Source of the DNA: an uncultured Bacteroidales bacterium | GTDB taxonomy: Bacteria; Bacteroidota; Bacteroidia; Bacteroidales; UBA10428 | Assembly: GCA_963822145.1 (NCBI GenBank) | Contig: CAWGGG010000004.1 | Location: 1,186,832 to 1,250,831 of the forward strand | DNA: 64,000 nt | Direction: 5' to 3' | In this document: piece by piece, positions 1-64,000 of the stretch | How positions within the stretch are numbered: position 1 is the first letter of the stretch | Layout: every line of letters begins with the position of its first letter | The notes under the pieces: model-generated | Told to the model about the DNA's origin: nothing | What the model saw: only the letters and a program-made list of their open reading frames with translations | Databases searched by the model: none | Position numbers and translations under genes: made by a program

Positions 1-524
1 GTCACCGGAATAAAGCCATCATCGAGACATTGTACAGCTGTGGTCTGAGGGTGTCCGAGCTGATTGACCTGCGAATAACCCATCTTTTTTTCAACGAGGG
101 ATTCATCAGGGTAACCGGCAAGGGAAGCAAAGAAAGACTGGTGCCAATCAGTGGAACGGCCATCCATGAAATTGAAAATTACCTGAATCATTACAGGGAC
201 CGGCTTACACCCCGTAAAGGGTCTGAAAACATAGTATTCCTGAACCGTCTTGGCAACAAACTGACCCGTGTTATGATCTTCACCATAGTAAAATCCCTTG
301 CACAAAAAGCCGGTATCAGAAAGCAGATCAGTCCGCACACTTTCCGGCACTCCTTTGCCACACATCTCGTGGAAGGAGGAGCAGATCTGAGGGCCGTTCA
401 GGAGATGCTGGGCCATGAATCCATTCTCACTACAGAAATCTACACGCACCTGAACCGGGAATACCTGAGGGAGGTGATCATACAGTTTCATCCAAGGTCG
501 GTTAAAAAACCGGGAGGAAAGTAA
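1..524 (+). CDS. xerD: Tyrosine recombinase XerD, C-terminal part (5' end lies upstream of the window)
   Basis: Frame is open from the window edge (codon phase from nt 3). Translation ..LYSCGLRVSELIDL..HTFRHSFATHLVEGGADLRAVQEMLGHESILTTEIYTH carries the R / HxxR / Y catalytic boxes of Xer/phage-integrase recombinases. Confidence 0.85.
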   Translation, partial: HRNKAIIETLYSCGLRVSELIDLRITHLFFNEGFIRVTGKGSKERLVPISGTAIHEIENYLNHYRDRLTPRKGSENIVFLNRLGNKLTRVMIFTIVKSLAQKAGIRKQISPHTFRHSFATHLVEGGADLRAVQEMLGHESILTTEIYTHLNREYLREVIIQFHPRSVKKPGGK

Positions 525-545
525 CTACGGCAGCTAATTTTTTAT

Positions 546-553
546 TAATTTTG
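546..553 (+). promoter_or_regulatory. Candidate Bacteroidota sigma-A -7 box (TAATTTTG) for ppdK
   Basis: Exact match to TAnnTTTG about 58 nt upstream of the ppdK ATG, in an AT-rich intergenic region. No clear -33 TTTG seen. Confidence 0.35.
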
Positions 554-611
554 TGCTTTTCATTATTTTATAGAATATTATTAACATATTGAAAACTAAA
601 TAAATAAAACG

Positions 612-3338
612 ATGTCGAACATTAAACGCGTATACAAATTCGGGGCAAAGAAAGCCGAAGGTAAAGCAGATATGAAGAATCTACTGGGTGGCAAAGGTGC
701 CAACCTGGCCGAAATGTGTCTGTTAGGATTGCCTGTACCAGCTGGTTTTACGATCACCACAGAGGTTTGTACGGAATATTACACAAACAATTGCCAGTTG
801 CCGGCTGAACTGATGCCCGAAGTATGGGCCGCTATGAAAGAGACTGAGGTAGCCATGGGTATGAAATATGGTGATCCTGAAAATGCCCTGCTGGTATCCT
901 GCAGGTCCGGTGCCCGCAGTTCCATGCCCGGAATGATGGACACGGTACTGAATATCGGTTTGTGTTCTGCCACCATTCCCGGTGTCATTAAGAAGACCAA
1001 CAACCCACGTTTTGTCTGGGATTCTTACCGTCGTTTAATTATGATGTATGCTGACGTTGTAATGGAAAAAGCTGAAGGACTTGAACCGTCTGACGGCAAA
1101 GGTATCCGTAAACAACTGGATGACATGCTGGACGAATACAAGCATAAAAAAGGATTGAAATCTGATACAGATCTGTCCGCTGATGATCTGAAACTACTTG
1201 CCGAAGATTTCAAGAAACGTGTTCATCAGTCGCTTGGACAGCCATTCCCTGATGATGCCAAGGCCCAGCTTGAAGGCGGTATCAAGGCCGTGTTCAAGAG
1301 CTGGAACGGTAAAAAAGCTGTTTCCTATCGTCGTATTGAAGGTATTCCTGACGAATGGGGAACCGCCGTAAACGTTCAGGCAATGGTTTTTGGAAATATG
1401 GGTGACACTTCGGCTACCGGTGTAGCCTTTACACGAAACCCTGCCACCGGTGAAAATATATTCTATGGCGAATGGCTCATCAATGCACAGGGAGAAGACG
1501 TAGTTGCCGGTATCCGTACCCCGAACCCGCTGAACAACGACACCAAAAACGAACAGAACCAGCACCTGAAGAGCATGCAGGAAGCCATGCCTAAGACTTA
1601 TAAAGAATTGTGGGACATCCGTAATATCCTGGAAAAATCGTTCCATGATATGCTGGATATTGAATTTACCATTCAGGAAGACAAACTTTACATGCTGCAG
1701 TGCCGTGCCGGAAAACGCACCGGTACAGCAGCCCTCAACATGGCCATGGATATGCTTAAGGAAGGTCTGATCGATGAGAAAAAAGCGGTTACACGTGTTG
1801 ATCCTGCACAGCTGGATGAGCTGCTCCACCCCATTTGTGATCCGGCAGTTGAAAAGAAGGTAAATCCTATTGTAAAAGGCCTGCCTGCAGGACCCGGTGC
1901 TGCAGTCGGCAAGATTGTTTTTACTGCAGAAGACGCCGTTGCCTGGCACAGGAAGGGGGAAAAGGTGATCCTGCTTCGTGAAGAGACCAATCCGGAAGAT
2001 GTTGAAGGCATGCGCGCAGCAGAAGGTATTTTAACTGCACGCGGTGGAATGACTTCCCATGCAGCCCTGGTTGCCCGTGGATGGGGTAAATGCTGTATCG
2101 TTGGTGCAGGTCACCTCCATGTTGATGTGGCCGGTAAGAAAGTTAAGGTAGCCGGTACCGATATCGTGCTGAAAGAGGGTGATCTTGTGACGATGAACGG
2201 TACCAAGGGAAATGTTTACCTCGGTGCCTTAAAGCTGATGGACGCCACTGAGAATCCAAGATTCAAGGATTTCATGAAGCTGGTTGATAAATTTCGCAAA
2301 ATGGGTGTACGCACCAATGCGGATACACCGGCCGATGCAAGAATTGCCCGGGAATATGGCGCTGAAGGAATTGGACTTTTCCGCACGGAACATATGTTTT
2401 ACGGTGAAGGTTCCGATCAGCCCCTCTTCCTCCTCAGAAAAATGATTCTCAGCGAAGGCCTGGAAGAACGCAAAGTTGCCCTGAATGAGCTCTTCGCCTA
2501 TGTGAAAAAAGACATAAAGGCTACCCTCGAGGCCATGGACGGACTTCCGGTGACATTCCGCCTCCTTGATCCTCCATTGCACGAATTCGTCCCCCAGAGT
2601 CCTGATAAACAAGCCGAACTTGCAAAAGCGCTTGGAATATCTGTAGCCGCCGTCTCAAAACGAGGTGAATCGCTTCATGAGTCCAATCCGATGATGGGCC
2701 ACCGTGGTGTTCGTCTTGGCGTTACCTATCCTGAGGTGACTGAAATGCAGGTTCGTGCGATATTTGAATCTGCCGTTGAGCTGAAGAAGGAAGGCAAAGA
2801 TCCGCATCCGGAAATTATGGTTCCGGTTACCTGCGATGTATCCGAACTTGACTTTACCAAGAAAATTACCGATAAGGTTTATGAAGAGGTATGTGCGAAA
2901 TTTGGTGTAAAGAGCATCGAATATAAATACGGCACCATGATTGAAATCCCGCGTGCCTGTCTGCTCGCCGACAAAATGGCAAAATCATCTGAGTTCTTCT
3001 CCTTTGGAACCAATGATCTCACCCAGATGTCCTTTGGTTTCAGCCGTGATGATATTGGTGGATTCCTGCATCATTACCTTGATTACAAAATTCTCGCAGC
3101 AGATCCGTTCCAGACCATTGATCAGGATGGCGTCGGCCAGTTGATCCAAATGGCAGTTGACAAAGGCCGTGCCACCCGTCCCGATTTGAAGGTCGGAATA
3201 TGCGGTGAGCAGGGCGGTGACCCGGCCTCCGTTGAGTTCTGCTTCAAGGCAGGATTAACCTATGTGAGTTGTTCGCCTTTCCGCGTTCCGATTGCACGTC
3301 TGGCTGCAGCCCAGGCATTTATAAAAGCCTCAAAATAG
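612..3338 (+). CDS. ppdK: Pyruvate, phosphate dikinase
   Basis: 908-aa ORF. Has an ATP-grasp N-terminal region, the phospho-histidine swivel motif GGMTSHAALVARG and a PEP-utilising C-terminal TIM barrel (FFSFGTNDLTQM). Confidence 0.95.
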   Translation: MSNIKRVYKFGAKKAEGKADMKNLLGGKGANLAEMCLLGLPVPAGFTITTEVCTEYYTNNCQLPAELMPEVWAAMKETEVAMGMKYGDPENALLVSCRSGARSSMPGMMDTVLNIGLCSATIPGVIKKTNNPRFVWDSYRRLIMMYADVVMEKAEGLEPSDGKGIRKQLDDMLDEYKHKKGLKSDTDLSADDLKLLAEDFKKRVHQSLGQPFPDDAKAQLEGGIKAVFKSWNGKKAVSYRRIEGIPDEWGTAVNVQAMVFGNMGDTSATGVAFTRNPATGENIFYGEWLINAQGEDVVAGIRTPNPLNNDTKNEQNQHLKSMQEAMPKTYKELWDIRNILEKSFHDMLDIEFTIQEDKLYMLQCRAGKRTGTAALNMAMDMLKEGLIDEKKAVTRVDPAQLDELLHPICDPAVEKKVNPIVKGLPAGPGAAVGKIVFTAEDAVAWHRKGEKVILLREETNPEDVEGMRAAEGILTARGGMTSHAALVARGWGKCCIVGAGHLHVDVAGKKVKVAGTDIVLKEGDLVTMNGTKGNVYLGALKLMDATENPRFKDFMKLVDKFRKMGVRTNADTPADARIAREYGAEGIGLFRTEHMFYGEGSDQPLFLLRKMILSEGLEERKVALNELFAYVKKDIKATLEAMDGLPVTFRLLDPPLHEFVPQSPDKQAELAKALGISVAAVSKRGESLHESNPMMGHRGVRLGVTYPEVTEMQVRAIFESAVELKKEGKDPHPEIMVPVTCDVSELDFTKKITDKVYEEVCAKFGVKSIEYKYGTMIEIPRACLLADKMAKSSEFFSFGTNDLTQMSFGFSRDDIGGFLHHYLDYKILAADPFQTIDQDGVGQLIQMAVDKGRATRPDLKVGICGEQGGDPASVEFCFKAGLTYVSCSPFRVPIARLAAAQAFIKASK

Positions 3339-3356
3339 TTGTTTTTCCTTTTTTTT

Positions 3357-3392
3357 AAGCCGCCTGCTTAATTACCAGGCGGCTTTTTTTTT
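3357..3392 (+). terminator. Rho-independent terminator after ppdK
   Basis: Perfect 10-bp stem AAGCCGCCTG / CAGGCGGCTT with a 9-nt loop, followed by a T9 run. Confidence 0.75.
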
Positions 3393-3405
3393 ACAGCAAA
3401 ACTTT

Positions 3406-3413
3406 TATCTTTG
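3406..3413 (+). promoter_or_regulatory. Candidate -7 box (TATCTTTG) for pckA
   Basis: Matches TAnnTTTG 40 nt upstream of the pckA ATG, directly after the ppdK terminator. Confidence 0.4.
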
Positions 3414-3452
3414 TGGCAATGACCCCAGTAATAATCTTAAACAATTGACCAG

Positions 3453-5054
3453 ATGAGCTTCATCAGCCCAACGACCTTGGCCAAGTACGGCATCAGCAAC
3501 GTTAAGGAAGTAATTTACAATCCTTCCTACCAGAATCTGTACAACTTTGAAACCGATCCCAGCCTTGAAGGATTTGAAAAAGGAGTTCAAACCAATACCG
3601 GAGCAGTGGCTGTTAAAACAGGGATTTTTACCGGTAGATCTCCCAAAGACAAGTATTTTGTAAAAGATTCCGTTTCTGAAAACACTATATGGTGGGACGG
3701 CGTTATTAACCGGCCTGTTAATCAGGATGTTTGGTCTCATTGCAAAGGATTGGTAATGAATAAACTGTCTGATTCAAAAAGATTGTACGTAGTGGATGCC
3801 TTCTGTGGAACGAATGCCAACAGCCGCTTGAAGGTCCGTTTCATTATGGAAGTGGCCTGGCAAGCTCATTTTGTCACCAACATGTTCATCAGGCCCTCTC
3901 ATGATGAGCTGGCCCATTTCGGTGAACCTGATTTCGTGGTATTTAATGGTTCCAAGGTTACGAATCCGAAGTGGAAGGAACAGGGATTAAACTCCGATGT
4001 CTTTGTACTTTTCAACCTTACTGAGAAACTTGCTGTTATTGGTGGTACCTGGTACGGTGGAGAGATGAAAAAGGGAATATTCAGCATGATGAACTATTAC
4101 CTGCCTTTACGCGGCATGGCTTCGATGCATTGTTCAGCCAACGTGGGAGAAAAAGGTGATGTTGCTTTGTTTTTCGGCCTTTCAGGAACCGGTAAAACCA
4201 CCCTTTCAGCTGATCCCAAACGTTACCTGATCGGTGATGATGAACATGGCTGGGATGACCAGGGTATTTTCAATTTCGAAGGGGGCTGCTATGCTAAAAC
4301 CATCAATCTGAGCAAGGAAAATGAACCGGATATCTATAATGCGATCCAGCGGAATGCCCTGTTGGAGAATGTCACTGTTCGGGAAGATGGATCGGTTGAT
4401 TTCGCAGATTGTTCCATTACAGAAAATACCAGGGTCTCTTATCCTATATACCACATCAATAAAATTTTTCTTCCATCCAAGGCAGGACATGCTACCAGGA
4501 TCATCTACCTTTCAGCTGATGCATTTGGTGTGCTGCCGCCGGTGTCCATACTCGACCGCAGTCAGGCCCAGTATCATTTCCTGTGCGGGTATACATCCAA
4601 GCTTGCCGGCACTGAGCGCGGCATAACTGAACCGGTGCCCTCTTTCTCTCCTGCATTTGGTGAAGCATTTCTTACCCTGCATCCGACTTACTATGCCACT
4701 GAGCTGGTAAGAAAAATGGATGCCCATAAGGCCAAAGCTTACCTGGTCAATACCGGGTGGAACGGTACCGGTAAAAGGATCTCCATTAAAGAAACCAGGG
4801 CTATTATTGATGCTATTCTGGATGGCTCCATTGAGAAGGCCCCTACAGCACACATCCCGTTCCTTAACCTGACCATACCGGTAAGTCTGCCCAATGTCTC
4901 TTCCGGCATTCTCGATCCGCGCGATACCTATACTGATAAAGCATTGTGGGAAAAGAAAGCAAAGGACCTTTCTGCCAGGTACATCAAATACTTTGAACAG
5001 TATATGGATACCCCGGCCGGGAAAGCGCTGATTGCTTCAGGTCCCAGCATTTGA
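3453..5054 (+). CDS. pckA: Phosphoenolpyruvate carboxykinase (ATP)
   Basis: 533-aa ORF with the kinase-1a motif [13 protein letters not shown], plus IGDDEHGW and the typical ATP-PEPCK length. Confidence 0.95.
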
Positions 5055-5060
5055 GTATTT

Positions 5061-5103
5061 GCAAAAGCATCTGTTCCTTTGAAACCGATGCTTCTGCATT
5101 TTT
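5061..5103 (+). terminator. Rho-independent terminator after pckA
   Basis: 11-bp stem GCAAAAGCATC / GATGCTTCTGC (one mismatch) followed by ATTTTT. Confidence 0.6.
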
Positions 5104-5154
5104 ATGCTCAAAAAAATAGGTATTTATACTGTTGTTGTGTATTCAGATAATGCC

Positions 5155-5162
5155 TATCTTTG
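5155..5162 (+). promoter_or_regulatory. Candidate -7 box (TATCTTTG) for plsY
   Basis: TAnnTTTG match 27 nt upstream of the ATG at 5189. It lies inside the longer 5132 ORF version, which argues for the 5189 start. Confidence 0.4.
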
Positions 5163-5188
5163 TCGCCCAATATCTATTAAAGTTCTTA

Positions 5189-5857
5189 ATGCATATTGTT
5201 TATAATATTGGCATTCTTGTTGTTGCCTATCTAATTGGATCCATTCCCACTTCTGTCTGGATTGGAAAATCATTTTTCGGTATTGATATCAGGGAGCATG
5301 GCAGCCATAATGCCGGTTCCACCAATGCCATGAGAATACTCGGATGGAAAGCTGGTATCAGCGTGCTCTTCGTGGATATTTTTAAAGGCTGGCTTGCTGT
5401 AAACCTCATCCATCTTACCAATTATTACATTCCTGAAACCGGTGATTTTATTGAATTTCAGCTGCTGTTAGGCATTGCTGCGATTGTCGGACATATTTTC
5501 CCGGTTTATGTCGGTTTTCGCGGAGGCAAGGGGGTTGCCACGTTATTCGGCCTTGTTCTGGCCATTAACCCTGAACCTACCCTGATCTGCACAGGTGTTT
5601 TTATCATAACCCTGATATTGTCCAAGTATGTTTCCCTGAGTTCCATGGTTGCGGCATTTGCTTTCCCAATCATGGTGATATTCGTTTTTAAGACAACCAC
5701 GCCGTCTCTCGTGCTGTTCTCACTGATCATTGCGGTACTCTTGCTCTTTACCCACCAGAAAAACATTGAAAGACTGATCAGAAAAGAAGAAAAGAAGGTG
5801 CTTTTCCTTATGAGCAAAAGAAGACGTGAATTGGAACGGTTGAAACAATCGGCCTGA
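5189..5857 (+). CDS. plsY: Glycerol-3-phosphate acyltransferase PlsY
   Basis: AYLIGSIPTSVWIGK and GSHNAGSTNAMR motifs plus multiple TM segments. Start moved to the internal ATG at 5189 (track ORF starts at 5132). Confidence 0.85.
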   Translation: MHIVYNIGILVVAYLIGSIPTSVWIGKSFFGIDIREHGSHNAGSTNAMRILGWKAGISVLFVDIFKGWLAVNLIHLTNYYIPETGDFIEFQLLLGIAAIVGHIFPVYVGFRGGKGVATLFGLVLAINPEPTLICTGVFIITLILSKYVSLSSMVAAFAFPIMVIFVFKTTTPSLVLFSLIIAVLLLFTHQKNIERLIRKEEKKVLFLMSKRRRELERLKQSA

Positions 5858-5870
5858 TCCTATACCTGAA

Positions 5871-6665
5871 TTACTTCTTCCTGAAGAATTCGTCCTCCAG
5901 TCGCTTATGGAGTGTTTTAATATCTACCGGTAAAAGGGAACCTGCCTCAGACAGTGATATTCCGCCTGTTTCTTCAGAGATGATAATGACCAGGGCGTCG
6001 GTTTGCTCAGTAAGACCCACTCCTGCCCTATGCCTTAATCCGTAATGTTCGGGGATTTCAAAGTTGTCTGATACCGGCAGAATGCAGCAGGCTGCCCGGA
6101 TCTTGTCATTAAGAATTATAACTGCACCATCATGCAGGGGGCCTGTTTTGTTGAAAATAGATTCCAGTAAACGGCTGGTTGTGCGGGCATCAAGAATATC
6201 GCCGGTTCCTGCATAGGCATCCAGCATTGAATTGCGCTGCAAAACGATAAGGGCTCCTACCCGGTCTTTCGACATATTAACGCAGGCCTTGATAATACCG
6301 TTGATGTTCATCTGAGGCAGTCCAGTGCTGATTTTGGAGAAAAAATTATCTATGGAAATCCCCGCTTTGGGCAAATACCGTGCACTGAACATGATCAGGA
6401 ACCTTCTCAGTTCCGGTTGGAAAACCACGATGATGGCAATGGCTCCGACACCAATGATCTGGCCCAGTATGCTTCCCAGCAGCACCATATTATCCTTTAC
6501 CAATAACCAGACCACATAGAAAGTAATGATCGTTACAAATATATAGGTGGCGATACTGCCTTTGATGAGCATGTAAATCTGGTACATCAAAAAGGCCACC
6601 AGGAGGATATCGATGACATCCAGAATTCTGACATGGATAAAAACAGGGAACATAACAAACTGCAT
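5871..6665 (-). CDS. cdaA: Diadenylate cyclase CdaA/DacA (membrane-anchored DAC domain)
   Basis: 264 aa with N-terminal TM helices, then the DAC motifs GPLHDGAVII and RHRAGVGLTEQTDALVIIISEETG. Confidence 0.85.
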   Translation of the reverse strand: MQFVMFPVFIHVRILDVIDILLVAFLMYQIYMLIKGSIATYIFVTIITFYVVWLLVKDNMVLLGSILGQIIGVGAIAIIVVFQPELRRFLIMFSARYLPKAGISIDNFFSKISTGLPQMNINGIIKACVNMSKDRVGALIVLQRNSMLDAYAGTGDILDARTTSRLLESIFNKTGPLHDGAVIILNDKIRAACCILPVSDNFEIPEHYGLRHRAGVGLTEQTDALVIIISEETGGISLSEAGSLLPVDIKTLHKRLEDEFFRKK

Positions 6666-6693
6666 TTCAGGCCAAGAACAAAATTACTATTTT

Positions 6694-7572
6694 TTATCCG
6701 AAAATTTCAGTTGCTTCCTGGTATAATGAAAATAACCGGATGGCCTCCACGGCCTCCTTGACGTCATGTACCCGCAGTAACCTGGCTCCATTGTTAAGCG
6801 CAAGTGTATTCAATACCGTGGTTCCGTTCAGAGCTTCCCCGGGCGCGACCTGCAATGATTTATATATCATGGATTTGCGCGACAAGCCAACCATGATGGG
6901 ATGACCCAGCGCAGCAAACAACCTGAGTTCATGCAGGAGCAGGTAATTATGTCTGAGGGTTTTCCCAAAGCCAAATCCCGGGTCAATGATGAGATCTGTA
7001 ATGCCGGTTTTCTGTGCAAGGCTAATCCTCTGCGCAAAATAAGCCAGCAATTCCCTGGTAATATCTTCGTATTCAGGATTTATCTGCATAGTCTGAGGTA
7101 TTCCCTGCATATGCATCATAATGAATGGGACTTTCAATGTTGCAGCCGTCGGCAACATCCTTTCATCAAGCTGTCCGGATGAAATATCGTTTATGATTGC
7201 CGTTCCGAGATGCACTACCGCATATTCTGCAACAGATGCTCTGAAAGTATCCACAGACAGAATAATATCCGGAAAACTTTCCCGTATGGGTATCAGCGCA
7301 CGTTTTAACCGCTCCATTTCTTCTTCGGGGCTCACAAACGCTGCTCCGGGCCGGGTGGAACAGGCTCCTACATCTATAATATCTGCGCCCTCGGACAACA
7401 TGGTGGAGACCCTTTTTACAATTTCCTTTTCATGGAGGAATTTTCCTCCGTCATAAAACGAATCCGGTGTAATATTGAGGATACCCATTACCCTGGGAAC
7501 CGAAAAATCAATCAACCGGCCACCGCAGTTAATGGTTCGTTTTATTGAAAATAATGTATCTTTAGGATTCAT
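6694..7572 (-). CDS. folP: Dihydropteroate synthase
   Basis: Pterin-binding motifs GILNITPDSFYDGG, DIIDVGACSTRPG and GFGFGKT. Start set to the ATG at 7572 (MNPKD..), because the track ORF extends to 7719 and would overlap tmk. Confidence 0.9.
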   Translation of the reverse strand: MNPKDTLFSIKRTINCGGRLIDFSVPRVMGILNITPDSFYDGGKFLHEKEIVKRVSTMLSEGADIIDVGACSTRPGAAFVSPEEEMERLKRALIPIRESFPDIILSVDTFRASVAEYAVVHLGTAIINDISSGQLDERMLPTAATLKVPFIMMHMQGIPQTMQINPEYEDITRELLAYFAQRISLAQKTGITDLIIDPGFGFGKTLRHNYLLLHELRLFAALGHPIMVGLSRKSMIYKSLQVAPGEALNGTTVLNTLALNNGARLLRVHDVKEAVEAIRLFSLYQEATEIFG

Positions 7573-7611
7573 TCGGATATACCTTTCGATAAAAGTAATA
7601 AAAAGATCGGC

Positions 7612-8289
7612 ATGAAGTTCCTGGTTATAGAAGGTGTTGATGGTTCGGGCAAATCCACGCAGATTAAACTGATCATGAAACACCTGGAGGAAAAAGGCAT
7701 ACTTTATCGTTATGTACATTTCCCCCGCACAGATTCACCGGTATATGGGGAATTGATTGCCCGGTTTTTAAGGGGAGATTTTGGGAGTTTGCAGGCTGTT
7801 GATCCTTACCTGGTGGCTTTGATGTATGCCGGCGACCGCATGGATGCTGCCACTACCATCCGGGATTGGCTCCGGCAGGGCTACCTGGTGTTGCTCGACC
7901 GGTATGTGTATTCCAATATCGCTTTTCAGTGTGCCAAGCTATACGGACAGGAAGAACAGGAAAGGTTAAGGGATTGGATCCTGGAACTGGAGTACAACTA
8001 TAATAAGATTCCCAAACCCGATCTGAATGTTTTACTGGATGTGCCATTTTCCTTTACCCGGAATAAATTGTCGGGTGGCAGAACAGGTAGTGAGCGGGAC
8101 TATCTTATGGGTCAGCGGGATATCCATGAAGAGGATCTTGATTTCCAGAAAAGGGTTCGCAACATGTATCTTTGGCAGGCACAGACATTCAGCGATCTGA
8201 AAATCATCAACTGTACGGACGGCAATGGAGATATGCATCCTCCTACCGTCATTTTCTCCAAAATTCTGAGTGAAACCGACCTTATATAA
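7612..8289 (+). CDS. tmk: Thymidylate kinase
   Basis: N-terminal P-loop MKFLVIEGVDGSGKSTQ and a DRY motif (LLDRYVYSN). 225 aa. Confidence 0.9.
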   Translation: MKFLVIEGVDGSGKSTQIKLIMKHLEEKGILYRYVHFPRTDSPVYGELIARFLRGDFGSLQAVDPYLVALMYAGDRMDAATTIRDWLRQGYLVLLDRYVYSNIAFQCAKLYGQEEQERLRDWILELEYNYNKIPKPDLNVLLDVPFSFTRNKLSGGRTGSERDYLMGQRDIHEEDLDFQKRVRNMYLWQAQTFSDLKIINCTDGNGDMHPPTVIFSKILSETDLI

Positions 8290-8301
8290 CCTTTGACTGT
8301 T

Positions 8302-9537
8302 ATGAAGACCCTTTTGTTATTCTCCAGGATTTTTACCGGACTGGTTTTTGTTTTCAGTGGATTTGTTAAGGCCATTGATCCCATGGGGTTTGCCATCAAA
8401 TTCGAAGAATATTTCATGGCCTTTCACCTCGATTTTCTGGTTTTCACAGCTATACCGCTGGCAATTTTCATCAGTGCTGCCGAGTTCATGATCGGGCTTA
8501 ACCTGCTGGCCGGGATACGTCTGAGAATCACAGCAGTGCTTCTCATGATCTTCATGTCTTTTTTTACGGTTCTTACCTTCATTCTGGCACTTACTAATCC
8601 CGTAAGCGATTGCGGCTGTTTTGGTGACGCCATCAAGCTTTCCAATTGGCAAACCTTTTACAAGAATATGATCTTGCTGATCCCTACCCTGTTCATTTTT
8701 ATATACAGGAAGAAAACTGGCCGGTTTGCTTCACTCTCATGCGAATGGACCCTGGCCGGAATGAATTTCCTTTTAGCTGCCGGGATTTCGCTATTCTGTA
8801 TCAGATACCAACCCTTGCTTGATTTCAGACCCTATCGGACGGGATCCTCCATTCCTGAAAAAATGGCAACTCCGGAAGGTGCCCCGGCCGATATTTATGA
8901 AACCGTTTTGGTTTATCAGAAAAATGGCGTGCTGCAGGAGTTTTCCGAAAGCAACTTCCCCTGGCAGGACACCACGTGGAAATGGGTGGAAACCCGCCAG
9001 ACCCTTATCAAGAGAGGTTATGAACCACCAGTACATGATTTTTCCATCACCACGGAGGAAGGACTTGACATCACAGAGAACATCCTGCAGGACAGTGGTT
9101 ATACCTTTCTGATTATTGCACCGTTTCTTGAGAAGTCTTCATCCAAAGGCATGGAGCATATGAATAAAATCGCATTGAAAGCCCTTGAAATGGGTTTTTC
9201 GGTGTATTGCCTGACTGCTTCTCCCAGCAACCAGATCATTACATTCAAAGAGAACTTCCAACCCGTCTTTCAGTTGTGCACATCTGATGAAACAACCTTA
9301 AAGACGATCATTCGTGCAAACCCCGGACTGCTTGTGCTGCGGGAGGGTACTATTCTGGGAAAATGGAACTATGCGGATGCACCCGATCCGGGTGGATTCA
9401 AGGCAAACATGTTGTCTTACCTATTAAGCCGACATACCCGTTCTGAGGAATCTTCCACTGTTGTTATCCTGGCCCTGGCTGTTGTTCTTTTCTATACAAC
9501 CGTGGTTGTTTTTAAAAACCTTCAACAAAAGAAGTGA
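8302..9537 (+). CDS. MauE/DoxX-family membrane protein with a soluble thioredoxin-like C-terminal half
   Basis: N-terminal half has 4-5 TM helices and a DCGCFGD motif typical of MauE/DoxX proteins. The C-terminal ~200 aa is soluble, followed by a final TM. Start taken at the ATG at 8302 (track start 8293 is TTG). Confidence 0.6.
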   Translation: MKTLLLFSRIFTGLVFVFSGFVKAIDPMGFAIKFEEYFMAFHLDFLVFTAIPLAIFISAAEFMIGLNLLAGIRLRITAVLLMIFMSFFTVLTFILALTNPVSDCGCFGDAIKLSNWQTFYKNMILLIPTLFIFIYRKKTGRFASLSCEWTLAGMNFLLAAGISLFCIRYQPLLDFRPYRTGSSIPEKMATPEGAPADIYETVLVYQKNGVLQEFSESNFPWQDTTWKWVETRQTLIKRGYEPPVHDFSITTEEGLDITENILQDSGYTFLIIAPFLEKSSSKGMEHMNKIALKALEMGFSVYCLTASPSNQIITFKENFQPVFQLCTSDETTLKTIIRANPGLLVLREGTILGKWNYADAPDPGGFKANMLSYLLSRHTRSEESSTVVILALAVVLFYTTVVVFKNLQQKK

Positions 9538-10210
9538 CCTTTTTCAAATCATCCCGGGATTTAAAATCAATCTTATTCTTCTTCAGGTAATCCTCTATTT
9601 CGGATTTATGATCGGGAAACAGCTTAAGAAGGTTATTCTTCTTATACAGTACAAATCCGTCACGGGTATTCCCGATATAATAATCGGCAATTCGCGTAAA
9701 TATATAATCCTCCTGCAGGATCAGATTATAATTGGTTCTTCCGCCTTGATCATAAATTCCGCTATAGGACTGTACAGCCCCGGTTGATGTGCGGGTACCG
9801 TATGCTCCTTCTTTTGTCTTATCCGAAAGCTTCACGTACTGCTTAATGGTCATTATGGCAGGATCGTGACCGCCAAGGACCTCATGGAAACCATCATCAT
9901 AAAAGAAAGTATCCTGCATGATCTGTACGTAACGAATATCCTTTACATTAGAGATTGACAGCGTATCCTTGGCCTGGATAAAATGCATTTCGCCATGTAG
10001 AATACTGTAATTCAATTTGGTAACAGTATAATTGTCGTTATTGAACATTACTTTCCCCTGTATAAATTGAGGATAGCGGTACCGTTCATTGAAAGGAAAG
10101 TAATCGATAATCCGGGTTCCGGCTTTAACGGTAATGGTGGTACGCTCCTGGCCTGTCAAGGACGAAACTATCAGGAAAAGCGAACCAAACAGCAAGACTG
10201 TATTTTTCAT
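9512..10210 (-). CDS. Hypothetical secreted protein
   Basis: 232-aa ORF with a signal-like N-terminus MKNTVLLFGSLFLIVSSLTGQ. No family recognised. Its 3' end overlaps the convergent 8302..9537 gene by 26 nt. Confidence 0.55.
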   Translation of the reverse strand: MKNTVLLFGSLFLIVSSLTGQERTTITVKAGTRIIDYFPFNERYRYPQFIQGKVMFNNDNYTVTKLNYSILHGEMHFIQAKDTLSISNVKDIRYVQIMQDTFFYDDGFHEVLGGHDPAIMTIKQYVKLSDKTKEGAYGTRTSTGAVQSYSGIYDQGGRTNYNLILQEDYIFTRIADYYIGNTRDGFVLYKKNNLLKLFPDHKSEIEDYLKKNKIDFKSRDDLKKVTSFVEGF

Positions 10211-10377
10211 GGCGGTGTGTAAAATTAAATGAAAGCTATAAAAGTAATAAATCCCGTCATACCATGTTTGTTCTTTTGTTATAAAGTTTTGGCATGAAGC
10301 AAAATAAAAGGAGGCTGTAACCCTAAAACGGTCATAACCTCCTGCTATTCTCAGTTCATTATTCTTTTTGTCCTTCC

Positions 10378-12003
10378 TTATGCCTGTCCTGCCGTGATAA
10401 GGTCTTTGGTTTTAAGCTTTGCCGGCATAAAGATTCCCAGGGCACCCTTTACGCCAACACTCATGACAATGTTGAACAGGAATGCTAGAAAAGCCACCAG
10501 GAGCAATCCCCCGCAGATACCTGCAAGGATCATATATATCCTGTATTCACCATTGACATATAGTGAGCGCCTCAACATACCCTGCAATCCCGCCATGCCC
10601 ATAAAGGCACCCATGCCGATACCGCCCAGCAAATGACACCAGAAGTGAATATTGGCAAGCTTCTGGCTATAGAGCCGTGCACCATTGGTGAGAATCGGGA
10701 GAAGCAGGTATATGGCTGAATATAATGTCATAGTAAGGCCTACCAGGACAGCGACATGTACATGCGGACCAATAATCCACTGTGTATTGTGCAGGATCCT
10801 GTTGAGGCCGATATCTGCCTGCAAAATACCGGCAGGAACTGCCAGTGCAAAGCCAAGGAGTCCGCCCAGCAGGAACTTTAATTCGTTGGTCATTTTCAAC
10901 GGTTTCGCACTCCAGAGGGTAACCAGGGTAATGAAGAAGGCCAAGCCCTGTGTGATAAGCTCAAAAGCAGTCACCATTTCTCCCGACAGCACTTTCAGTA
11001 GTCCGGGCTGTGCCTGGTCTGACAACAGATGATGCGACCACACCGTCCATGAAACCACAAGTTCCAAGAACAGGGCGGCTCTTGCCCAGTTTTCCATAAA
11101 CAGCTTTTTGCCGGTTATCAGGGTAGCCAGCAGGTACCAGGATCCGGCCACAAAAATAAGGACCATGCCATCTGCAATAAGGTCAAGTCCCCACCAGAAC
11201 CAGTTCTTATAAAGCAAGGCATCGATGGCTGTTGATTTCAGGCTATGCCCGAAGATTTCAGCAACCATATAAACCAGGATCAGCACTCCGGTGAAGGTAA
11301 TTACGGCAGCATTCAGAAAAGTATCCACGGTACCCCTGGCAATGGCAGCAACCGGAAGCGAAACCAGATGATCTTTCTGCTGCTTTTTGAAAAGATACCG
11401 GAATCCGGTCAGGCCGAGAGCCGAGGCCAGCAATGCTCCTGCCGGCTGTTTCTCCCAGCCTTCAGGAGTATATACAATGGTCTTAAAAATGTTCAGTACA
11501 AAGAACAGGGTGCCCACCATGATCATTGCAATGCCCAGGATGAAAAAGGCACCTCCGATTGCGCTGAATTGAGAAAAATCGGCCGGTAAGGGCCAGTATA
11601 ACGTATAAAGCGGTGCATAATGTGTCAGGAAACCCGACAACCACATGACAAATGTTCCGATAGCAATGAGAAAGAAAGTCCAGTTTGCTGTCCTGATGCT
11701 CCAAAGCGGTTTTTTCATCAGAAATGGAACCAAGAAAAGAAAGGCACCGAATACAATCATATAGGTTGAACCGAAAATACCGACCAGGGGATGCGCTGTC
11801 ATAATCGCAAAAAACTGTTCTGTAGAGATCTGTGGAACAGGATCTACTTCATAGATCCGCATCAGTACCCCTTCCACAACAACAATGGCATAATATACCA
11901 GGCCCACAATAACAAACCGCAAGGCTATTTTCTGCATTGGCGTGAGGGAGTGTGCTTTAAAAACTCCTTGTTCACCATGTATTAGAGTTTGTATGAAGTT
12001 CAT
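10378..12003 (-). CDS. Heme-copper oxidoreductase superfamily catalytic subunit I homologue with an atypical active site (putative NO reductase, gNOR-like)
   Basis: 541 aa with about 12-14 TM helices. Conserved heme ligands are present (TAHPLVGIF; WSHHLL; GPHVHVAV), but helix VI reads FWWGLDLIAD where oxidases have FW(F/W)xGHPxVY. Confidence 0.8.
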   Translation of the reverse strand: MNFIQTLIHGEQGVFKAHSLTPMQKIALRFVIVGLVYYAIVVVEGVLMRIYEVDPVPQISTEQFFAIMTAHPLVGIFGSTYMIVFGAFLFLVPFLMKKPLWSIRTANWTFFLIAIGTFVMWLSGFLTHYAPLYTLYWPLPADFSQFSAIGGAFFILGIAMIMVGTLFFVLNIFKTIVYTPEGWEKQPAGALLASALGLTGFRYLFKKQQKDHLVSLPVAAIARGTVDTFLNAAVITFTGVLILVYMVAEIFGHSLKSTAIDALLYKNWFWWGLDLIADGMVLIFVAGSWYLLATLITGKKLFMENWARAALFLELVVSWTVWSHHLLSDQAQPGLLKVLSGEMVTAFELITQGLAFFITLVTLWSAKPLKMTNELKFLLGGLLGFALAVPAGILQADIGLNRILHNTQWIIGPHVHVAVLVGLTMTLYSAIYLLLPILTNGARLYSQKLANIHFWCHLLGGIGMGAFMGMAGLQGMLRRSLYVNGEYRIYMILAGICGGLLLVAFLAFLFNIVMSVGVKGALGIFMPAKLKTKDLITAGQA

Positions 12004-12051
12004 CGTTTAATGTTTTATTGTTTAGTGTTCAATGTTTGAATCAATAATAGC

Positions 12052-12600
12052 CTATTCTGTTACCTCCACAATGCCCTTTTCGTGCATCAGTGCACCTGCC
12101 GGACCTGAGTACTCGGTGGAACGGATATCAAAAACACCGGTTTCCCCAAATTGCCAAAGCAGATCATTCCTGTGTCCGGGTACAACCTGCATCTGGAAAA
12201 CCATGGTATTGTCCTGCCGGAACAATCCGAAACCATAGGTAAGATCATTGGACCGCACATCAAACAGGATTTTCTGATTCAATTTTACCACCAGCTTCTC
12301 ATCGGGCAGCCTGAACTGATGGTTTTCAACTGTAATATAAAATACTGTATCCGGTTGGATCTCCCTTCGGTTTAGATCCATGGGAGACCAGGGTATGGTA
12401 TTGTAGGTGAAAATATGAAGGGAAACCCCTGTCACCACCAGGAAACTCACCCAGGTATAAAAGAAAACAGGTTTGATCAGTTTGCCCTCTCCTTTGGAGG
12501 TGATGCGATAGGCAAACCAGATCATAACTGAGAGGATCGCCAGTGCATACGACGTATACACCCAGATTAGTCCTGTTAAAACATCCTTTGAATCAGCCAT
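12052..12600 (-). CDS. Subunit II-like cupredoxin protein lacking the CuA site
   Basis: 182 aa with two N-terminal TM helices and a beta-rich domain. STEYSGPAGALMH occupies the position of the CuA motif CxExCGxxHxxM. The whole protein contains no cysteine. Confidence 0.7.
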   Translation of the reverse strand: MADSKDVLTGLIWVYTSYALAILSVMIWFAYRITSKGEGKLIKPVFFYTWVSFLVVTGVSLHIFTYNTIPWSPMDLNRREIQPDTVFYITVENHQFRLPDEKLVVKLNQKILFDVRSNDLTYGFGLFRQDNTMVFQMQVVPGHRNDLLWQFGETGVFDIRSTEYSGPAGALMHEKGIVEVTE

Positions 12601-12619
12601 AATTTTCTATATTAAGTAT

Positions 12620-13039
12620 TTATGAAGAAAAATCGAAATCAGAACCATGAACCAGCTGCAGCAGTGAAGTATTTGAAAAGGCAGCAAGTATTTTATCCCG
12701 GGTATCCTCCCACAGGTAATGTAGTGTGCAACGCTCAGACAATCTGCAGTCGGTTATTCCCATTATGCAGCCTTCCAGTGTACTCAACCCTTCAGTGGCT
12801 TCAATGATTTCTGAGAGAAAGATTTTTCCAGGTGAACGGGAAAAAGCATAACCTCCCTTTTTACCCCGGATACTTATCAGGAAACCCGTATTTGTAAGCC
12901 GGGTAAGTACCCTTCTCATGTAACGATTGTGAATGGCAAGGCTATCGAAAAGATATTGTGCAGAGAATATTTTGCGGTTTTCCCCTGCCATAAAAACCAG
13001 AATTCGGATAGCGTATGTTGTAGTCTTGGAGAAAATCAT
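12620..13039 (-). CDS. Rrf2-family transcriptional regulator (NsrR/IscR-like, three-Cys cluster site)
   Basis: 139 aa. Has an N-terminal winged HTH (TTYAIRILVFMA..) and a C-x6-C-x5-C motif (EGCIMGITDCRLSERC). It is the first gene of the operon with 12052..12600 and 10378..12003. Confidence 0.85.
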   Translation of the reverse strand: MIFSKTTTYAIRILVFMAGENRKIFSAQYLFDSLAIHNRYMRRVLTRLTNTGFLISIRGKKGGYAFSRSPGKIFLSEIIEATEGLSTLEGCIMGITDCRLSERCTLHYLWEDTRDKILAAFSNTSLLQLVHGSDFDFSS

Positions 13040-13041
13040 AA

Positions 13042-13061
13042 ATAATACATTGATGTATTAT
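13042..13061. promoter_or_regulatory. Perfect inverted repeat ATAATACAT-TG-ATGTATTAT, candidate Rrf2 operator
   Basis: 9-bp perfect arms 3 nt upstream of the Rrf2 start codon, in the divergent Rrf2/GNAT intergenic region. The ATACAT/ATGTAT hexamers resemble NsrR-type half-sites. Confidence 0.4.
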
Positions 13062-13084
13062 ATTGTAAATATAAAATTTTCGCC

Positions 13085-13576
13085 ATGAATGGCAACCTAC
13101 TTTTTTCTTATTTTTACGGAGATATGAATCAAATAAGCATACTTCCGGCTACGCCTGGTGAACGCGACTGGGCAGCCGCATTGCTGGCGGCAACCGATCC
13201 CTGGTTGACCCTGGGCATCTCCCTTGAAAAATGTACCAGTACCTGTCACGATCCTGAATATCTTTTGTTTGTAGCGCACATTGACGATGAGCCCTGCGGG
13301 GTCGTTATTCTGGATCCCCGCGGAATGGCCGGTGCCCCGTACCTGAAATCGATCGCTGTGGTTAGCCGTTATCGTAACAGGCAGGTTGGGGCTGCCTTAC
13401 TGACCTTTTCGGAAGAATACTTCCGGGAACAGGCCCGCCATTTCTTTCTTTGTGTTTCCTCCTTCAATGAAAAGGCAAGGAGGTTTTATGAAAATCATGG
13501 TTACGAGTTTATAGGAGTGCTCCAGGATTATATAATCCCGGGAGCATCGGAGATCATCTTGCACAAGCGGATATGA
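13085..13576 (+). CDS. GNAT-family N-acetyltransferase
   Basis: Acetyl-CoA binding motif RYRNRQVGAALL and a C-terminal YENHGYEF. The true start may be the ATG at 13124. The stop overlaps the next gene (ATGA). Confidence 0.8.
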   Translation: MNGNLLFSYFYGDMNQISILPATPGERDWAAALLAATDPWLTLGISLEKCTSTCHDPEYLLFVAHIDDEPCGVVILDPRGMAGAPYLKSIAVVSRYRNRQVGAALLTFSEEYFREQARHFFLCVSSFNEKARRFYENHGYEFIGVLQDYIIPGASEIILHKRI

Positions 13577-14811
13577 GATTAAACCTTCCCAAACCCTGGC
13601 CAATTGTGGCCATGCTTTGCGCTACTGCAACAGCTGGTTATATTTGCCGGGTTAACATATCTACGGCAGCTCCCCTGCTGATGGAAGAATTCGGCCTGTC
13701 ACAAATAGCCATGGGCCGGATTTTCAGTGCCTTTTTGCTGGGCTACGCCCTGTTTCAGATTCCTGCGGGTGCCATTGCTGACCGGTTCGGTGCACGGAGA
13801 ATATTATCATGGATTACCTGGCTCTGGTTCATGTTCACCATCATGCAAACATTTATGGGCTGGGGTTCATACCGCTTAGAGACCACAGTGGCCCTGATTG
13901 TTTTCATCGTATGCCGATTATTGCTGGGTATATCGGCATCTCCGACATATCCCGGGTCTGCCCAGGGCGTGTCCCGCTGGGTCATCCCACGGTTCCAGGG
14001 AAGAGCCAACGGCATCGTGATTGCTTCCATTGGACTTGGTTCCGCTATCGCCCCACCTCTGGTATCCGGTATTATGGTAACCATGGGATGGCGTGTCGCC
14101 TTAATCGGTTCGGCCCTGCCTGCGCTTGCCGCAGCATTAATTTGGTTGAGAATCAAGGAGCCCGAGAACCTTGCTGCCATTACTGCTGTTCACAGCAGAA
14201 CTGAGCCGGTCCAGGGTTCGGAATACAGGAAAAAGCTTCGTTCCCCGAGCTTTTACCTGCTAACGATCAGTTACACCCTTCAGGGTTATGTTGGGTATAT
14301 CTTTGTGACCTGGTTCTATCTTTATCTTGTACAGGAGCGGCATTTCGGGCTGCTGACCGGAGCCTGGATGAGCAGTCTGCCGTGGATCCTTTCCATTGTT
14401 TCCATTCCGCTTGGAGGTTATATTTCTGACCGGTTGGCAGCGGGTAAAGCGGGACCTGTTTGGGGCAGAAGGATCGTACCCCTGACCGGAATGGCCCTCT
14501 CAGGAATATTGATTTCTATAGGGGCCCATACCGGCAGTGCCGTTATGGCCGCTATAAGTCTTGCCTTTGCAACTGCCATGATTTTATGTGTGGAGGGACC
14601 ATTCTGGGCGATGATGATGCAAATTGCAGGGAAAAGAAGCGGAACTGCCGGCGGAATCATGAATATGGGAAGTAACCTGGGTGGACTTATATCTCCAGCG
14701 CTCACTCCTGTTATTGCCAGTTTGATCGGCTGGGAAAATGCATTGCATGTTGCTGCTGTTCTGGCTATTCTGGGAGCTTTCCTATGGCTGGGCATCAAGC
14801 CTGCGAAATAA
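13573..14811 (+). CDS. MFS transporter (anion/sugar-acid type)
   Basis: 412 aa, about 12 TM helices, MFS signature GAIADRFGARRIL. Confidence 0.85.
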   Translation: MRLNLPKPWPIVAMLCATATAGYICRVNISTAAPLLMEEFGLSQIAMGRIFSAFLLGYALFQIPAGAIADRFGARRILSWITWLWFMFTIMQTFMGWGSYRLETTVALIVFIVCRLLLGISASPTYPGSAQGVSRWVIPRFQGRANGIVIASIGLGSAIAPPLVSGIMVTMGWRVALIGSALPALAAALIWLRIKEPENLAAITAVHSRTEPVQGSEYRKKLRSPSFYLLTISYTLQGYVGYIFVTWFYLYLVQERHFGLLTGAWMSSLPWILSIVSIPLGGYISDRLAAGKAGPVWGRRIVPLTGMALSGILISIGAHTGSAVMAAISLAFATAMILCVEGPFWAMMMQIAGKRSGTAGGIMNMGSNLGGLISPALTPVIASLIGWENALHVAAVLAILGAFLWLGIKPAK

Positions 14812-14862
14812 CACTTTCTGAATTCGGATCAGGGTGACTGTCCGATGCAATAATTAACGCGT

Positions 14863-14878
14863 TAATTTTGTATATTTG
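14863..14878 (+). promoter_or_regulatory. Two tandem -7-like boxes (TAATTTTG TATATTTG)
   Basis: Back-to-back matches to TAnnTTTG about 100 nt upstream of the 14979 ORF. Confidence 0.35.
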
Positions 14879-14978
14879 CTATCAATCCAGGTATATACGA
14901 ACTGAATTTAAAATCCTTAAAGGTATTCTTATCATCATGCTAACCTTTCTATTGTATTGATAAACAAAAGACCTGAAT

Positions 14979-15404
14979 ATGAAACCTGAAATTGGCACCA
15001 AAAAGCTTCCAGTATCCAGATGGACCGTTATAAAAAAGAAACTCCGCAGGATGCTCTTCTATGTAAGTTTGATTGTGGTTTGCTTCCTGGCAGGCTTTAT
15101 TTACTGGAAGTACTTCTATACTTACAGTGAAGGATATCGTGCCGGTTTATTGCAGAAATTCACCTATAAAGGGAATATATTCAAAACCTATGAAGGCGAA
15201 CTTATTTTAAGTAGCGTAACCGGGGGGAACAATGTGGTTATTGCGTCGGAGAAATTCTTTTTTTCTGTTCCCGAGAAGAGTCTGGCCAGTAAGTTGGATA
15301 CACTCCAGGGCAGAACAGTTATTGTTCATTATAAGCAAAAAAACGGAAGATTGGTTTGGAAAGGTGACACGCCTTATTATGTTGACAGTGTAAGAGTAAG
15401 ATGA
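14979..15404 (+). CDS. Hypothetical membrane-anchored protein
   Basis: 141 aa with a basic N-terminus and a single TM (MLFYVSLIVVCFLAGFIYW). No family recognised. Confidence 0.5.
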   Translation: MKPEIGTKKLPVSRWTVIKKKLRRMLFYVSLIVVCFLAGFIYWKYFYTYSEGYRAGLLQKFTYKGNIFKTYEGELILSSVTGGNNVVIASEKFFFSVPEKSLASKLDTLQGRTVIVHYKQKNGRLVWKGDTPYYVDSVRVR

Positions 15405-15408
15405 TCAC

Positions 15409-15717
15409 TCAGAACATTTTTGTTATTAATCTGGCCCATTCGCTGCGGTTCCTGACCGTAAAATCAAGTTCTTCGCCAGCCTTGGTTTTGATCTTTATAC
15501 CCCTGGGCAGGATCATCATCACATTAAAGTAGAACATTTCACTGATATCTTCAGGGTTTATTTCCCTGTTACAGAACTGAAATTCCTGCTTCAGGGTCCT
15601 GAAGTATATCCTTTGGTTGGTAACAATCAACTTACCATTGACTTGCCGTTCGTTATGACGAAGATTTGAACTTCCAGCCATAAGAATCATTTCATTGGGT
15701 TTAAGAATCAGTTTCAT
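15409..15717 (-). CDS. Hypothetical small protein with a PH/GRAM-like fold signature
   Basis: 102 aa. The pattern NGKLIVTNQRIYFRT is typical of bacterial PH/GRAM-like domains. Convergent with the previous ORF, 4 nt apart. Confidence 0.45.
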   Translation of the reverse strand: MKLILKPNEMILMAGSSNLRHNERQVNGKLIVTNQRIYFRTLKQEFQFCNREINPEDISEMFYFNVMMILPRGIKIKTKAGEELDFTVRNRSEWARLITKMF

Positions 15718-15977
15718 GATAGTGAAATTTGGAATTCGGTTAATGAATGGATTTCATTATTGAATGTACATATATTATACCAAACTCTTTATATGTCTGT
15801 ATATATGATATTTAATCATTATATCTCATGATGAATATCTGACTGCTTCTGTGCCTAAACGAAACAACAGGTGTACGATTTGATACAGTTAAAAAAGCGC
15901 TGAATTTCGCGTGCAAAGACCGTTTTATTGAATTCCATTTCTTATATTTAAACACAGGATCATTAAACAGAACAATT

Positions 15978-16928
15978 ATGGCAGTAATTGGAATCGACCT
16001 GGGTGGTACAAAGCTTGCCGGCGCCCTGTTCCAACACGACGGGATGTGTATCAACAAAGTCGTCATACCGCTTGAAAAAAGGAAAGGCGATGAAGTAGGT
16101 GCCTTGATTAACAGTCTTATACGAACCGAAACCGACTTTGCCAAAAAAGAAAGGATGTCCATCCGGGCCATTGGCTGCTGTGTTCCTGGCATTGCATTTC
16201 CTGTCACTGGGAGGGTTTGGGCTCCCAATATCAGAAATTGGGAGGATTATCCGCTTCTCGAAAAAATTCGTACGGAAGTTCCGGATGAGAGTATCCGCAT
16301 AATACTTGACAACGACAGGGCCTGCAGCCTTTCAGGTGAGGTATGGAAGGGCGCTGCCCGGAACTGCAACAATGTTATCTTTCTTTCGGTGGGTACTGGA
16401 ATCGGTGCTGGCATAATGATCGAAGGAAAAATCCTCAGAGGCTCGGCTGATGCCGCAGGTGCTATCGGATGGCTTGCGCTTAATCCCGTTTTCAGAAACG
16501 GATATACTGATTGCGGTTGCTTTGAATACCATGCGTCAGGTGACGGATTGTTGAGAACTGCAAGGGATTATATGGAACTTGACCGGCAATATAGGGGAAT
16601 GCTGAGATACGATCGGCCTGAGGATTTAACCACCCAGGGTGTTTTCGATGCCTTCCGGCAGAAGGATGCTATTGCAGTTAAGGTCGTTGACCAGGCTATA
16701 CGCTATTGGGGTATGACAGTGGCGAACCTGGTCAGCTTGTTCAATCCTGAAAAAATTATCTTTGGGGGTGGTGTTTTTGGCCCTGCAGTTGAGTTTTTAG
16801 AGGACATTCTCCTGGAAGCCAGAAAGTGGGCACAACCTGTTAGCATCAACCAGGTTAAAATTGAAGCCTCCCTGCTGGGAGGAAATGCCGGACTTTTCGG
16901 AGCTGCGTGGATTGCTTTGTCTTCATGA
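15978..16928 (+). CDS. ROK-family sugar kinase
   Basis: N-terminal ATPase motif VIGIDLGGTKLAG, then LSVGTGIGAGI and a degenerate ROK Cys motif (CGCFEYHASG). Confidence 0.85.
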   Translation: MAVIGIDLGGTKLAGALFQHDGMCINKVVIPLEKRKGDEVGALINSLIRTETDFAKKERMSIRAIGCCVPGIAFPVTGRVWAPNIRNWEDYPLLEKIRTEVPDESIRIILDNDRACSLSGEVWKGAARNCNNVIFLSVGTGIGAGIMIEGKILRGSADAAGAIGWLALNPVFRNGYTDCGCFEYHASGDGLLRTARDYMELDRQYRGMLRYDRPEDLTTQGVFDAFRQKDAIAVKVVDQAIRYWGMTVANLVSLFNPEKIIFGGGVFGPAVEFLEDILLEARKWAQPVSINQVKIEASLLGGNAGLFGAAWIALSS

Positions 16929-16938
16929 ACCCATTCAA

Positions 16939-18114
16939 ATGATCAACAGAGATATTATGTACAGGAAAAGATTGGTTTTTGCCGCTGCATGCCTGGGCAT
17001 GCTCCTTTTCGGGATAGTTTTTCTGTCGCTGGGGACCATTTCAGTATTCATTCAGGAAAAATTCAACCTCAGGGAGCTCGAATTAGCCACTCTGGCATCT
17101 TTGTTGCCGGCAGGCATGCTCGCTGGTTCATTGGTTTTCGGCCCGATCGTGGATCGTTATGGTTACAAGATCCTGCTGATCATTTGTTGCGGTTTTATTG
17201 TGCTGGCATTGGAGTCGATTGCCTTCGCAAGGTCCCTGGCCATTCTGCAACTATCCTTTTTTATCATTGGTTTTGGTGGCGGTGCAATCAACGGCGGCAC
17301 CAATGCTCTTGCTGCGGATATCACCCCTACTGGCAAGGTTGCTGCATTGAGTTTGCTGGGTGTTTTCTTTGGCATTGGTGCATTGGGAATGCCACTCCTG
17401 TTGGGTATTCTGAGCCACATAACTGATTATGAAACCATCATATCATCGTTAGGCCTTCTGGTTTTGCTGCCAATTGTTTATTTTGCAGCCCTGGAATTTC
17501 CTGAGTCCAAGCAAAAACTGCGGTTCCCGGTTACCGAAGCTTTGGCCCTGCTGAAAGAACCGCTATTGATTCTCATGGGATTTATCCTGTTTTTTGAGAG
17601 TGCCCTGGAAGGGATTGTCGGCAGCTGGTCAACCACCTTTTTGAAATCCAAAGGCCTGTCCGCCGAAAATGCCCTTTATACACTATCCTGTCAGGTAGCC
17701 GTTATTGCCATTGTCAGGCTGATACTCAGTGGTGTGCTCAGGAAAGTCACTACCAAAACTGTAATGTATTTAAGTTATATATTTATTCTTGCGGGAAGTA
17801 TAGTACTGATAAGAACCAGTTCCTTCTCAGCCGCATTGTTGGCCATGTGCTTTATCGGGACTGGTTTTGCAGCTGGATTCCCAGTAATACTGGGATACAC
17901 AGGCGAATTGTATCCAAGGATTTCAGGTACGGCATTCAGTGTTGTAATCGTCCTTGCCCTAATCGGCAACACCCTGATGAATTACCTGATGGGGATCCTT
18001 GCGAATGTTTGGGGCATCCATAGATTTCCGGTCCTCATTATCATTAACCTCGCTTTTATGGTGTTATTATATAGTATTACAGTTAAAAGAGTTTCAAAAA
18101 GAATTAAGGTTTAA
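16939..18114 (+). CDS. MFS transporter (sugar-type)
   Basis: About 12 TM helices with signature FGPIVDRYGYK. Start set to the ATG at 16939, 11 nt after the ROK stop (track ORF begins at 16861 inside the ROK gene). Confidence 0.8.
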   Translation: MINRDIMYRKRLVFAAACLGMLLFGIVFLSLGTISVFIQEKFNLRELELATLASLLPAGMLAGSLVFGPIVDRYGYKILLIICCGFIVLALESIAFARSLAILQLSFFIIGFGGGAINGGTNALAADITPTGKVAALSLLGVFFGIGALGMPLLLGILSHITDYETIISSLGLLVLLPIVYFAALEFPESKQKLRFPVTEALALLKEPLLILMGFILFFESALEGIVGSWSTTFLKSKGLSAENALYTLSCQVAVIAIVRLILSGVLRKVTTKTVMYLSYIFILAGSIVLIRTSSFSAALLAMCFIGTGFAAGFPVILGYTGELYPRISGTAFSVVIVLALIGNTLMNYLMGILANVWGIHRFPVLIIINLAFMVLLYSITVKRVSKRIKV

Positions 18115-18135
18115 TCTTTATAACGGAGGTAAAAG

Positions 18136-18897
18136 ATGCTCGCAAAACAATGGATTGATAACGCAAGAGGCGTTATGGACAAGATTGAAAAAACCCAGAT
18201 GGACAATATCTGGAAAGCGGCTGAAGTTATGGCAAATTCGATCCAGGCCGGAAGATGGGTTCACACTTTTGGATGCGGACACGCCACCATTCCGGTTGAG
18301 GAGATGTATCCAAGGATTGGCGGATTTGTCGGCTTTCACCCCATGATTGAACTGCCCCTCACCTTCTTCACCAATATCGTAGGTGGCATGAGCGTTCATC
18401 AGTTCATTTTCCTGGAACGCGTAGAAGGCTATGGGGTTGAGATCATGAAAGGCTATAATTTTGATCCTTCTGATTGTGTATGGTTGTTTTCCCATACCGG
18501 CATCAATGCCGTGAACATTGATGTAGCCATTGAATCGAGAAAAAGAGGCATGAAGGTGATCGTTTTCGGATCAGCCAAAGAGGCCGAAGGGAAGCAAACC
18601 CGTCACAGCTGCGGAAAAACAATTTTCGATCTGGCTGATATTGTGGTAGATACCTGTGTTCCCATCCAGGATGCCTCTGTTCCGCTCATAAATCACATCG
18701 ACAAGGTTGGTCCGGTTTCCACCATGGGTTTCATCACAGCGGTGTGGATGACTGTAACTACGGTTGCGGAAATTCTCGCTGACCGAGGCGTGAAACTTTA
18801 TATTCATCCTTCACATAATATTCCCGGGGATACTTCCGCAAAAGACCGGCTGAGTGAGGCCCTTGCTGAATATAAGAGGCGGATTGCCGGAGTTTAG
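18136..18897 (+). CDS. SIS (sugar isomerase) domain protein, UPF0309-like
   Basis: 253 aa with VHTFGCGHATIPVEEMYPRIGGF and FSHTGINAV motifs. GGAGG lies 8 nt upstream of the ATG. Confidence 0.7.
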   Translation: MLAKQWIDNARGVMDKIEKTQMDNIWKAAEVMANSIQAGRWVHTFGCGHATIPVEEMYPRIGGFVGFHPMIELPLTFFTNIVGGMSVHQFIFLERVEGYGVEIMKGYNFDPSDCVWLFSHTGINAVNIDVAIESRKRGMKVIVFGSAKEAEGKQTRHSCGKTIFDLADIVVDTCVPIQDASVPLINHIDKVGPVSTMGFITAVWMTVTTVAEILADRGVKLYIHPSHNIPGDTSAKDRLSEALAEYKRRIAGV

Positions 18898-18900
18898 TAC

Positions 18901-20061
18901 TTAATTTTTAGCGGTATAGACTTTGATGCTGATCAGGGGATGGGCATTGGGGGCTGTCAATGCATTCAGAACCTTGAAATTCAGGATAAAAGTCTTGAGT
19001 TCCTTGAGGGTTTTAACCTGTAACAGGGTGAGCGTATTCGCCTTTATCGTGACAACATCTGCATGATCATAAAAGGTATACTCCTTCTGGTTCTCCAGGA
19101 TGTAATCGCAATCGGATGTGTTTTCGACATATACTGAAACCACATTGGATTTTCCACTATTACTTTCCATCACCTGTGTTTTATGGATAGACAGGGATTG
19201 CTGCACCAGGGGAACCAGGAATTCCTTTTTACCGATCAGTGTATTGTCGAACCACACCACAGTTCTTCCTTTTTGAAGGGCTTCCCGCAGTGCTTCCTCT
19301 GATTTGCCAGTAGCAAAGACCAGGGTGACCGGCCGATGACCACCTCCTGTCACATTGAACTGCCAGTCGATAAGATCGTGTATGTCTGAGGCCCCAATCA
19401 GCGTAAGTTTGTTTTCAAGGGCAATTTTGAGTGCTTCATCTGAATAACTGTGCTCATTTACCAGTTCCACAGCCTGAATAAGGCCTTCTTTAATCAGCTG
19501 CCGGTGCATTTTGGTGAGTACTGCCGTTCCGTTGGGATTTTGTGCATACCAGTGAGGATGGTTCCAGATGACGTAAGCACCCTGTCGTTTGGCTTCCCGG
19601 AATACCTCAAGAGAATCCAAACCCAGCAGCTTATTGGCATCACTCAGAAACAGGGCATTGGCATGACCCGGGGGCATGTCGCGGGTAATTTCTGATCCGC
19701 TGATAACCAGGAGTTCACTCTCCTTTGCCGCTTCAAGAGCAATCTGATACACCCTGTTCCTGTCGGGATACGGCAAATCATCCCCATGAGGCTGGTATTC
19801 CAGATGATCTGTTATGGCAATGGCGTCAAGGCCGTCTGCGATGGCTTCGCGCACGCGAACGTCAGGCCATACATCGCCATCGGAGAAAACTGTGTGCTGG
19901 TGAAAATCGCAGATCAATGTTTTATATCCCGGAATATCCGGAAAAGTAATCCTGCGTGATGATTCGGATGATTGTCCATGAGCAGGGCTATTTCCGGTTA
20001 TGCAGGCCAGCAGGACAATACCTGTGCCTGCAATAAGTTTTACAGCAATACTGACGTTCAT
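18901..20061 (-). CDS. Secreted PHP-domain metal-dependent phosphoesterase
   Basis: Signal peptide followed by the PHP motifs CDFHQHTVFSDG and AIAITDH. The C-terminal ~100 aa is a beta-rich extension. Confidence 0.75.
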   Translation of the reverse strand: MNVSIAVKLIAGTGIVLLACITGNSPAHGQSSESSRRITFPDIPGYKTLICDFHQHTVFSDGDVWPDVRVREAIADGLDAIAITDHLEYQPHGDDLPYPDRNRVYQIALEAAKESELLVISGSEITRDMPPGHANALFLSDANKLLGLDSLEVFREAKRQGAYVIWNHPHWYAQNPNGTAVLTKMHRQLIKEGLIQAVELVNEHSYSDEALKIALENKLTLIGASDIHDLIDWQFNVTGGGHRPVTLVFATGKSEEALREALQKGRTVVWFDNTLIGKKEFLVPLVQQSLSIHKTQVMESNSGKSNVVSVYVENTSDCDYILENQKEYTFYDHADVVTIKANTLTLLQVKTLKELKTFILNFKVLNALTAPNAHPLISIKVYTAKN

Positions 20062-20293
20062 GGTTTCAATTTATAAGAGGTTCCAACAGATGAAGGTACT
20101 CATTTTGCATTAAAAGTTTCACATCATTAGATTTTCAGGATAGAATTGATTAAATTTCAGGTAAAGATTTAGTATAAGGCAGTTGAAATGATGACAAGGA
20201 TTTATCCATAATATAGGGTCAATCAGCAGGTAATTCTATTAAACATAATACGTCTGGCGTTGTTAATCAGGTATAAACTAAAACCGTGAAGAA

Positions 20294-22321
20294 ATGAAAA
20301 AAGTACTACTGTTTTCTTTGTTTTTTTCATTGACCTCAATACTGGCAATGCAGGCAGTAAGGTCACAAGAAACCGTGGTTGACATTATTGTCAACAGTGC
20401 TGATCACGATACGCTCGAAGCTGCTATAATTGCGGCCGGGCTGAATGACGACCTTGCAGGAACAGGACCTTTTACTGTTTTTGCACCTACCGATGCAGCC
20501 TTTAAAGCCCTGCCCATGGGTGCGCTTGACGCACTGCTGGCCGATCCGACCGGGTTGCTGGAGCAATTGCTGCTGTATCATGCGGCAAGTGGCAATTTGA
20601 CCTCAGACAGTCTGTCAGATGGTCGGGTTATTGTTACTTTGCAGGGCGGGAATATTACCGTCACCTTCAGCGGAGAGGACATTTTTATTAACAATGCCAA
20701 GGTCATTGTTGCAGATTTGCATGCCGACAACGGTGTGGTGCATGTCATCGATGCTGTGATCATTCCTGAGGTTGCTACCGTAATGGATATCATTGTTAAC
20801 AGTCCCGCCCACGATACCCTGGAATTTGCCCTGGGTTTTGCTGGACTGGACGATGACCTTGCCGGGGAAGGACCTTTCACCGTATTTGCGCCTACCGATG
20901 ATGCATTCAAGGCGCTGCCTCCCGGGACCGTCGAAGCCCTTTTACCGCAGCTTGAATCCATTCTCCTCTATCACGTTGCAGCAGGGAAGGTGATGTCTGA
21001 AGATCTGTCTGACGGACAGGAGATTGTTACGCTGCTGGATAGAAAGGTTAACGTATCCATTAACGAGGATGGTATCTTCATTAATAACGCGAAAGTTATT
21101 ATAACGGACCTTGTTGCTAACAATGGAGTGGTTCATGTAGTGGATGCCGTATTAATCCCGCAGGCCGAAACGGTTGTGGATATCATTGTAGGCAGTGCTG
21201 CACACGACACCCTCGAAGCCGCCGTAATTGCTGCCGAATTGGATGACGACCTGGCAGGCGAAGGCCCCTTTACCGTGTTCGCACCTACCGATGATGCTTT
21301 CAAGGCGCTGCCCGCAGGAACACTTGAAGCGTTGCTGGAAGATCCCACCGGTGACCTGGCCGATATTCTCCTTTACCATGTGGCCAGTGGCAAGGTTTTG
21401 TCGGAAGACTTGTCTGACGGACAGGAAATCACGACCCTCCTGGGCAAGGATATTACCATAACCATATCCAATGACGGGGTATTTATTAATGATGCAAAAG
21501 TCATTCTTGCTGATCTTCTTGCCGATAATGGTGTAGTGCATGTCATTGATGCCGTATTGATACCGCAATTAGCCGAGGCTTCTTTCCCCATCGACTTTGA
21601 AACCGAAACGGATGCAGTGTGGACCATTTTTGCAAATGGTACCGGTGCTGCGACCGATCTGGAGGTCATTGCCAATCCCGATAAAGCGGGAATCAATACC
21701 TCCGACAATGTGTTGAAATTCGTGATCAACACAGATGCTGATCCATGGGCGGGATTTTATTCTGATTCTTATCCGGAAGTTGAATTTACCCAATCTTCCC
21801 ATACGATTACCATGATGGTATGGAAATCGGTTATCAGTCCTGTTACCTTTAAAGTTGAATCCCCGTCAAACGGCGGAACTGTGACTGAATTAAAAGTCAA
21901 TAACACGGTTACGGGACAGTGGGAAAAGATCACTTTCGACTTTAGTGCCCTTATAGGGTATTCGTATGCCAGGATCACGGTAATCCCTGATTTTGTAGAT
22001 CCAAGGACAGCAGGCACCACGGTCTATCTTGACAACATTGAAATAGCCGAGACTCCTACAGGATTATTGAACCTGTTTGATAATTCCGAAGTACTTGGCA
22101 TTTTTCCCAACCCCTCATCAGATTACATAAAGCTTTCTGCTTTGGGAGAGGAAAAAGAAGGGTTGCTGAGAATCATCAATACCAGTGGTGTGGAAGTTGA
22201 GAACCGGTTTGTAAACAATCTTTCCGAATCCATTGATATCAGACGGCTCAATAAGGGTGCTTATTTTCTGATCGTGGAAACCAAAACCGGCAGGTATGCC
22301 CAGAAACTGCTGGTGAAATAA
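20294..22321 (+). CDS. Secreted protein with three tandem fasciclin (FAS1) domains, a beta-sandwich domain and a T9SS C-terminal sorting domain
   Basis: Signal peptide. Three repeats of ~131-135 aa each carry GPFTVFAPTDxAFxALP and NGVVHV(I/V)DAV. The last ~80 aa (LGIFPNPSSDYIKL...YFLIVETKTGRYAQKLLVK) form a Por/T9SS CTD. Confidence 0.85.
   Translation: MKKVLLFSLFFSLTSILAMQAVRSQETVVDIIVNSADHDTLEAAIIAAGLNDDLAGTGPFTVFAPTDAAFKALPMGALDALLADPTGLLEQLLLYHAASGNLTSDSLSDGRVIVTLQGGNITVTFSGEDIFINNAKVIVADLHADNGVVHVIDAVIIPEVATVMDIIVNSPAHDTLEFALGFAGLDDDLAGEGPFTVFAPTDDAFKALPPGTVEALLPQLESILLYHVAAGKVMSEDLSDGQEIVTLLDRKVNVSINEDGIFINNAKVIITDLVANNGVVHVVDAVLIPQAETVVDIIVGSAAHDTLEAAVIAAELDDDLAGEGPFTVFAPTDDAFKALPAGTLEALLEDPTGDLADILLYHVASGKVLSEDLSDGQEITTLLGKDITITISNDGVFINDAKVILADLLADNGVVHVIDAVLIPQLAEASFPIDFETETDAVWTIFANGTGAATDLEVIANPDKAGINTSDNVLKFVINTDADPWAGFYSDSYPEVEFTQSSHTITMMVWKSVISPVTFKVESPSNGGTVTELKVNNTVTGQWEKITFDFSALIGYSYARITVIPDFVDPRTAGTTVYLDNIEIAETPTGLLNLFDNSEVLGIFPNPSSDYIKLSALGEEKEGLLRIINTSGVEVENRFVNNLSESIDIRRLNKGAYFLIVETKTGRYAQKLLVK
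20369..21568 (+). repeat. Three tandem ~400-bp coding repeats (FAS1 modules)
   Basis: Units at 20369-20770, 20771-21163 and 21164-21568. Long identical nucleotide runs are visible between units 2 and 3, for example GGACCTTTCACCGTATTTGCGCCTACCGATGATGC versus GGCCCCTTTACCGTGTTCGCACCTACCGATGATGC. Confidence 0.9.
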
Positions 22322-22341
22322 TCATATTATTTCCACAGGTT

Positions 22342-22374
22342 AAAAAAGGGACGAATCAAACGTCCCTTTTTTTT
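22342..22374. terminator. Bidirectional rho-independent terminator
   Basis: A6-GGGACG-AATCAAA-CGTCCC-T8 between convergent genes. The A-run and T-run allow termination in both directions. Confidence 0.75.
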
Positions 22375-22394
22375 ATCGGTATGTCAGGCGTGGT

Positions 22395-23027
22395 TTATTC
22401 AGTTGCTGGTGGTGTGGGATCATTCTCCTTGATTCTCTTTCTGCAGATCTGTTCAATCTCATAGACACGGGGAATTCCCGAAATATAAAACGTATCGGCA
22501 ACATATTGATCTCCGCCATTTTTCCTGCTTACCATCCTGCCGGTTCTCATACCCAGTGTAATGTTTCCCTTCTTTTCATTCCCGGTAACTTCAATATCGC
22601 CCGAGAACTGTTCCCAGTCAATCGACCGAATGGTGCTCTTGCTGTAAAGGATCAGCCGGGTAGGGGTTCCTACGAAATAACCCCCTTTCCTAAAAAGGGA
22701 ATAAATGCCGAATCCAAATATCAGTAAGCCTACGAGAACGAAAAATCCTATGATCATGGCAGGTACTACAACAGGGCCAAGGTTCCCGGGACCTGCCACA
22801 ACAGGCACACCATCCGAAGAAAAGTGCACCTCCTTGCCCACAAAAAGTGGTCCCAGAAAGGCCACCACAAAGATGCTGGTGAAGGCCAGCCAGAAGGAAC
22901 CGAAGAGTATGGCTGCAACGGAGTTCTTTATCGGCTGTGTCCTGCGTGCCTTTACGGCAAAGTCCCTGTTTTCCGATCCGAGATGCTGGAGCAGCATGTG
23001 CGGTAAGGTGTTGTAATCATCCATCAT
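22395..23027 (-). CDS. Hypothetical membrane protein (2 TM plus a PH-like C-terminal domain)
   Basis: 210-aa ORF with two clear hydrophobic helices and a soluble C-terminal half. No family recognised. Confidence 0.55.
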   Translation of the reverse strand: MMDDYNTLPHMLLQHLGSENRDFAVKARRTQPIKNSVAAILFGSFWLAFTSIFVVAFLGPLFVGKEVHFSSDGVPVVAGPGNLGPVVVPAMIIGFFVLVGLLIFGFGIYSLFRKGGYFVGTPTRLILYSKSTIRSIDWEQFSGDIEVTGNEKKGNITLGMRTGRMVSRKNGGDQYVADTFYISGIPRVYEIEQICRKRIKENDPTPPATE

Positions 23028-23135
23028 AAGGGTGTGTTTCTCCGAAATTTAGATAAAAGAACCGATGTTTACAATAACTTTTTACTTCAGCCACTTACAA
23101 TCATGAAACGTATCGACATAAACCGGAACTTTTGC

Positions 23136-23143
23136 TATTTTTG
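23136..23143 (+). promoter_or_regulatory. Candidate -7 box (TATTTTTG) for tpiA
   Basis: TAnnTTTG match 34 nt upstream of the tpiA ATG. Confidence 0.4.
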
Positions 23144-23176
23144 AACCTCTTTAACACCAATAAAAAATAACACACG

Positions 23177-23926
23177 ATGAGAAGAAAAATAGTAGCCGGA
23201 AATTGGAAAATGAACAAAACCCTTCAGGAAGGCATTGAACTGGCAAAAACAGTTAACAGACAGGTGGAGGATAATGGAGTTGTCATCGTTCTCTGCACCC
23301 CCTTTATTCACCTTTCCGAAGTGAGCAATGTGATCACCAAGGACTCCCTATTCCTCGGTGCGCAGAACTGTGCCGCTGAAGCTTCTGGTGCCTTTACCGG
23401 TGAGGTATCCGTTGATATGATCAAATCAACCGGCGCTGATTATGTGATCATCGGACATTCCGAACGAAGATCCTATTTTCATGAAGATGACGCCCTGCTG
23501 AACAGGAAGGTAAAATGCGCTCTTGCCGCAGGCCTGACCCCTATATTCTGCTGCGGTGAGGTTCTGGCTGAAAGACAGGCCGGCAATCATATGAAAGTAG
23601 TGAAAACACAGATTGAGAACGGATTATTTGATCTTACTCCTGAAGATTTCGGAAGGGTGGTTATCGCCTATGAACCGGTTTGGGCCATTGGTACTGGTGT
23701 TAACGCTACTTCAGACCAGGCGCAGGAAATGCACAAAGCCATTCGGGAACTCATAGCTGAAAAATACGGCAACCCTGTAGCCGGCAATACTTCCATATTA
23801 TATGGCGGCAGCTGCAAACCATCCAACGCAAGGGAATTATTTGCAAATCCTGATGTTGACGGAGGACTGATCGGTGGCGCTTCTCTTAATGCAGCTGATT
23901 TTATGGGTATCGTGAGTGCTTTTTAA
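23177..23926 (+). CDS. tpiA: Triosephosphate isomerase
   Basis: 249 aa with NWKMN, IGHSERR and [11 protein letters not shown] motifs. Confidence 0.95.
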
Positions 23927-23962
23927 AGCTTATCCATAACATCAATATTAGTATTCTTTTTA

Positions 23963-24007
23963 AACGGTAATGGATACTTTTGAAGGACCATTGCCGTTAT
24001 TTTTTTG
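23963..24007 (+). terminator. Rho-independent terminator after tpiA
   Basis: 11-bp stem AACGGTAATGG / CCATTGCCGTT (one G-U pair) followed by ATTTTTTT. Confidence 0.7.
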
Positions 24008-24116
24008 AAGTTTTTCCATCAGGTGCCGGAATCATATACCGTTTAACGGTAATGATCATGAGTGATCTTGTTATGGATGGAAAAAAATAATATTTTTATT
24101 GAATAAATCCCATTCA

Positions 24117-27100
24117 ATGGTCTGCAGGATTTCCCGTCTGTATTGGATCTTTTGCTTCATGGTTCTTGTTTTCCCCGTTTCTGCCCAGGATTCCAAAGTG
24201 TTTTCAGGGGAAACCGATAAATACCCTGACGAGCTCTTTTTATTTATGCAAAAAAGCAGCAATCCTGAAAGCGAAAAGGCAGTGAATGAGTTTATAACAG
24301 CATGGACCAGGGATAGCCTTTTCAGTCCAAAGGAACGAGAAAGGGTCATTCAGTTATCATTGGATCTTCTTAAAAAGAATGCAAAGCCCTATCCTCACTT
24401 CACGCATTTTCTCAGGTGCCTTATGCTGATGAAAACTACTCGGCAGAAGCCTGAAAACTTCGTCAATTGGGAGAAAGGCCTGGAACTGCTGCTGGCCAGC
24501 CGGAAAATAACCCTGCAGTCCACTGATCGTTACCTGTCATTCACACGACAATTGTTTGACAGCAGTTCTTTATATCGCTCTATTAGTGTGGATTGGCGGA
24601 CCCGATCGCGTGATTATACAATTGTTACCGATACTGCCATTCGGATCATCCTGAAAAAGACTGACCTGGTTTGCTATGTCAGGAACGACAGCATTATGGT
24701 GACTGAAACCAGTGGTGAATTTAATCCGGTGACTTCCATTTGGAAAGGTACCGGGGGAACCGTAACCTGGGAGAGGGCAGGATTTAAGAAGTCGGAGGTT
24801 TACGCACAGCTAAGCACTTATGAAATCAATATGACCCGTTCGGAATATACCGCGAAAGATGCAGTTTTTGTCAACAAGGTTTATTTCAATGCCCCTTTAA
24901 AAGGCACCCTGACGGATCGGGTAAAACTGGTTAAAACACCTGAAGATGCAGACTATCCCTTGTTTGATTCCTATCAGAAAGACTTTAAAATCAAAAAGTT
25001 ATACAAAGATATTGATTTTGAAGGAGGTTTGTCGATGCAGGGCTCAAAACTGGTTGGAACAGGAAACCGCGAAAAACCGGCTTATGTTTTCATATACCGG
25101 AAAGATACCCTGGTACTGGTTGCCAGATCGGAATACTTTGCATTCCGTTCCGACCGGATCAACGCTCCGATTGCCGCCATTATCATCAAGCTCAGAAAAG
25201 ACTCAATCTTTCATCCGGGTTTGGCTTTCAGTTACCTGGTGCCTTCACGGGAGCTTTCCCTGAACCGCAACAACAATTTCACATCGGAAAGTCCGTATTA
25301 TGATTCTTATCATAACATCGATATGACATTCGAACAACTGGTATGGAAAATGAATGAGCCGGTTATGAGGTTTACCGCCACCCTGGGCAGTACCATCGGG
25401 AAAGCCAATTTTGAGTCTGTCAGCTTTTTCAATAACGAGCAATACCTGAACATGCAGCTTATGGATGAAGTGCATCCACTTGTTTCCATCCGGAGTTTTG
25501 CCAGGTACATGGGGGTGGAGGAGTTCCTTGCAGATGATTATGCACGCTATCTGAAAAAATCCATTTCCCAGGTAAAGCAATTGCTCATGCGCATGGCGGC
25601 CCAGGGTTTTCTCTATTATGACAGCGAATCTGGCATGGCTGCCATTCGTCCAAGGTTGCATGATTACCTGGCTGCCAGCGTTGCTAAAATCGATTATGAT
25701 GTTATCAGTTTCCCCTCGCGAACTACTGCACCAGTTGAAAATGCGATGTTTGACCTCCGGAACTATGATCTTACCATTAACGGCATTCCCAGGATATTCG
25801 TCAGCGATTCACAGAATGTGGCTATCTATCCCGACAATGACCGGATCATCATGAAGAAAAACAGGCATTTTCAGTTTGACGGACAGGTTCAGGCCGGCCT
25901 GTTTACTTTTACAGGGAAGAACTTCTTTTTTAATTATGATACCTTTAAGATTGATCTTCAGAAGATCGACTCCCTGCGCATCCGTTATTTAACCGGTCAG
26001 GTGGACGATTATGGTTTTGCAGTTGCCGATAGAGCGCAGAATCTCATTCAGGACATTAAGGGAGAATTGTATATCGATAAATCAGACAATAAATCCGGTA
26101 GGAAATCCTACTCTGAATACCCAATATTCAGGTCTACAGAAAATGGTTTTGTATATTATGATGATAAAAAAATCCAGGATGGGGTGTATGACCGTGATCG
26201 GTTCTATTTTGAGATTTATCCCTTTGAAATGGACAGCCTCGATAATTTCAACCGTCAATCCATGCAGTTTGAGGGTGAACTAACATCTGCCGGTATCTTC
26301 CCTGTGATCCAGGAAACCCTTCGGCTACAAGGTGATAAATCTCTGGGGTTCAAGTATATGACTCCTGATTCCGGACTTTCCTTATATAAAGGAAAGGGAA
26401 TGTTTTTTCAGGAAATCTCTTTAAGCAATCAGGGGCTGCAGGGTTCTGGAACCATTAATTACCTCACTTCTTCCACCATTTCCGATGATATCCGGTTTTA
26501 TCCGGATTCATTAAATGCCGTATCGCGTGATTTTACCATCGTTCAAAAGACAACAGATACGCAATTTCCGCAGGTGCATTCTGTTAACAACAAGATCCAC
26601 TGGTTGCCCTATCTGGATGAATTCTATGCCTACAGGATTGATTCAACGTTCCGTATGTTCAACAATACCTCAGTACTGGCAGGCAATCTGAAATTGCAGC
26701 CTTCCGGTCTGGGCGGCGAGGGCAGAATGTTTCTCGAAGGTGCAGAATTGCATTCGGAAAAGTATGCGTTCAAAGCCAACGAAATCGATGCTGACACAGC
26801 TGACTTTTTTCTTAAATCACTTCATAGCGAAGGCTTTACAGTTCTAACAGAGAACATGAAATCCCATATTGATTTCACGCAGCAAAAAGGATTGTTTACC
26901 ACCAACGAGGATTTCACGCTGGTCTCTTTTCCTGAAAACAAGTACGTGAGCTACCTTGACCATTTTGAGTGGAATATGTCCAGCAAAGAACTTGCCATGG
27001 GATCGCGCTCCTCAACACCACCTGCCACAGAGATAGCAGAAGAAGGTTTAACGGGGCCGAGATACATCAGTATTGATCCGGCCCAGGATTCCCTGAGCTT

Positions 27101-28595
27101 CATTGCCCCGCTGGCTTTCTATGATTATGACAGCAATCTGATCAAAGCTCATGAAGTAAAATACGTAGATATTGCTGATGCCCGGATATATCCCGAGAAT
27201 GAGAAACTTACAGTACAGCCGGATGCACGGTTAAGGCCCCTGTACAAGGCCAATATTCTGGTTAACAGGACCACAAGGTACTTTACCCTGATTGATGCCA
27301 CCATTTCGATCACAGGCAGGAATAAGTATACAGGATCTGCGTATTACAATTATATTGATGAACTGGAGCAGCCACAATTGATTTATTTCAGCGCTCTCGG
27401 GGTCGATGACAGTTTACAGACAATCGGTTCAGGGGAGGTATCAGAAGCTGATGAGTTTACCCTGAGTCCCAATTACAGATATCGGGGAAAGTTTTATCTG
27501 GAAGCCTCTAAAAGGCTCCTGACTTTCGATGGCGGCACATTGATTGAACACAACTGTGAAAAGGTAGTTCCACGATGGGTGTATTTCAGGTCGGAAATTG
27601 ATCCAAAAAATATCATGATCCCCATCAGGGATGAGTTGATTGACATCAACAGAGATAAAATTTTCAACGGCTTGTTCATGTATTATGATTCTGTTCATGT
27701 CTATCCCGCTTTCCTTTCGGGTCGGAAGAATTACAGCGATAAAGCCATTGTTACATCCACCGGATATCTTTATTATGATAAACCATCGCAGCAATACCTG
27801 ATCGCCTCCAAAGAAAAACTGCTCGACAGGAATGTACCAGGGAATATCCTGGCCCTGCATCGTGAAAACTGCGAGTTATACGGGGAAGGAAAGATTGAAC
27901 CAGGCGCCAAGCTTGGCCAGATGAAAATAACCACGGTGGGAAATGTACTTCACAAAACAGAAGCTAACGAAACGGAGATGAATGTTTTGTTTGGATTGGA
28001 CTTTTTCATTGCTGATAACATCATCAATGTCATGGCAAGTGAAATCGACAGCATGCCGAACCTCCCTGCAGTTGATCTGAACAGGCCCCTGTACACGAAG
28101 GGCATTGTTGATCTTATTGGGAAAAGCCGTTACGATGCCATGAGATCTGAATTGAGTCTTTTTGGAACCTTAAAGGAGATGCCCCAGGAACTCAAGCATA
28201 CTATAATGTTTAACGAGCTAAAACTGCGGTGGAACAATGAATCAAATTCCTGGATGTCAGTGGGTAAAATTGGAATTGCCAGTATAAACAATATGCCCGT
28301 AAACAAAAGGGTGGATGGTCTGCTCGAGCTTCAGATAAAACGAAGTGGTGATATCCTTGATTTCTATTTGCAGCTCGACCGGCGTACCTGGTATTACTTC
28401 GGATACACCAGGGGGGTTATGCAAATACATTCATCCAATAATGAATTTCTTGAAAGGATGAAAAAGCTCAAACCCAATGAGCGACGGTTGAATGTAACAA
28501 CCGGGGAATCCTATATTTATATGGTATCCACCGATGTTAAAAAGAACACCTTCCTGAGAAGATACCGGGAGGTATATGAGAACAGCAGTGAGTAA
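24117..28595 (+). CDS. Very large (about 1490 aa) secreted hypothetical protein
   Basis: Uninterrupted ORF with a signal peptide (MVCRISRLYWIFCFMVLVFPVSAQ). Composition is beta-rich. No recognisable catalytic motif or internal repeat. The track start at 24099 is TTG; the ATG at 24117 is used. Confidence 0.7.
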   Translation: MVCRISRLYWIFCFMVLVFPVSAQDSKVFSGETDKYPDELFLFMQKSSNPESEKAVNEFITAWTRDSLFSPKERERVIQLSLDLLKKNAKPYPHFTHFLRCLMLMKTTRQKPENFVNWEKGLELLLASRKITLQSTDRYLSFTRQLFDSSSLYRSISVDWRTRSRDYTIVTDTAIRIILKKTDLVCYVRNDSIMVTETSGEFNPVTSIWKGTGGTVTWERAGFKKSEVYAQLSTYEINMTRSEYTAKDAVFVNKVYFNAPLKGTLTDRVKLVKTPEDADYPLFDSYQKDFKIKKLYKDIDFEGGLSMQGSKLVGTGNREKPAYVFIYRKDTLVLVARSEYFAFRSDRINAPIAAIIIKLRKDSIFHPGLAFSYLVPSRELSLNRNNNFTSESPYYDSYHNIDMTFEQLVWKMNEPVMRFTATLGSTIGKANFESVSFFNNEQYLNMQLMDEVHPLVSIRSFARYMGVEEFLADDYARYLKKSISQVKQLLMRMAAQGFLYYDSESGMAAIRPRLHDYLAASVAKIDYDVISFPSRTTAPVENAMFDLRNYDLTINGIPRIFVSDSQNVAIYPDNDRIIMKKNRHFQFDGQVQAGLFTFTGKNFFFNYDTFKIDLQKIDSLRIRYLTGQVDDYGFAVADRAQNLIQDIKGELYIDKSDNKSGRKSYSEYPIFRSTENGFVYYDDKKIQDGVYDRDRFYFEIYPFEMDSLDNFNRQSMQFEGELTSAGIFPVIQETLRLQGDKSLGFKYMTPDSGLSLYKGKGMFFQEISLSNQGLQGSGTINYLTSSTISDDIRFYPDSLNAVSRDFTIVQKTTDTQFPQVHSVNNKIHWLPYLDEFYAYRIDSTFRMFNNTSVLAGNLKLQPSGLGGEGRMFLEGAELHSEKYAFKANEIDADTADFFLKSLHSEGFTVLTENMKSHIDFTQQKGLFTTNEDFTLVSFPENKYVSYLDHFEWNMSSKELAMGSRSSTPPATEIAEEGLTGPRYISIDPAQDSLSFIAPLAFYDYDSNLIKAHEVKYVDIADARIYPENEKLTVQPDARLRPLYKANILVNRTTRYFTLIDATISITGRNKYTGSAYYNYIDELEQPQLIYFSALGVDDSLQTIGSGEVSEADEFTLSPNYRYRGKFYLEASKRLLTFDGGTLIEHNCEKVVPRWVYFRSEIDPKNIMIPIRDELIDINRDKIFNGLFMYYDSVHVYPAFLSGRKNYSDKAIVTSTGYLYYDKPSQQYLIASKEKLLDRNVPGNILALHRENCELYGEGKIEPGAKLGQMKITTVGNVLHKTEANETEMNVLFGLDFFIADNIINVMASEIDSMPNLPAVDLNRPLYTKGIVDLIGKSRYDAMRSELSLFGTLKEMPQELKHTIMFNELKLRWNNESNSWMSVGKIGIASINNMPVNKRVDGLLELQIKRSGDILDFYLQLDRRTWYYFGYTRGVMQIHSSNNEFLERMKKLKPNERRLNVTTGESYIYMVSTDVKKNTFLRRYREVYENSSE

Positions 28596-28672
28596 AAAAA
28601 AGCCTTTCCGTATTTTTTTCCCGGAATAATTTGTTTTTATTTGTTCCACAATACCGGATAGCGCGCACCTTT

Positions 28673-29404
28673 ATGACAGGCAACAAAAGAAAAGTTGAAG
28701 TATGCTTTACACCAGCACTTTATCCCGATTTCAGGAACGATGAGGCTGTTGTGGTGATTGTTGACATTTTGCGAGCCACTTCTGCGATTGTCACTGCCTT
28801 TATGAACGGAGTAAACCGGATTATCCCGGTAGCCACGCTGGAAGAGGCCCTTGTATACAAGCAAAAAGGGTACCTCGTGGCTGCCGAGCGAGATGGAATA
28901 GTACGTGATTTTGCCGATTTCGGCAATTCACCCTACAATTTTAAACGCGAGATTATCGAAGGGAAGGATTTGGTATATTCAACCACAAACGGCACCTATT
29001 GTATTATGCTGGCTAAAAACAGCTACCGTGTATTAATTGGCTCGTATTTGAACCTTGATTCCCTGGTAAATTATATTATGCAGGAGGATCGTGATCTTAT
29101 ACTTCTTTGTGCCGGCTGGAAAAATAAGTTCAATCTGGAAGATTCCCTTTTCGCCGGTGCACTTGCGGAATTAGTGCTGCAGCATGACCGGTATACAACC
29201 CATTGTGATTCTGTTCATGCATCGGTTGATCTCTGGAAACTGGCCCGGAATGATCTGATGAATTATATTGAAAAGGCCGCCCAGAGACACCGGCTAAAAA
29301 AGAATAACCTGGATGATGTGATCGGGTATTGTCATACCCGCAATATGACTGCTGTTATACCGGCTCTTAAAAGCAACTATCTTACCTTGGTGGAACACTT
29401 ATAA
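28673..29404 (+). CDS. 2-phosphosulfolactate phosphatase (ComB) family protein
   Basis: VVIVDILRATSAIVTA and AAERDG motifs typical of the ComB family. Start moved to the ATG at 28673. Confidence 0.7.
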   Translation: MTGNKRKVEVCFTPALYPDFRNDEAVVVIVDILRATSAIVTAFMNGVNRIIPVATLEEALVYKQKGYLVAAERDGIVRDFADFGNSPYNFKREIIEGKDLVYSTTNGTYCIMLAKNSYRVLIGSYLNLDSLVNYIMQEDRDLILLCAGWKNKFNLEDSLFAGALAELVLQHDRYTTHCDSVHASVDLWKLARNDLMNYIEKAAQRHRLKKNNLDDVIGYCHTRNMTAVIPALKSNYLTLVEHL

Positions 29405-29512
29405 GTAACATGAAATCAGAAGATCAACGAATTTTGCCGGTTATCCAAAACCTGTTGGGAAAACCTCAACGCTTTTTTCTGTTAATTTTTTCACACATAA
29501 ATAATATTTTTC

Positions 29513-29520
29513 TAAATTTG
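29513..29520 (+). promoter_or_regulatory. Candidate -7 box (TAAATTTG) for serC
   Basis: TAnnTTTG match 45 nt upstream of the serC ATG. Confidence 0.4.
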
Positions 29521-29564
29521 AAAACCATCAGTTGTTAATTGTTTAACAAATAATATTACCTCCT

Positions 29565-30635
29565 ATGAAAAAATATAATTTTAATCCTGGCCCCTCTGTA
29601 CTGCCTGAGATCACGCTTAGAAATACTGCTGAGGCTGTTTTAAATCTTAATGGCACTGGTCTGTCGATAATGGAAATTTCTCACCGCAGCAAGGATTTTG
29701 AGGCCATTTTAAAGGAAGCTAAAGAGTTGCTTAAAGAACTTCTTGACATTCCTGCAGGATATTCGGTTCTGTTTTTACAGGGAGGTGCAAGTCTTCAGTT
29801 CACGATGATTCCATATAACTTCCTGAACAAAAAGGCCGCTTATCTCGATTCCGGATCATGGGCATCCAAAGCCATCAAGGAAGCTAAATTCTTCGGCGAA
29901 GTTCAGGTCCTGGCCTCCTCCAAGGATCAGAATTACACATTTATACCAAAAAACTATACTATACCGTCTGATGCTGACTATTTTCACATCACCACCAACA
30001 ATACCATTTATGGTACCGCGCTAAAAACTGATATTTCCTCTCCGGTTCCCCTAATTGCCGATGCTTCATCCGATATCCTCAGCAGGCCCATGGACGTGTC
30101 AAAATATGCCCTCATTTATGGCGGCGCACAAAAGAATCTCGGACCTGCCGGTGTTTCTTTTGCCATAATAAAAGACAGCCTGATGGAAAAGGTCACAAAA
30201 CCCGTTCCCACCATGCTGAGTTACAAGATTCATGCTGAGAATGACTCCTTATACAATACACCGCCGTGTGTGGCTATTTATGCCTGTCTGCAAACCCTGA
30301 AATGGTTGAAGGACCTGGGTGGGCTGAAGGCCATCCATAAAGTGAACCTGGACAAGGCAAATCTCCTTTATAACGAGATTGAAAGGAATAAACTGTTCAT
30401 GTCGCCGATTACTGTTGATGAGGACAAATCGATAATGAATGTGGTTTTTGTGTTTAAACCGGAATACAAGGATTTGGAGGAAAAATTCCTTGAATTGGCC
30501 AAGGCCAAAGGTCTAGTCGGCATTAAAGGGCACAGGTCGGTTGGCGGTTTCCGCGCTTCCATTTATAACGCGATGCCTGTGGATGGTGTAAAAGCCCTGG
30601 TGCAGGCGATGAAGGAATTCGAACAGCAGGTGTAG
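29565..30635 (+). CDS. serC: Phosphoserine aminotransferase
   Basis: 356 aa with N-terminal YNFNPGP, HRSKDF and [11 protein letters not shown] (PLP-lysine region). Confidence 0.95.
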
Positions 30636-30700
30636 GCAGATTGAAATCAAAACGGACAAATAACCCATTCAGATCTCCATAATCATTATAAAATAACATC

Positions 30701-31621
30701 ATGCAAACCATACTTATCGCCACCGATAAACCATTTGCCAAAGTTGCCGTGAAGGGTATGAGAGAGATCGCAGAAAATGCCGGTTTTGAAATTAAACTCC
30801 TGGAAAAATATACCAGCAAGGAACAACTCCTGGAGGCAGTAAAGGATGTTGATGCTGTTATAGTCCGCAGCGACATTATTGATGAGGAGGTTATTAAAGC
30901 CGCAGGCAAATTGAAAATTGCTGTGCGTGCCGGAGCCGGTTATGACAATATTGATCTGAAGGCTGCATCTGATAAAGGTATTGTTGTGATGAACACACCC
31001 GGACAAAATGCCAACGCTGTGGCCGAACTTGCCTTTGGAATGATGATTTACCTGAACAGGAATTTTTACAATGGAAGTTCGGGTGTTGAACTCCGCGGAA
31101 AAACCCTTGGTATCCATGCATACGGTAATATAGGCCGGATCGTGGGCATGATAGCAAAGGGCATGGGCATGGATGTGTACGCTTTTGATCCTTACCGTGA
31201 TAAAATTGTCATTGAAAATGACGGTATCAAATACGTTGCTGATGTGAAAGATCTTTACAGAAAATGCCAATACATATCAGTTAACCTGCCAGCAAACAAG
31301 GAAACGAAGGAATCCCTGAATTTCGAGCTGCTGAACCAGATGCCGGAAGGCGCTACCCTGGTGAATACCGCCCGGAAGGAAATTGTACACGAGCCGTCAC
31401 TTTTGAAAATGTATGCTGAAAGGAAGGATTTCCGGTATGTTACTGATGTGGCTCCGGACTGCGAGGCACAGATCAAAACCGATTATGCGGCACGCTACTA
31501 TGGTACGATTAAAAAGCAAGGTGCTCAAACAGAAGAAGCCAATATCAATGCAGGTTTGGCAGCTGCCAAACAGATAGTAAATTTTCTCACCAGGGGCGAT
31601 AAAACCTACCAGGTGAATTGA
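30701..31621 (+). CDS. serA: D-3-phosphoglycerate dehydrogenase (short form, no ACT domain)
   Basis: D-2-hydroxyacid dehydrogenase fold with the NAD-binding motif GIHAYGNIGRIVG. Sits directly downstream of serC. Confidence 0.85.
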   Translation: MQTILIATDKPFAKVAVKGMREIAENAGFEIKLLEKYTSKEQLLEAVKDVDAVIVRSDIIDEEVIKAAGKLKIAVRAGAGYDNIDLKAASDKGIVVMNTPGQNANAVAELAFGMMIYLNRNFYNGSSGVELRGKTLGIHAYGNIGRIVGMIAKGMGMDVYAFDPYRDKIVIENDGIKYVADVKDLYRKCQYISVNLPANKETKESLNFELLNQMPEGATLVNTARKEIVHEPSLLKMYAERKDFRYVTDVAPDCEAQIKTDYAARYYGTIKKQGAQTEEANINAGLAAAKQIVNFLTRGDKTYQVN

Positions 31622-31651
31622 TAATGCGTTTTACTTTTAAATAATGAAGTT

Positions 31652-31691
31652 GAGACCCCGCTGAAAAGACGGGGTCTCTACGTATTTTTTT
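31652..31691 (+). terminator. Rho-independent terminator after serA
   Basis: 9-bp perfect stem GAGACCCCG / CGGGGTCTC with a 9-nt loop, then a T7 run. Confidence 0.75.
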
Positions 31692-31693
31692 AT

Positions 31694-31701
31694 TACATTT
31701 G
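31694..31701 (+). promoter_or_regulatory. Candidate -7 box (TACATTTG) for the DUF1015 gene
   Basis: TAnnTTTG match 43 nt upstream of the ATG at 31744, directly after the serA terminator. Confidence 0.4.
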
Positions 31702-31743
31702 TAAAAACCAAACCTTCATTTATTAACCCAGTTCTTATAGACT

Positions 31744-32991
31744 ATGGCTATAGTAAAAGCATTCCAGGGATTCCGTCCGCAGGGGGACCTTGCTGCAAAA
31801 ATCGCTAGCAGACCTTACGATGTTCTGTCATCCGAAGAGGCATTTGCTGAAGCAAAGGGTAATCCATATTCTTTCTACCACATCATTAAATCTGAAATTG
31901 ATCTGCCGCCGGAAACCGATCATTATTCTCCGGCAGTTTATGAGAAAGCCCGCACTAACCTGCAGCATTTTATAGACAATAAGATTCTCCTTCAGGATAA
32001 AGTGCCCTGTTTTTACATCTACGCCCAAACCATGTGGGGAAGAACACAGTACGGTTTAGTAGCCACTGCCTCTGTGACTGATTACAACAACAATATTATC
32101 CGCAAACATGAACTGACCCGGGTTGAAAAAGAGGAAGACCGTAAAACACACATCCGGACCACCAATTTTAATTGTGAACCTGTTTTTTTTGCCTACCCCG
32201 ATCACGAGGAAATCAACCGACTGATCAGTAATTATATAGAAGAAAAACCGGAATATGACTTTAAAACTGACGATGGGATTCACCATCAGTTATGGGTGAT
32301 CAGTGATCAACATACCATCAGACGGATTGAATCCATTTTTAAGAACGAAATTCCTTTCACCTATATAGCTGATGGTCACCACCGGACTGCAGCAGCTGCC
32401 CATGTTGGTGAAGAAAAGAAGCTCAGCAATCCTCATCATAAAGGCACTGAAGAGTATAATTATTTCCTGGCGGTTCACTTTCCGGCAAGTCAGCTTTCCA
32501 TTTTTGATTACAACCGTGTGGTAACGGATCTGAACAATAATACAACTGAGGAATTCCTGCTCCGGCTTGAAGAAACTTTTATGATCATACCAAAAAGTAA
32601 TCACGAATATCGCCCTTCACATCCCCACGAGTTTTCCATGTACATGAACGGCAAGTGGTATGCACTGGAAGCAAAGGCCGGCACATACAACGATAATGAT
32701 CCCATTGACTGCCTGGATGTAACCCTTTTATCACGCCATGTTTTGGATGCTATACTTGGCATTAAGGATCTGAGAAAATCCAAGCGCATCGACTTTGTTG
32801 GTGGTATCCGCGGGCTGGGTGAATTGAAGCGTCGTGTTGACAGTGGCGAAATGGCTGCAGCCTTTGCTTTGTACCCGGTAACCATGGACCAGTTGATCCG
32901 AATCGCTGATACCGGCAACATCATGCCCCCAAAAACCACATGGTTTGAACCCAAACTCAGGAGCGGGCTTGTACTGCACAGTCTGGATTAA
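31744..32991 (+). CDS. DUF1015-family protein
   Basis: 415 aa with a YIADGHHR motif. Its position after serC-serA is as remembered for this family in Bacteroidota. Confidence 0.8.
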   Translation: MAIVKAFQGFRPQGDLAAKIASRPYDVLSSEEAFAEAKGNPYSFYHIIKSEIDLPPETDHYSPAVYEKARTNLQHFIDNKILLQDKVPCFYIYAQTMWGRTQYGLVATASVTDYNNNIIRKHELTRVEKEEDRKTHIRTTNFNCEPVFFAYPDHEEINRLISNYIEEKPEYDFKTDDGIHHQLWVISDQHTIRRIESIFKNEIPFTYIADGHHRTAAAAHVGEEKKLSNPHHKGTEEYNYFLAVHFPASQLSIFDYNRVVTDLNNNTTEEFLLRLEETFMIIPKSNHEYRPSHPHEFSMYMNGKWYALEAKAGTYNDNDPIDCLDVTLLSRHVLDAILGIKDLRKSKRIDFVGGIRGLGELKRRVDSGEMAAAFALYPVTMDQLIRIADTGNIMPPKTTWFEPKLRSGLVLHSLD

Positions 32992-32995
32992 ATAT

Positions 32996-33022
32996 AAGAC
33001 CCCGCCTGAAAAGCGGGGTCTT
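32996..33022 (+). terminator. Stem-loop after the DUF1015 gene (near-copy of the 31652 hairpin)
   Basis: 10-bp perfect stem AAGACCCCGC / GCGGGGTCTT with loop CTGAAAA. The T-tract is weak (TTGTCTT). Confidence 0.5.
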
Positions 33023-33210
33023 GTCTTCCATGCAATCCCTTTGAAATAATTGAAAACAATTATTTTCTGATATTTCCTGATACTTTCCCCCGGTATTAGT
33101 CAATCAGAATTCTTAATAGGGATCTCTTGACCTTTTCAAAATTAAATAATCCGTTCGGCAACCCGTTTTAAAAAAGTCATTAATTAGCATAAAATCACCG
33201 CAATCGTTTC

Positions 33211-33224
33211 CGCAAACGTTTGCG
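33211..33224. promoter_or_regulatory. LacI-family operator candidate (perfect palindrome CGCAAACGTTTGCG)
   Basis: 14-bp perfect palindrome with the CAAACGTTTG core typical of LacI/GalR operators, 69 nt upstream of the LacI-family gene. A half-site-like GCAATCGTTT lies immediately upstream. Confidence 0.55.
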
Positions 33225-33292
33225 ATAATGATTGCCATTCATTTTTTTTTCTTATTATTACATATTGAAACGCCTTACCTGACTTTATACAC

Positions 33293-34327
33293 ATGATTAT
33301 CCACCGCATCACCATCAAAGACATTGCCCGGGAACTGGGTGTTTCCATTTCCACAGTATCTCGGGCCCTGAAAAATCACCCCGACATAAGTCCCCATACC
33401 AAAAAACTGGTAAATGACCTGGTTGAAAAAAGGAAGTACAAACCAAACGCCATTGCGCTTAGCCTTCGGAATCGCCGTACCAATATAATCAGTGTTATCA
33501 TTCCTGAAATTGTACATCATTTTTTCTCTTCGGTAATTTCAGGCATTGATGAAGCCGCTGTTTCATCGGGATATAATGTCATGTTCTTTCAGTCGAACGA
33601 AAACTATGACCGTGAAGTCAGGAGTATCCAGTCCATACTCCAGAGCCGGGCTGATGGTGTGCTGATATCGGTAGCAAAAGGAAGTAAGAAATTCAACCAC
33701 ATCAGGCAATTGCTTGACAATAAAATACCAGTGGTATTATTCGATCGTTCCATAGAGGAAATGGATATCGATAAAGTCATTGTGGACGATTTTGATGCCG
33801 CCTTTAATGCAGTTGATTACCTTATCAAAACAGGTTGCAGGCGAATTGCCCATTATTATGGCCCCCAGCACCTGTCGATTTCATATTTGCGCAAAAGGGG
33901 TTATATATCGGCACTAGAAAAAAACGGACTTCGCGTGGATGATGAACTAATTGTTCCCTGCGACTCTTATGAAGGTGCCCTGAAGGTCACGCGGATGCTG
34001 ATGAGCCGTTCAAAGCCACCTGATGCCATATTTACCGTTAACGACATGACAGGCGTTGGCACCCTGAATACTCTAAAATCCATGGGATTTAAGGTTCCTG
34101 AGGATGTCTCCATTGTTGGATTCACCGACGGTCTGGTTTCCTCTGTTACTGATCCTTTGCTTACTACTGTGAGCCAGCATGGGTTCGAAATTGGCAGGAA
34201 GGCAGCTGAAATTCTGATCAGGCGTATCCTTGAACAAAATGAAAATCCAAAACCCATAACCGAGATTGTTAGAACCGAACTTGTGATCAGGAATTCCACA
34301 CGGAAGCTCCAGGAACAGGAATATTGA
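33293..34327 (+). CDS. LacI-family transcriptional regulator (maltose-locus regulator)
   Basis: N-terminal HTH IKDIARELGVSISTVSRALKN plus a periplasmic-binding-protein-like sugar-binding core. 344 aa. Confidence 0.9.
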   Translation: MIIHRITIKDIARELGVSISTVSRALKNHPDISPHTKKLVNDLVEKRKYKPNAIALSLRNRRTNIISVIIPEIVHHFFSSVISGIDEAAVSSGYNVMFFQSNENYDREVRSIQSILQSRADGVLISVAKGSKKFNHIRQLLDNKIPVVLFDRSIEEMDIDKVIVDDFDAAFNAVDYLIKTGCRRIAHYYGPQHLSISYLRKRGYISALEKNGLRVDDELIVPCDSYEGALKVTRMLMSRSKPPDAIFTVNDMTGVGTLNTLKSMGFKVPEDVSIVGFTDGLVSSVTDPLLTTVSQHGFEIGRKAAEILIRRILEQNENPKPITEIVRTELVIRNSTRKLQEQEY

Positions 34328-34494
34328 CGATTCCTGAAAAATTCATCTCCCATTAGGTTGAAAAATGTATTCTTTAGTTTACTTTTGGGTTCTGGTCTTC
34401 CCCGGTAAAAGCAATCTATAGCCGATCTCTGTTGCTGCCTTCTGCAGACAGAGGTTTTCGTTTTAATAAGCCTCTACATTTTTAATTACTTGAT

Positions 34495-36003
34495 ATGAAA
34501 AAACCTAAATTAAGTTTTTGGCAGATCTGGAATATGAGTTTTGGATTTTTAGGGATCCAATTCGGTTTTGGACTTCAGAACGCCAATGTCAGCAGGATAT
34601 TCCAGACACTCGGTGCCGACATCGATCAGATTCCCATTCTTTGGATTGCTGCACCAGTGACTGGCTTGATCATGCAACCCATCATTGGACACTTGAGTGA
34701 CAACACGTGGGGAAGACTAGGCAGGCGAAGGCCGTATTTTCTGATCGGTGCCATTCTGGCGTCCCTGGCCCTGATTATGATGCCCAACTCTCCCGCCCTG
34801 TGGATTGCTGCCGGTACCCTCTGGATCATGGATGCGTCTATCAATATTTCCATGGAACCCTTCCGGGCATTTGTAGGGGATATGCTGCCAGATGAACAGC
34901 GCACCATTGGATTTACCATGCAGAGCTTTTTTATTGGCATCGGTGCCTTTGTCGCTTCCTGGCTGCCCTACATTATGGCCAACTGGTTAAATATTCCCAA
35001 TACTGCACCTGCGGGACAGCTCCCACCAACGGTTATTTACTCCTTCTATCTGGGCGGAGCAGTCTTTTTGTCTGCAGTTATATGGACCGTAGTATCTTCC
35101 CGGGAATATTCACCGGAAGAAATGCAGCAGTTTGAAAAGAAGGCCGATAAATCAGCGCGGACTGTTGAAAGTGTTGAGCCGGCATCTCACTATTTAAGAA
35201 AAGGAATAATCTGGCTCATTGTCGGGTTTGTCCTGGCCTTCCCCGTTTTGCAGTTTGACCTGGAAAAGGAATTGTACATTCTTTCAGGCGGAATGGCCTT
35301 ATTCGGTCTTTTACAGATACTCTCCGCGGTGCTGATCAGCAATAACCGGAGCAATAGCGGACTTGTGAGCGTTATTACCGATTTGTACAGGATGCCCAAA
35401 ACCATGGCCCAGTTGGCCGTGGTACAGTTTTTTTCCTGGTTTGCCCTTTTTTCCATGTGGATATACACCACTCCGGCGGTTACTGAAAATCTCTACAAGA
35501 CCACCGATACTGCCTCGGCTGCCTACAATGAGGGTGCAAACTGGGTTGGTGGCATGTTTGGCTGGTATAATCTCTTTGCTGCTTTCTTCAGTCTGGCCGT
35601 TCTGCCCTGGCTGGCAAGAGCTACAAACAGAAAAACCACCCATATCATAGCTTTAATAACAGGCGGACTTGGTCTTATATCTGTTTATTTTCTTACTGAT
35701 CCTCACCAGATGGTGTTTTCAATGCTGGGCATCGGACTTGCCTGGGCCAGTATCCTGGCCATGCCTTATGCAATCCTGACCGGTGCCCTCCCCCAGTCTA
35801 AGATGGGCGTCTATATGGGGATTTTCAATTTCTTTATCGTCATTCCCCAGATACTTGCGGCCACCTTACTGGGATTCATGGTGAAAGTCCTGTTTCACGG
35901 GCATAGTATCTTTGCCTTGATTACCGGGGGGATATCCATGATAGTGGCTGCAGTCTGTGTATTGTTTGTTAATGATTACAAGTATAATTCTGATGATAAT
36001 TAA
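34495..36003 (+). CDS. GPH/SLC45-type MFS sugar transporter (probable maltose/maltodextrin:H+ symporter)
   Basis: 502 aa, 12 TM helices, signature GHLSDNTWGRLGRRRPY. Located between the LacI regulator and pgmB/GH65. Confidence 0.85.
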   Translation: MKKPKLSFWQIWNMSFGFLGIQFGFGLQNANVSRIFQTLGADIDQIPILWIAAPVTGLIMQPIIGHLSDNTWGRLGRRRPYFLIGAILASLALIMMPNSPALWIAAGTLWIMDASINISMEPFRAFVGDMLPDEQRTIGFTMQSFFIGIGAFVASWLPYIMANWLNIPNTAPAGQLPPTVIYSFYLGGAVFLSAVIWTVVSSREYSPEEMQQFEKKADKSARTVESVEPASHYLRKGIIWLIVGFVLAFPVLQFDLEKELYILSGGMALFGLLQILSAVLISNNRSNSGLVSVITDLYRMPKTMAQLAVVQFFSWFALFSMWIYTTPAVTENLYKTTDTASAAYNEGANWVGGMFGWYNLFAAFFSLAVLPWLARATNRKTTHIIALITGGLGLISVYFLTDPHQMVFSMLGIGLAWASILAMPYAILTGALPQSKMGVYMGIFNFFIVIPQILAATLLGFMVKVLFHGHSIFALITGGISMIVAAVCVLFVNDYKYNSDDN

Positions 36004-36640
36004 AGCTTGTTTATTTGATTTGGACGGCGTGGTAGTGGATACGGCTCATTTCCATTTTCTTGCCTGGAGAAACCTCGCAGAGAAACTTGGATTTGAATTT
36101 ACGGAACACGATAATGAGAGACTCAAGGGGGTGAGCAGAATGGACTCGCTGGCCATTCTGCTTGAAATCGGGAAGGTTTCACTCTCCGATCCTGAAAAAA
36201 TTCGGCTTGCAGAGCAAAAGAACCAACTCTATCTGCAATACATCCGGAATATGACTCCGGATGATGTATTACCCGGAGTTAAAACGTTCCTGTCAGAATT
36301 AAAGGAATCTGGCATATTGCTGGGTATTGGTTCAGCCAGTAAAAATGCCCGCACCATCCTGGAAAGCATTGATCTGGTGACAAAATTTGATGTTATTGTT
36401 GATGGCAACCTGATCAGCCAGGCAAAACCACATCCGGAAGTATTTGCACTGGGTGCAAAAATGCTGCGGGTGGATCCCTCACACTGTGTCGTTTTTGAGG
36501 ATGCCATTGCCGGAATCCAGGCTGCCCATAATGCTGGTATGAAATGTATCGGTGTGGGTGCAGCCGGGATATTATATGAAGCTGATCTGGTGATTCCGGG
36601 ATTCCGGGATCTTAAGCTGTCTGACATTGAATTTAACTAA
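35993..36640 (+). CDS. pgmB: Beta-phosphoglucomutase
   Basis: HAD motif I LFDLDGVVVDTA, then GIGSASKN and EDAIAGIQAA. The ATG at 35993 overlaps the transporter stop. Confidence 0.9.
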   Translation: MIIKACLFDLDGVVVDTAHFHFLAWRNLAEKLGFEFTEHDNERLKGVSRMDSLAILLEIGKVSLSDPEKIRLAEQKNQLYLQYIRNMTPDDVLPGVKTFLSELKESGILLGIGSASKNARTILESIDLVTKFDVIVDGNLISQAKPHPEVFALGAKMLRVDPSHCVVFEDAIAGIQAAHNAGMKCIGVGAAGILYEADLVIPGFRDLKLSDIEFN

Positions 36641-36687
36641 TCCCTAAATAAATTTCTTGAATTTCATTTCTTGATGAGGTGTCGCTT

Positions 36688-38985
36688 ATGAAAAACTACT
36701 ATGTTATTGATGCGTGGAGCGTGATTGAAGAGGGCTTTAACCCGGGCATGCAGGAAGCATCAGAGAGCATATTCAGCCTGGGGAATGGCCATATGGGACA
36801 GCGGGCTAATTTTGAAGAAAAATACTCGGGAGAAACCCTTCAGGGCAATTATATAGCCGGAATATATTACCCCGATAAAACACGCGTGGGTTGGTGGAAG
36901 AACGGCTACCCCGAATACTTTGCGAAAGTACTTAATGCTCCCAACTGGATAGGGATTGCAGTGTTTGCCGGAGAAGAAGAGCTGGACCTTCATACCTGTG
37001 AAATAAAATCATTCCGTCGCGAACTGAATATGAAACAGGGTTACCTGGAACGTTCGTTTGTTGCCGCGTTTAAATCCGGAAAGCAGCTTCAGGTCACCAG
37101 CCGAAGGTTTCTGAGCATTGCTGAGGATGAAATCGGGGCCATCCGCTATGCCGTGAAACCCCTGAATTTTAGCGGGACTTTGCGTTTGACCCCCTTTATC
37201 GATGGTAATGTGGTAAACCGAGATGCCAACTATGATGAGCGTTTTTGGGAGAACCCGGAAACTGGCGTTAATGATGGCATTGCCTACCTTCGGACCCGTA
37301 CCCGAAAATCAGGCTTTGAGGTATGCTTCTCTATGGCCTGCGAGGTTGAAGTGAACGGGACCCTCAGGAATATACCTTCCCGCCTGGTTCAACATCCCGG
37401 TTATATCGGTTTCGATATGGAGATCAAGGCGTCGGCTTCAGATGAGGTTATCCTTTATAAATACGTGTCTGTGCTGGATTCATTGAACTACACTTCAGAT
37501 AATTTGATATCAAAAGGCAGGCAAACAGCAGCAAAGGCAATTCAAAAAAGGTTCAGTTTTCTGATGGATGCTCATATTGCCAGATGGGAAGAAAGCTGGT
37601 CGGGCAGCGATATCATTATCAAAGGAGATCCAGCTGCACAGCAAGGTATCCGTTTTAATATCTTTCAGCTTAACCAAACCTATACCGGTCGGGATGAACG
37701 GCTGAATATCGGGCCAAAGGGATTCACTGGTGAAAAATACGGCGGCAGTACGTATTGGGATACCGAAGCCTTCCTCTTGCAGTTCTACCTGAGTACCGAG
37801 CCTGAAAATGTCGCACGTAATCTGTTGATATACAGATATAAGCACTTACCCAAAGCCATCGAAAATGCCGCCAAGCTGGGTTTTGGTCAGGGTGCAGCCC
37901 TCTATCCCATGGTTACCATGAATGGAGAGGAATGTCACAATGAATGGGAAATTACTTTTGAGGAGATACACCGCAACGGTGCGATTGCCTATGCGATCTA
38001 TAACTATGTTAAATACACAGGTGAAACAGCCTATCTTGCCGAATATGGTCTTGAGGTCCTTATCGCTTTATCAAGGTTCTGGCGGCAACGCGTGAACTGG
38101 TCCGAAGAAAAAAAACAATATGTAATGCTCGGCGTAACAGGTCCCAATGAGTATGAAAACAACGTTAACAACAACTGGTATACCAATAAAATAGCCGTCT
38201 GGACCCTTAGTTACACAATGGAATCTCTTGATTATGTGAAACGGGAACATCCGGTGTTATACGACCGCGTCCTGGAAAAGACATCTTTTGCTTTTGATAA
38301 GGAAACGACAGACTGGCAGGCAATCATTAAAAACATGTATTTCCCTCAGTTGGAAGATAAAGGCATTTTTCTGCAGCAGGACAATTTTATGGATAAGGAA
38401 CAACGGTTGGTTTCCGATCTGGATCCTTCTGAAAGGCCTATCAACCAGCACTGGTCATGGGATCGCATACTCCGGTCGGTTTTTTTAAAGCAGGCTGATG
38501 TGCTCCAGGGTCTTTTCTTTTTTGAACACGAGTATACCACTGATACCATACGGCGGAATTTTGAGTTCTATGAACCCAGGACTGTGCATGAATCATCCCT
38601 TTCTCCCTGTGTTCATTCCATATTGGCCAGCCGGATCGGAGATGTGGAAAAAGCCTACGAACTGTATCTGAGAACTTCCCGGCTCGATCTCGACGACTAT
38701 AACAATGAGGTTGATGAAGGCTTGCACATTACCAGTATGGGTGGCACCTGGATGTCAATTGTACTGGGATTCGGGGGTCTGAGGGTGAAAGATGGCATGC
38801 TGAGATTCAACACCAACCTGCCCGGGAATTGGGACTATTTATCTTTCAGCATAAATTTCCGGGGCAGAATCCTGAACATCGGCATCAGCCGTGAGGAAAC
38901 CAAAGTCAGTCTCATTAAAGGAGATGCCTTACAGGTGGAAGTAAACAGAAAGATCATCAATTGCCAACCCGAAAAACAACCTTAA
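36688..38985 (+). CDS. Maltose phosphorylase (glycoside hydrolase family 65)
   Basis: About 765 aa with the GH65 catalytic-region pattern (..GEKYGGSTYWDTE.., ..HITSMGGTWM..). Adjacent to pgmB, the classic phosphorolytic maltose pair. Confidence 0.9.
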   Translation: MKNYYVIDAWSVIEEGFNPGMQEASESIFSLGNGHMGQRANFEEKYSGETLQGNYIAGIYYPDKTRVGWWKNGYPEYFAKVLNAPNWIGIAVFAGEEELDLHTCEIKSFRRELNMKQGYLERSFVAAFKSGKQLQVTSRRFLSIAEDEIGAIRYAVKPLNFSGTLRLTPFIDGNVVNRDANYDERFWENPETGVNDGIAYLRTRTRKSGFEVCFSMACEVEVNGTLRNIPSRLVQHPGYIGFDMEIKASASDEVILYKYVSVLDSLNYTSDNLISKGRQTAAKAIQKRFSFLMDAHIARWEESWSGSDIIIKGDPAAQQGIRFNIFQLNQTYTGRDERLNIGPKGFTGEKYGGSTYWDTEAFLLQFYLSTEPENVARNLLIYRYKHLPKAIENAAKLGFGQGAALYPMVTMNGEECHNEWEITFEEIHRNGAIAYAIYNYVKYTGETAYLAEYGLEVLIALSRFWRQRVNWSEEKKQYVMLGVTGPNEYENNVNNNWYTNKIAVWTLSYTMESLDYVKREHPVLYDRVLEKTSFAFDKETTDWQAIIKNMYFPQLEDKGIFLQQDNFMDKEQRLVSDLDPSERPINQHWSWDRILRSVFLKQADVLQGLFFFEHEYTTDTIRRNFEFYEPRTVHESSLSPCVHSILASRIGDVEKAYELYLRTSRLDLDDYNNEVDEGLHITSMGGTWMSIVLGFGGLRVKDGMLRFNTNLPGNWDYLSFSINFRGRILNIGISREETKVSLIKGDALQVEVNRKIINCQPEKQP

Positions 38986-38986
38986 T

Positions 38987-40852
38987 ATGAAACTGAACGG
39001 AATTGTAAGGAAAATCCATATCTCTATGATACTGGCCGGGCTTACCGGCCTGTTATCGGCAACAGCCTACACCATCGATCAGGTAGATCCGCCAGTTTGG
39101 TGGACCGGGATGCATAATTCTGAATTGATGATCACCATCCATGGAACCCTTATTTCAGACCTTAATCCGGCCATCAGTTATCCCGGCGTCACGGTTAAAA
39201 CCATTATCCGGACTGTCAACCAGAATTACCTGTTCATAACACTGAACCTGGCTGAAAACACCAGGCCGGGTACCATGAAAATTGACCTTTATAAAGGAAG
39301 TAAGCTAACCCTGACCTATTCCTACACACTTAAGGAACGCCTCGCGGGTTCAGCGGAGCGGAAGAGCTTTGGGGTGCAGGATGTTGTCTACCTGCTGATG
39401 CCGGACAGGTTTTCCAATGGAGATCCTTCCAATGATTCAAAGGAAAACCTTGTAGAAAAGGTCAACCGCTACAGCAAAGATGGCAGGCACGGCGGAGATA
39501 TCCAGGGCATCATCAATCACCTGGATTATCTGCAGGATCTTGGCATTACTGCCCTGTGGACCACGCCTTTGCTTGAGGACAACCAGCTGACTTACACATA
39601 CCATACCTATGCCACCACCAATTTTTATAAAATTGACGGCCGATACGGGACCAATGAAGACTATGCAAGGCTTGCTGATGAATGTCACAAACGGGGAATC
39701 AAGCTGATCATGGATCTGGTACCCAACCACTGCGGCAGTGAACACTGGTGGATGAAAGATCTGCCCATGGCCGACTGGGTCCATCAATTCCCTGAATTTA
39801 CCAGGACCAATTATGCAATATCCACCTGGAATGATCCACATGCCTCTCTCTATGACTCCAGACTCACTCAGGATGGCTGGTTTGATGTGACTATGGCCGA
39901 TCTGAACCAGGACAATCCCCTTGTTCTTACTTATTTCAAGCAGTTCGCCATTTTCTGGATTGAATATGCAGGCCTTGACGGATTAAGAGTGGACACCTAC
40001 CCCTATAATAACAAGTGGAAAATAGCCGAATGGACCAAAGCCATCCGCGGGGAATACCCCAACCTGAATATCATGGGTGAATGCTGGCAGCATCGTCCCG
40101 CAGAAATTGCCTATTGGCAGTCGGGTGTAAAGAACTTTGATAATTATGACTCCTATCTGCCCACCGTCATGGACTTCCCGCTCAACGATGCCCTCATGAC
40201 TGCCTTCAATGAGAATGTGCAGTATTGGGACCAGGGGGTTTCCCGTTTCTATAACAATTATGTGATGGATTATTTATATGCTGATCCTTATAACATTCTG
40301 GTTTTTCTGGACAACCATGATATGGAAAGATTCTCTGAAAGGATTGGTTTTGATCTGGATAAATACAAACTGGCTGTCACGCATCTGCTAACAACCCGCG
40401 GTATTCCACAGCTTTATTATGGAACCGAGATCTTGATGGGCGGACAGAAAAGTCAGGGTGACGGGGACATCCGGCGGGACTTTCCGGGCGGCTGGACGGG
40501 TGATACCCGGAATGCTTTTACATTGGCCGGAAGAACAACTGCGGAAAATGAAGCTTTCAATTATCTGAAAAGCCTGCTGCATTACAGGAAAACAAACCCG
40601 GTACTTCAATCAGGAAGAATGGTTCAGTTCATACCCCGTGATAATGTTTATGTTTATTTCAGAATGAATACCAGTAAAACAGTAATGGTGGTATTGAATA
40701 ATTCCGATGTTCAGCGGTCACTCAATATGGAAATATTTGAAGAATGTTTACAGGGAAGGCGATCGGGAAAAGACATCATGACCAGTAATACCCTGGATCT
40801 TAATAATCTCATGATTGATGGTAAAAAGGCTCTTATCATGGAATTACCATAA
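38987..40852 (+). CDS. GH13 alpha-amylase family enzyme (SusA-like neopullulanase/cyclomaltodextrinase), secreted
   Basis: Signal peptide. GH13 regions are DLVPNHCG (I), GLRVDTYPY (II), MGECW (III) and FLDNHDMERF (IV). Confidence 0.9.
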   Translation: MKLNGIVRKIHISMILAGLTGLLSATAYTIDQVDPPVWWTGMHNSELMITIHGTLISDLNPAISYPGVTVKTIIRTVNQNYLFITLNLAENTRPGTMKIDLYKGSKLTLTYSYTLKERLAGSAERKSFGVQDVVYLLMPDRFSNGDPSNDSKENLVEKVNRYSKDGRHGGDIQGIINHLDYLQDLGITALWTTPLLEDNQLTYTYHTYATTNFYKIDGRYGTNEDYARLADECHKRGIKLIMDLVPNHCGSEHWWMKDLPMADWVHQFPEFTRTNYAISTWNDPHASLYDSRLTQDGWFDVTMADLNQDNPLVLTYFKQFAIFWIEYAGLDGLRVDTYPYNNKWKIAEWTKAIRGEYPNLNIMGECWQHRPAEIAYWQSGVKNFDNYDSYLPTVMDFPLNDALMTAFNENVQYWDQGVSRFYNNYVMDYLYADPYNILVFLDNHDMERFSERIGFDLDKYKLAVTHLLTTRGIPQLYYGTEILMGGQKSQGDGDIRRDFPGGWTGDTRNAFTLAGRTTAENEAFNYLKSLLHYRKTNPVLQSGRMVQFIPRDNVYVYFRMNTSKTVMVVLNNSDVQRSLNMEIFEECLQGRRSGKDIMTSNTLDLNNLMIDGKKALIMELP

Positions 40853-40968
40853 TGACAAGCAGCATCAGTGGTTAACCCTCAGCTGCCCGGCGCAGTTTGT
40901 AACTGCACCGAACTTGCTAAATAATCAATAAACTTAAAAGAAACTTGAAAATTAACGGAGATAAAATC

Positions 40969-42204
40969 ATGAACTACACCCCACGTAACCTGATCAAAAC
41001 AGTTGTATTGCTTTCGCTTAGCTTTACAGCAATCCTGCCGATGACATCTCAGGAAGCCGCCAGGCCCGCCGCTCCAACGGCCCGGCCTGCCTTTCGTATG
41101 CCCAGTATTATTGTTTCACCTGAGGTTCTGACCGACAATAAAGTAACCTTCAGGATAATGGCACCACAGGCCACTAATGTGGCTGTCAGTGGTGAATGGA
41201 TGCCTGGCTTTGGCACCGTTGAATCCATGGCAAAAAATGATACCGGTTTATGGACATTGACAGTAGGACCGTTGCAGCCGGAATTATACGGCTATGCCTT
41301 TTCAGTTGACGGTGTAAGGATGATTGATCCGAATAATGTTCAGGTTCGCCGGGACGGCACCCGTTATGAAAGTTTCTTTATCATACCGGGACTAGAATCT
41401 GATTTATACCTGCAAAAAGAGGATGTGGTTCACGGAACCCTGGCCAAACGATGGTACAAATCTGAAGTCCTTGGTATTAACCGCCGCCTGTATGTATATA
41501 CTCCGGCGGGATATGAGACGGGGACTCAAATATACCCGGTCTTTTATTTGTTGCATGGTGCCGGTGGCGATGAAGATGCCTGGACCACAATGGGCCGAGC
41601 GGTTCAGATCATGGATAATCTTATTGCCAAAGGCAAAGCCCGGCCCATGATCGTTGTTATGACCAATGGCAATGCCAATCAGTCAGGAGCCCAGAACGAT
41701 ATACCACTGCCTGCAAGCCAAAGGCAGATGGGAATGGCCGATTACATGAAGCTCGCCGGCAAATTTGAAGAAAGTTTCGTCAAAGATGTTGTTCCCTTTA
41801 TTGAAAAAAACTACAGAACATATTCCGATAAGGACCACCGTGCGATTGCCGGACTATCAATGGGCGGAGCACATACCCAGACCATTACGAATAACAATCC
41901 CGGCATGTTCAGCTATATTGGGGTATTCAGCATGGGGATCATGAATTTCGGACTCCAGCAACAGGATGCCGCTAAACTTGCAGAGGAAAGAGATATAAAA
42001 ATCGAGGCCCTGAAGAGCAGCGGTTATAAACTATACTGGATAGGATGCGGGAAGGATGACTTTTTATTCGGAAGCGTTATTGATCTCAGGAATACCCTGG
42101 ATAAACAGAATTTTAAATATACCTACCGAGAAAGCACCGGCGGTCATACCTGGGCCAACTGGAGGATTTACCTTTCAGAGTTCGCACCTCTGTTGTTTAA
42201 ATAG
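40969..42204 (+). CDS. Secreted esterase (esterase-D/CE1-like alpha/beta hydrolase with an N-terminal Ig-like/CBM48-like domain)
   Basis: Signal peptide, nucleophile elbow IAGLSMGGAH, and HGAGGDEDAW. Start at the ATG at 40969 (track start 40945 is TTG). Confidence 0.8.
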   Translation: MNYTPRNLIKTVVLLSLSFTAILPMTSQEAARPAAPTARPAFRMPSIIVSPEVLTDNKVTFRIMAPQATNVAVSGEWMPGFGTVESMAKNDTGLWTLTVGPLQPELYGYAFSVDGVRMIDPNNVQVRRDGTRYESFFIIPGLESDLYLQKEDVVHGTLAKRWYKSEVLGINRRLYVYTPAGYETGTQIYPVFYLLHGAGGDEDAWTTMGRAVQIMDNLIAKGKARPMIVVMTNGNANQSGAQNDIPLPASQRQMGMADYMKLAGKFEESFVKDVVPFIEKNYRTYSDKDHRAIAGLSMGGAHTQTITNNNPGMFSYIGVFSMGIMNFGLQQQDAAKLAEERDIKIEALKSSGYKLYWIGCGKDDFLFGSVIDLRNTLDKQNFKYTYRESTGGHTWANWRIYLSEFAPLLFK

Positions 42205-42234
42205 CCGGGTATTCATTAAGATCGTTTTCAGGGA

Positions 42235-42280
42235 GACACCCCGACGGGGTCCCCCCACCCCGTCGGGGTGTCGTCTTTTT
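42235..42280 (+). terminator. Strong rho-independent terminator
   Basis: 16-bp perfect GC-rich stem GACACCCCGACGGGGT / ACCCCGTCGGGGTGTC followed by GTCTTTTT. Confidence 0.85.
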
Positions 42281-42333
42281 AGTTTACCTTTTACCTTTTT
42301 TTATATCTTTATTCGCATTCAAAACAACCAGTC

Positions 42334-43095
42334 ATGATAAAAGCAAAATCCCTAGCAGCCTTGATACTTTTTCAGATAATGTTCAGCAGCATTATTGCAG
42401 CGCAGGACAACACTCAAAAACCAACTCCCGAACAGATTGAGGCCTGGAAAAAGGCCGATATGGAACGACTTCAAAATGACTGGGCCAATCTGGCTCGCTT
42501 TCGTGAAGATAACGAGAAGATTGCCACTGCCGTTCCAAATGAAAACAGGATCGTTTTTATGGGGAACTCCATCACTGAAGGCTGGAGCCAGGCAGATCCT
42601 GCTTTTTTCGCCGGTAAACCATATATAAACCGGGGTATCAGCGGACAAACCACGCCCCAGATGCTCATCCGTTTCAGGTCCGATGTAATTAATCTGAAAC
42701 CGGCAGTAGTGGTAATTCTCGCGGGCATAAATGATATTGCCGGAAATACAGGTCCAAGTACACTGGAGATGATAGAAGGCAATCTGGCCTCCATGGTTGA
42801 ACTGGCCAGGGCAAATGGTATCCGAGTAGTGTTGTCTTCCGTTCTCCCGGCATATGATTTCCCCTGGCGACCTGGTCTGCAACCTGCTGAGAAGGTGGTG
42901 AAACTGAATTACTGGATCAAGGCGTTTGCCGAAAATCAGGGTTGTATATACCTGGATTATTTCACCCCCATGGCGGACGAAAAGCATGCCCTCAGAGCAG
43001 AATACACTTACGATGGTGTTCATCCCAATCTCACCGGCTACAGGATAATGGAGCCTCTGGTTGAAGAAGCCATTCAGAAAGCCCTCGTCCCATGA
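42334..43095 (+). CDS. SGNH/GDSL-family hydrolase (acetylesterase-like), secreted
   Basis: Blocks I (FMGNSITEGW), II (GISGQT), III (LAGINDI) and V (DGVHPN). Signal peptide present. Confidence 0.85.
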   Translation: MIKAKSLAALILFQIMFSSIIAAQDNTQKPTPEQIEAWKKADMERLQNDWANLARFREDNEKIATAVPNENRIVFMGNSITEGWSQADPAFFAGKPYINRGISGQTTPQMLIRFRSDVINLKPAVVVILAGINDIAGNTGPSTLEMIEGNLASMVELARANGIRVVLSSVLPAYDFPWRPGLQPAEKVVKLNYWIKAFAENQGCIYLDYFTPMADEKHALRAEYTYDGVHPNLTGYRIMEPLVEEAIQKALVP

Positions 43096-44543
43096 CAACT
43101 ATTCTTCTCCACATTTTTTCAGCTGTCCTTTTCATGCTGTATTCCTTTTCACCCGCTGAGGTTCCTCCGCCCGAGCCGGTTTATCCTTTACCTTCGCAGG
43201 CGCAACTTGCCTGGCACGAAATGGAGATGAATGCCTTCATCCATTTTACCATCAACACCTTTACCGACCTGGAATGGGGTATGGGCAGCGAATCTCCGGC
43301 TCTTTTCAATCCTCATCAGGCCGATCCTGAACAATGGGTTACCGTCCTCCGTGAAACCGGATTCAAAGGTGTTATACTCACCTGTAAGCATCATGACGGA
43401 TTCTGCCTTTGGCCGAGTGCCTTCACGGAACACTCTGTAAAGAACAGCCCCTTTCAGGAAGGAAAAGGTGATCTGGTAAAGGATTTATCTACTGCGTGCC
43501 AGCAAAACGGACTGAAATTCGGGGTCTATCTTTCGCCTTGGGACAGAAATCATGCCCGATATGGTATGCCTGAATACATTACCTATTATCGAAATCAGCT
43601 CAAAGAGCTTTTCACCCAATATGGCCCGGTTTTCGAAATGTGGTTCGATGGTGCAAACGGCGGAACCGGCTATTATGGTGGCGCCAATGAAAAACGATCC
43701 ATTGACGGCAGAAATTACTATGATTGGCCAAAAACGCTTGATCTGGTCAGAAGCCTTCAACCCGATGTCATTTTTTTCAGCGATGCCGGACCCGGTGTAC
43801 GGTGGGTTGGCAATGAACGCGGCATTGCCGGTGAAACAAACTGGTCCTGTATCACTCCCGATACCCTTTATGCCGGCAAACCGGGTATTGAGAAACTTTT
43901 AAACGAGGGGGACGAGAACGGGACCTCCTGGATACCTGCTGAAACCGATGTTTCTATACGACCAGGCTGGTTTTACCATGAAAAGGAGAACTCCAGGGTT
44001 AAATCCCCTGCAGCGCTTTTCGAGATCTACCTTACCTCAGTAGGAAGGGGTTCCTTGTTGCTGTTGAATGTTCCGCCCGACAAAAGGGGCCTCATACATG
44101 AAAATGATATAAAATCACTCCGGGGATTTCGTGAACTGCTGGACAGGGAATTTAAGACCAACCTGGCCGACCATGCCCTGATATCTGCCAGCACTGTCAG
44201 AGGCGGAGCCTCCCGTTATGGAGCAGACAAGGTGAATGACGGCAACAAGGAGACTTATTGGGCAACCGATGATAATCTTGCAACAGGAACCCTTGAAATA
44301 GATTTCGGTACAGTGAAAACCCTGAATTATATTCTGTTACAGGAGTACATCAAGCTGGGCCAGCGGGTCAAATCCTTCAATATCGAGGTGCTTAGAAATG
44401 GAAAATGGGAAAGGGCAGCTGAAGCAACCACCATTGGCTACAAAAGGATCCTGAGAATCAAACCGGTTGAAACTTCAAGGGTGAGAATCAATATTACAGC
44501 ATCCAGGGCTTGTCCGTTGATTTCGAATGTGGAAATATTTTAG
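43092..44543 (+). CDS. Alpha-L-fucosidase (GH29) with a C-terminal F5/8 type C (discoidin) domain
   Basis: CKHHDGFCLWPS and SPWDRN motifs. The C-terminal NDGNKETYWATDD indicates a discoidin domain. The start overlaps the SGNH stop (ATGA). Confidence 0.9.
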   Translation: MTTILLHIFSAVLFMLYSFSPAEVPPPEPVYPLPSQAQLAWHEMEMNAFIHFTINTFTDLEWGMGSESPALFNPHQADPEQWVTVLRETGFKGVILTCKHHDGFCLWPSAFTEHSVKNSPFQEGKGDLVKDLSTACQQNGLKFGVYLSPWDRNHARYGMPEYITYYRNQLKELFTQYGPVFEMWFDGANGGTGYYGGANEKRSIDGRNYYDWPKTLDLVRSLQPDVIFFSDAGPGVRWVGNERGIAGETNWSCITPDTLYAGKPGIEKLLNEGDENGTSWIPAETDVSIRPGWFYHEKENSRVKSPAALFEIYLTSVGRGSLLLLNVPPDKRGLIHENDIKSLRGFRELLDREFKTNLADHALISASTVRGGASRYGADKVNDGNKETYWATDDNLATGTLEIDFGTVKTLNYILLQEYIKLGQRVKSFNIEVLRNGKWERAAEATTIGYKRILRIKPVETSRVRINITASRACPLISNVEIF

Positions 44544-44620
44544 GATCATGAAAAAAATCCGGAAAACCCATTGAGTTGGCGGAAAATTTAGGGCAGACAC
44601 AAAGTCCTGACACTGAAAAA

Positions 44621-45571
44621 TCAAATCATTTTTTCGATTGACCTTCGGATATTCTGTTCAATTCTGTTCATTACATCGGAAACATCGGTTCGCGGGAATT
44701 TCTCTCCGATGATATTTTCATACAATTCGATGTATCGCTCCGAGATCTGATTTACAAAGGCATCCGTCATTTCCGGAACCACCTGGCCTTCCTTGCCCTG
44801 AAAATTATTTTCGATCAGCCACTGCCGGACAAATTCTTTGGAAAGCTGCTTCTGCTGCTCACCTTTTTTTAACCGTTCTTCATAACCCCTGGCGTAAAAG
44901 TACCTGGAGGAATCCGGTGTATTGATTTCATCAATAAGGTAGATTTTGCCATCTTTCTGACCAAATTCATATTTGGTATCAACCAATATGAGACCCTTGG
45001 ATGCAGCTATTTGAGTACCCTTCTCGAAAAGCCTCCTAGTATATTGTTCCAGCAGGGTATATTCATTTTCCGGGACAAGTCCGGAACCGATTATCTCCTC
45101 CCTGGATATATCAAGATCATGCCCGGCATCAGCTTTGGTAGTGGGTGTAATAATGGGTTCCGGGAAATTCTGGTTTTCGACCATACCTTCGGGCATGGCC
45201 ACTCCGCTCAACGTACGTTTTCCTGCTTTGTATTCCCGCCAGGCATGCCCTGTGAGGTATCCGCGGATCACCATTTCCACTTTGTACGGTGCGGCAAAAT
45301 GACCAATTGTAACCATCGGATCGGGACTTGCTATTTTCCAGTTGGGAACGATATCAGCAGTAGCATCGAGAAATTTTGAAGCAATCTGGTTCAAAACCTG
45401 TCCCTTATAAGGAATCCCCCTCGGCAGAACCACGTCAAAGGCTGAAATACGGTCAGTTACCACCATTACAAGATACTTTCCGTCGATGTTATATACATCC
45501 CTGACTTTGCCAACATACAGGCCTCTTTGCTTTGGAAAATTGAAATTTGTTTTTGTAATTGCTTGACTCAT
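44621..45571 (-). CDS. purC: Phosphoribosylaminoimidazole-succinocarboxamide synthase (long form)
   Basis: 316 aa with GKVRDVY, DRISAFD and [11 protein letters not shown] motifs. Confidence 0.95.
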
Positions 45572-45690
45572 ATTCTTTTGTTATAAGTTATCCATCTGTT
45601 TTCCGGGTCAGGTGTAAAGATACCAAAACTGTTGTATTGTTGAAAAAATAATAAACCGTTTTTTGATTCAGGGCATTCATCACAGGTACA

Positions 45691-45751
45691 CCCTACTCCC
45701 TTCTCCCTACTTGTCCCCTGTCCCTTGTCCCTTGTCCCTTGTCCCTTGTCC
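45691..45751. repeat. Heptanucleotide tandem repeat (CCCTTGT)n with degenerate C-tract flank; G-rich on the minus strand
   Basis: CCCCTGT, then 4 perfect CCCTTGT units (45715-45749), preceded by CCCTACT CCCTTCT CCCTACT. That gives eight C3+ tracts in 61 nt. It encodes the last 14 codons of phoH. Confidence 0.95.
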
Positions 45752-46687
45752 AATCTCGTATGCATTTACAATATGCCTGACGAGCCGGTGACGGACAATG
45801 TCACCCTTGTCGAACTCAATTACCGAAATGCCCTTAATGTTCTTCAGGTATTCCAGTGCTTTAAGAAGTCCTGACTGCTGTCGTTCCGGCAAATCAATCT
45901 GGGTGATATCTCCCGTAACCACGAACTTAGCGTTCTTTCCCATCCTGGTAAGGAACATTTTCAACTGATTGATGGTAGTATTCTGTCCTTCATCCAATAT
46001 CACAACGGCATCTCCAAGGGTTCGGCCGCGCATAAAAGCCAGCGGGGCAATCTCAATAATTCCCTCCTCAATATATACTTCGAGTTTTTTGTGTGGGATC
46101 ATGTCATGCAAGGCATCATAGAGGGGCTGCAAATATGGATCCAGTTTTTGTTTAACATCGCCGGGAAGGAAACCGAGCTTTTCACCGGCTTCAACCGCCG
46201 GCCTGGTAAGCACGATACGTTTTACTTCCTTATTACGTAACGCCCTTACTGCCAGAGCAATAGCAGTGTATGTTTTGCCCGATCCGGCCGGGCCTATGGC
46301 AAAAATGAGGTCATTCGTACGGTAATCCTCAACCAGTCTTTTCTGATTCACCGACCGGGCCTTAATGATCTTACCGTCATTTCCAAAGATCAGGACATCT
46401 TCATCTCTTTCATTGAAATTGCGAAAAGCATCATCCTCAGTCATGATGATCTTTTCAATATTATCCTCTGTTAAGGCATTCCGCTGCTGCAAGAAATCAA
46501 GGATCCTGTCAATATCGGATTCAAACCGGCTTATTTCATTAGGATCTCCAAGAACCTTAATCTCGTAATCGCGGGCGACTACCTTAAGTTTGGGAAAGTA
46601 AGATTTCAGTTTATCGAGGTTGCGGTTGCCCGGGCCATAAAACGTTTGAGGGTCAACCCCTTCTAAATATACAACCTTTTCAATCAT
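45707..46687 (-). CDS. phoH: PhoH-family ATPase
   Basis: Walker A GPAGSGKTYTA and DEGQN motifs. The C-terminal tail GQGTRDKGQGTGDK is encoded by the heptamer repeat. Confidence 0.9.
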   Translation of the reverse strand: MIEKVVYLEGVDPQTFYGPGNRNLDKLKSYFPKLKVVARDYEIKVLGDPNEISRFESDIDRILDFLQQRNALTEDNIEKIIMTEDDAFRNFNERDEDVLIFGNDGKIIKARSVNQKRLVEDYRTNDLIFAIGPAGSGKTYTAIALAVRALRNKEVKRIVLTRPAVEAGEKLGFLPGDVKQKLDPYLQPLYDALHDMIPHKKLEVYIEEGIIEIAPLAFMRGRTLGDAVVILDEGQNTTINQLKMFLTRMGKNAKFVVTGDITQIDLPERQQSGLLKALEYLKNIKGISVIEFDKGDIVRHRLVRHIVNAYEIGQGTRDKGQGTGDK

Positions 46688-46707
46688 TAATTTTGTAGAA
46701 TATTGCT

Positions 46708-46715
46708 TACATTTG
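46708..46715 (+). promoter_or_regulatory. Candidate -7 box (TACATTTG); a second match, TAATTTTG, is at 46688-46695
   Basis: Two TAnnTTTG matches in the divergent phoH / 46790 intergenic region, 75-100 nt upstream of the ATG at 46790. Confidence 0.35.
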
Positions 46716-46789
46716 AAACATACAAAATAGGATTATTTTTATCACAAAACCTATTCAGTAAGGAAAAAACTGCAATCTGTTTCTGCCCG

Positions 46790-47569
46790 ATGTCAATTGT
46801 TACATTAACCAGTGACTGGAATAAGGATGATTTTTATACAGCTGCATTACAGGGCAGGATTCTCAGTCGTTGTCCGGGTGCGATAATAGTCACCATAACC
46901 AATCAGGTACCTGCCTTCAACATTGCTATCGCAGCATTTCAGCTTAAAAACGCCTGTGGTCATTTTCCTGAAGGAACGATTCACATCATTGCTGTGAACG
47001 GAGAAATGAAGGAAAAACGTCCCTGTGTGGCTTTGAAATCCAAAAACCAATATTTCATAGGTTTTGACAATGGCATTTTCGGCCTTCTGCTTGATGAAGA
47101 GCCCCAGGAAGTAGTTATCATTGCTGACAAGAATTCTTCAAGTTTTCCGGAGCTTACCATATTTGCTGAAGCAGCCTGTGATATAATTATTGCAGAGGGA
47201 TTAAGTAGTCTGGGCGCCGATTATAGCCAGTTGTACAAACAGGTGCCCATGCTTCCGACCATTGATGAATCCGTTATCAGCGGAAGCATTATCTATATTG
47301 ATTCCTATAGAAACGGCTTTACCAATATAAGCCATGAACTTTTTGATCAGATTGGTAAAGGCAGACCCTTTGAAATTTTCGTACAAAGCAATCACAATAA
47401 GATCGACCGGTTAAATGAATGGTACGGTGAGTCATCCCTGGGTGAGATGCTGGCCCTGTTTAACTCGTTAGGTTTGCTTGAAATTGCCATTAACGGAGGC
47501 AATGCTGCAGATCTCCTGAATCTTTCACTGAATTCATCGGTGCGGGTCAAATTCAGAGAAGCCAATTAA
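46790..47569 (+). CDS. SAM hydroxide adenosyltransferase / SAM-dependent chlorinase-fluorinase family (DUF62) protein
   Basis: N-terminus MSIVTLTSDWNKDDFY resembles the family's (I/V)xLxTDFG..D.Y start. About 260 aa, two-domain size. Start moved to the ATG at 46790. Confidence 0.65.
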   Translation: MSIVTLTSDWNKDDFYTAALQGRILSRCPGAIIVTITNQVPAFNIAIAAFQLKNACGHFPEGTIHIIAVNGEMKEKRPCVALKSKNQYFIGFDNGIFGLLLDEEPQEVVIIADKNSSSFPELTIFAEAACDIIIAEGLSSLGADYSQLYKQVPMLPTIDESVISGSIIYIDSYRNGFTNISHELFDQIGKGRPFEIFVQSNHNKIDRLNEWYGESSLGEMLALFNSLGLLEIAINGGNAADLLNLSLNSSVRVKFREAN

Positions 47570-47596
47570 TATACTCGTTTAAAGCTGGCATTTAAG

Positions 47597-48385
47597 ATGC
47601 ATGACAAGAAAGACAAATTAGAATCGCTGGGAAGGCTGCTTGATATCATGGATGAATTGCGGAGCAAATGTCCATGGGACCGTGAACAAACTTTCGAAAG
47701 CATCAGGAATAACACGATTGAGGAAACTTATGAGCTGGCTGATGCCATATTGCAGAATGATCTGAACCACATTAAAAAGGAGTTGGGCGACTTGCTTCTC
47801 CATATTGTTTTTTATTCCAAAATGGGATCTGAAACGGGTGCATTTGATATTAAAGATGTGGCAGATGCCATCTCGGAAAAGCTGGTTTTCAGACATCCGC
47901 ATGTTTTTGGAGATACCGATGTCAGGGACAACCCGGAAATAGTCAAAAAGAACTGGGAAGAACTTAAGATAAAGGAAGGTAATCATTCTGTCTTGGGGGG
48001 AGTGCCGGAATCCTTACCGGCACTTATCAAAGCCAACCGGATACAGGAAAAAGCCAGGGCTGTTGGCTTTGATTGGGATAAGAGGGAACAGGTATGGGAT
48101 AAAGTGGAAGAGGAATTGCACGAGTTGAAAACAGAGATTAACAGGATGGACAAGGAAAAAATGGCGCTTGAATTCGGTGATCTCTTTTTCTCCCTGGTCA
48201 ATGCGGCGCGTTTGTATGATGTTGACCCGGAAACAGCCCTTGAGCGGACCAACCGCAAATTTATTCACCGGTTCAACTTTCTTGAATCGAAAACACTCAA
48301 GCAGGGAAGGAAACTCAAGGAAATGACCCTGGATGAAATGAATGAAATCTGGGAGCAAGCGAAAAAAGAAGAAAATATGAAGTAA
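47597..48385 (+). CDS. mazG: Nucleoside triphosphate pyrophosphohydrolase MazG (tandem MazG domains)
   Basis: CPWDREQTFESIRNNTIEETYELADAI and a second EELHELKTE..EFGDLFFSLVN EExxE/D motif. Confidence 0.9.
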   Translation: MHDKKDKLESLGRLLDIMDELRSKCPWDREQTFESIRNNTIEETYELADAILQNDLNHIKKELGDLLLHIVFYSKMGSETGAFDIKDVADAISEKLVFRHPHVFGDTDVRDNPEIVKKNWEELKIKEGNHSVLGGVPESLPALIKANRIQEKARAVGFDWDKREQVWDKVEEELHELKTEINRMDKEKMALEFGDLFFSLVNAARLYDVDPETALERTNRKFIHRFNFLESKTLKQGRKLKEMTLDEMNEIWEQAKKEENMK

Positions 48386-48443
48386 GGAGTATGGAGTATG
48401 GAGGATTATTCTTAGTTTTTCATTTTTCACTTTTCGTTTTTCA
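48386..48443. repeat. Two adjacent heptamer tandem repeats: (GGAGTAT)x3 and (TTTTTCA/CTTTTCG)x4
   Basis: GGAGTAT GGAGTAT GGAGGAT at 48386-48406, directly after the mazG stop. TTTTTCA TTTTTCA CTTTTCG TTTTTCA at 48416-48443. Confidence 0.9.
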
Positions 48444-48458
48444 TTAATAACTGATAAT

Positions 48459-48803
48459 ATGCTATACGATCTGAGTGCTCTGCGAAAGCTTTCTGACAAT
48501 GATGAAGCTTTTATTATCGACATGCTGCAGACTTTCAAGCGAACTTCTCCTCCCATATTGCAGCGCATGGAGGAGTATGCAGCACAGCAGAAATTTGACG
48601 CCGCGGGACGTGAAGCCCATAAAATGATACCCGGGGTTTCTTTCCTGGGCGCCAGCCAGTTGCAGGAGCTTCTGGTAAGTATTGAAGAGCGTGCAAAAAG
48701 AGGTGAAGGACTGGATGCTATTCCGCATCTGGTGACTGAGGCCATTAAAAAATCGAACGAACTCATCGCTTGTTTTGAACAGGATTTTCCCGGGAAGCTA
48801 TAG
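48459..48803 (+). CDS. Stand-alone HPt (histidine phosphotransfer) domain protein
   Basis: 114 aa, helical, with the HPt signature HKMIPGVSFLGA (HxxKG..xxxGA pattern). Confidence 0.65.
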   Translation: MLYDLSALRKLSDNDEAFIIDMLQTFKRTSPPILQRMEEYAAQQKFDAAGREAHKMIPGVSFLGASQLQELLVSIEERAKRGEGLDAIPHLVTEAIKKSNELIACFEQDFPGKL

Positions 48804-48811
48804 TGATTACC

Positions 48812-49591
48812 ATGAATGATCTGAAAGTTATCCTGGTTCAGCCCGACATCGTATGGAAATCTCCCCGGGAGAACCTGGAAAAGTATACAAAATTGCTAAA
48901 GGATTCCGGGCAATCCGCCGATCTCGTTTTATTGCCTGAAATGTTTCAGACCGGGTTCTGCATGGAACCGGAAACACTTGCTGAAAAAATGAATGGGGAT
49001 ACGGTGCGGTGGATGAAAAGAACAGCCGGATCCCTGAATTGTGCAGTTGCCGGCTCCCTTATAATTCGTGAGAACAGGCGCTTCTTTAACCGGCTTGTCT
49101 TTATAGATCCCGCCGAGAACTTCACCTGGTACGATAAACGGCATCTATTCCGGATGGGCAAGGAAGAGGTGAAATTCACCGCAGGTCTGAACCGGCTCGT
49201 TGTACCATGGAATGGATGGCGGATTTGTTTTCAGATATGTTATGATCTCAGGTTTCCGGCATGGAGCAGAAATCAGGACGACTATGATATATTGGTATAT
49301 GTTGCCAACTGGCCTGCAGCCCGGAGCGATGTCTGGAATACATTACTTAAAGCCAGGGCGATAGAAAACCAATGTTATGTAATCGGAGTCAACAGGATTG
49401 GTACCGATGGCAACGGGATTTTATACTCCGGAAACTCCCTGGTGATTCATCCGAAAGGAACAATAATCGGGGAAATTCAGGATAGCATTGAGACAGCTAA
49501 AACCTTCACCCTTTCTTGGGACGAATTAAGGAGTTTTCGGGAGAAATTCCCGGTCCTGAGAGACCGGGATGAATTCGAGATTAAATTTTAG
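48812..49591 (+). CDS. Carbon-nitrogen hydrolase family amidohydrolase (omega-amidase YafV-like)
   Basis: The Glu-Lys-Cys triad contexts are visible: LLPEMF, YDKRHLF and RICFQICYDLRFP. Confidence 0.85.
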   Translation: MNDLKVILVQPDIVWKSPRENLEKYTKLLKDSGQSADLVLLPEMFQTGFCMEPETLAEKMNGDTVRWMKRTAGSLNCAVAGSLIIRENRRFFNRLVFIDPAENFTWYDKRHLFRMGKEEVKFTAGLNRLVVPWNGWRICFQICYDLRFPAWSRNQDDYDILVYVANWPAARSDVWNTLLKARAIENQCYVIGVNRIGTDGNGILYSGNSLVIHPKGTIIGEIQDSIETAKTFTLSWDELRSFREKFPVLRDRDEFEIKF

Positions 49592-50130
49592 CAGCAGCCA
49601 CCGTGCGATCCGCCGCAACTCTCACAACCTTCACAGCTGCTTTCAGAATGGACGTGTCCGTGGGTGAGCTCCTCATCCGTTGCCTGGCGGACATCGGTTA
49701 TTTCACCCTTGAAGAATAAATGGTTCCCGGCCAGGGGATGATTAAAATCCATGGTGACAGAATCGGTATCAACACTTTTAACCACGCCGGTCAGCCGATG
49801 TCCATCACTGTCCTGCATGGGTATTTTATTGCCAATTTTCACGAGTTCATAATCCACCTTGCCATCAATTTGAAAAGCCTGTAAAGGAACCTTGATGACA
49901 GAGTTCTCATCGAATTCGCCGTAGGCATCTTCGCTCTGAAGATTAAAATCAAAACTGTCACCTACCTTCAATCCGGCCAGATAATCTTCAAACTTCGGGA
50001 GCAGGGAACCTGTTCCGAACAAAAAGGTCAGCGGTGAGTTACGGTCGACCGATTCAATGACATCACCGTTCTTGCTGTTAACCCGCAATTCGTAGCTAAG
50101 GGATACAACTTTGTTTTGTGTAACTACCAT
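49588..50130 (-). CDS. slyD: FKBP-type peptidyl-prolyl isomerase SlyD with a Cys/His-rich metal-binding tail
   Basis: FKBP plus IF-domain pattern (VVSLSYELRV.., HPLAG). C-terminal HGHVHSESSCEGCESCGGSHGGCC. Confidence 0.85.
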   Translation of the reverse strand: MVVTQNKVVSLSYELRVNSKNGDVIESVDRNSPLTFLFGTGSLLPKFEDYLAGLKVGDSFDFNLQSEDAYGEFDENSVIKVPLQAFQIDGKVDYELVKIGNKIPMQDSDGHRLTGVVKSVDTDSVTMDFNHPLAGNHLFFKGEITDVRQATDEELTHGHVHSESSCEGCESCGGSHGGCC

Positions 50131-50265
50131 ATAAGAAGTATTTTTAATCAGACCATAAATAATTTCGCAAAGAAAGTAAATTTAATCGTAAAACGCTTTT
50201 GTTTCTTATTTAAATTAATTTTAAATAAGCTCATGGCATCAGCCATGATGGCTGAAGGTTCAACC

Positions 50266-51528
50266 CTAATCATCCTGACATTCCAAGGTGATCCGGGTAA
50301 TTTCCGGTCTTAATCCAATCCTGCCCGGAAATCCGATATATCCGAGGCCGCGGTTAACATATAGGGCCTGTCCGTTTTGCCTGTACAGTCCCATCCACCG
50401 TTTATAAATATACTTCGAAGGACTCCAGCGGTAGTCTCCAAGCCTGATACCAAACTGCATACCATGGGTATGGCCTGAAAGGGTGAGTGGAATATCAGTT
50501 TGCCCATTAACCTGAGCATCCCAATGGGTGGGATCATGGGATAGCAGGATCTTAAAGACATCATCCGGAATATGCTCCAGGGCTTTCCTGAGATCACCGT
50601 ATTGTTTAAAAGGAGGCAGTCCCCAATTTTCAACACCTATTATGGCCAGCAAACCTCCCCTGATCCGAACGGTATCAAAGGTGTTGGAAAGTAACCGGAA
50701 TCCCATGTCACGATGCACATCAAAAAGCATTTTAAGGTTTTCCGCTTTCTCCTGGCTGGATTTCCATTCCCAATAATCCCCGTAATCATGATTGCCCAAA
50801 ACGGAATACTTACCATAACCGGCTTTCAGACGTGCAAAAACAGGTTCCCAGCCGTGTGCCTCTTCAGTAAAGTTATTGACCAGGTCACCAGTGAACAAAA
50901 TCAGGTCGGGATTAAGGGAATTAACAATATCCACAGCCTTCTGCAATTGTTTTTTCTTGCCATACAGACTGCCCAGGTGAATATCAGAAAGCTGCACTAT
51001 GGTCAGACCATCCAGCTCCACCGGAAGGTTGCGAAACTTCAATTCAACCTCCTCAACCTGATAATGAAATCTGCCGAAGGCCAAACCCCAGAGGATGGCT
51101 AAGAAAGGGATCACACTGATAAAGAGCCCTGTGTGGGAAATCACTGATAATCGCAAAGGCATCTGGGAAGCGATGGATGCCTTTCCGGTAATCCATTTGA
51201 CAGGCCATGATCCAAGCCAGATAAGATCTTCAACCCCGCGGAAACTAATGAATACCAGTTTTGGTAAATAAACCAGGATGAAAATACCTGCCAGAAGGAA
51301 CACCGCAGACAACCCGGCAGGATTTCTGTCGTCCGTTTCAAAACGGAAAAATAGCATGAAAGCTAAGAGAAATGATGCTGTAATGGCCCAGAATCCAATA
51401 ATTCCGGCGACCACGATCCCATGGCTTTGATCCTTAAAAAGACCATAAAGTGCCGTAAAAACATAAATATCAACAAGAACAGTAAAAATAATCAGGTAAA
51501 CCTTAAACATTAACATACGTGCAGCCAT
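50266..51528 (-). CDS. Membrane-anchored calcineurin-like metallophosphoesterase
   Basis: N-terminal ~150 aa has 4-5 TM helices, followed by LSDIHLG, TGDLVN, GNHD and GHTH motifs. Confidence 0.8.
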   Translation of the reverse strand: MAARMLMFKVYLIIFTVLVDIYVFTALYGLFKDQSHGIVVAGIIGFWAITASFLLAFMLFFRFETDDRNPAGLSAVFLLAGIFILVYLPKLVFISFRGVEDLIWLGSWPVKWITGKASIASQMPLRLSVISHTGLFISVIPFLAILWGLAFGRFHYQVEEVELKFRNLPVELDGLTIVQLSDIHLGSLYGKKKQLQKAVDIVNSLNPDLILFTGDLVNNFTEEAHGWEPVFARLKAGYGKYSVLGNHDYGDYWEWKSSQEKAENLKMLFDVHRDMGFRLLSNTFDTVRIRGGLLAIIGVENWGLPPFKQYGDLRKALEHIPDDVFKILLSHDPTHWDAQVNGQTDIPLTLSGHTHGMQFGIRLGDYRWSPSKYIYKRWMGLYRQNGQALYVNRGLGYIGFPGRIGLRPEITRITLECQDD

Positions 51529-51650
51529 CTTATAGAAATACGAATTAAACTATAGTCAGTTAACACAATTTGGAGGTGAAAGTTAATTAAAGCAACAGAA
51601 TAATATGATAATGCAGTAATGTTTAGTATTTTAGTCTGATATAATTGACC

Positions 51651-52289
51651 ATGTGTTATACCATCAAAATCGACCTGACAAGAGAAGAGCTCGAAAAACG
51701 TTTTGGAGCAAAATTCCAGGGATCAGGAGATTTTATTACCGGTGACCGTATCAGTGCTTTCTCACTCCCTGTATTGCCTTTAATTTGCAGTGATAAACCA
51801 GATGAAATCAGACTGTACAGGTGGGGACTGATTCCTTATTGGGTCAAAGATCGCAAAAGCGCCACAGAGATCAGGACAAAGACTTTTAATGCCAGGGCCG
51901 AATCCCTGGCCGAAAAACCATCCTTTCGGAATTCACTGAAACGAAAAAGATGCCTGGTACCGGTGAATGGATTTTATGAATGGCAGACATTGGAGAAGCA
52001 TAAGATACCTTACTATATAACCGTGAAGGGGCAACCTATTATAGTCCTGGCTGGACTCTATGACAGCTGGAATAGCCAGGAGACCGGAGAAATCATCAAT
52101 ACCTTTACCATTGTTACCACACGGGCAAATCCCCTGATGGAAGAAATTCACAACCTGAAAAAGCGGATGCCGGTCATACTATCACCGGAAAGTGAAAAAA
52201 TATGGCTCAACCTGCTTGCAGATCCTGAAAAGGAGGGTTTACTGGAACCATACCCACAGGAATATATGCTGGCTGAGATGTTGAAATAG
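51651..52289 (+). CDS. SOS response-associated peptidase (SRAP/YedK family, abasic-site DNA-protein crosslinking)
   Basis: Starts MCYT.. at the ATG at 51651, so the family's catalytic Cys is residue 2. Also has NARAES, GFYEW and KRMPVIL motifs. Confidence 0.85.
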   Translation: MCYTIKIDLTREELEKRFGAKFQGSGDFITGDRISAFSLPVLPLICSDKPDEIRLYRWGLIPYWVKDRKSATEIRTKTFNARAESLAEKPSFRNSLKRKRCLVPVNGFYEWQTLEKHKIPYYITVKGQPIIVLAGLYDSWNSQETGEIINTFTIVTTRANPLMEEIHNLKKRMPVILSPESEKIWLNLLADPEKEGLLEPYPQEYMLAEMLK

Positions 52290-52388
52290 ACACACATAAT
52301 TTCCTGAAAATGTTAGGCAATTACAAGCTTGCATTGTAACTTAGTTATTATATTGTTGACGTGGCCACTAACCTAAAATTGTGTAACT

Positions 52389-53255
52389 ATGAATTATTAC
52401 TTGATCATTATTCCGGTTGTCCTTATTTTTCTTATGGGTATCAGAATTATCAGACCCACACACAAAGGATTAATTGAACGACTTGGCAAGTATCACCGTT
52501 TTGCCGAGCCTGGGTTCCATTGGATCATTCCCGGTATTGAAAGACTGTTCCGCGTAAATATTACCGAACAAATGGTCAATGCCGAACCCCAGGAAATCAT
52601 CACCAATGATAACCTGAATGCCAAAGTGGATGCCCAGGTATATTTTAAAGTAAAAAGCGATGAGGGAAGTGTTAAAGGGTCACAATACAACGTGAACAAT
52701 TACAGCTGGCAGATTGTGAACCTTGCCCGTACCACCCTGCGTAATATTATTGGAACACTGACCCTGAAATCGGCCAACAGTGAACGCGGAAGGATCAATG
52801 CTGACCTTCACCGCACCTTGCTGGAAGAAACCCGGAGCTGGGGCATTGAAATTGTTAGAACCGAATTGAAAGAGATTGATCCTCCGAAGGATGTTCAGGA
52901 GACCATGAACAAGGTAGTAAAAGCTGAAAATGAAAAAATTGCAGCTATTGACTTTGCATCGGCACGTGAGACAGTGGCTGATGGCGAGAAACGTGCGAAA
53001 ATCAAAGAAGCTGAAGGGTATAAACAGTCGCAGATATTGCATGCCGAAGGTGAGGCCGAAGCCATCAGGCTTGTGAATGAGGCTGCCGATAAATACTTTA
53101 TTGGAAATGCCCAGTTGCTGAGAAAACTTGAGGCCATGGAAGCCTCGCTGAGGGATAACGCCAAAATTGTGGTTCCAACAGGTGCCGAGCTGGTGAATAT
53201 TATTGGAGAAATGGCCGGGGTATTGCCCTTGGACAGGAAGAAGAGTGAAAAGTGA
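52389..53255 (+). CDS. SPFH/Band-7 (stomatin/HflK-C-like) membrane protein
   Basis: N-terminal TM, an SPFH core (..TNDNLNAKVDAQVYFKV..) and a coiled-coil Ala/Glu-rich C-terminus. Confidence 0.85.
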   Translation: MNYYLIIIPVVLIFLMGIRIIRPTHKGLIERLGKYHRFAEPGFHWIIPGIERLFRVNITEQMVNAEPQEIITNDNLNAKVDAQVYFKVKSDEGSVKGSQYNVNNYSWQIVNLARTTLRNIIGTLTLKSANSERGRINADLHRTLLEETRSWGIEIVRTELKEIDPPKDVQETMNKVVKAENEKIAAIDFASARETVADGEKRAKIKEAEGYKQSQILHAEGEAEAIRLVNEAADKYFIGNAQLLRKLEAMEASLRDNAKIVVPTGAELVNIIGEMAGVLPLDRKKSEK

Positions 53256-53302
53256 ATAGTGAAAAGTTTTTAACTATTCGTTTTTCACTTTTCATTTTTC
53301 AC
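53245..53302. repeat. Inverted pair of heptamer triplets, (GTGAAAA)x3 ... (TTTTCAC-type)x3, forming a hairpin between convergent genes
   Basis: GTGAAAA GTGAATA GTGAAAA at 53245-53265. CGTTTTT CACTTTT CATTTTT CAC at 53279-53302. Both flanking stop codons (53253-55 and 53285-87) lie inside the arms. Confidence 0.9.
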
Positions 53303-54127
53303 TAAATAAGCCTTTTCCCAGCCTATCATTGCGGCTTTACGACCGGCATTCCACCGGTAATTGCCGATTATTCCTTCACTCCGGATAACCCTGTGGCATG
53401 GGATCAGGTAAGCAACGGGATTATGAGCAATAGCCGTTCCCACTGCCCGGGTTGCTTTTGGCTTGCCTGTTGCATCAGCAATACCCTGATAACTTGCCAC
53501 ATGGCCGAATGGGATCCTTAATAAGGCCTCCCATACCTGTACCTGGAAATCCGTTCCTTTTACCAAAACCCGGAATGGAATGTCTTTTTCATTCCGGCTG
53601 AAAATCTGTTCAATCAATGGCCCGGTTATGGTCTGGTTTCTCTGAATTAAAGCTTTTTCCCATTGCTGCTGCAATTCATATAATGCGGTATCGGATGACC
53701 CGTTCAGGAAGCCCATGGCGCATATCCCCCTTGGGGTAACGGCTACAAAACAATTACCGAAAGGAGAAGGATGTATCCCGTAATCAATAACCAACCCCTG
53801 CCCTCTTGTCTTATATTCACCGGGAGTAACTGCTTCTATGCTGACAAAGAGATCATATACACGGCTCTGTGAAGACAATCCCACATTTTCCGCGGCCATT
53901 AAAAGATTTTCGGTGCGATGAACTTCCTGTTTCAGCGCTTCCAGTGTAAGGTACTGAACAAATTTTTTCGGACTGATGCCGGCCCACTCCGTGAAGGTAC
54001 GTTGCAGGTGAAACGGGCTCATGTGCATTTGTTCTGCAATTTCATCAAGTGACGGTTGCTTCCTGAAGTTTGTTGTGAGAAATCTGATGGCCTTTTCTAC
54101 CAATAGGTATGCAGAAGGATTGGTCAT
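53285..54127 (-). CDS. AraC-type HTH fused to O6-alkylguanine-DNA alkyltransferase (Ada/Ogt-like)
   Basis: AraC HTH (SLDEIAEQMHMSPFHLQRTF) followed by the alkyltransferase active site IPCHRVIRSEG. Start set at the ATG at 54127 (track ORF extends to 54214). Confidence 0.85.
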   Translation of the reverse strand: MTNPSAYLLVEKAIRFLTTNFRKQPSLDEIAEQMHMSPFHLQRTFTEWAGISPKKFVQYLTLEALKQEVHRTENLLMAAENVGLSSQSRVYDLFVSIEAVTPGEYKTRGQGLVIDYGIHPSPFGNCFVAVTPRGICAMGFLNGSSDTALYELQQQWEKALIQRNQTITGPLIEQIFSRNEKDIPFRVLVKGTDFQVQVWEALLRIPFGHVASYQGIADATGKPKATRAVGTAIAHNPVAYLIPCHRVIRSEGIIGNYRWNAGRKAAMIGWEKAYLVKNEK

Positions 54128-54267
54128 TTTTGTTTTTTTTGTGGTAAAATTGCGCAGAAATGGCCAGACCTCCAACCCGATTCTTGCTGAAATATTTTCC
54201 TGGTTTTTTATCAATACATTTGGCAGGCTTAAAAATAAACGTTAATTTTGTACCGCTTTAAAAAACT

Positions 54268-54341
54268 GGTCATGTAGTTCAGCTGGTTAGAATGCCGGCC
54301 TGTCACGCCGGAGGTCGCGGGTTCGAGTCCCGTCGTGACCG
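54268..54341 (+). tRNA. tRNA-Asp (anticodon GTC)
   Basis: A 74-nt cloverleaf folded by hand: acceptor GGTCATG/CGTGACC, anticodon stem CCGGC/GCCGG, loop CTGTCAC, T-arm GCGGG-TTCGAGT-CCCGT. CCA is not encoded. Confidence 0.9.
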
Positions 54342-54358
54342 CAGCTAAAGCGAGTTAA

Positions 54359-54395
54359 CCCCTGTTAGTCAATAGATTAACGGGGGTTTTTCTTT
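54359..54395 (+). terminator. Stem-loop plus T-run after tRNA-Asp
   Basis: CCCCTGTTA / TAACGGGG stem (one bulge) with a 10-nt loop, then GTTTTTCTTT. Confidence 0.55.
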
Positions 54396-54397
54396 GC

Positions 54398-54421
54398 ATG
54401 GTGTCGGATATGGTGTCAGAT
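54398..54421 (+). repeat. 12-bp tandem direct repeat ATGGTGTCGGAT ATGGTGTCAGAT
   Basis: Two adjacent copies (11/12 identical) 57 nt downstream of the tRNA end, at the presumed island junction. Confidence 0.85.
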
Positions 54422-54655
54422 TTCCGGAACCATATTTTTTATATTAATTAAATTTGTACTCGGTTTCATTGCATTTATCTATTGAATTGTTCAGGTTTTC
54501 CTAAACAGCAATTCATCAGAAAAAGTTAGGGGAAATGCAATCTGGGCCTTATCAGTGTGCTTTGATAAGGGACAAGAAGCAAGAAAACCAATGGGATAGC
54601 GGATCACCCTAAGACCTGCATGTTGATAGTTACTAACGTTATATGTAATATGATT

Positions 54656-54931
54656 ATGGAAAATGTGTCGTTACAGGAGTTGAGGTCCTTGATTGCTGAG
54701 GTTGTATCCCAGCAGCTCATAAAATTTAATCCTCAAGCCCAGCCAAAGACGGAATATTTAACGCGAATCGAGGTCGCGAGAGCTTTAAGAATAAGCCTTC
54801 CAACTTTGAACGAGCTTACTAAAACCGGGAAAATACCAGCTTATAGGATTGGGGGCCGTGTTTTATATAAGTCCAATGAGGTAAGGGAATCCCTATCAAA
54901 AATTAAGGTATTGATGAGGAGGGCCGAATAA
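54656..54931 (+). CDS. Helix-turn-helix DNA-binding protein (HTH_17 / excisionase-like)
   Basis: YLTRIEVARALRISLPTLNELTKTGKIPAYRIGGRVLYKSNEV is the MerR-superfamily excisionase-type HTH common in Bacteroidota mobile elements. Start chosen at the ATG at 54656. Confidence 0.7.
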   Translation: MENVSLQELRSLIAEVVSQQLIKFNPQAQPKTEYLTRIEVARALRISLPTLNELTKTGKIPAYRIGGRVLYKSNEVRESLSKIKVLMRRAE

Positions 54932-55095
54932 TGAACCCGATTCAGGAATTAAAGCACCTGTATTTGCAGGAGAATTGCCGGCGATTCACTTCCCTGCATG
55001 AATATGCTAAGGGAGCACATCTTATTTGTAGGACATTTCGGACCTTTTATGATTGGTATAAAAAAGAAAGGAGATTGCTATGGATCAAATATTAA
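54931..55095 (+). CDS. Small ORF (54 aa), translationally coupled between the HTH gene and the primase gene
   Basis: Its ATG overlaps the HTH stop (TAATG) and its 3' end overlaps the primase start by 16 nt. MNPIQELKHLYLQENCRRFTSLHEYAKGAHLICRTFRTFYDWYKKERRLLWIKY. Below the ORF-track cutoff, hand translated. Confidence 0.3.
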   Translation: MNPIQELKHLYLQENCRRFTSLHEYAKGAHLICRTFRTFYDWYKKERRLLWIKY

Positions 55096-57245
55096 CTAGT
55101 TCTGAAATTTCATCAGCAGCGCAAAGGACAGATCTGAAATTATTTTCCGTTTACAAAGCACCCATAAAGTCAACGATCCCCTACAAAGAAGTCTCCATTC
55201 ATGATGTTTATCAGGTAATAAGGTCGACGAAATATAAGGATATCACTGAAGAACTGAGGAAACTGACGGGGGATAAACTCAAAGAACAGGAATTCAAGCA
55301 AAGCAAATTGGATTATGTAACATTCAGCGGAACTTTCAATACTCGGGCTGAAGCGGGACTTAAAAACCATTCAGGTTTAATTTGTATTGATCTTGATGAT
55401 TTATCGGATATTCAATACTTGCAGCAAAGAATTTTAAAGGAATATACTCCAGCATTAATTTTTGTCAGTCCACGCGGCAAAGGCTTGAAAATCGTGTACT
55501 GCATAGATATTGAGGCAGCCACACATCTTGAGTATTTTAACGCATTTTCAGCATATTTCAAACATACCCTTTACGTTGATATTGATCGAAATTGTAAAGA
55601 TGTTTCAAGGGCTTGTTATTTATGCTATGATCCTAATGTTATCTGTTCCGATAATCCGACAGTCTTGAACCGATCATTCATTGATTTATATCAAAAGCAG
55701 GAAAATACTCTCAATATTTCATTGCCCACAGATAAACCTGTTTGGCGAGACATTTATAACAAACTTAGAATATGGTTAGATAAGCAAGAGTCATTTATTG
55801 AGGGAAATCGTAATAAATACATAACAAAACTTACTTCCGCTTGTAACACTTATGGTATTCCTCAAAATGAATTAGAAGTATTACTTGAGGAATTTCAACA
55901 GGAAACCTTCACACAAAAAGAAATCAATGATACCGTAAAAAGTATTTACAATACTCATTCTGCTGAGCATGGAACAAAATCTTTTGATTTTAATATACCT
56001 TTCAATGTTGAAACATTAGCTGCTGAGGAAGAAAAAGAAACACTTCCGGAAACACCATTATTTCCCATAGAAGGGTTTCCTCAATTCATACAAGACCTTA
56101 TTACTGAGTGCTCAAGAGTATATGGTACACATCCTGATTTTTGGGCTGGGGCTATATTATCTGCAACAGCCATAGGAATTGGCAATACTTGTCGTCTGGT
56201 CACTAAATATGACAATAGTTCAATATTGTGGCTAACATTAGTCGCTCCATCCGGTATCGGAAAGACAGAACCGCTTAGGTTTGCCTTCAAACCTTTTCAC
56301 TACTTAGATTCAATGGAGGCAGAAAGGTATGAGCAGGCAGTAAAGGAATATGAGATTAATAAGAAAAAACCCAGAGAAGAACAGCAAGATTTACAAACTC
56401 CCGAATGCAAACTGCATATCCTGTCTGATGCAACACCCGAAGCTGTTATTCAGGCAAATAAGATCAACCCCCGGGGCATTTTGATTGAACGGGACGAATT
56501 ACATGGATGGTTGCTTGACTTTGGCCGTTACAATAAATCGGGAGAGGTCCAAAATTGGATAAGTGCTTGGTCGCAGACACCGATGACAGTCAACAGGAAA
56601 GGACAATCCCCCCTGAAGATTGAAAACCCATTTATAAACGTGATAGGCGGAATCCAACCCGAAATATTACCTGAACTAGCTAAGGAACACCGGGAAGTTA
56701 ATGGATTCTTACAGCGTTTTTGCTTTATATACCCTGATAGAACAATTAGGCCATACTACAGTAATATTAAACTTCCCGACAATTTAATATTAGCTTATCA
56801 GCAATATTGCAATAATCTTTTATCAATAACTGACCAAGATCAGATTGGACTTTCTAAAGACGCAGAAGATGTTTACACGGTCTTCATTAATCACAATACT
56901 GATACAATCAATAAGGAGAAAGTGGAATATTTACGAGCAGTTTACTCAAAGCTGGACATATTTTGTTTACGGTTTGCGCTAATTATACATATAATGAAGC
57001 TTGTTTGCACTGGCGTTGATGAGAACATGATCACACTTGAAACCATGCAGGCAGCAATCAGAATGACAGATTATTTTCGGATCACTGGAATAAAAGTTTA
57101 CCATAAGTTAAGGATCTCAAATAAATATGATACCAAAGAACTGATTAAACTTTTATCTGGTTTGGGCAATTCCCAGAATCAGATTAGCGAGGTATTGAAA
57201 GTTAGTCAACCGTACGTATGCAAGATCCTAAAAACAAAAATATAA
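55080..57245 (+). CDS. Primase-helicase-like replication protein (BT4734/VirE-N-type primase-polymerase domain, DUF3987 P-loop domain, C-terminal HTH)
   Basis: AEP-like motifs GLICIDLDD, FVSPRGKGLKIVY and CKDVSRACYLCYD. Walker A LVAPSGIGKTE. C-terminal HTH NSQNQISEVLKVSQPYVCKIL. AAAGGAG lies upstream of the ATG. Confidence 0.8.
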   Translation: MDQILTSSEISSAAQRTDLKLFSVYKAPIKSTIPYKEVSIHDVYQVIRSTKYKDITEELRKLTGDKLKEQEFKQSKLDYVTFSGTFNTRAEAGLKNHSGLICIDLDDLSDIQYLQQRILKEYTPALIFVSPRGKGLKIVYCIDIEAATHLEYFNAFSAYFKHTLYVDIDRNCKDVSRACYLCYDPNVICSDNPTVLNRSFIDLYQKQENTLNISLPTDKPVWRDIYNKLRIWLDKQESFIEGNRNKYITKLTSACNTYGIPQNELEVLLEEFQQETFTQKEINDTVKSIYNTHSAEHGTKSFDFNIPFNVETLAAEEEKETLPETPLFPIEGFPQFIQDLITECSRVYGTHPDFWAGAILSATAIGIGNTCRLVTKYDNSSILWLTLVAPSGIGKTEPLRFAFKPFHYLDSMEAERYEQAVKEYEINKKKPREEQQDLQTPECKLHILSDATPEAVIQANKINPRGILIERDELHGWLLDFGRYNKSGEVQNWISAWSQTPMTVNRKGQSPLKIENPFINVIGGIQPEILPELAKEHREVNGFLQRFCFIYPDRTIRPYYSNIKLPDNLILAYQQYCNNLLSITDQDQIGLSKDAEDVYTVFINHNTDTINKEKVEYLRAVYSKLDIFCLRFALIIHIMKLVCTGVDENMITLETMQAAIRMTDYFRITGIKVYHKLRISNKYDTKELIKLLSGLGNSQNQISEVLKVSQPYVCKILKTKI

Positions 57246-57255
57246 TTATGAATAT

Positions 57256-57421
57256 GGTTATAAGTTATATAATTCTAAAAGCAATACCAGTAAGGGGATT
57301 GACATATAACCAGCATATAACTTTAAAAAAAGTGATATGAAATTCTTGGTTATACCTAATTTATAAGCAAAACGCCTGTAAATAAAGGGATTCATCGGAT
57401 TATAACTTATAGCCTTATAAC
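57256..57421. repeat. Cluster of TTATAAC / GTTATAA heptamer motifs in both orientations (iteron-like)
   Basis: Copies at 57256-63, 57264-70 and 57348-55 (GGTTATA orientation), and at 57304-10, 57315-21, 57399-406 and 57415-21 ((A/T)TATAAC orientation). Two of them are spaced 11 bp apart. Confidence 0.6.
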
Positions 57422-57440
57422 CCATAGAAAATATAATACA

Positions 57441-57734
57441 ATGGCATTACCCAAATTTGAACCGATAGTATGGAAAAGGGAAGTTAAAAAAAACGACTCA
57501 GCACCAATAATATTTAGAGAGGATTACAAACCATTAAAAGTTATAATCCGCTGCCCTTCAGCGGATTTATCAGACAGTATAAAAAATTACTGGCACTCTT
57601 ACCCTGAAGCTAGGTTATATTTTAAGAACACCCCCGCTGAACGCCTATTGTTTTACAATGAATACGTAAAATTGAATATGGACAAACAATGCAGTTATAC
57701 TGATTTCGAGCTATTTACTTTTTCAATTAACTAA
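57441..57734 (+). CDS. Hypothetical protein (97 aa)
   Basis: ORF only; no recognisable motif. Lies downstream of the iteron-like cluster. Confidence 0.4.
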   Translation: MALPKFEPIVWKREVKKNDSAPIIFREDYKPLKVIIRCPSADLSDSIKNYWHSYPEARLYFKNTPAERLLFYNEYVKLNMDKQCSYTDFELFTFSIN

Positions 57735-58230
57735 AGTAATACCATGAACAATTCAGAAATAATGAGAGTATGCCGGGTACACGCCATTAAAGCTTATAAA
57801 CGGCCGATGAACAAAGAACGGAAAGTATTAGTAAGTACCATGTTTAATCACTTAAAAAGGGATAATCGGATTGAAGGGGGTGGAATGGTATGATGTGAAC
57901 ACCTTGGAGGCGACTATATTGCAATACTGGAAATGAAGGGTATGCATATTGAATATAATTATGCAGTAAAACAACTATGAAACTATTTACAATTAAATCT
58001 GATCTTTGATCGCACAAACCAGCTTTTTAAAGAGGCTGGGTTGCCACAAACGGCCACACCGGGGAAGCACAGGCTGTTATTGGTTGAAAAGGGTAACATA
58101 AAAGAAAGTGGGGATTACAACAAAGGGTATTAACTCCGGTATATTGATTCCTGGTTCTAAAATGACAACCTCCTTTTAAACAAGAAAAATCAGGTGGAAA
58201 TTGAGACCATCCAAGTTGTGGCTACTTCAA

Positions 58231-59595
58231 TTAATCCTTCATACAACGTACATAGCGTCCATTCCTATTATGTCCACCCGGGGCATATCTGACCACAGTA
58301 GTACCATTGTAATTAATGTAGCGATCAATTGAATGATTTGCGTCAGTCAAGGTAGAACTCCAGTATTGAGCTCGGTCATCAATATCTCCAGCAAATGGTC
58401 CAGTATAATCACGTAATATTCCCGGGATAGCTGTAAAACCAGTTTCGTTGGTTGCCCCAGTATTGGGGTTACGCCAATGCACATTACCAACTTCTTTGAG
58501 TTTTCCGCCTGCAACACCCTCACCACCCAGGTAATCGGTTAATTTTGTCCAATCAGGATCGGTGGGAACGTGCCAACCTGAAGGGCACAATTTTCCGGTT
58601 TGAACTGTGTACGCGTTGTATATTGCTCCATAAGTTGCTCTGAAGCCTTCATTATTATTAGGCCAGCAATAAGCAGGCGCGGACAAACTACCCCATGTTG
58701 TATTATCAGTGACCAATGGAATATCTATGCCGTCATTATATTTTGTGGTTTTCAAGTTCTCTGCCATCCAAATCTGACTCCCAATTTTCACAGTTATATA
58801 GACATTTCCATCAGTATCAGTTAATCCACTTATGGCTTCTAAGGCTTCTATTCTTGATATTAGTGCGTTAACATATGCCTTATCTACTGCATCAGTTATT
58901 CCATAACCTGCAACTGTTGTGGGTTTTCCGGTTAAAGAGGTCCAGGTGCCATTAAAAAGAGCTGGTTTGTCAGTAAGATCTGCGTATGAACCACTAAATA
59001 ATGATGGTTTATTTAATAAATCATTATAACTTCCAGTAGATGCTATGGCTGCAAATGAGGGCTTACCCAATATATCAACCCAATGTACTGCGAACGAGGC
59101 TATATCATTGGTAAAATCGCTCAGTTTTGTTGGTTTCCCACTCAAATCGCTATAAAGTCCGCTTGTTGCTACAATCGCAAATGATGGTTGATTTGTAAGT
59201 TTATTATAATCCACTGTTTCTACTGTTTTGGCATGGAGGGCATAAGGAACACTCAGTATTTGAGAAATACCCAATTCAGTACCATCTGCACTAATTTTTA
59301 AAAAGTACGGTCCATCAGCCCAGTCAATGGCTGAAAATCCAGAAGTATTTTTAGAGCCTATCTCAAGATTAACCAACCCAAATTCATTTGTTGTTATATT
59401 ATAGTTTTCCGAAAATACTTGTACACCTGAAGCACTGCCTTGTAATATAGAAACTTCAATGCTTAGATTAGCATTTGCTTTGACGTTGCCTGAGGCATCC
59501 CGTAATACTGCCTGGTATTTAAAACTTGATGGGACTTGTCCGGAAAAGTTCGCAGTAATTATTACAGCTACTAATAGAGAATAAAGCTTTTTCAT
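58231..59595 (-). CDS. Secreted fibre-like protein: N-terminal beta domain, tail-fibre-type (Y/F)xDLxxKP repeats, coiled coil, C-terminal FISUMP (Fibrobacter succinogenes major paralogous) domain
   Basis: Signal peptide. Repeats YSDLSGKPTKLSDFTND, YNDLLNKPSLF, YADLTDKPALF and WTSLTGKPTTVAGYGITDA. Heptad stretch AYVNALISRIEALEA. FISUMP motifs GSQIWMAENL, GWHVPT, GGKLKE and RCMKD. Confidence 0.75.
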   Translation of the reverse strand: MKKLYSLLVAVIITANFSGQVPSSFKYQAVLRDASGNVKANANLSIEVSILQGSASGVQVFSENYNITTNEFGLVNLEIGSKNTSGFSAIDWADGPYFLKISADGTELGISQILSVPYALHAKTVETVDYNKLTNQPSFAIVATSGLYSDLSGKPTKLSDFTNDIASFAVHWVDILGKPSFAAIASTGSYNDLLNKPSLFSGSYADLTDKPALFNGTWTSLTGKPTTVAGYGITDAVDKAYVNALISRIEALEAISGLTDTDGNVYITVKIGSQIWMAENLKTTKYNDGIDIPLVTDNTTWGSLSAPAYCWPNNNEGFRATYGAIYNAYTVQTGKLCPSGWHVPTDPDWTKLTDYLGGEGVAGGKLKEVGNVHWRNPNTGATNETGFTAIPGILRDYTGPFAGDIDDRAQYWSSTLTDANHSIDRYINYNGTTVVRYAPGGHNRNGRYVRCMKD

Positions 59596-59597
59596 TG

Positions 59598-61502
59598 TTA
59601 ATGGGTTTTAACAATTTTAAATGATTTCAGCTCTTTATTATTATAGGTTACTTTAAGAATATAACCTGCTGGAGATAAATCATAAAAAGGTATTTCTGTT
59701 TCAGTGTTTTCAATCTGCTTTTGCAACAGTAATTTTCCGTTAAGATCATAAAGCAGGTATTGCAGTCCTGATAAATTATCCAAGACAATTCTTAATTTTA
59801 CATACTCAGCAAAAGGATTGGGAAAGGCAGAAATTTCAAAATTCAATTCATGTGACTCATCTAAACTGTTTATCATGAGGTTAGTCTGCTGAAAACCTTG
59901 GGTAAGCATTATATTAGAACCTTTAAATGTTTCAATAATCGTTTCACCAAAAGTGTAACTTATAGAGCCTCCCGATTTAATACTATAGTCACCTCCTGAG
60001 GAAATAACTTCCTGTAGAATTGATAGTTGAGGTTTGACTTGTTCTGTGACGGTAATTATAAAATCTTGGTCAGTTGATATTGTTCCATCATTTACTCTCA
60101 GCTTTAAAGTATTTGTTCCAATGTTGCTATTACTTGGTATTCCACTTAACAATGCTGTTCCATTTCCATAATCAGTAAATGCAAGCCATTCCGGTTTCGT
60201 TGGTGCTGAAATTGATAAGGCGTCTCCATTAATGTCATGTGCAGTGATATTGTAGGTATATTCTTCATCCACTGCTGCAGAAGTAATAGGAGAAGTTGTG
60301 AATGCTGGAGGTTGATTTAAATCCATCAAGATATAGTTGTAACCTATATTATTCAGTTCATTGAGCTCAGTGATATTGTTGAAATAATCTAGTACTATAA
60401 AAACTTTGTTTGTATCTTGATTAGCAACTATGTTTTTATGAAGAAGAATGCTAGCATTTGCACTTAAGTTAAGTTTAGTGTGATAAATAGTCTGCTTACC
60501 GTTATTTTGTAATAAAATTGAAACTGTATCATTTACATTAGTCAAACCTATATTTTTTATGTTAAATTCAACATTAACAGAATCAACTTTGGGCTTTAAT
60601 GTTATGTTATTAATGATTAAGTCAGGCAAATTTGCATATAAATATAAGGCACGATTATTATTAGATTCTATTGACTCTAATACATTGTTTGTTATGTCTG
60701 AATATATGCCTAAAACATGTATTGGCTTAGTTATTTTAATTTTAAGTACACCTTCTGCATAACCAAGAGGTGCCATAGTATTAATAAAATAAGTTTTTAT
60801 TATTGATAAATCTTGCCATACGTCGATATAAAATGTAGTATTAATACTATAAATTGAATTATTAAGAACGGTAAAATGCATTGTTACTGAGTCACCAATA
60901 CTAAAACTTGATTCTTCAATATTTATATTGGAAATCTGAATATCTGGTAAGCCTATTAATGGAGGAGGTAAACAAAATCCAGATTCTAACGCATTAATTA
61001 AAATGTCTGGGTCGACTCTTGGGTAAATACCGCTATTTAAGTATGCATTCTTGGTTAAATAGGCAACTTTTTCCCATTGTTGAGTAATGCCATTAAGTTT
61101 ATATAATATTGGTGGATATTGTGCAAAAGAATTATATGCACTATAACTACTAAAACTACTACCATAGGATGAGAAGCTATTTCTAATGCTAGTAGATGAA
61201 TATCTACTTCCATAATTACCATAATCATTTATGATAGATTCTTGGTTATATTGATTTTGGGATGTTATACCCAGATATTGCATACTGAAATCTTGTGCAT
61301 AAATCTTGCAATCTACATAATCACAATAATTTAACTGAGATGTTGATTTTAATTCTGAGTTATCGTTTTGTTTTGCAGGGTAATCAATTAATTTCCCTAT
61401 AGTGCCGGTTTGGTGAAGCTCTTTAGTAACTTTGGTTGTATCAGCTGAATATCCTAATTGAACACTGATAAGTAATGTTAAAATTAAAGTGATGACCTTC
61501 AT
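59598..61502 (-). CDS. Secreted multidomain surface protein (S/Y/G-rich N-terminal region, 2 CARDB-like domains, cadherin-like Ig domain, T9SS C-terminal sorting domain)
   Basis: Signal peptide. LPDIQISNINIE.. and LPDLIINNITLKP.. are CARDB-like starts. PPAFTTSPITSAAVDEEYTYNITAHDINGD.. is cadherin-like. C-terminal ISAFPNPFAEYVKL...GYILKVTYNNKELKSFKIVKTH is a T9SS CTD. The stop is 2 nt from the next gene's start. Confidence 0.75.
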   Translation of the reverse strand: MKVITLILTLLISVQLGYSADTTKVTKELHQTGTIGKLIDYPAKQNDNSELKSTSQLNYCDYVDCKIYAQDFSMQYLGITSQNQYNQESIINDYGNYGSRYSSTSIRNSFSSYGSSFSSYSAYNSFAQYPPILYKLNGITQQWEKVAYLTKNAYLNSGIYPRVDPDILINALESGFCLPPPLIGLPDIQISNINIEESSFSIGDSVTMHFTVLNNSIYSINTTFYIDVWQDLSIIKTYFINTMAPLGYAEGVLKIKITKPIHVLGIYSDITNNVLESIESNNNRALYLYANLPDLIINNITLKPKVDSVNVEFNIKNIGLTNVNDTVSILLQNNGKQTIYHTKLNLSANASILLHKNIVANQDTNKVFIVLDYFNNITELNELNNIGYNYILMDLNQPPAFTTSPITSAAVDEEYTYNITAHDINGDALSISAPTKPEWLAFTDYGNGTALLSGIPSNSNIGTNTLKLRVNDGTISTDQDFIITVTEQVKPQLSILQEVISSGGDYSIKSGGSISYTFGETIIETFKGSNIMLTQGFQQTNLMINSLDESHELNFEISAFPNPFAEYVKLRIVLDNLSGLQYLLYDLNGKLLLQKQIENTETEIPFYDLSPAGYILKVTYNNKELKSFKIVKTH

Positions 61503-61704
61503 TACTTTTCTAATTAGAACTTGTGAAAAATCTTTTTATAAAGATTCTATTAAAAAAAGAAATATTCCTAAAGGCGAGGTATTGTAAATTGCAATAATGC
61601 ACGTTATTTGCAAGTCAAAAGTTATCTATAAAAATTGAGCTATGCAAACTTGTTCACCGATATTAAATAAAACAAGCATCTGATAAAACAAATAGTCTGT
61701 CAGA

Positions 61705-62271
61705 TTAAGTCGTGGCTAGTTCAATTAAATAAATATTCAAACGTTTAACGTATTCGGTCTGTTTGTGATTGCTAAGCATATAAGCCGGGTGACGGAAGAG
61801 AGGGATTAATGGCCTATATAATTTGTTTTTTTCGGGAAGTATTGGAATTTCAGTTTTTAGTTGGTAAAGTTCTTTTGCAGTATAGCATACTTCGTTCTCA
61901 TTTAAAAGGACATCATATAATAGCTTTGATGTGATAAAGACAGGCAGTTTGTGTTCAGGATCGAAGCGATCAAATTCAAGTTTTCTTGGTTCAATTTCCT
62001 CCTTTGCAATATCTTTCCATCTTTTATTATCAGCTGTAACCTTATCCTGGTAATTAGTTATAAGGTTCTGGATATAGACGCATTCCTGATCTAAACCGAT
62101 CTTGCCAAGGCTAGAATTGATACCTGCAAAGTATCGTTTGTCTTTCAAAATGCCAAATACATATTCGAACTTTATGAGGTTTTTATTTTTATCAAATGCT
62201 GTTGGATCGCAGCCCAGGACAAAAGCCTTAATACTGTTTATTTCGTTAATGTAAGGTTTAGGAATGATCAT
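61705..62271 (-). CDS. Divergent uracil-DNA glycosylase superfamily-like protein (tentative)
   Basis: 188 aa. FVLGCDPTAF (compare UDG motif A GxxP), YFAGINSSLGKIGL....VYIQNLI (compare PFxGxAGxxL...YxTNxV) and PLFRHPAYML (compare motif B HP(S/A)xxL) appear in the canonical order and spacing. Confidence 0.4.
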   Translation of the reverse strand: MIIPKPYINEINSIKAFVLGCDPTAFDKNKNLIKFEYVFGILKDKRYFAGINSSLGKIGLDQECVYIQNLITNYQDKVTADNKRWKDIAKEEIEPRKLEFDRFDPEHKLPVFITSKLLYDVLLNENEVCYTAKELYQLKTEIPILPEKNKLYRPLIPLFRHPAYMLSNHKQTEYVKRLNIYLIELATT

Positions 62272-62395
62272 GACTAAAAAGTTAGTATTGGTAATATTTA
62301 GCTTTAGTTGCCAACTATTGATAGTAGGTTTTAATGGCTCCGGGTACTTTTAGAGCCCCTTATTATTCAGATAGTAAGGGGTTTTCTGTTTTATG

Positions 62396-62417
62396 GGATA
62401 CAAATAGGATACAAATA
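62396..62417 (+). repeat. Perfect 11-bp tandem duplication GGATACAAATA x2
   Basis: Read directly at 62396-62406 and 62407-62417, next to an orphan plus-strand hairpin with T-run at 62356-62392. Confidence 0.85.
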
Positions 62418-62645
62418 TCATCAAATCATGGCATTCCGAATCCTTTTCGCAAGTAAGAGAAAATTTGATCTGGGCAACCTTCATACTCGCCTGTGCGTCC
62501 TCAAACAAAATTGCACCAGTTAGGGCAAGCAAGCCATATAGGCAACTTTTAACCAGATTCTGAATTATCGTTCTCTTGTTAGTTTGAATAGATGTCATTT
62601 CTTATTTCATTTGTAATAAGAAGCTAAAAAGTCATGAAATGTGCT

Positions 62646-63591
62646 TTATAACTCCTTGATCCTCGGTCTGAAGTATTTATCCAGCTTCTCAAGATTCACC
62701 CTAAGCCATTCATGTTGCTCTTTCCAAAGGCTCCTGTTGGTAACATCTGCGTCCCTACGGAGGTTTATAATGGAAACCTTAGCATCAGGTAATTCTTCCC
62801 ATATGAGATCGTCACTAAATTGATTTTTAGAATCAGCTTCGTATTTAATCCTTAGTGCATTGAAATTAGCCTTTGCGTTAGGTCCGGTAATATTCACATC
62901 TATCCTGATAAACTTGTCTCTAGCACTGCATATTGCCGACATGCCATAATAACTTTTGCCCAAGGCAAAACTGAACCAATGCTGTGGACTGGGTTTTTGG
63001 CAATTGATAAAAGTCCCGGACTTTTTGAAATACAGCTTTAAAGCTTCCCAGTATTCAAGCTGTAGCTTTTTGGTGTCGGATATTTTTCCTAAACCGGCTG
63101 ATACCCTTACACTTCTTGCCCAGTCATTCGGTTTCGCCACAATATTAAAACTAGGGGCAGGTAAACTTTCACCTATTTTGTATGCTTCTATTTCAATCCC
63201 AAAAAAGTTAATAGATTCATCGGTTATTTTGTTTAACCAGTCCAGTGCAGCTCGGTGTTCTTCTGCAAAGGTTTTAGCAATCCATATGATTGTAACGGCT
63301 TCCAGTCCTGCCGCATAGGTCATTAATTGTCCAAGGTGTGTATGATCAGTACGTTCTAATTGATTTTCAATCAGCACATAATGATCATTAATGGTGTCCT
63401 TGCATAGAATATCGGCCCGGAATATGCCAACTCCCTTTTTCTTGTTCCTGAACTTCAAGCTCCATTCCAATTGTTTCACTAAGCTCAGCAATGTTTTCCT
63501 CCATTGCCAGCCAGGGAGTGAACTCAGATGCCTCTCCTGACCATAATTTTCGTAGATCTACTTTTTCAAGTTTGCCGAAATTTTTATCCAT
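62646..63591 (-). pseudogene. PD-(D/E)XK (NucS-like) nuclease / DUF4268-type gene split by a 1-nt frameshift
   Basis: Two overlapping ORFs in different frames (63388..63591 and 62646..63491). They join as ..GMELEVQEQEKG|VGIFRADILCKD..IENQLERTDHTHLGQ.. if one nt is removed from the A5G3 run (forward CCCTTTTT, 63433-63440). Confidence 0.6.
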
Positions 63592-63638
63592 AGCTATATA
63601 TTTTGGTCAATAGTTTTTATAAGGAATCACCATTCATC

Positions 63639-63999
63639 ATTATACCGCTTCCCTCAACTTCTCATACACCTTCTTTAACATAAACGTCTTAACCACCTTA
63701 CCGAATTCCGAATCATCCATGATCTTCGTGAATATGTCCTGGTTCTGATCCATCCGAGAAATCAGACTTGTTACGAAAGCATCTTCAAAGCCATATTTGA
63801 AGTTTTCAATGGTGTTGCTTTGGCTTGTTCTGCAACTTTATATTTGAGCCATCTCTTCTTCGATCTGATGGAAGAATAATCGATCAGCTTCATTGAATTC
63901 TGTTCCAAATCGTTCATTCAGTACTTCAATGATCTCCGACAGATGTGCCTTTTTTTCGTCAGTTGCCCCACCACCAGCATCTTTGGACCAAAGAATAAC
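63639..63999 (-). pseudogene. hsdR: Remnant of the C-terminal end of a type I restriction enzyme R subunit (hsdR), disrupted
   Basis: Hand translation of the minus strand gives ..KKAHLSEIIEVLNERFGTEFNEADRLFFHQIEEEMAQI*, then KVAEQAK in another frame, then SNTIENFKYGFEDAFVTSLISRMDQNQDIFTKIMDDSEFGKVVKTFMLKKVYEKLREAV*. This is the HsdR C-terminal pattern, broken around 63805-63842. It continues beyond the window. Confidence 0.55.
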
Positions 64000-64000
64000 C

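Follow-up and report, generated by a model that had tools for sequence, protein, structure and literature searches.

The gene considered here lies in a 64,000-nucleotide stretch of DNA from an uncultured Bacteroidales bacterium (the window) and encodes a subunit I of the heme-copper oxidoreductases (HCOs). Its homologues are named "cytochrome c oxidase subunit 1" or "cbb3-type cytochrome c oxidase subunit I" in their sources, as the preliminary description of the locus had predicted in suspecting a mis-annotation. The question is whether the product reduces O2, as such names imply, or is a nitric oxide (NO) reductase of the gNOR (norGH) family, as that description proposed. The gene and its neighbourhood are composed as follows.

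12620..13039, minus strand: Rrf2-family regulator, 139 aa, the first operon gene (Pfam Rrf2, 89.8 bits)
12052..12600, minus strand: norH-like gene for subunit II, 182 aa, with two N-terminal transmembrane (TM) helices and a cupredoxin domain without a CuA site
10378..12003, minus strand: norG-like gene for HCO subunit I, 541 aa, ATG start
10303..10349, minus strand: possible transcript end, an imperfect 20-nt inverted repeat located 29-75 nt past the norG stop, arms 75% complementary

The gap between the regulator gene and norH is only 19 nt. The transcript-end role of the repeat at 10303..10349 is weak, because the terminator scan did not call it.

The norG-like product (NorG) matched Pfam COX1 with 184.8 bits over residues 25-496. 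A single-sequence AlphaFold2 model was unusable (pLDDT 47.7), and a model based on a 57-sequence alignment was used instead (pLDDT 83.8, pTM 0.87). The latter contains 12 long TM helices and superimposes on cytochrome c/quinol oxidase subunit I with a TM-score of 0.76 (Foldseek); its confidence is low at about residues 326-328, adjoining the HH pair. The COX1 match, the fold, the presence of all the motifs quoted beforehand and the invariance of the heme ligands H71, H414 and H416 indicate that NorG is a genuine HCO catalytic subunit, as had been claimed. The residues that bear on its active site are encoded at the following positions.

11791..11793, minus strand: codon of His71, the helix-II low-spin heme ligand, in the motif FAIMTAHPLVGIF
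11182..11184, minus strand: codon of Asp274, which takes the place of the first CuB histidine (ba3 His233), from the translation and the HMMER alignment to ba3
11170..11172, minus strand: codon of Asp278, where ba3 has its His-cross-linked tyrosine (Tyr237), from the translation and the HMMER alignment to ba3
11029..11034, minus strand: His324-His325, the retained helix-VII metal-ligand pair, in WTVWSHHLLSD, aligned to the ba3 HH pair
10756..10764, minus strand: His414-Val-His416, the helix-X ligands of the high-spin and low-spin hemes, in IIGPHVHVAVL, aligned to ba3 HFH

The helix-VI motif of NorG reads DALLYKNWFWWGLDLIAD, the WWGLDLIAD portion of which is encoded at 11170-11196. In the HMMER alignment with the ba3 oxidase of T. 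thermophilus, helix VI is ungapped (FWWGLDLIAD against FWWTGHPIVY) with the downstream HH pairs in register, and helices VI-VII as a whole align almost gap-free, the WW motif, the HH pair and the HxH heme ligands being common to both proteins. D274 falls on ba3 His233 and D278 on Tyr237, which bears out the reading of aspartates at the CuB-histidine and cross-link-tyrosine positions. The FeB-ligating Glu of cNOR is also located at the position of Asp278. D274, D278, H71, H324, H325, H414 and H416 are invariant in 57/57 homologues of 40-91% identity, and the invariance of the two aspartates spans two deep subclades, a Bacteroidota/Ignavibacteria type and a Chloroflexi/archaeal type. Judged from this invariance among 57 homologues, the Asp/Asp substitutions are a conserved family signature, and neither chance nor a sequencing artefact.

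Two residues were considered as substitutes for those replaced. His253 in EIFGHSL, which the preliminary description had named as a potential CuB ligand, was rejected as a substitute metal ligand, since only 3/57 homologues have a histidine there and the model puts it in a loop, the one that connects helices V and VI. The alternative position of the migrated C-family tyrosine, six residues before the HH pair, is Ser318 in NorG, and a tyrosine shifted in the C-family manner was therefore rejected too.

When 1.84 billion representatives were scanned, the Asp/Asp motif was present in all inspected sequences that covered helix VI above the under-30%-identity band. These were the full-length proteins P0121 and P0123 and four fragments that could be read, only a minority of the fragments being inspected. 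The motif was not visible in P0203, a frameshift-garbled entry, and was absent from 10/10 full-length matches inspected at less than 33% identity.

The subunit II (NorH) gave a weak match to NCBIfam CoxB (29 bits). When it was aligned to the CuA domain of ba3, four of the five ligands were found to be replaced (His by Tyr122, Cys by Ser161, Cys by Ser165 and His by Gly169), with Met172 kept. The protein contains zero cysteines, in agreement with the Cys-less subunit II reported earlier, and its RSTEYSG loop is invariant in 78/78 homologues. The CxxCH motif is missing from NorG and NorH alike, and a heme c motif is absent from all three operon proteins. Together, the lack of CuA in NorH and of a heme c motif in the three proteins suggests that electrons most likely come straight from membrane (mena)quinol. 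With respect to the quinol site of the E. coli bo3 oxidase, the invariant Glu44 of NorG aligns with bo3 Asp75, and position 63, which aligns with bo3 His98, is Gln here and His in 25/57 homologues. The bo3 residues Arg71 and Gln101 have no match in the NorG family, and the bo3 quinol site is thus kept only in part.

The gNOR family, treated in Murali et al. 2024 (PMC11214002), is defined by an aspartate in place of one active-site histidine and by a cupredoxin subunit II without CuA ligands; a candidate quinol site has been described for it, and a synthetic mimic of its active site reduces NO (PMC11214002). The residue at the Tyr position in gNOR is listed as "D" (PMC8756737, Table A4), and norGH has been described as a quinone-oxidising NO reductase (NOR) that is transcribed in a Methylomirabilis MAG (PMC8906906). 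The D274/D278 pattern (Asp for one active-site His, Asp at the Tyr position) and the CuA-less cupredoxin NorH agree with this published definition (PMC11214002, PMC8756737). The lack of heme c is likewise common to gNOR and the window proteins, NorG shows part of a quinol-site-like pattern, and no defining feature differs. Matched in this way to the published descriptions of the family features, the window operon is, as far as sequence goes, a member of the known, uncharacterised gNOR family; the earlier gNOR-like assignment was a correct call, and the operon is not a new kind.

As in gNOR, NorG relatives occur in both Bacteria and Archaea. The gNOR taxa named in the literature searched are Sulfurimonas, Sulfurovum, Persephonella and Methylomirabilis, whereas the present clade belongs to Bacteroidota/Ignavibacteria. 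The family is reportedly also treated in Hemp & Gennis 2008 and Sievert et al. 2008. Ettwig 2012 makes no mention of gNOR, and one preprint gives gNOR a His-to-Glu heme-ligand change, which is not seen in NorG here. No biochemical or structural characterisation of a purified or assayed gNOR was found in the literature searched, up to 2026, so that NO reduction is a family-wide prediction.

The first gene of the operon had been described as an Rrf2/NsrR-like regulator. The Rrf2 part of this description holds by the Pfam match, whereas the NsrR part is not supported: the NCBIfam NsrR model NF008240 gave 49 bits against a cut-off of 182, the ligand spacing with His107 is IscR-like, and the best solved (PDB) relative is IscR, with NsrR structures missing among the matches at E<=1e-3. 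The putative Fe-S ligands, C91-x6-C98-x5-C104-x2-H107, resemble those of IscR (Cys92/98/104 and His107); the three cysteines are kept in 59/59 homologues and His107 in 57/59. No NCBIfam equivalog model scored above its cut-off for the regulator, and the score with the IscR equivalog TIGR02010 (56 bits against 207.55) indicates that it is not an IscR orthologue, despite the C91/C98/C104/H107 pattern. The winged-helix Rrf2 fold and three invariant cysteines are common to IscR, NsrR and the window regulator. Since the regulator is more like IscR than NsrR, NO sensing is not specifically indicated.

As for IscR and NsrR, a palindromic site is found at the regulator's own promoter.

13042..13061, no strand assigned: putative Rrf2 operator, the perfect palindrome ATAATACAT-tg-ATGTATTAT, which begins 3 nt ahead of the start codon of rrf2

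Judged by eye, this palindrome is not recognisable as either the IscR or the NsrR consensus. In related loci, the same 7-6-7 inverted repeat, ATrmTAY-N6-RTAkyAT, is found at position -22/-23, and its arms are complementary at 6/7 or more positions in 22/52 loci. Shuffled sequences reach this level in 3.6% of cases, and a control region does so in 5/52 loci. The gNOR literature searched mentions neither the Rrf2 gene nor the operator.

The gene order is conserved, with norH directly upstream of norG in 78/80 related loci and rrf2 upstream of norH in about 55/80. Across loci, identity is 76-83% for NorG, 51-69% for NorH and mostly 35-57% for Rrf2, a comparison which indicates strong purifying selection on NorG. 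Relatives of NorG with 76-91% identity were found in at least 567 species-level genomes, mostly of Bacteroidota and Ignavibacteria, and among thousands of metagenomic proteins. The genome-contig scan with NorG recovered close relatives alone, and searches seeded with the proteins P0123 and P0146 had Chloroflexi, archaeal and Actinobacteria MAG proteins among their matches.

With the gene content, the residue substitutions and their conservation, the synteny and the conserved palindrome as observed above, we infer the metal identity, substrate, electron donor and regulatory signal of the operon as follows. On balance, we favour the reading that rrf2-norH-norG is a gNOR-family NO reductase module, fed by quinol and controlled by the Rrf2 protein. 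NorG would carry a low-spin heme on His71/His416, a high-spin heme on His414 and, beside the latter, a non-heme metal with His324, His325 and Asp274 as its ligands. Asp278 would lie one helical turn above Asp274, at the place of the cross-linked tyrosine or of the FeB-ligating glutamate in cNOR and qNOR. At this heme/non-heme-iron centre, NorG would most likely turn 2 NO into N2O. The Rrf2 protein is probably a repressor of the operon that acts through a putative Fe-S cluster on Cys91/Cys98/Cys104/His107; it would bind the palindrome overlapping its own promoter/start region and would be released on NO damage to the cluster.

The chemistry presumed here, in which a heme together with a non-heme metal converts 2 NO into N2O, is that of cNOR and qNOR, which also have no Tyr cofactor; qNOR also uses quinol, as NorG would. 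The helix-VI carboxylate at His+4 is Glu in cNOR and qNOR and can be compared with Asp278 in NorG (PMC8756737 table). However, these enzymes (NorB, NorZ) are very distant, as the NorG profile scored 16 bits (E 0.029) against NorB 4xyd and 65-83 bits against A/B oxidases. In addition, cNOR and qNOR keep all three active-site histidines (FeB bound by three His and Glu), whereas NorG keeps two and has Asp for the third, and the partner of cNOR is a cytochrome c subunit, whereas that of NorG is a cupredoxin.

The NorGH module is isolated among housekeeping genes, a setting more suggestive of NO detoxification than of a complete denitrification chain. It counts against the favoured reading that a search for N-cycle genes in the window and in the related loci examined found none, with nir, nos and nrf all missing next to the module. 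DUF438-hemerythrin-PAS and DUF1858 proteins are among the neighbours in 6/80 loci, and hemerythrin genes lie near distant-clade norG copies. Hemerythrin, DUF438 and DUF1858 neighbours are typical of NO-stress regulons.

The lack of adjacent denitrification genes in the window and the loci examined speaks for a rival reading, in which the enzyme, gNOR-family by sequence, would act on a substrate other than NO, for example reducing another small oxidant via quinol or serving in sulfide/sulfur stress, under general Fe-S/redox control by the Rrf2 protein. Sulfidic environments are the main habitat of gNORs (PMC11214002), and 10-13/80 loci carry YeeE/YedE sulfur-transporter halves together with rhodaneses just after the module. 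The IscR-like ligands of the regulator, its failure to match the NsrR equivalog and the lack of any gNOR assay in the literature searched point in the same direction. Nevertheless, we consider a substrate other than NO rather unlikely, since the sulfur genes are found in a minority of loci only and the hemerythrin, DUF438 and DUF1858 neighbours speak for NO stress. Moreover, a heme with a 2-His/carboxylate non-heme site is a known NOR architecture, and a synthetic mimic of the gNOR site reduces NO (PMC11214002).

Going beyond the NO reductase module favoured here, we put forward only as a tentative suggestion that the Bacteroidota/Ignavibacteria NorGH forms a self-sufficient stress-response unit, as opposed to a denitrification enzyme, with a 2-His-2-Asp centre and a new Cys3His Rrf2 sensor acting on ATAATAC-N6-GTATTAT, with a substrate or advantage possibly unlike those of classical NORs. 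This could, for example, be NO turnover where sulfide is present. We know of no solved HCO structure with 2-His-2-Asp coordination.

Metagenomic surveys count gNOR as an N2O source, though no member is assayed in the literature searched, and the NorGH clade is abundant, with members in at least 567 species-level genomes, most of them of Bacteroidota and Ignavibacteria, which are not usually considered denitrifiers. The compact regulator-subunit II-subunit I module with its recognisable operator offers a practical handle on the N2O output, the metal and the inducing signal of gNOR. For the window itself, the main gain is that a likely mis-annotation as cytochrome c oxidase is put right.

The mis-annotated name corresponds to a divergent yet working O2-reducing terminal oxidase of the A/B type. 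Apart from the name given in the sources, cytochrome c oxidase subunit I, this reading has on its side that NorG retains its heme ligands and has lost just one of the three CuB histidines, and that O2 reductases are the best fold and profile matches. The best single-sequence PDB match of NorG is T. thermophilus ba3 (E 4e-8), the NorG family profile scored 83 bits with the A-family bo3, its best match among solved structures, and 65-67 bits with ba3, and the top Foldseek matches are of the A family. These profile and fold searches do not tell the A family from the B family, and the B-type derivation given in the preliminary description rests on the literature. The subunit II of bo3 is, like NorH, a CuA-less cupredoxin with two TM helices, whereas that of ba3 has CuA and one TM helix.

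However, A- and B-family O2 reductases require a three-His CuB and a His-Tyr cofactor, as represented by His233/Tyr237 in ba3 and by the full CuB-His3/Tyr site of the O2-reducing bo3. In NorG, invariant aspartates stand in for both the cross-link tyrosine (D278) and the histidine paired with it (D274), the alternative helix-VII position of the C family offers Ser318 and no tyrosine, and the CuA site is missing in NorH. Since NorG would have no His-Tyr cofactor, four-electron O2 reduction would be impossible, which accords with the published view that HCOs need the Tyr cofactor to catalyse O2 reduction. An O2-reducing function is accordingly very improbable.

Finally, although three canonical catalytic residue classes are gone (a CuB histidine, the tyrosine and the ligands of CuA), the idea of a decaying or non-functional oxidase remnant under relaxed selection has a negligible chance and is in effect refuted by the conservation data, as all reading frames are uninterrupted, NorG keeps 76-91% identity over at least 567 species-level genomes, the substituted residues are invariant, the replaced CuA loop is kept in 78/78 homologues, and the operon and the operator are conserved.

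The translation of norG, the gene for the heme-copper oxidoreductase (HCO) subunit I, contained all of the motifs quoted in the preliminary description, and the protein matched Pfam COX1 with 184.8 bits over residues 25–496. The codons of the motifs were checked by translation.

10378–12003, minus strand: norG, ORF of 541 aa
11791–11793, minus strand: His71 of NorG
11170–11196, minus strand: WWGLDLIAD motif of NorG
11029–11034, minus strand: HH pair (H324/H325) of NorG
10756–10764, minus strand: HVH (H414/H416) of NorG

A single-sequence comparison of NorG with solved structures gave subunit I of T. thermophilus cytochrome ba3 as the best match (E 4e-8). The NorG segment FWWGLDLIAD aligned without a gap on FWWTGHPIVY in helix VI of ba3, which places Asp274 on His233 and Asp278 on Tyr237, and downstream of helix VI the HH pair was also in register, as were the HxH heme ligands. 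In the 57 aligned homologues (40–91% identity to the query), W270-W271-G272-L273-D274 and the subsequent A277-D278-G279 were invariant, as were H71, H324/H325, and H414/H416. These results bear out the earlier proposal that Asp occupies the positions of both the CuB histidine and the cross-linked tyrosine. His253 (in EIFGHSL), which the same description had named as a potential rescue ligand, was ruled out, as His is found there in only 3/57 homologues. An alternative tyrosine of the C-family type was also ruled out, with an invariant Ser318 located 6 residues before the HH pair.

The AlphaFold2 model from the single NorG sequence was unusable (pLDDT 47.7). The model obtained with the 57-sequence alignment (pLDDT 83.8, pTM 0.87) exhibited twelve long helices and a Foldseek TM-score of ~0.76 to oxidase subunit I structures. 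This model places the His253 position in the loop connecting helices V and VI, and its confidence was low at approximately residues 326–328, adjoining the HH pair. The metal-site geometry that we infer for NorG is that deduced from the sequence alone.

The subunit II gene precedes norG.

12052–12600, minus strand: norH, 182 aa, directly upstream of norG

NorH has two hydrophobic helices at the N-terminus and a C-terminal domain with a weak CoxB match (29 bits). Compared with engineered ba3 CuA domains, the CuA His is replaced by Tyr122, the two Cys by Ser161 and Ser165, and the second His by Gly169, with the Met kept as Met172. As initially described, this subunit is Cys-less, with zero cysteines in the window NorH. 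The RSTEYSG loop, which replaces the CuA loop, was invariant in 78/78 NorH homologues, so the CuA site has been remodelled under selection and not merely lost.

Neither a CuA site nor a CxxCH motif was found in NorG or NorH. In the profile alignment with bo3, the invariant Glu44 of NorG falls on the quinol-site Asp75, and position 63 (Gln in the window NorG, His in 25/57 homologues) corresponds to His98; Arg71 and Gln101 of bo3 have no counterpart in NorG. Quinol is thus a plausible, partly supported electron donor for NorGH.

For the distribution of the Asp/Asp signature, 1.84 billion 50%-identity representatives were searched, and the high-scoring matches covering helix VI were read. These comprised the full-length P0121 (74%) and P0123 (45%) and, from the ~140 fragments listed, the four readable fragments P0146, P0147, P0202, and the degenerate P0215; helix VI lies outside the coverage of P0158 and P0255. 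All six carried Asp/Asp or a recognisable remnant, and P0203, a frameshift-garbled entry, was without the motif. Below the Asp/Asp matches there was a gap in identity, followed by sequences of <33%; none of the 10 full-length matches read in this range had Asp/Asp (first position His in 8, Arg in 1, and no such motif in 1). In a crude neighbour-joining tree, the Asp/Asp sequences formed one clade with two subclades, one of which is the P0123 branch, with members from Chloroflexi, Actinobacteria, Thermoprotei, and Methanomethylicia. The present analysis adds the invariance of the Asp/Asp signature across two deep subclades, as well as the exclusion of the rescue ligand.

Some other sequences were unusual. 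The helix VI segment of P0241 (a 462-aa HCO homologue found among the representatives, not a window protein) is IWVALRFYLQ, which puts Arg at the CuB-His position and Gln at that of the Tyr. P0241 has HWQH in place of the HH pair, so that two of its three CuB histidines appear to be missing. In P0192 the segment is IWWGLHSYVN (His/Asn). The loci L084–L088, which belong to the Chloroflexi/archaeal branch, have a shorter subunit II gene (140–183 aa), preceded in three of them by a 34–35-aa ORF that may encode an extra small subunit.

gNOR (norGH), a published family of presumed nitric oxide reductases, is the first HCO family in which an active-site histidine is replaced, by aspartate; it has a cupredoxin subunit II without the CuA residues and candidate quinol-binding residues, was predicted to be active on NO on the grounds that a synthetic mimic of the site reduces it, and ranges over Bacteria and Archaea, mostly in sulfidic settings (PMC11214002). 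The Tyr-position residue is given as "D" in a table adapted from Hemp & Gennis, and Sulfurimonas, Sulfurovum, and Persephonella are named as carriers (PMC8756737). In Methylomirabilis, norGH was described as a quinone-oxidising, non-electrogenic NOR (PMC8906906). In the literature searched, up to 2026, neither a biochemical nor a structural characterisation of a gNOR was found. NorG and NorH show each of the sequence-level defining features, which, together with the absence of a second Asp-bearing lineage among the matches read, and not a joint tree, support the assignment of NorGH to gNOR and hence the original gNOR-like interpretation. The module belongs to a family already in the literature and does not represent a novel type of system. 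One preprint attributes a His-to-Glu heme-ligand substitution to gNOR; since the heme histidines are all intact in the NorG clade, this statement is inapplicable here.

According to the literature, gNOR derives from the B family. The NorG family profile scored 83 bits against bo3 quinol oxidase (two stretches), 65–67 against ba3, 45 against cbb3, and 16 against the cNOR NorB. The single-sequence search favoured ba3 as the top PDB match, and the top Foldseek matches were A-family enzymes. NorH has two TM helices, as is the pattern for A-family subunit II. The closest matches are thus divided between the A and B families, whereas the placement of NorG with the A/B oxygen reductases, at a great distance from cNOR and qNOR, is clear.

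Of 80 loci in species-representative genomes, 78 had norH directly upstream of norG and ~55 had the regulator gene rrf2 upstream of norH in the same orientation; no other flank genes shared with the window were conserved. Among the candidates scored, 3226 proteins matched NorG with E<=1e-10, the top 120 all being at least 78% identical, and at least 567 stretches were confirmed in a scan of genomes, mostly from Bacteroidales, other Bacteroidota, and Ignavibacteria MAGs. The NorGH clade is very common in Bacteroidota and Ignavibacteria. Within the same loci, the identities were 76–83% for NorG, 51–69% for NorH, and mostly 35–57% for Rrf2, so the high identity of NorG reflects constraint and not a very recent transfer.

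Genes of the nir, nos, or nrf type were found neither in the 64-kb window, whose housekeeping and glycan-use genes and T9SS-tailed proteins are ordinary for Bacteroidota, nor adjoining the examined homologues. We read the module as a stand-alone stress or detoxification unit and not as a component of a denitrification operon. In 6/80 loci, the neighbouring genes encode a cupin, a DUF438-hemerythrin-PAS protein, and a DUF1858-DUF2249 protein, and hemerythrin and Crp-family genes adjoin distant-clade norG copies.

In the cNOR structure, a carboxylate lies at His+4. The same position is tabulated as a carboxylate for both cNOR and qNOR (PMC8756737). NO is the most likely substrate of NorGH, as its site would pair heme with a 2-His/carboxylate non-heme metal, with the carboxylate at His+4 as in those enzymes, and as the loss of the His-Tyr cofactor is predicted to exclude O2 chemistry. 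NorGH may instead have a physiological role other than NO reduction, with which the sulfur-gene neighbours and the IscR-like regulator would be compatible. Split YeeE/YedE sulfur transporters with two or three rhodanese genes were found in 10–13/80 loci, either right after norG or up to ~3 kb upstream of the module (for example, L014 4199–4708, L062 5246–5848, L032 9017–9628, and L061 129–1169), echoing the published gNOR link to sulfidic habitats.

The regulator and a palindrome lie at the head of the operon.

12620–13039, minus strand: rrf2, 139 aa, 19 nt upstream of norH; Pfam Rrf2, 89.8 bits
13042–13061: perfect palindrome ATAATACAT-tg-ATGTATTAT, 3 nt upstream of the rrf2 start codon

Cys91, Cys98, and Cys104 of Rrf2 were retained in 59/59 homologues and His107 in 57/59, a spacing that we take to be the Cys3His of E. 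coli IscR, as distinct from the NsrR spacing. None of the NCBIfam equivalog models reached its own cut-off (NsrR, 49 bits against 182; IscR, 56 against 207.55), and the closest solved relative was IscR. Thus, of the "Rrf2/NsrR-like" label first given, the Rrf2 family with an Fe-S site stands, whereas the likeness to NsrR does not.

This 7-6-7 inverted repeat (ATrmTAY-N6-RTAkyAT) recurs in related loci at an unchanged offset of -22/-23, and its arms covary, with ATGCTAC...GTAGCAT in some loci and ATAATAC...GTATTAT in others. The arms were complementary at 6/7 positions or more in 22/52 loci, compared to 3.6% of shuffles and 5/52 for a control region. The palindrome, a candidate operator, is flanked by a promoter-like element on one side and the rrf2 start codon on the other, which fits autorepression by an Rrf2 dimer. 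The gene for a Cys3His Rrf2 and its conserved putative operator add a testable handle.

A Crp/Fnr-type box, TGTGA-N6-T(C/A)ACA, was present 73–81 nt upstream of rrf2 in 11/52 related loci (L005, L011, L013, L014, L019, L035, L037, L040, L055, L070, and L077, the last with the perfect TGTGAAATATTTCACA) and absent from the window, which suggests a second regulatory layer in some lineages.

Just downstream of the operon lie two genes, neither of which is a conserved neighbour of norG elsewhere.

8293–9537, plus strand: 414-aa MauE/DoxX-domain membrane protein
9512–10210, minus strand: 232-aa signal-peptide protein with no family match

Among annotated housekeeping genes, a 1498-aa ORF (24099–28595, plus strand) had no Pfam match at E<=1e-5. 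Within 54268–64000, a tRNA-Asp gene (54268–54342) is followed by a low-GC stretch (30–38% vs ~45% elsewhere) encoding a DUF3987/BT4734-like/PriCT primase-type protein (55080–57245), which looks like a mobile element integrated at tRNA-Asp.
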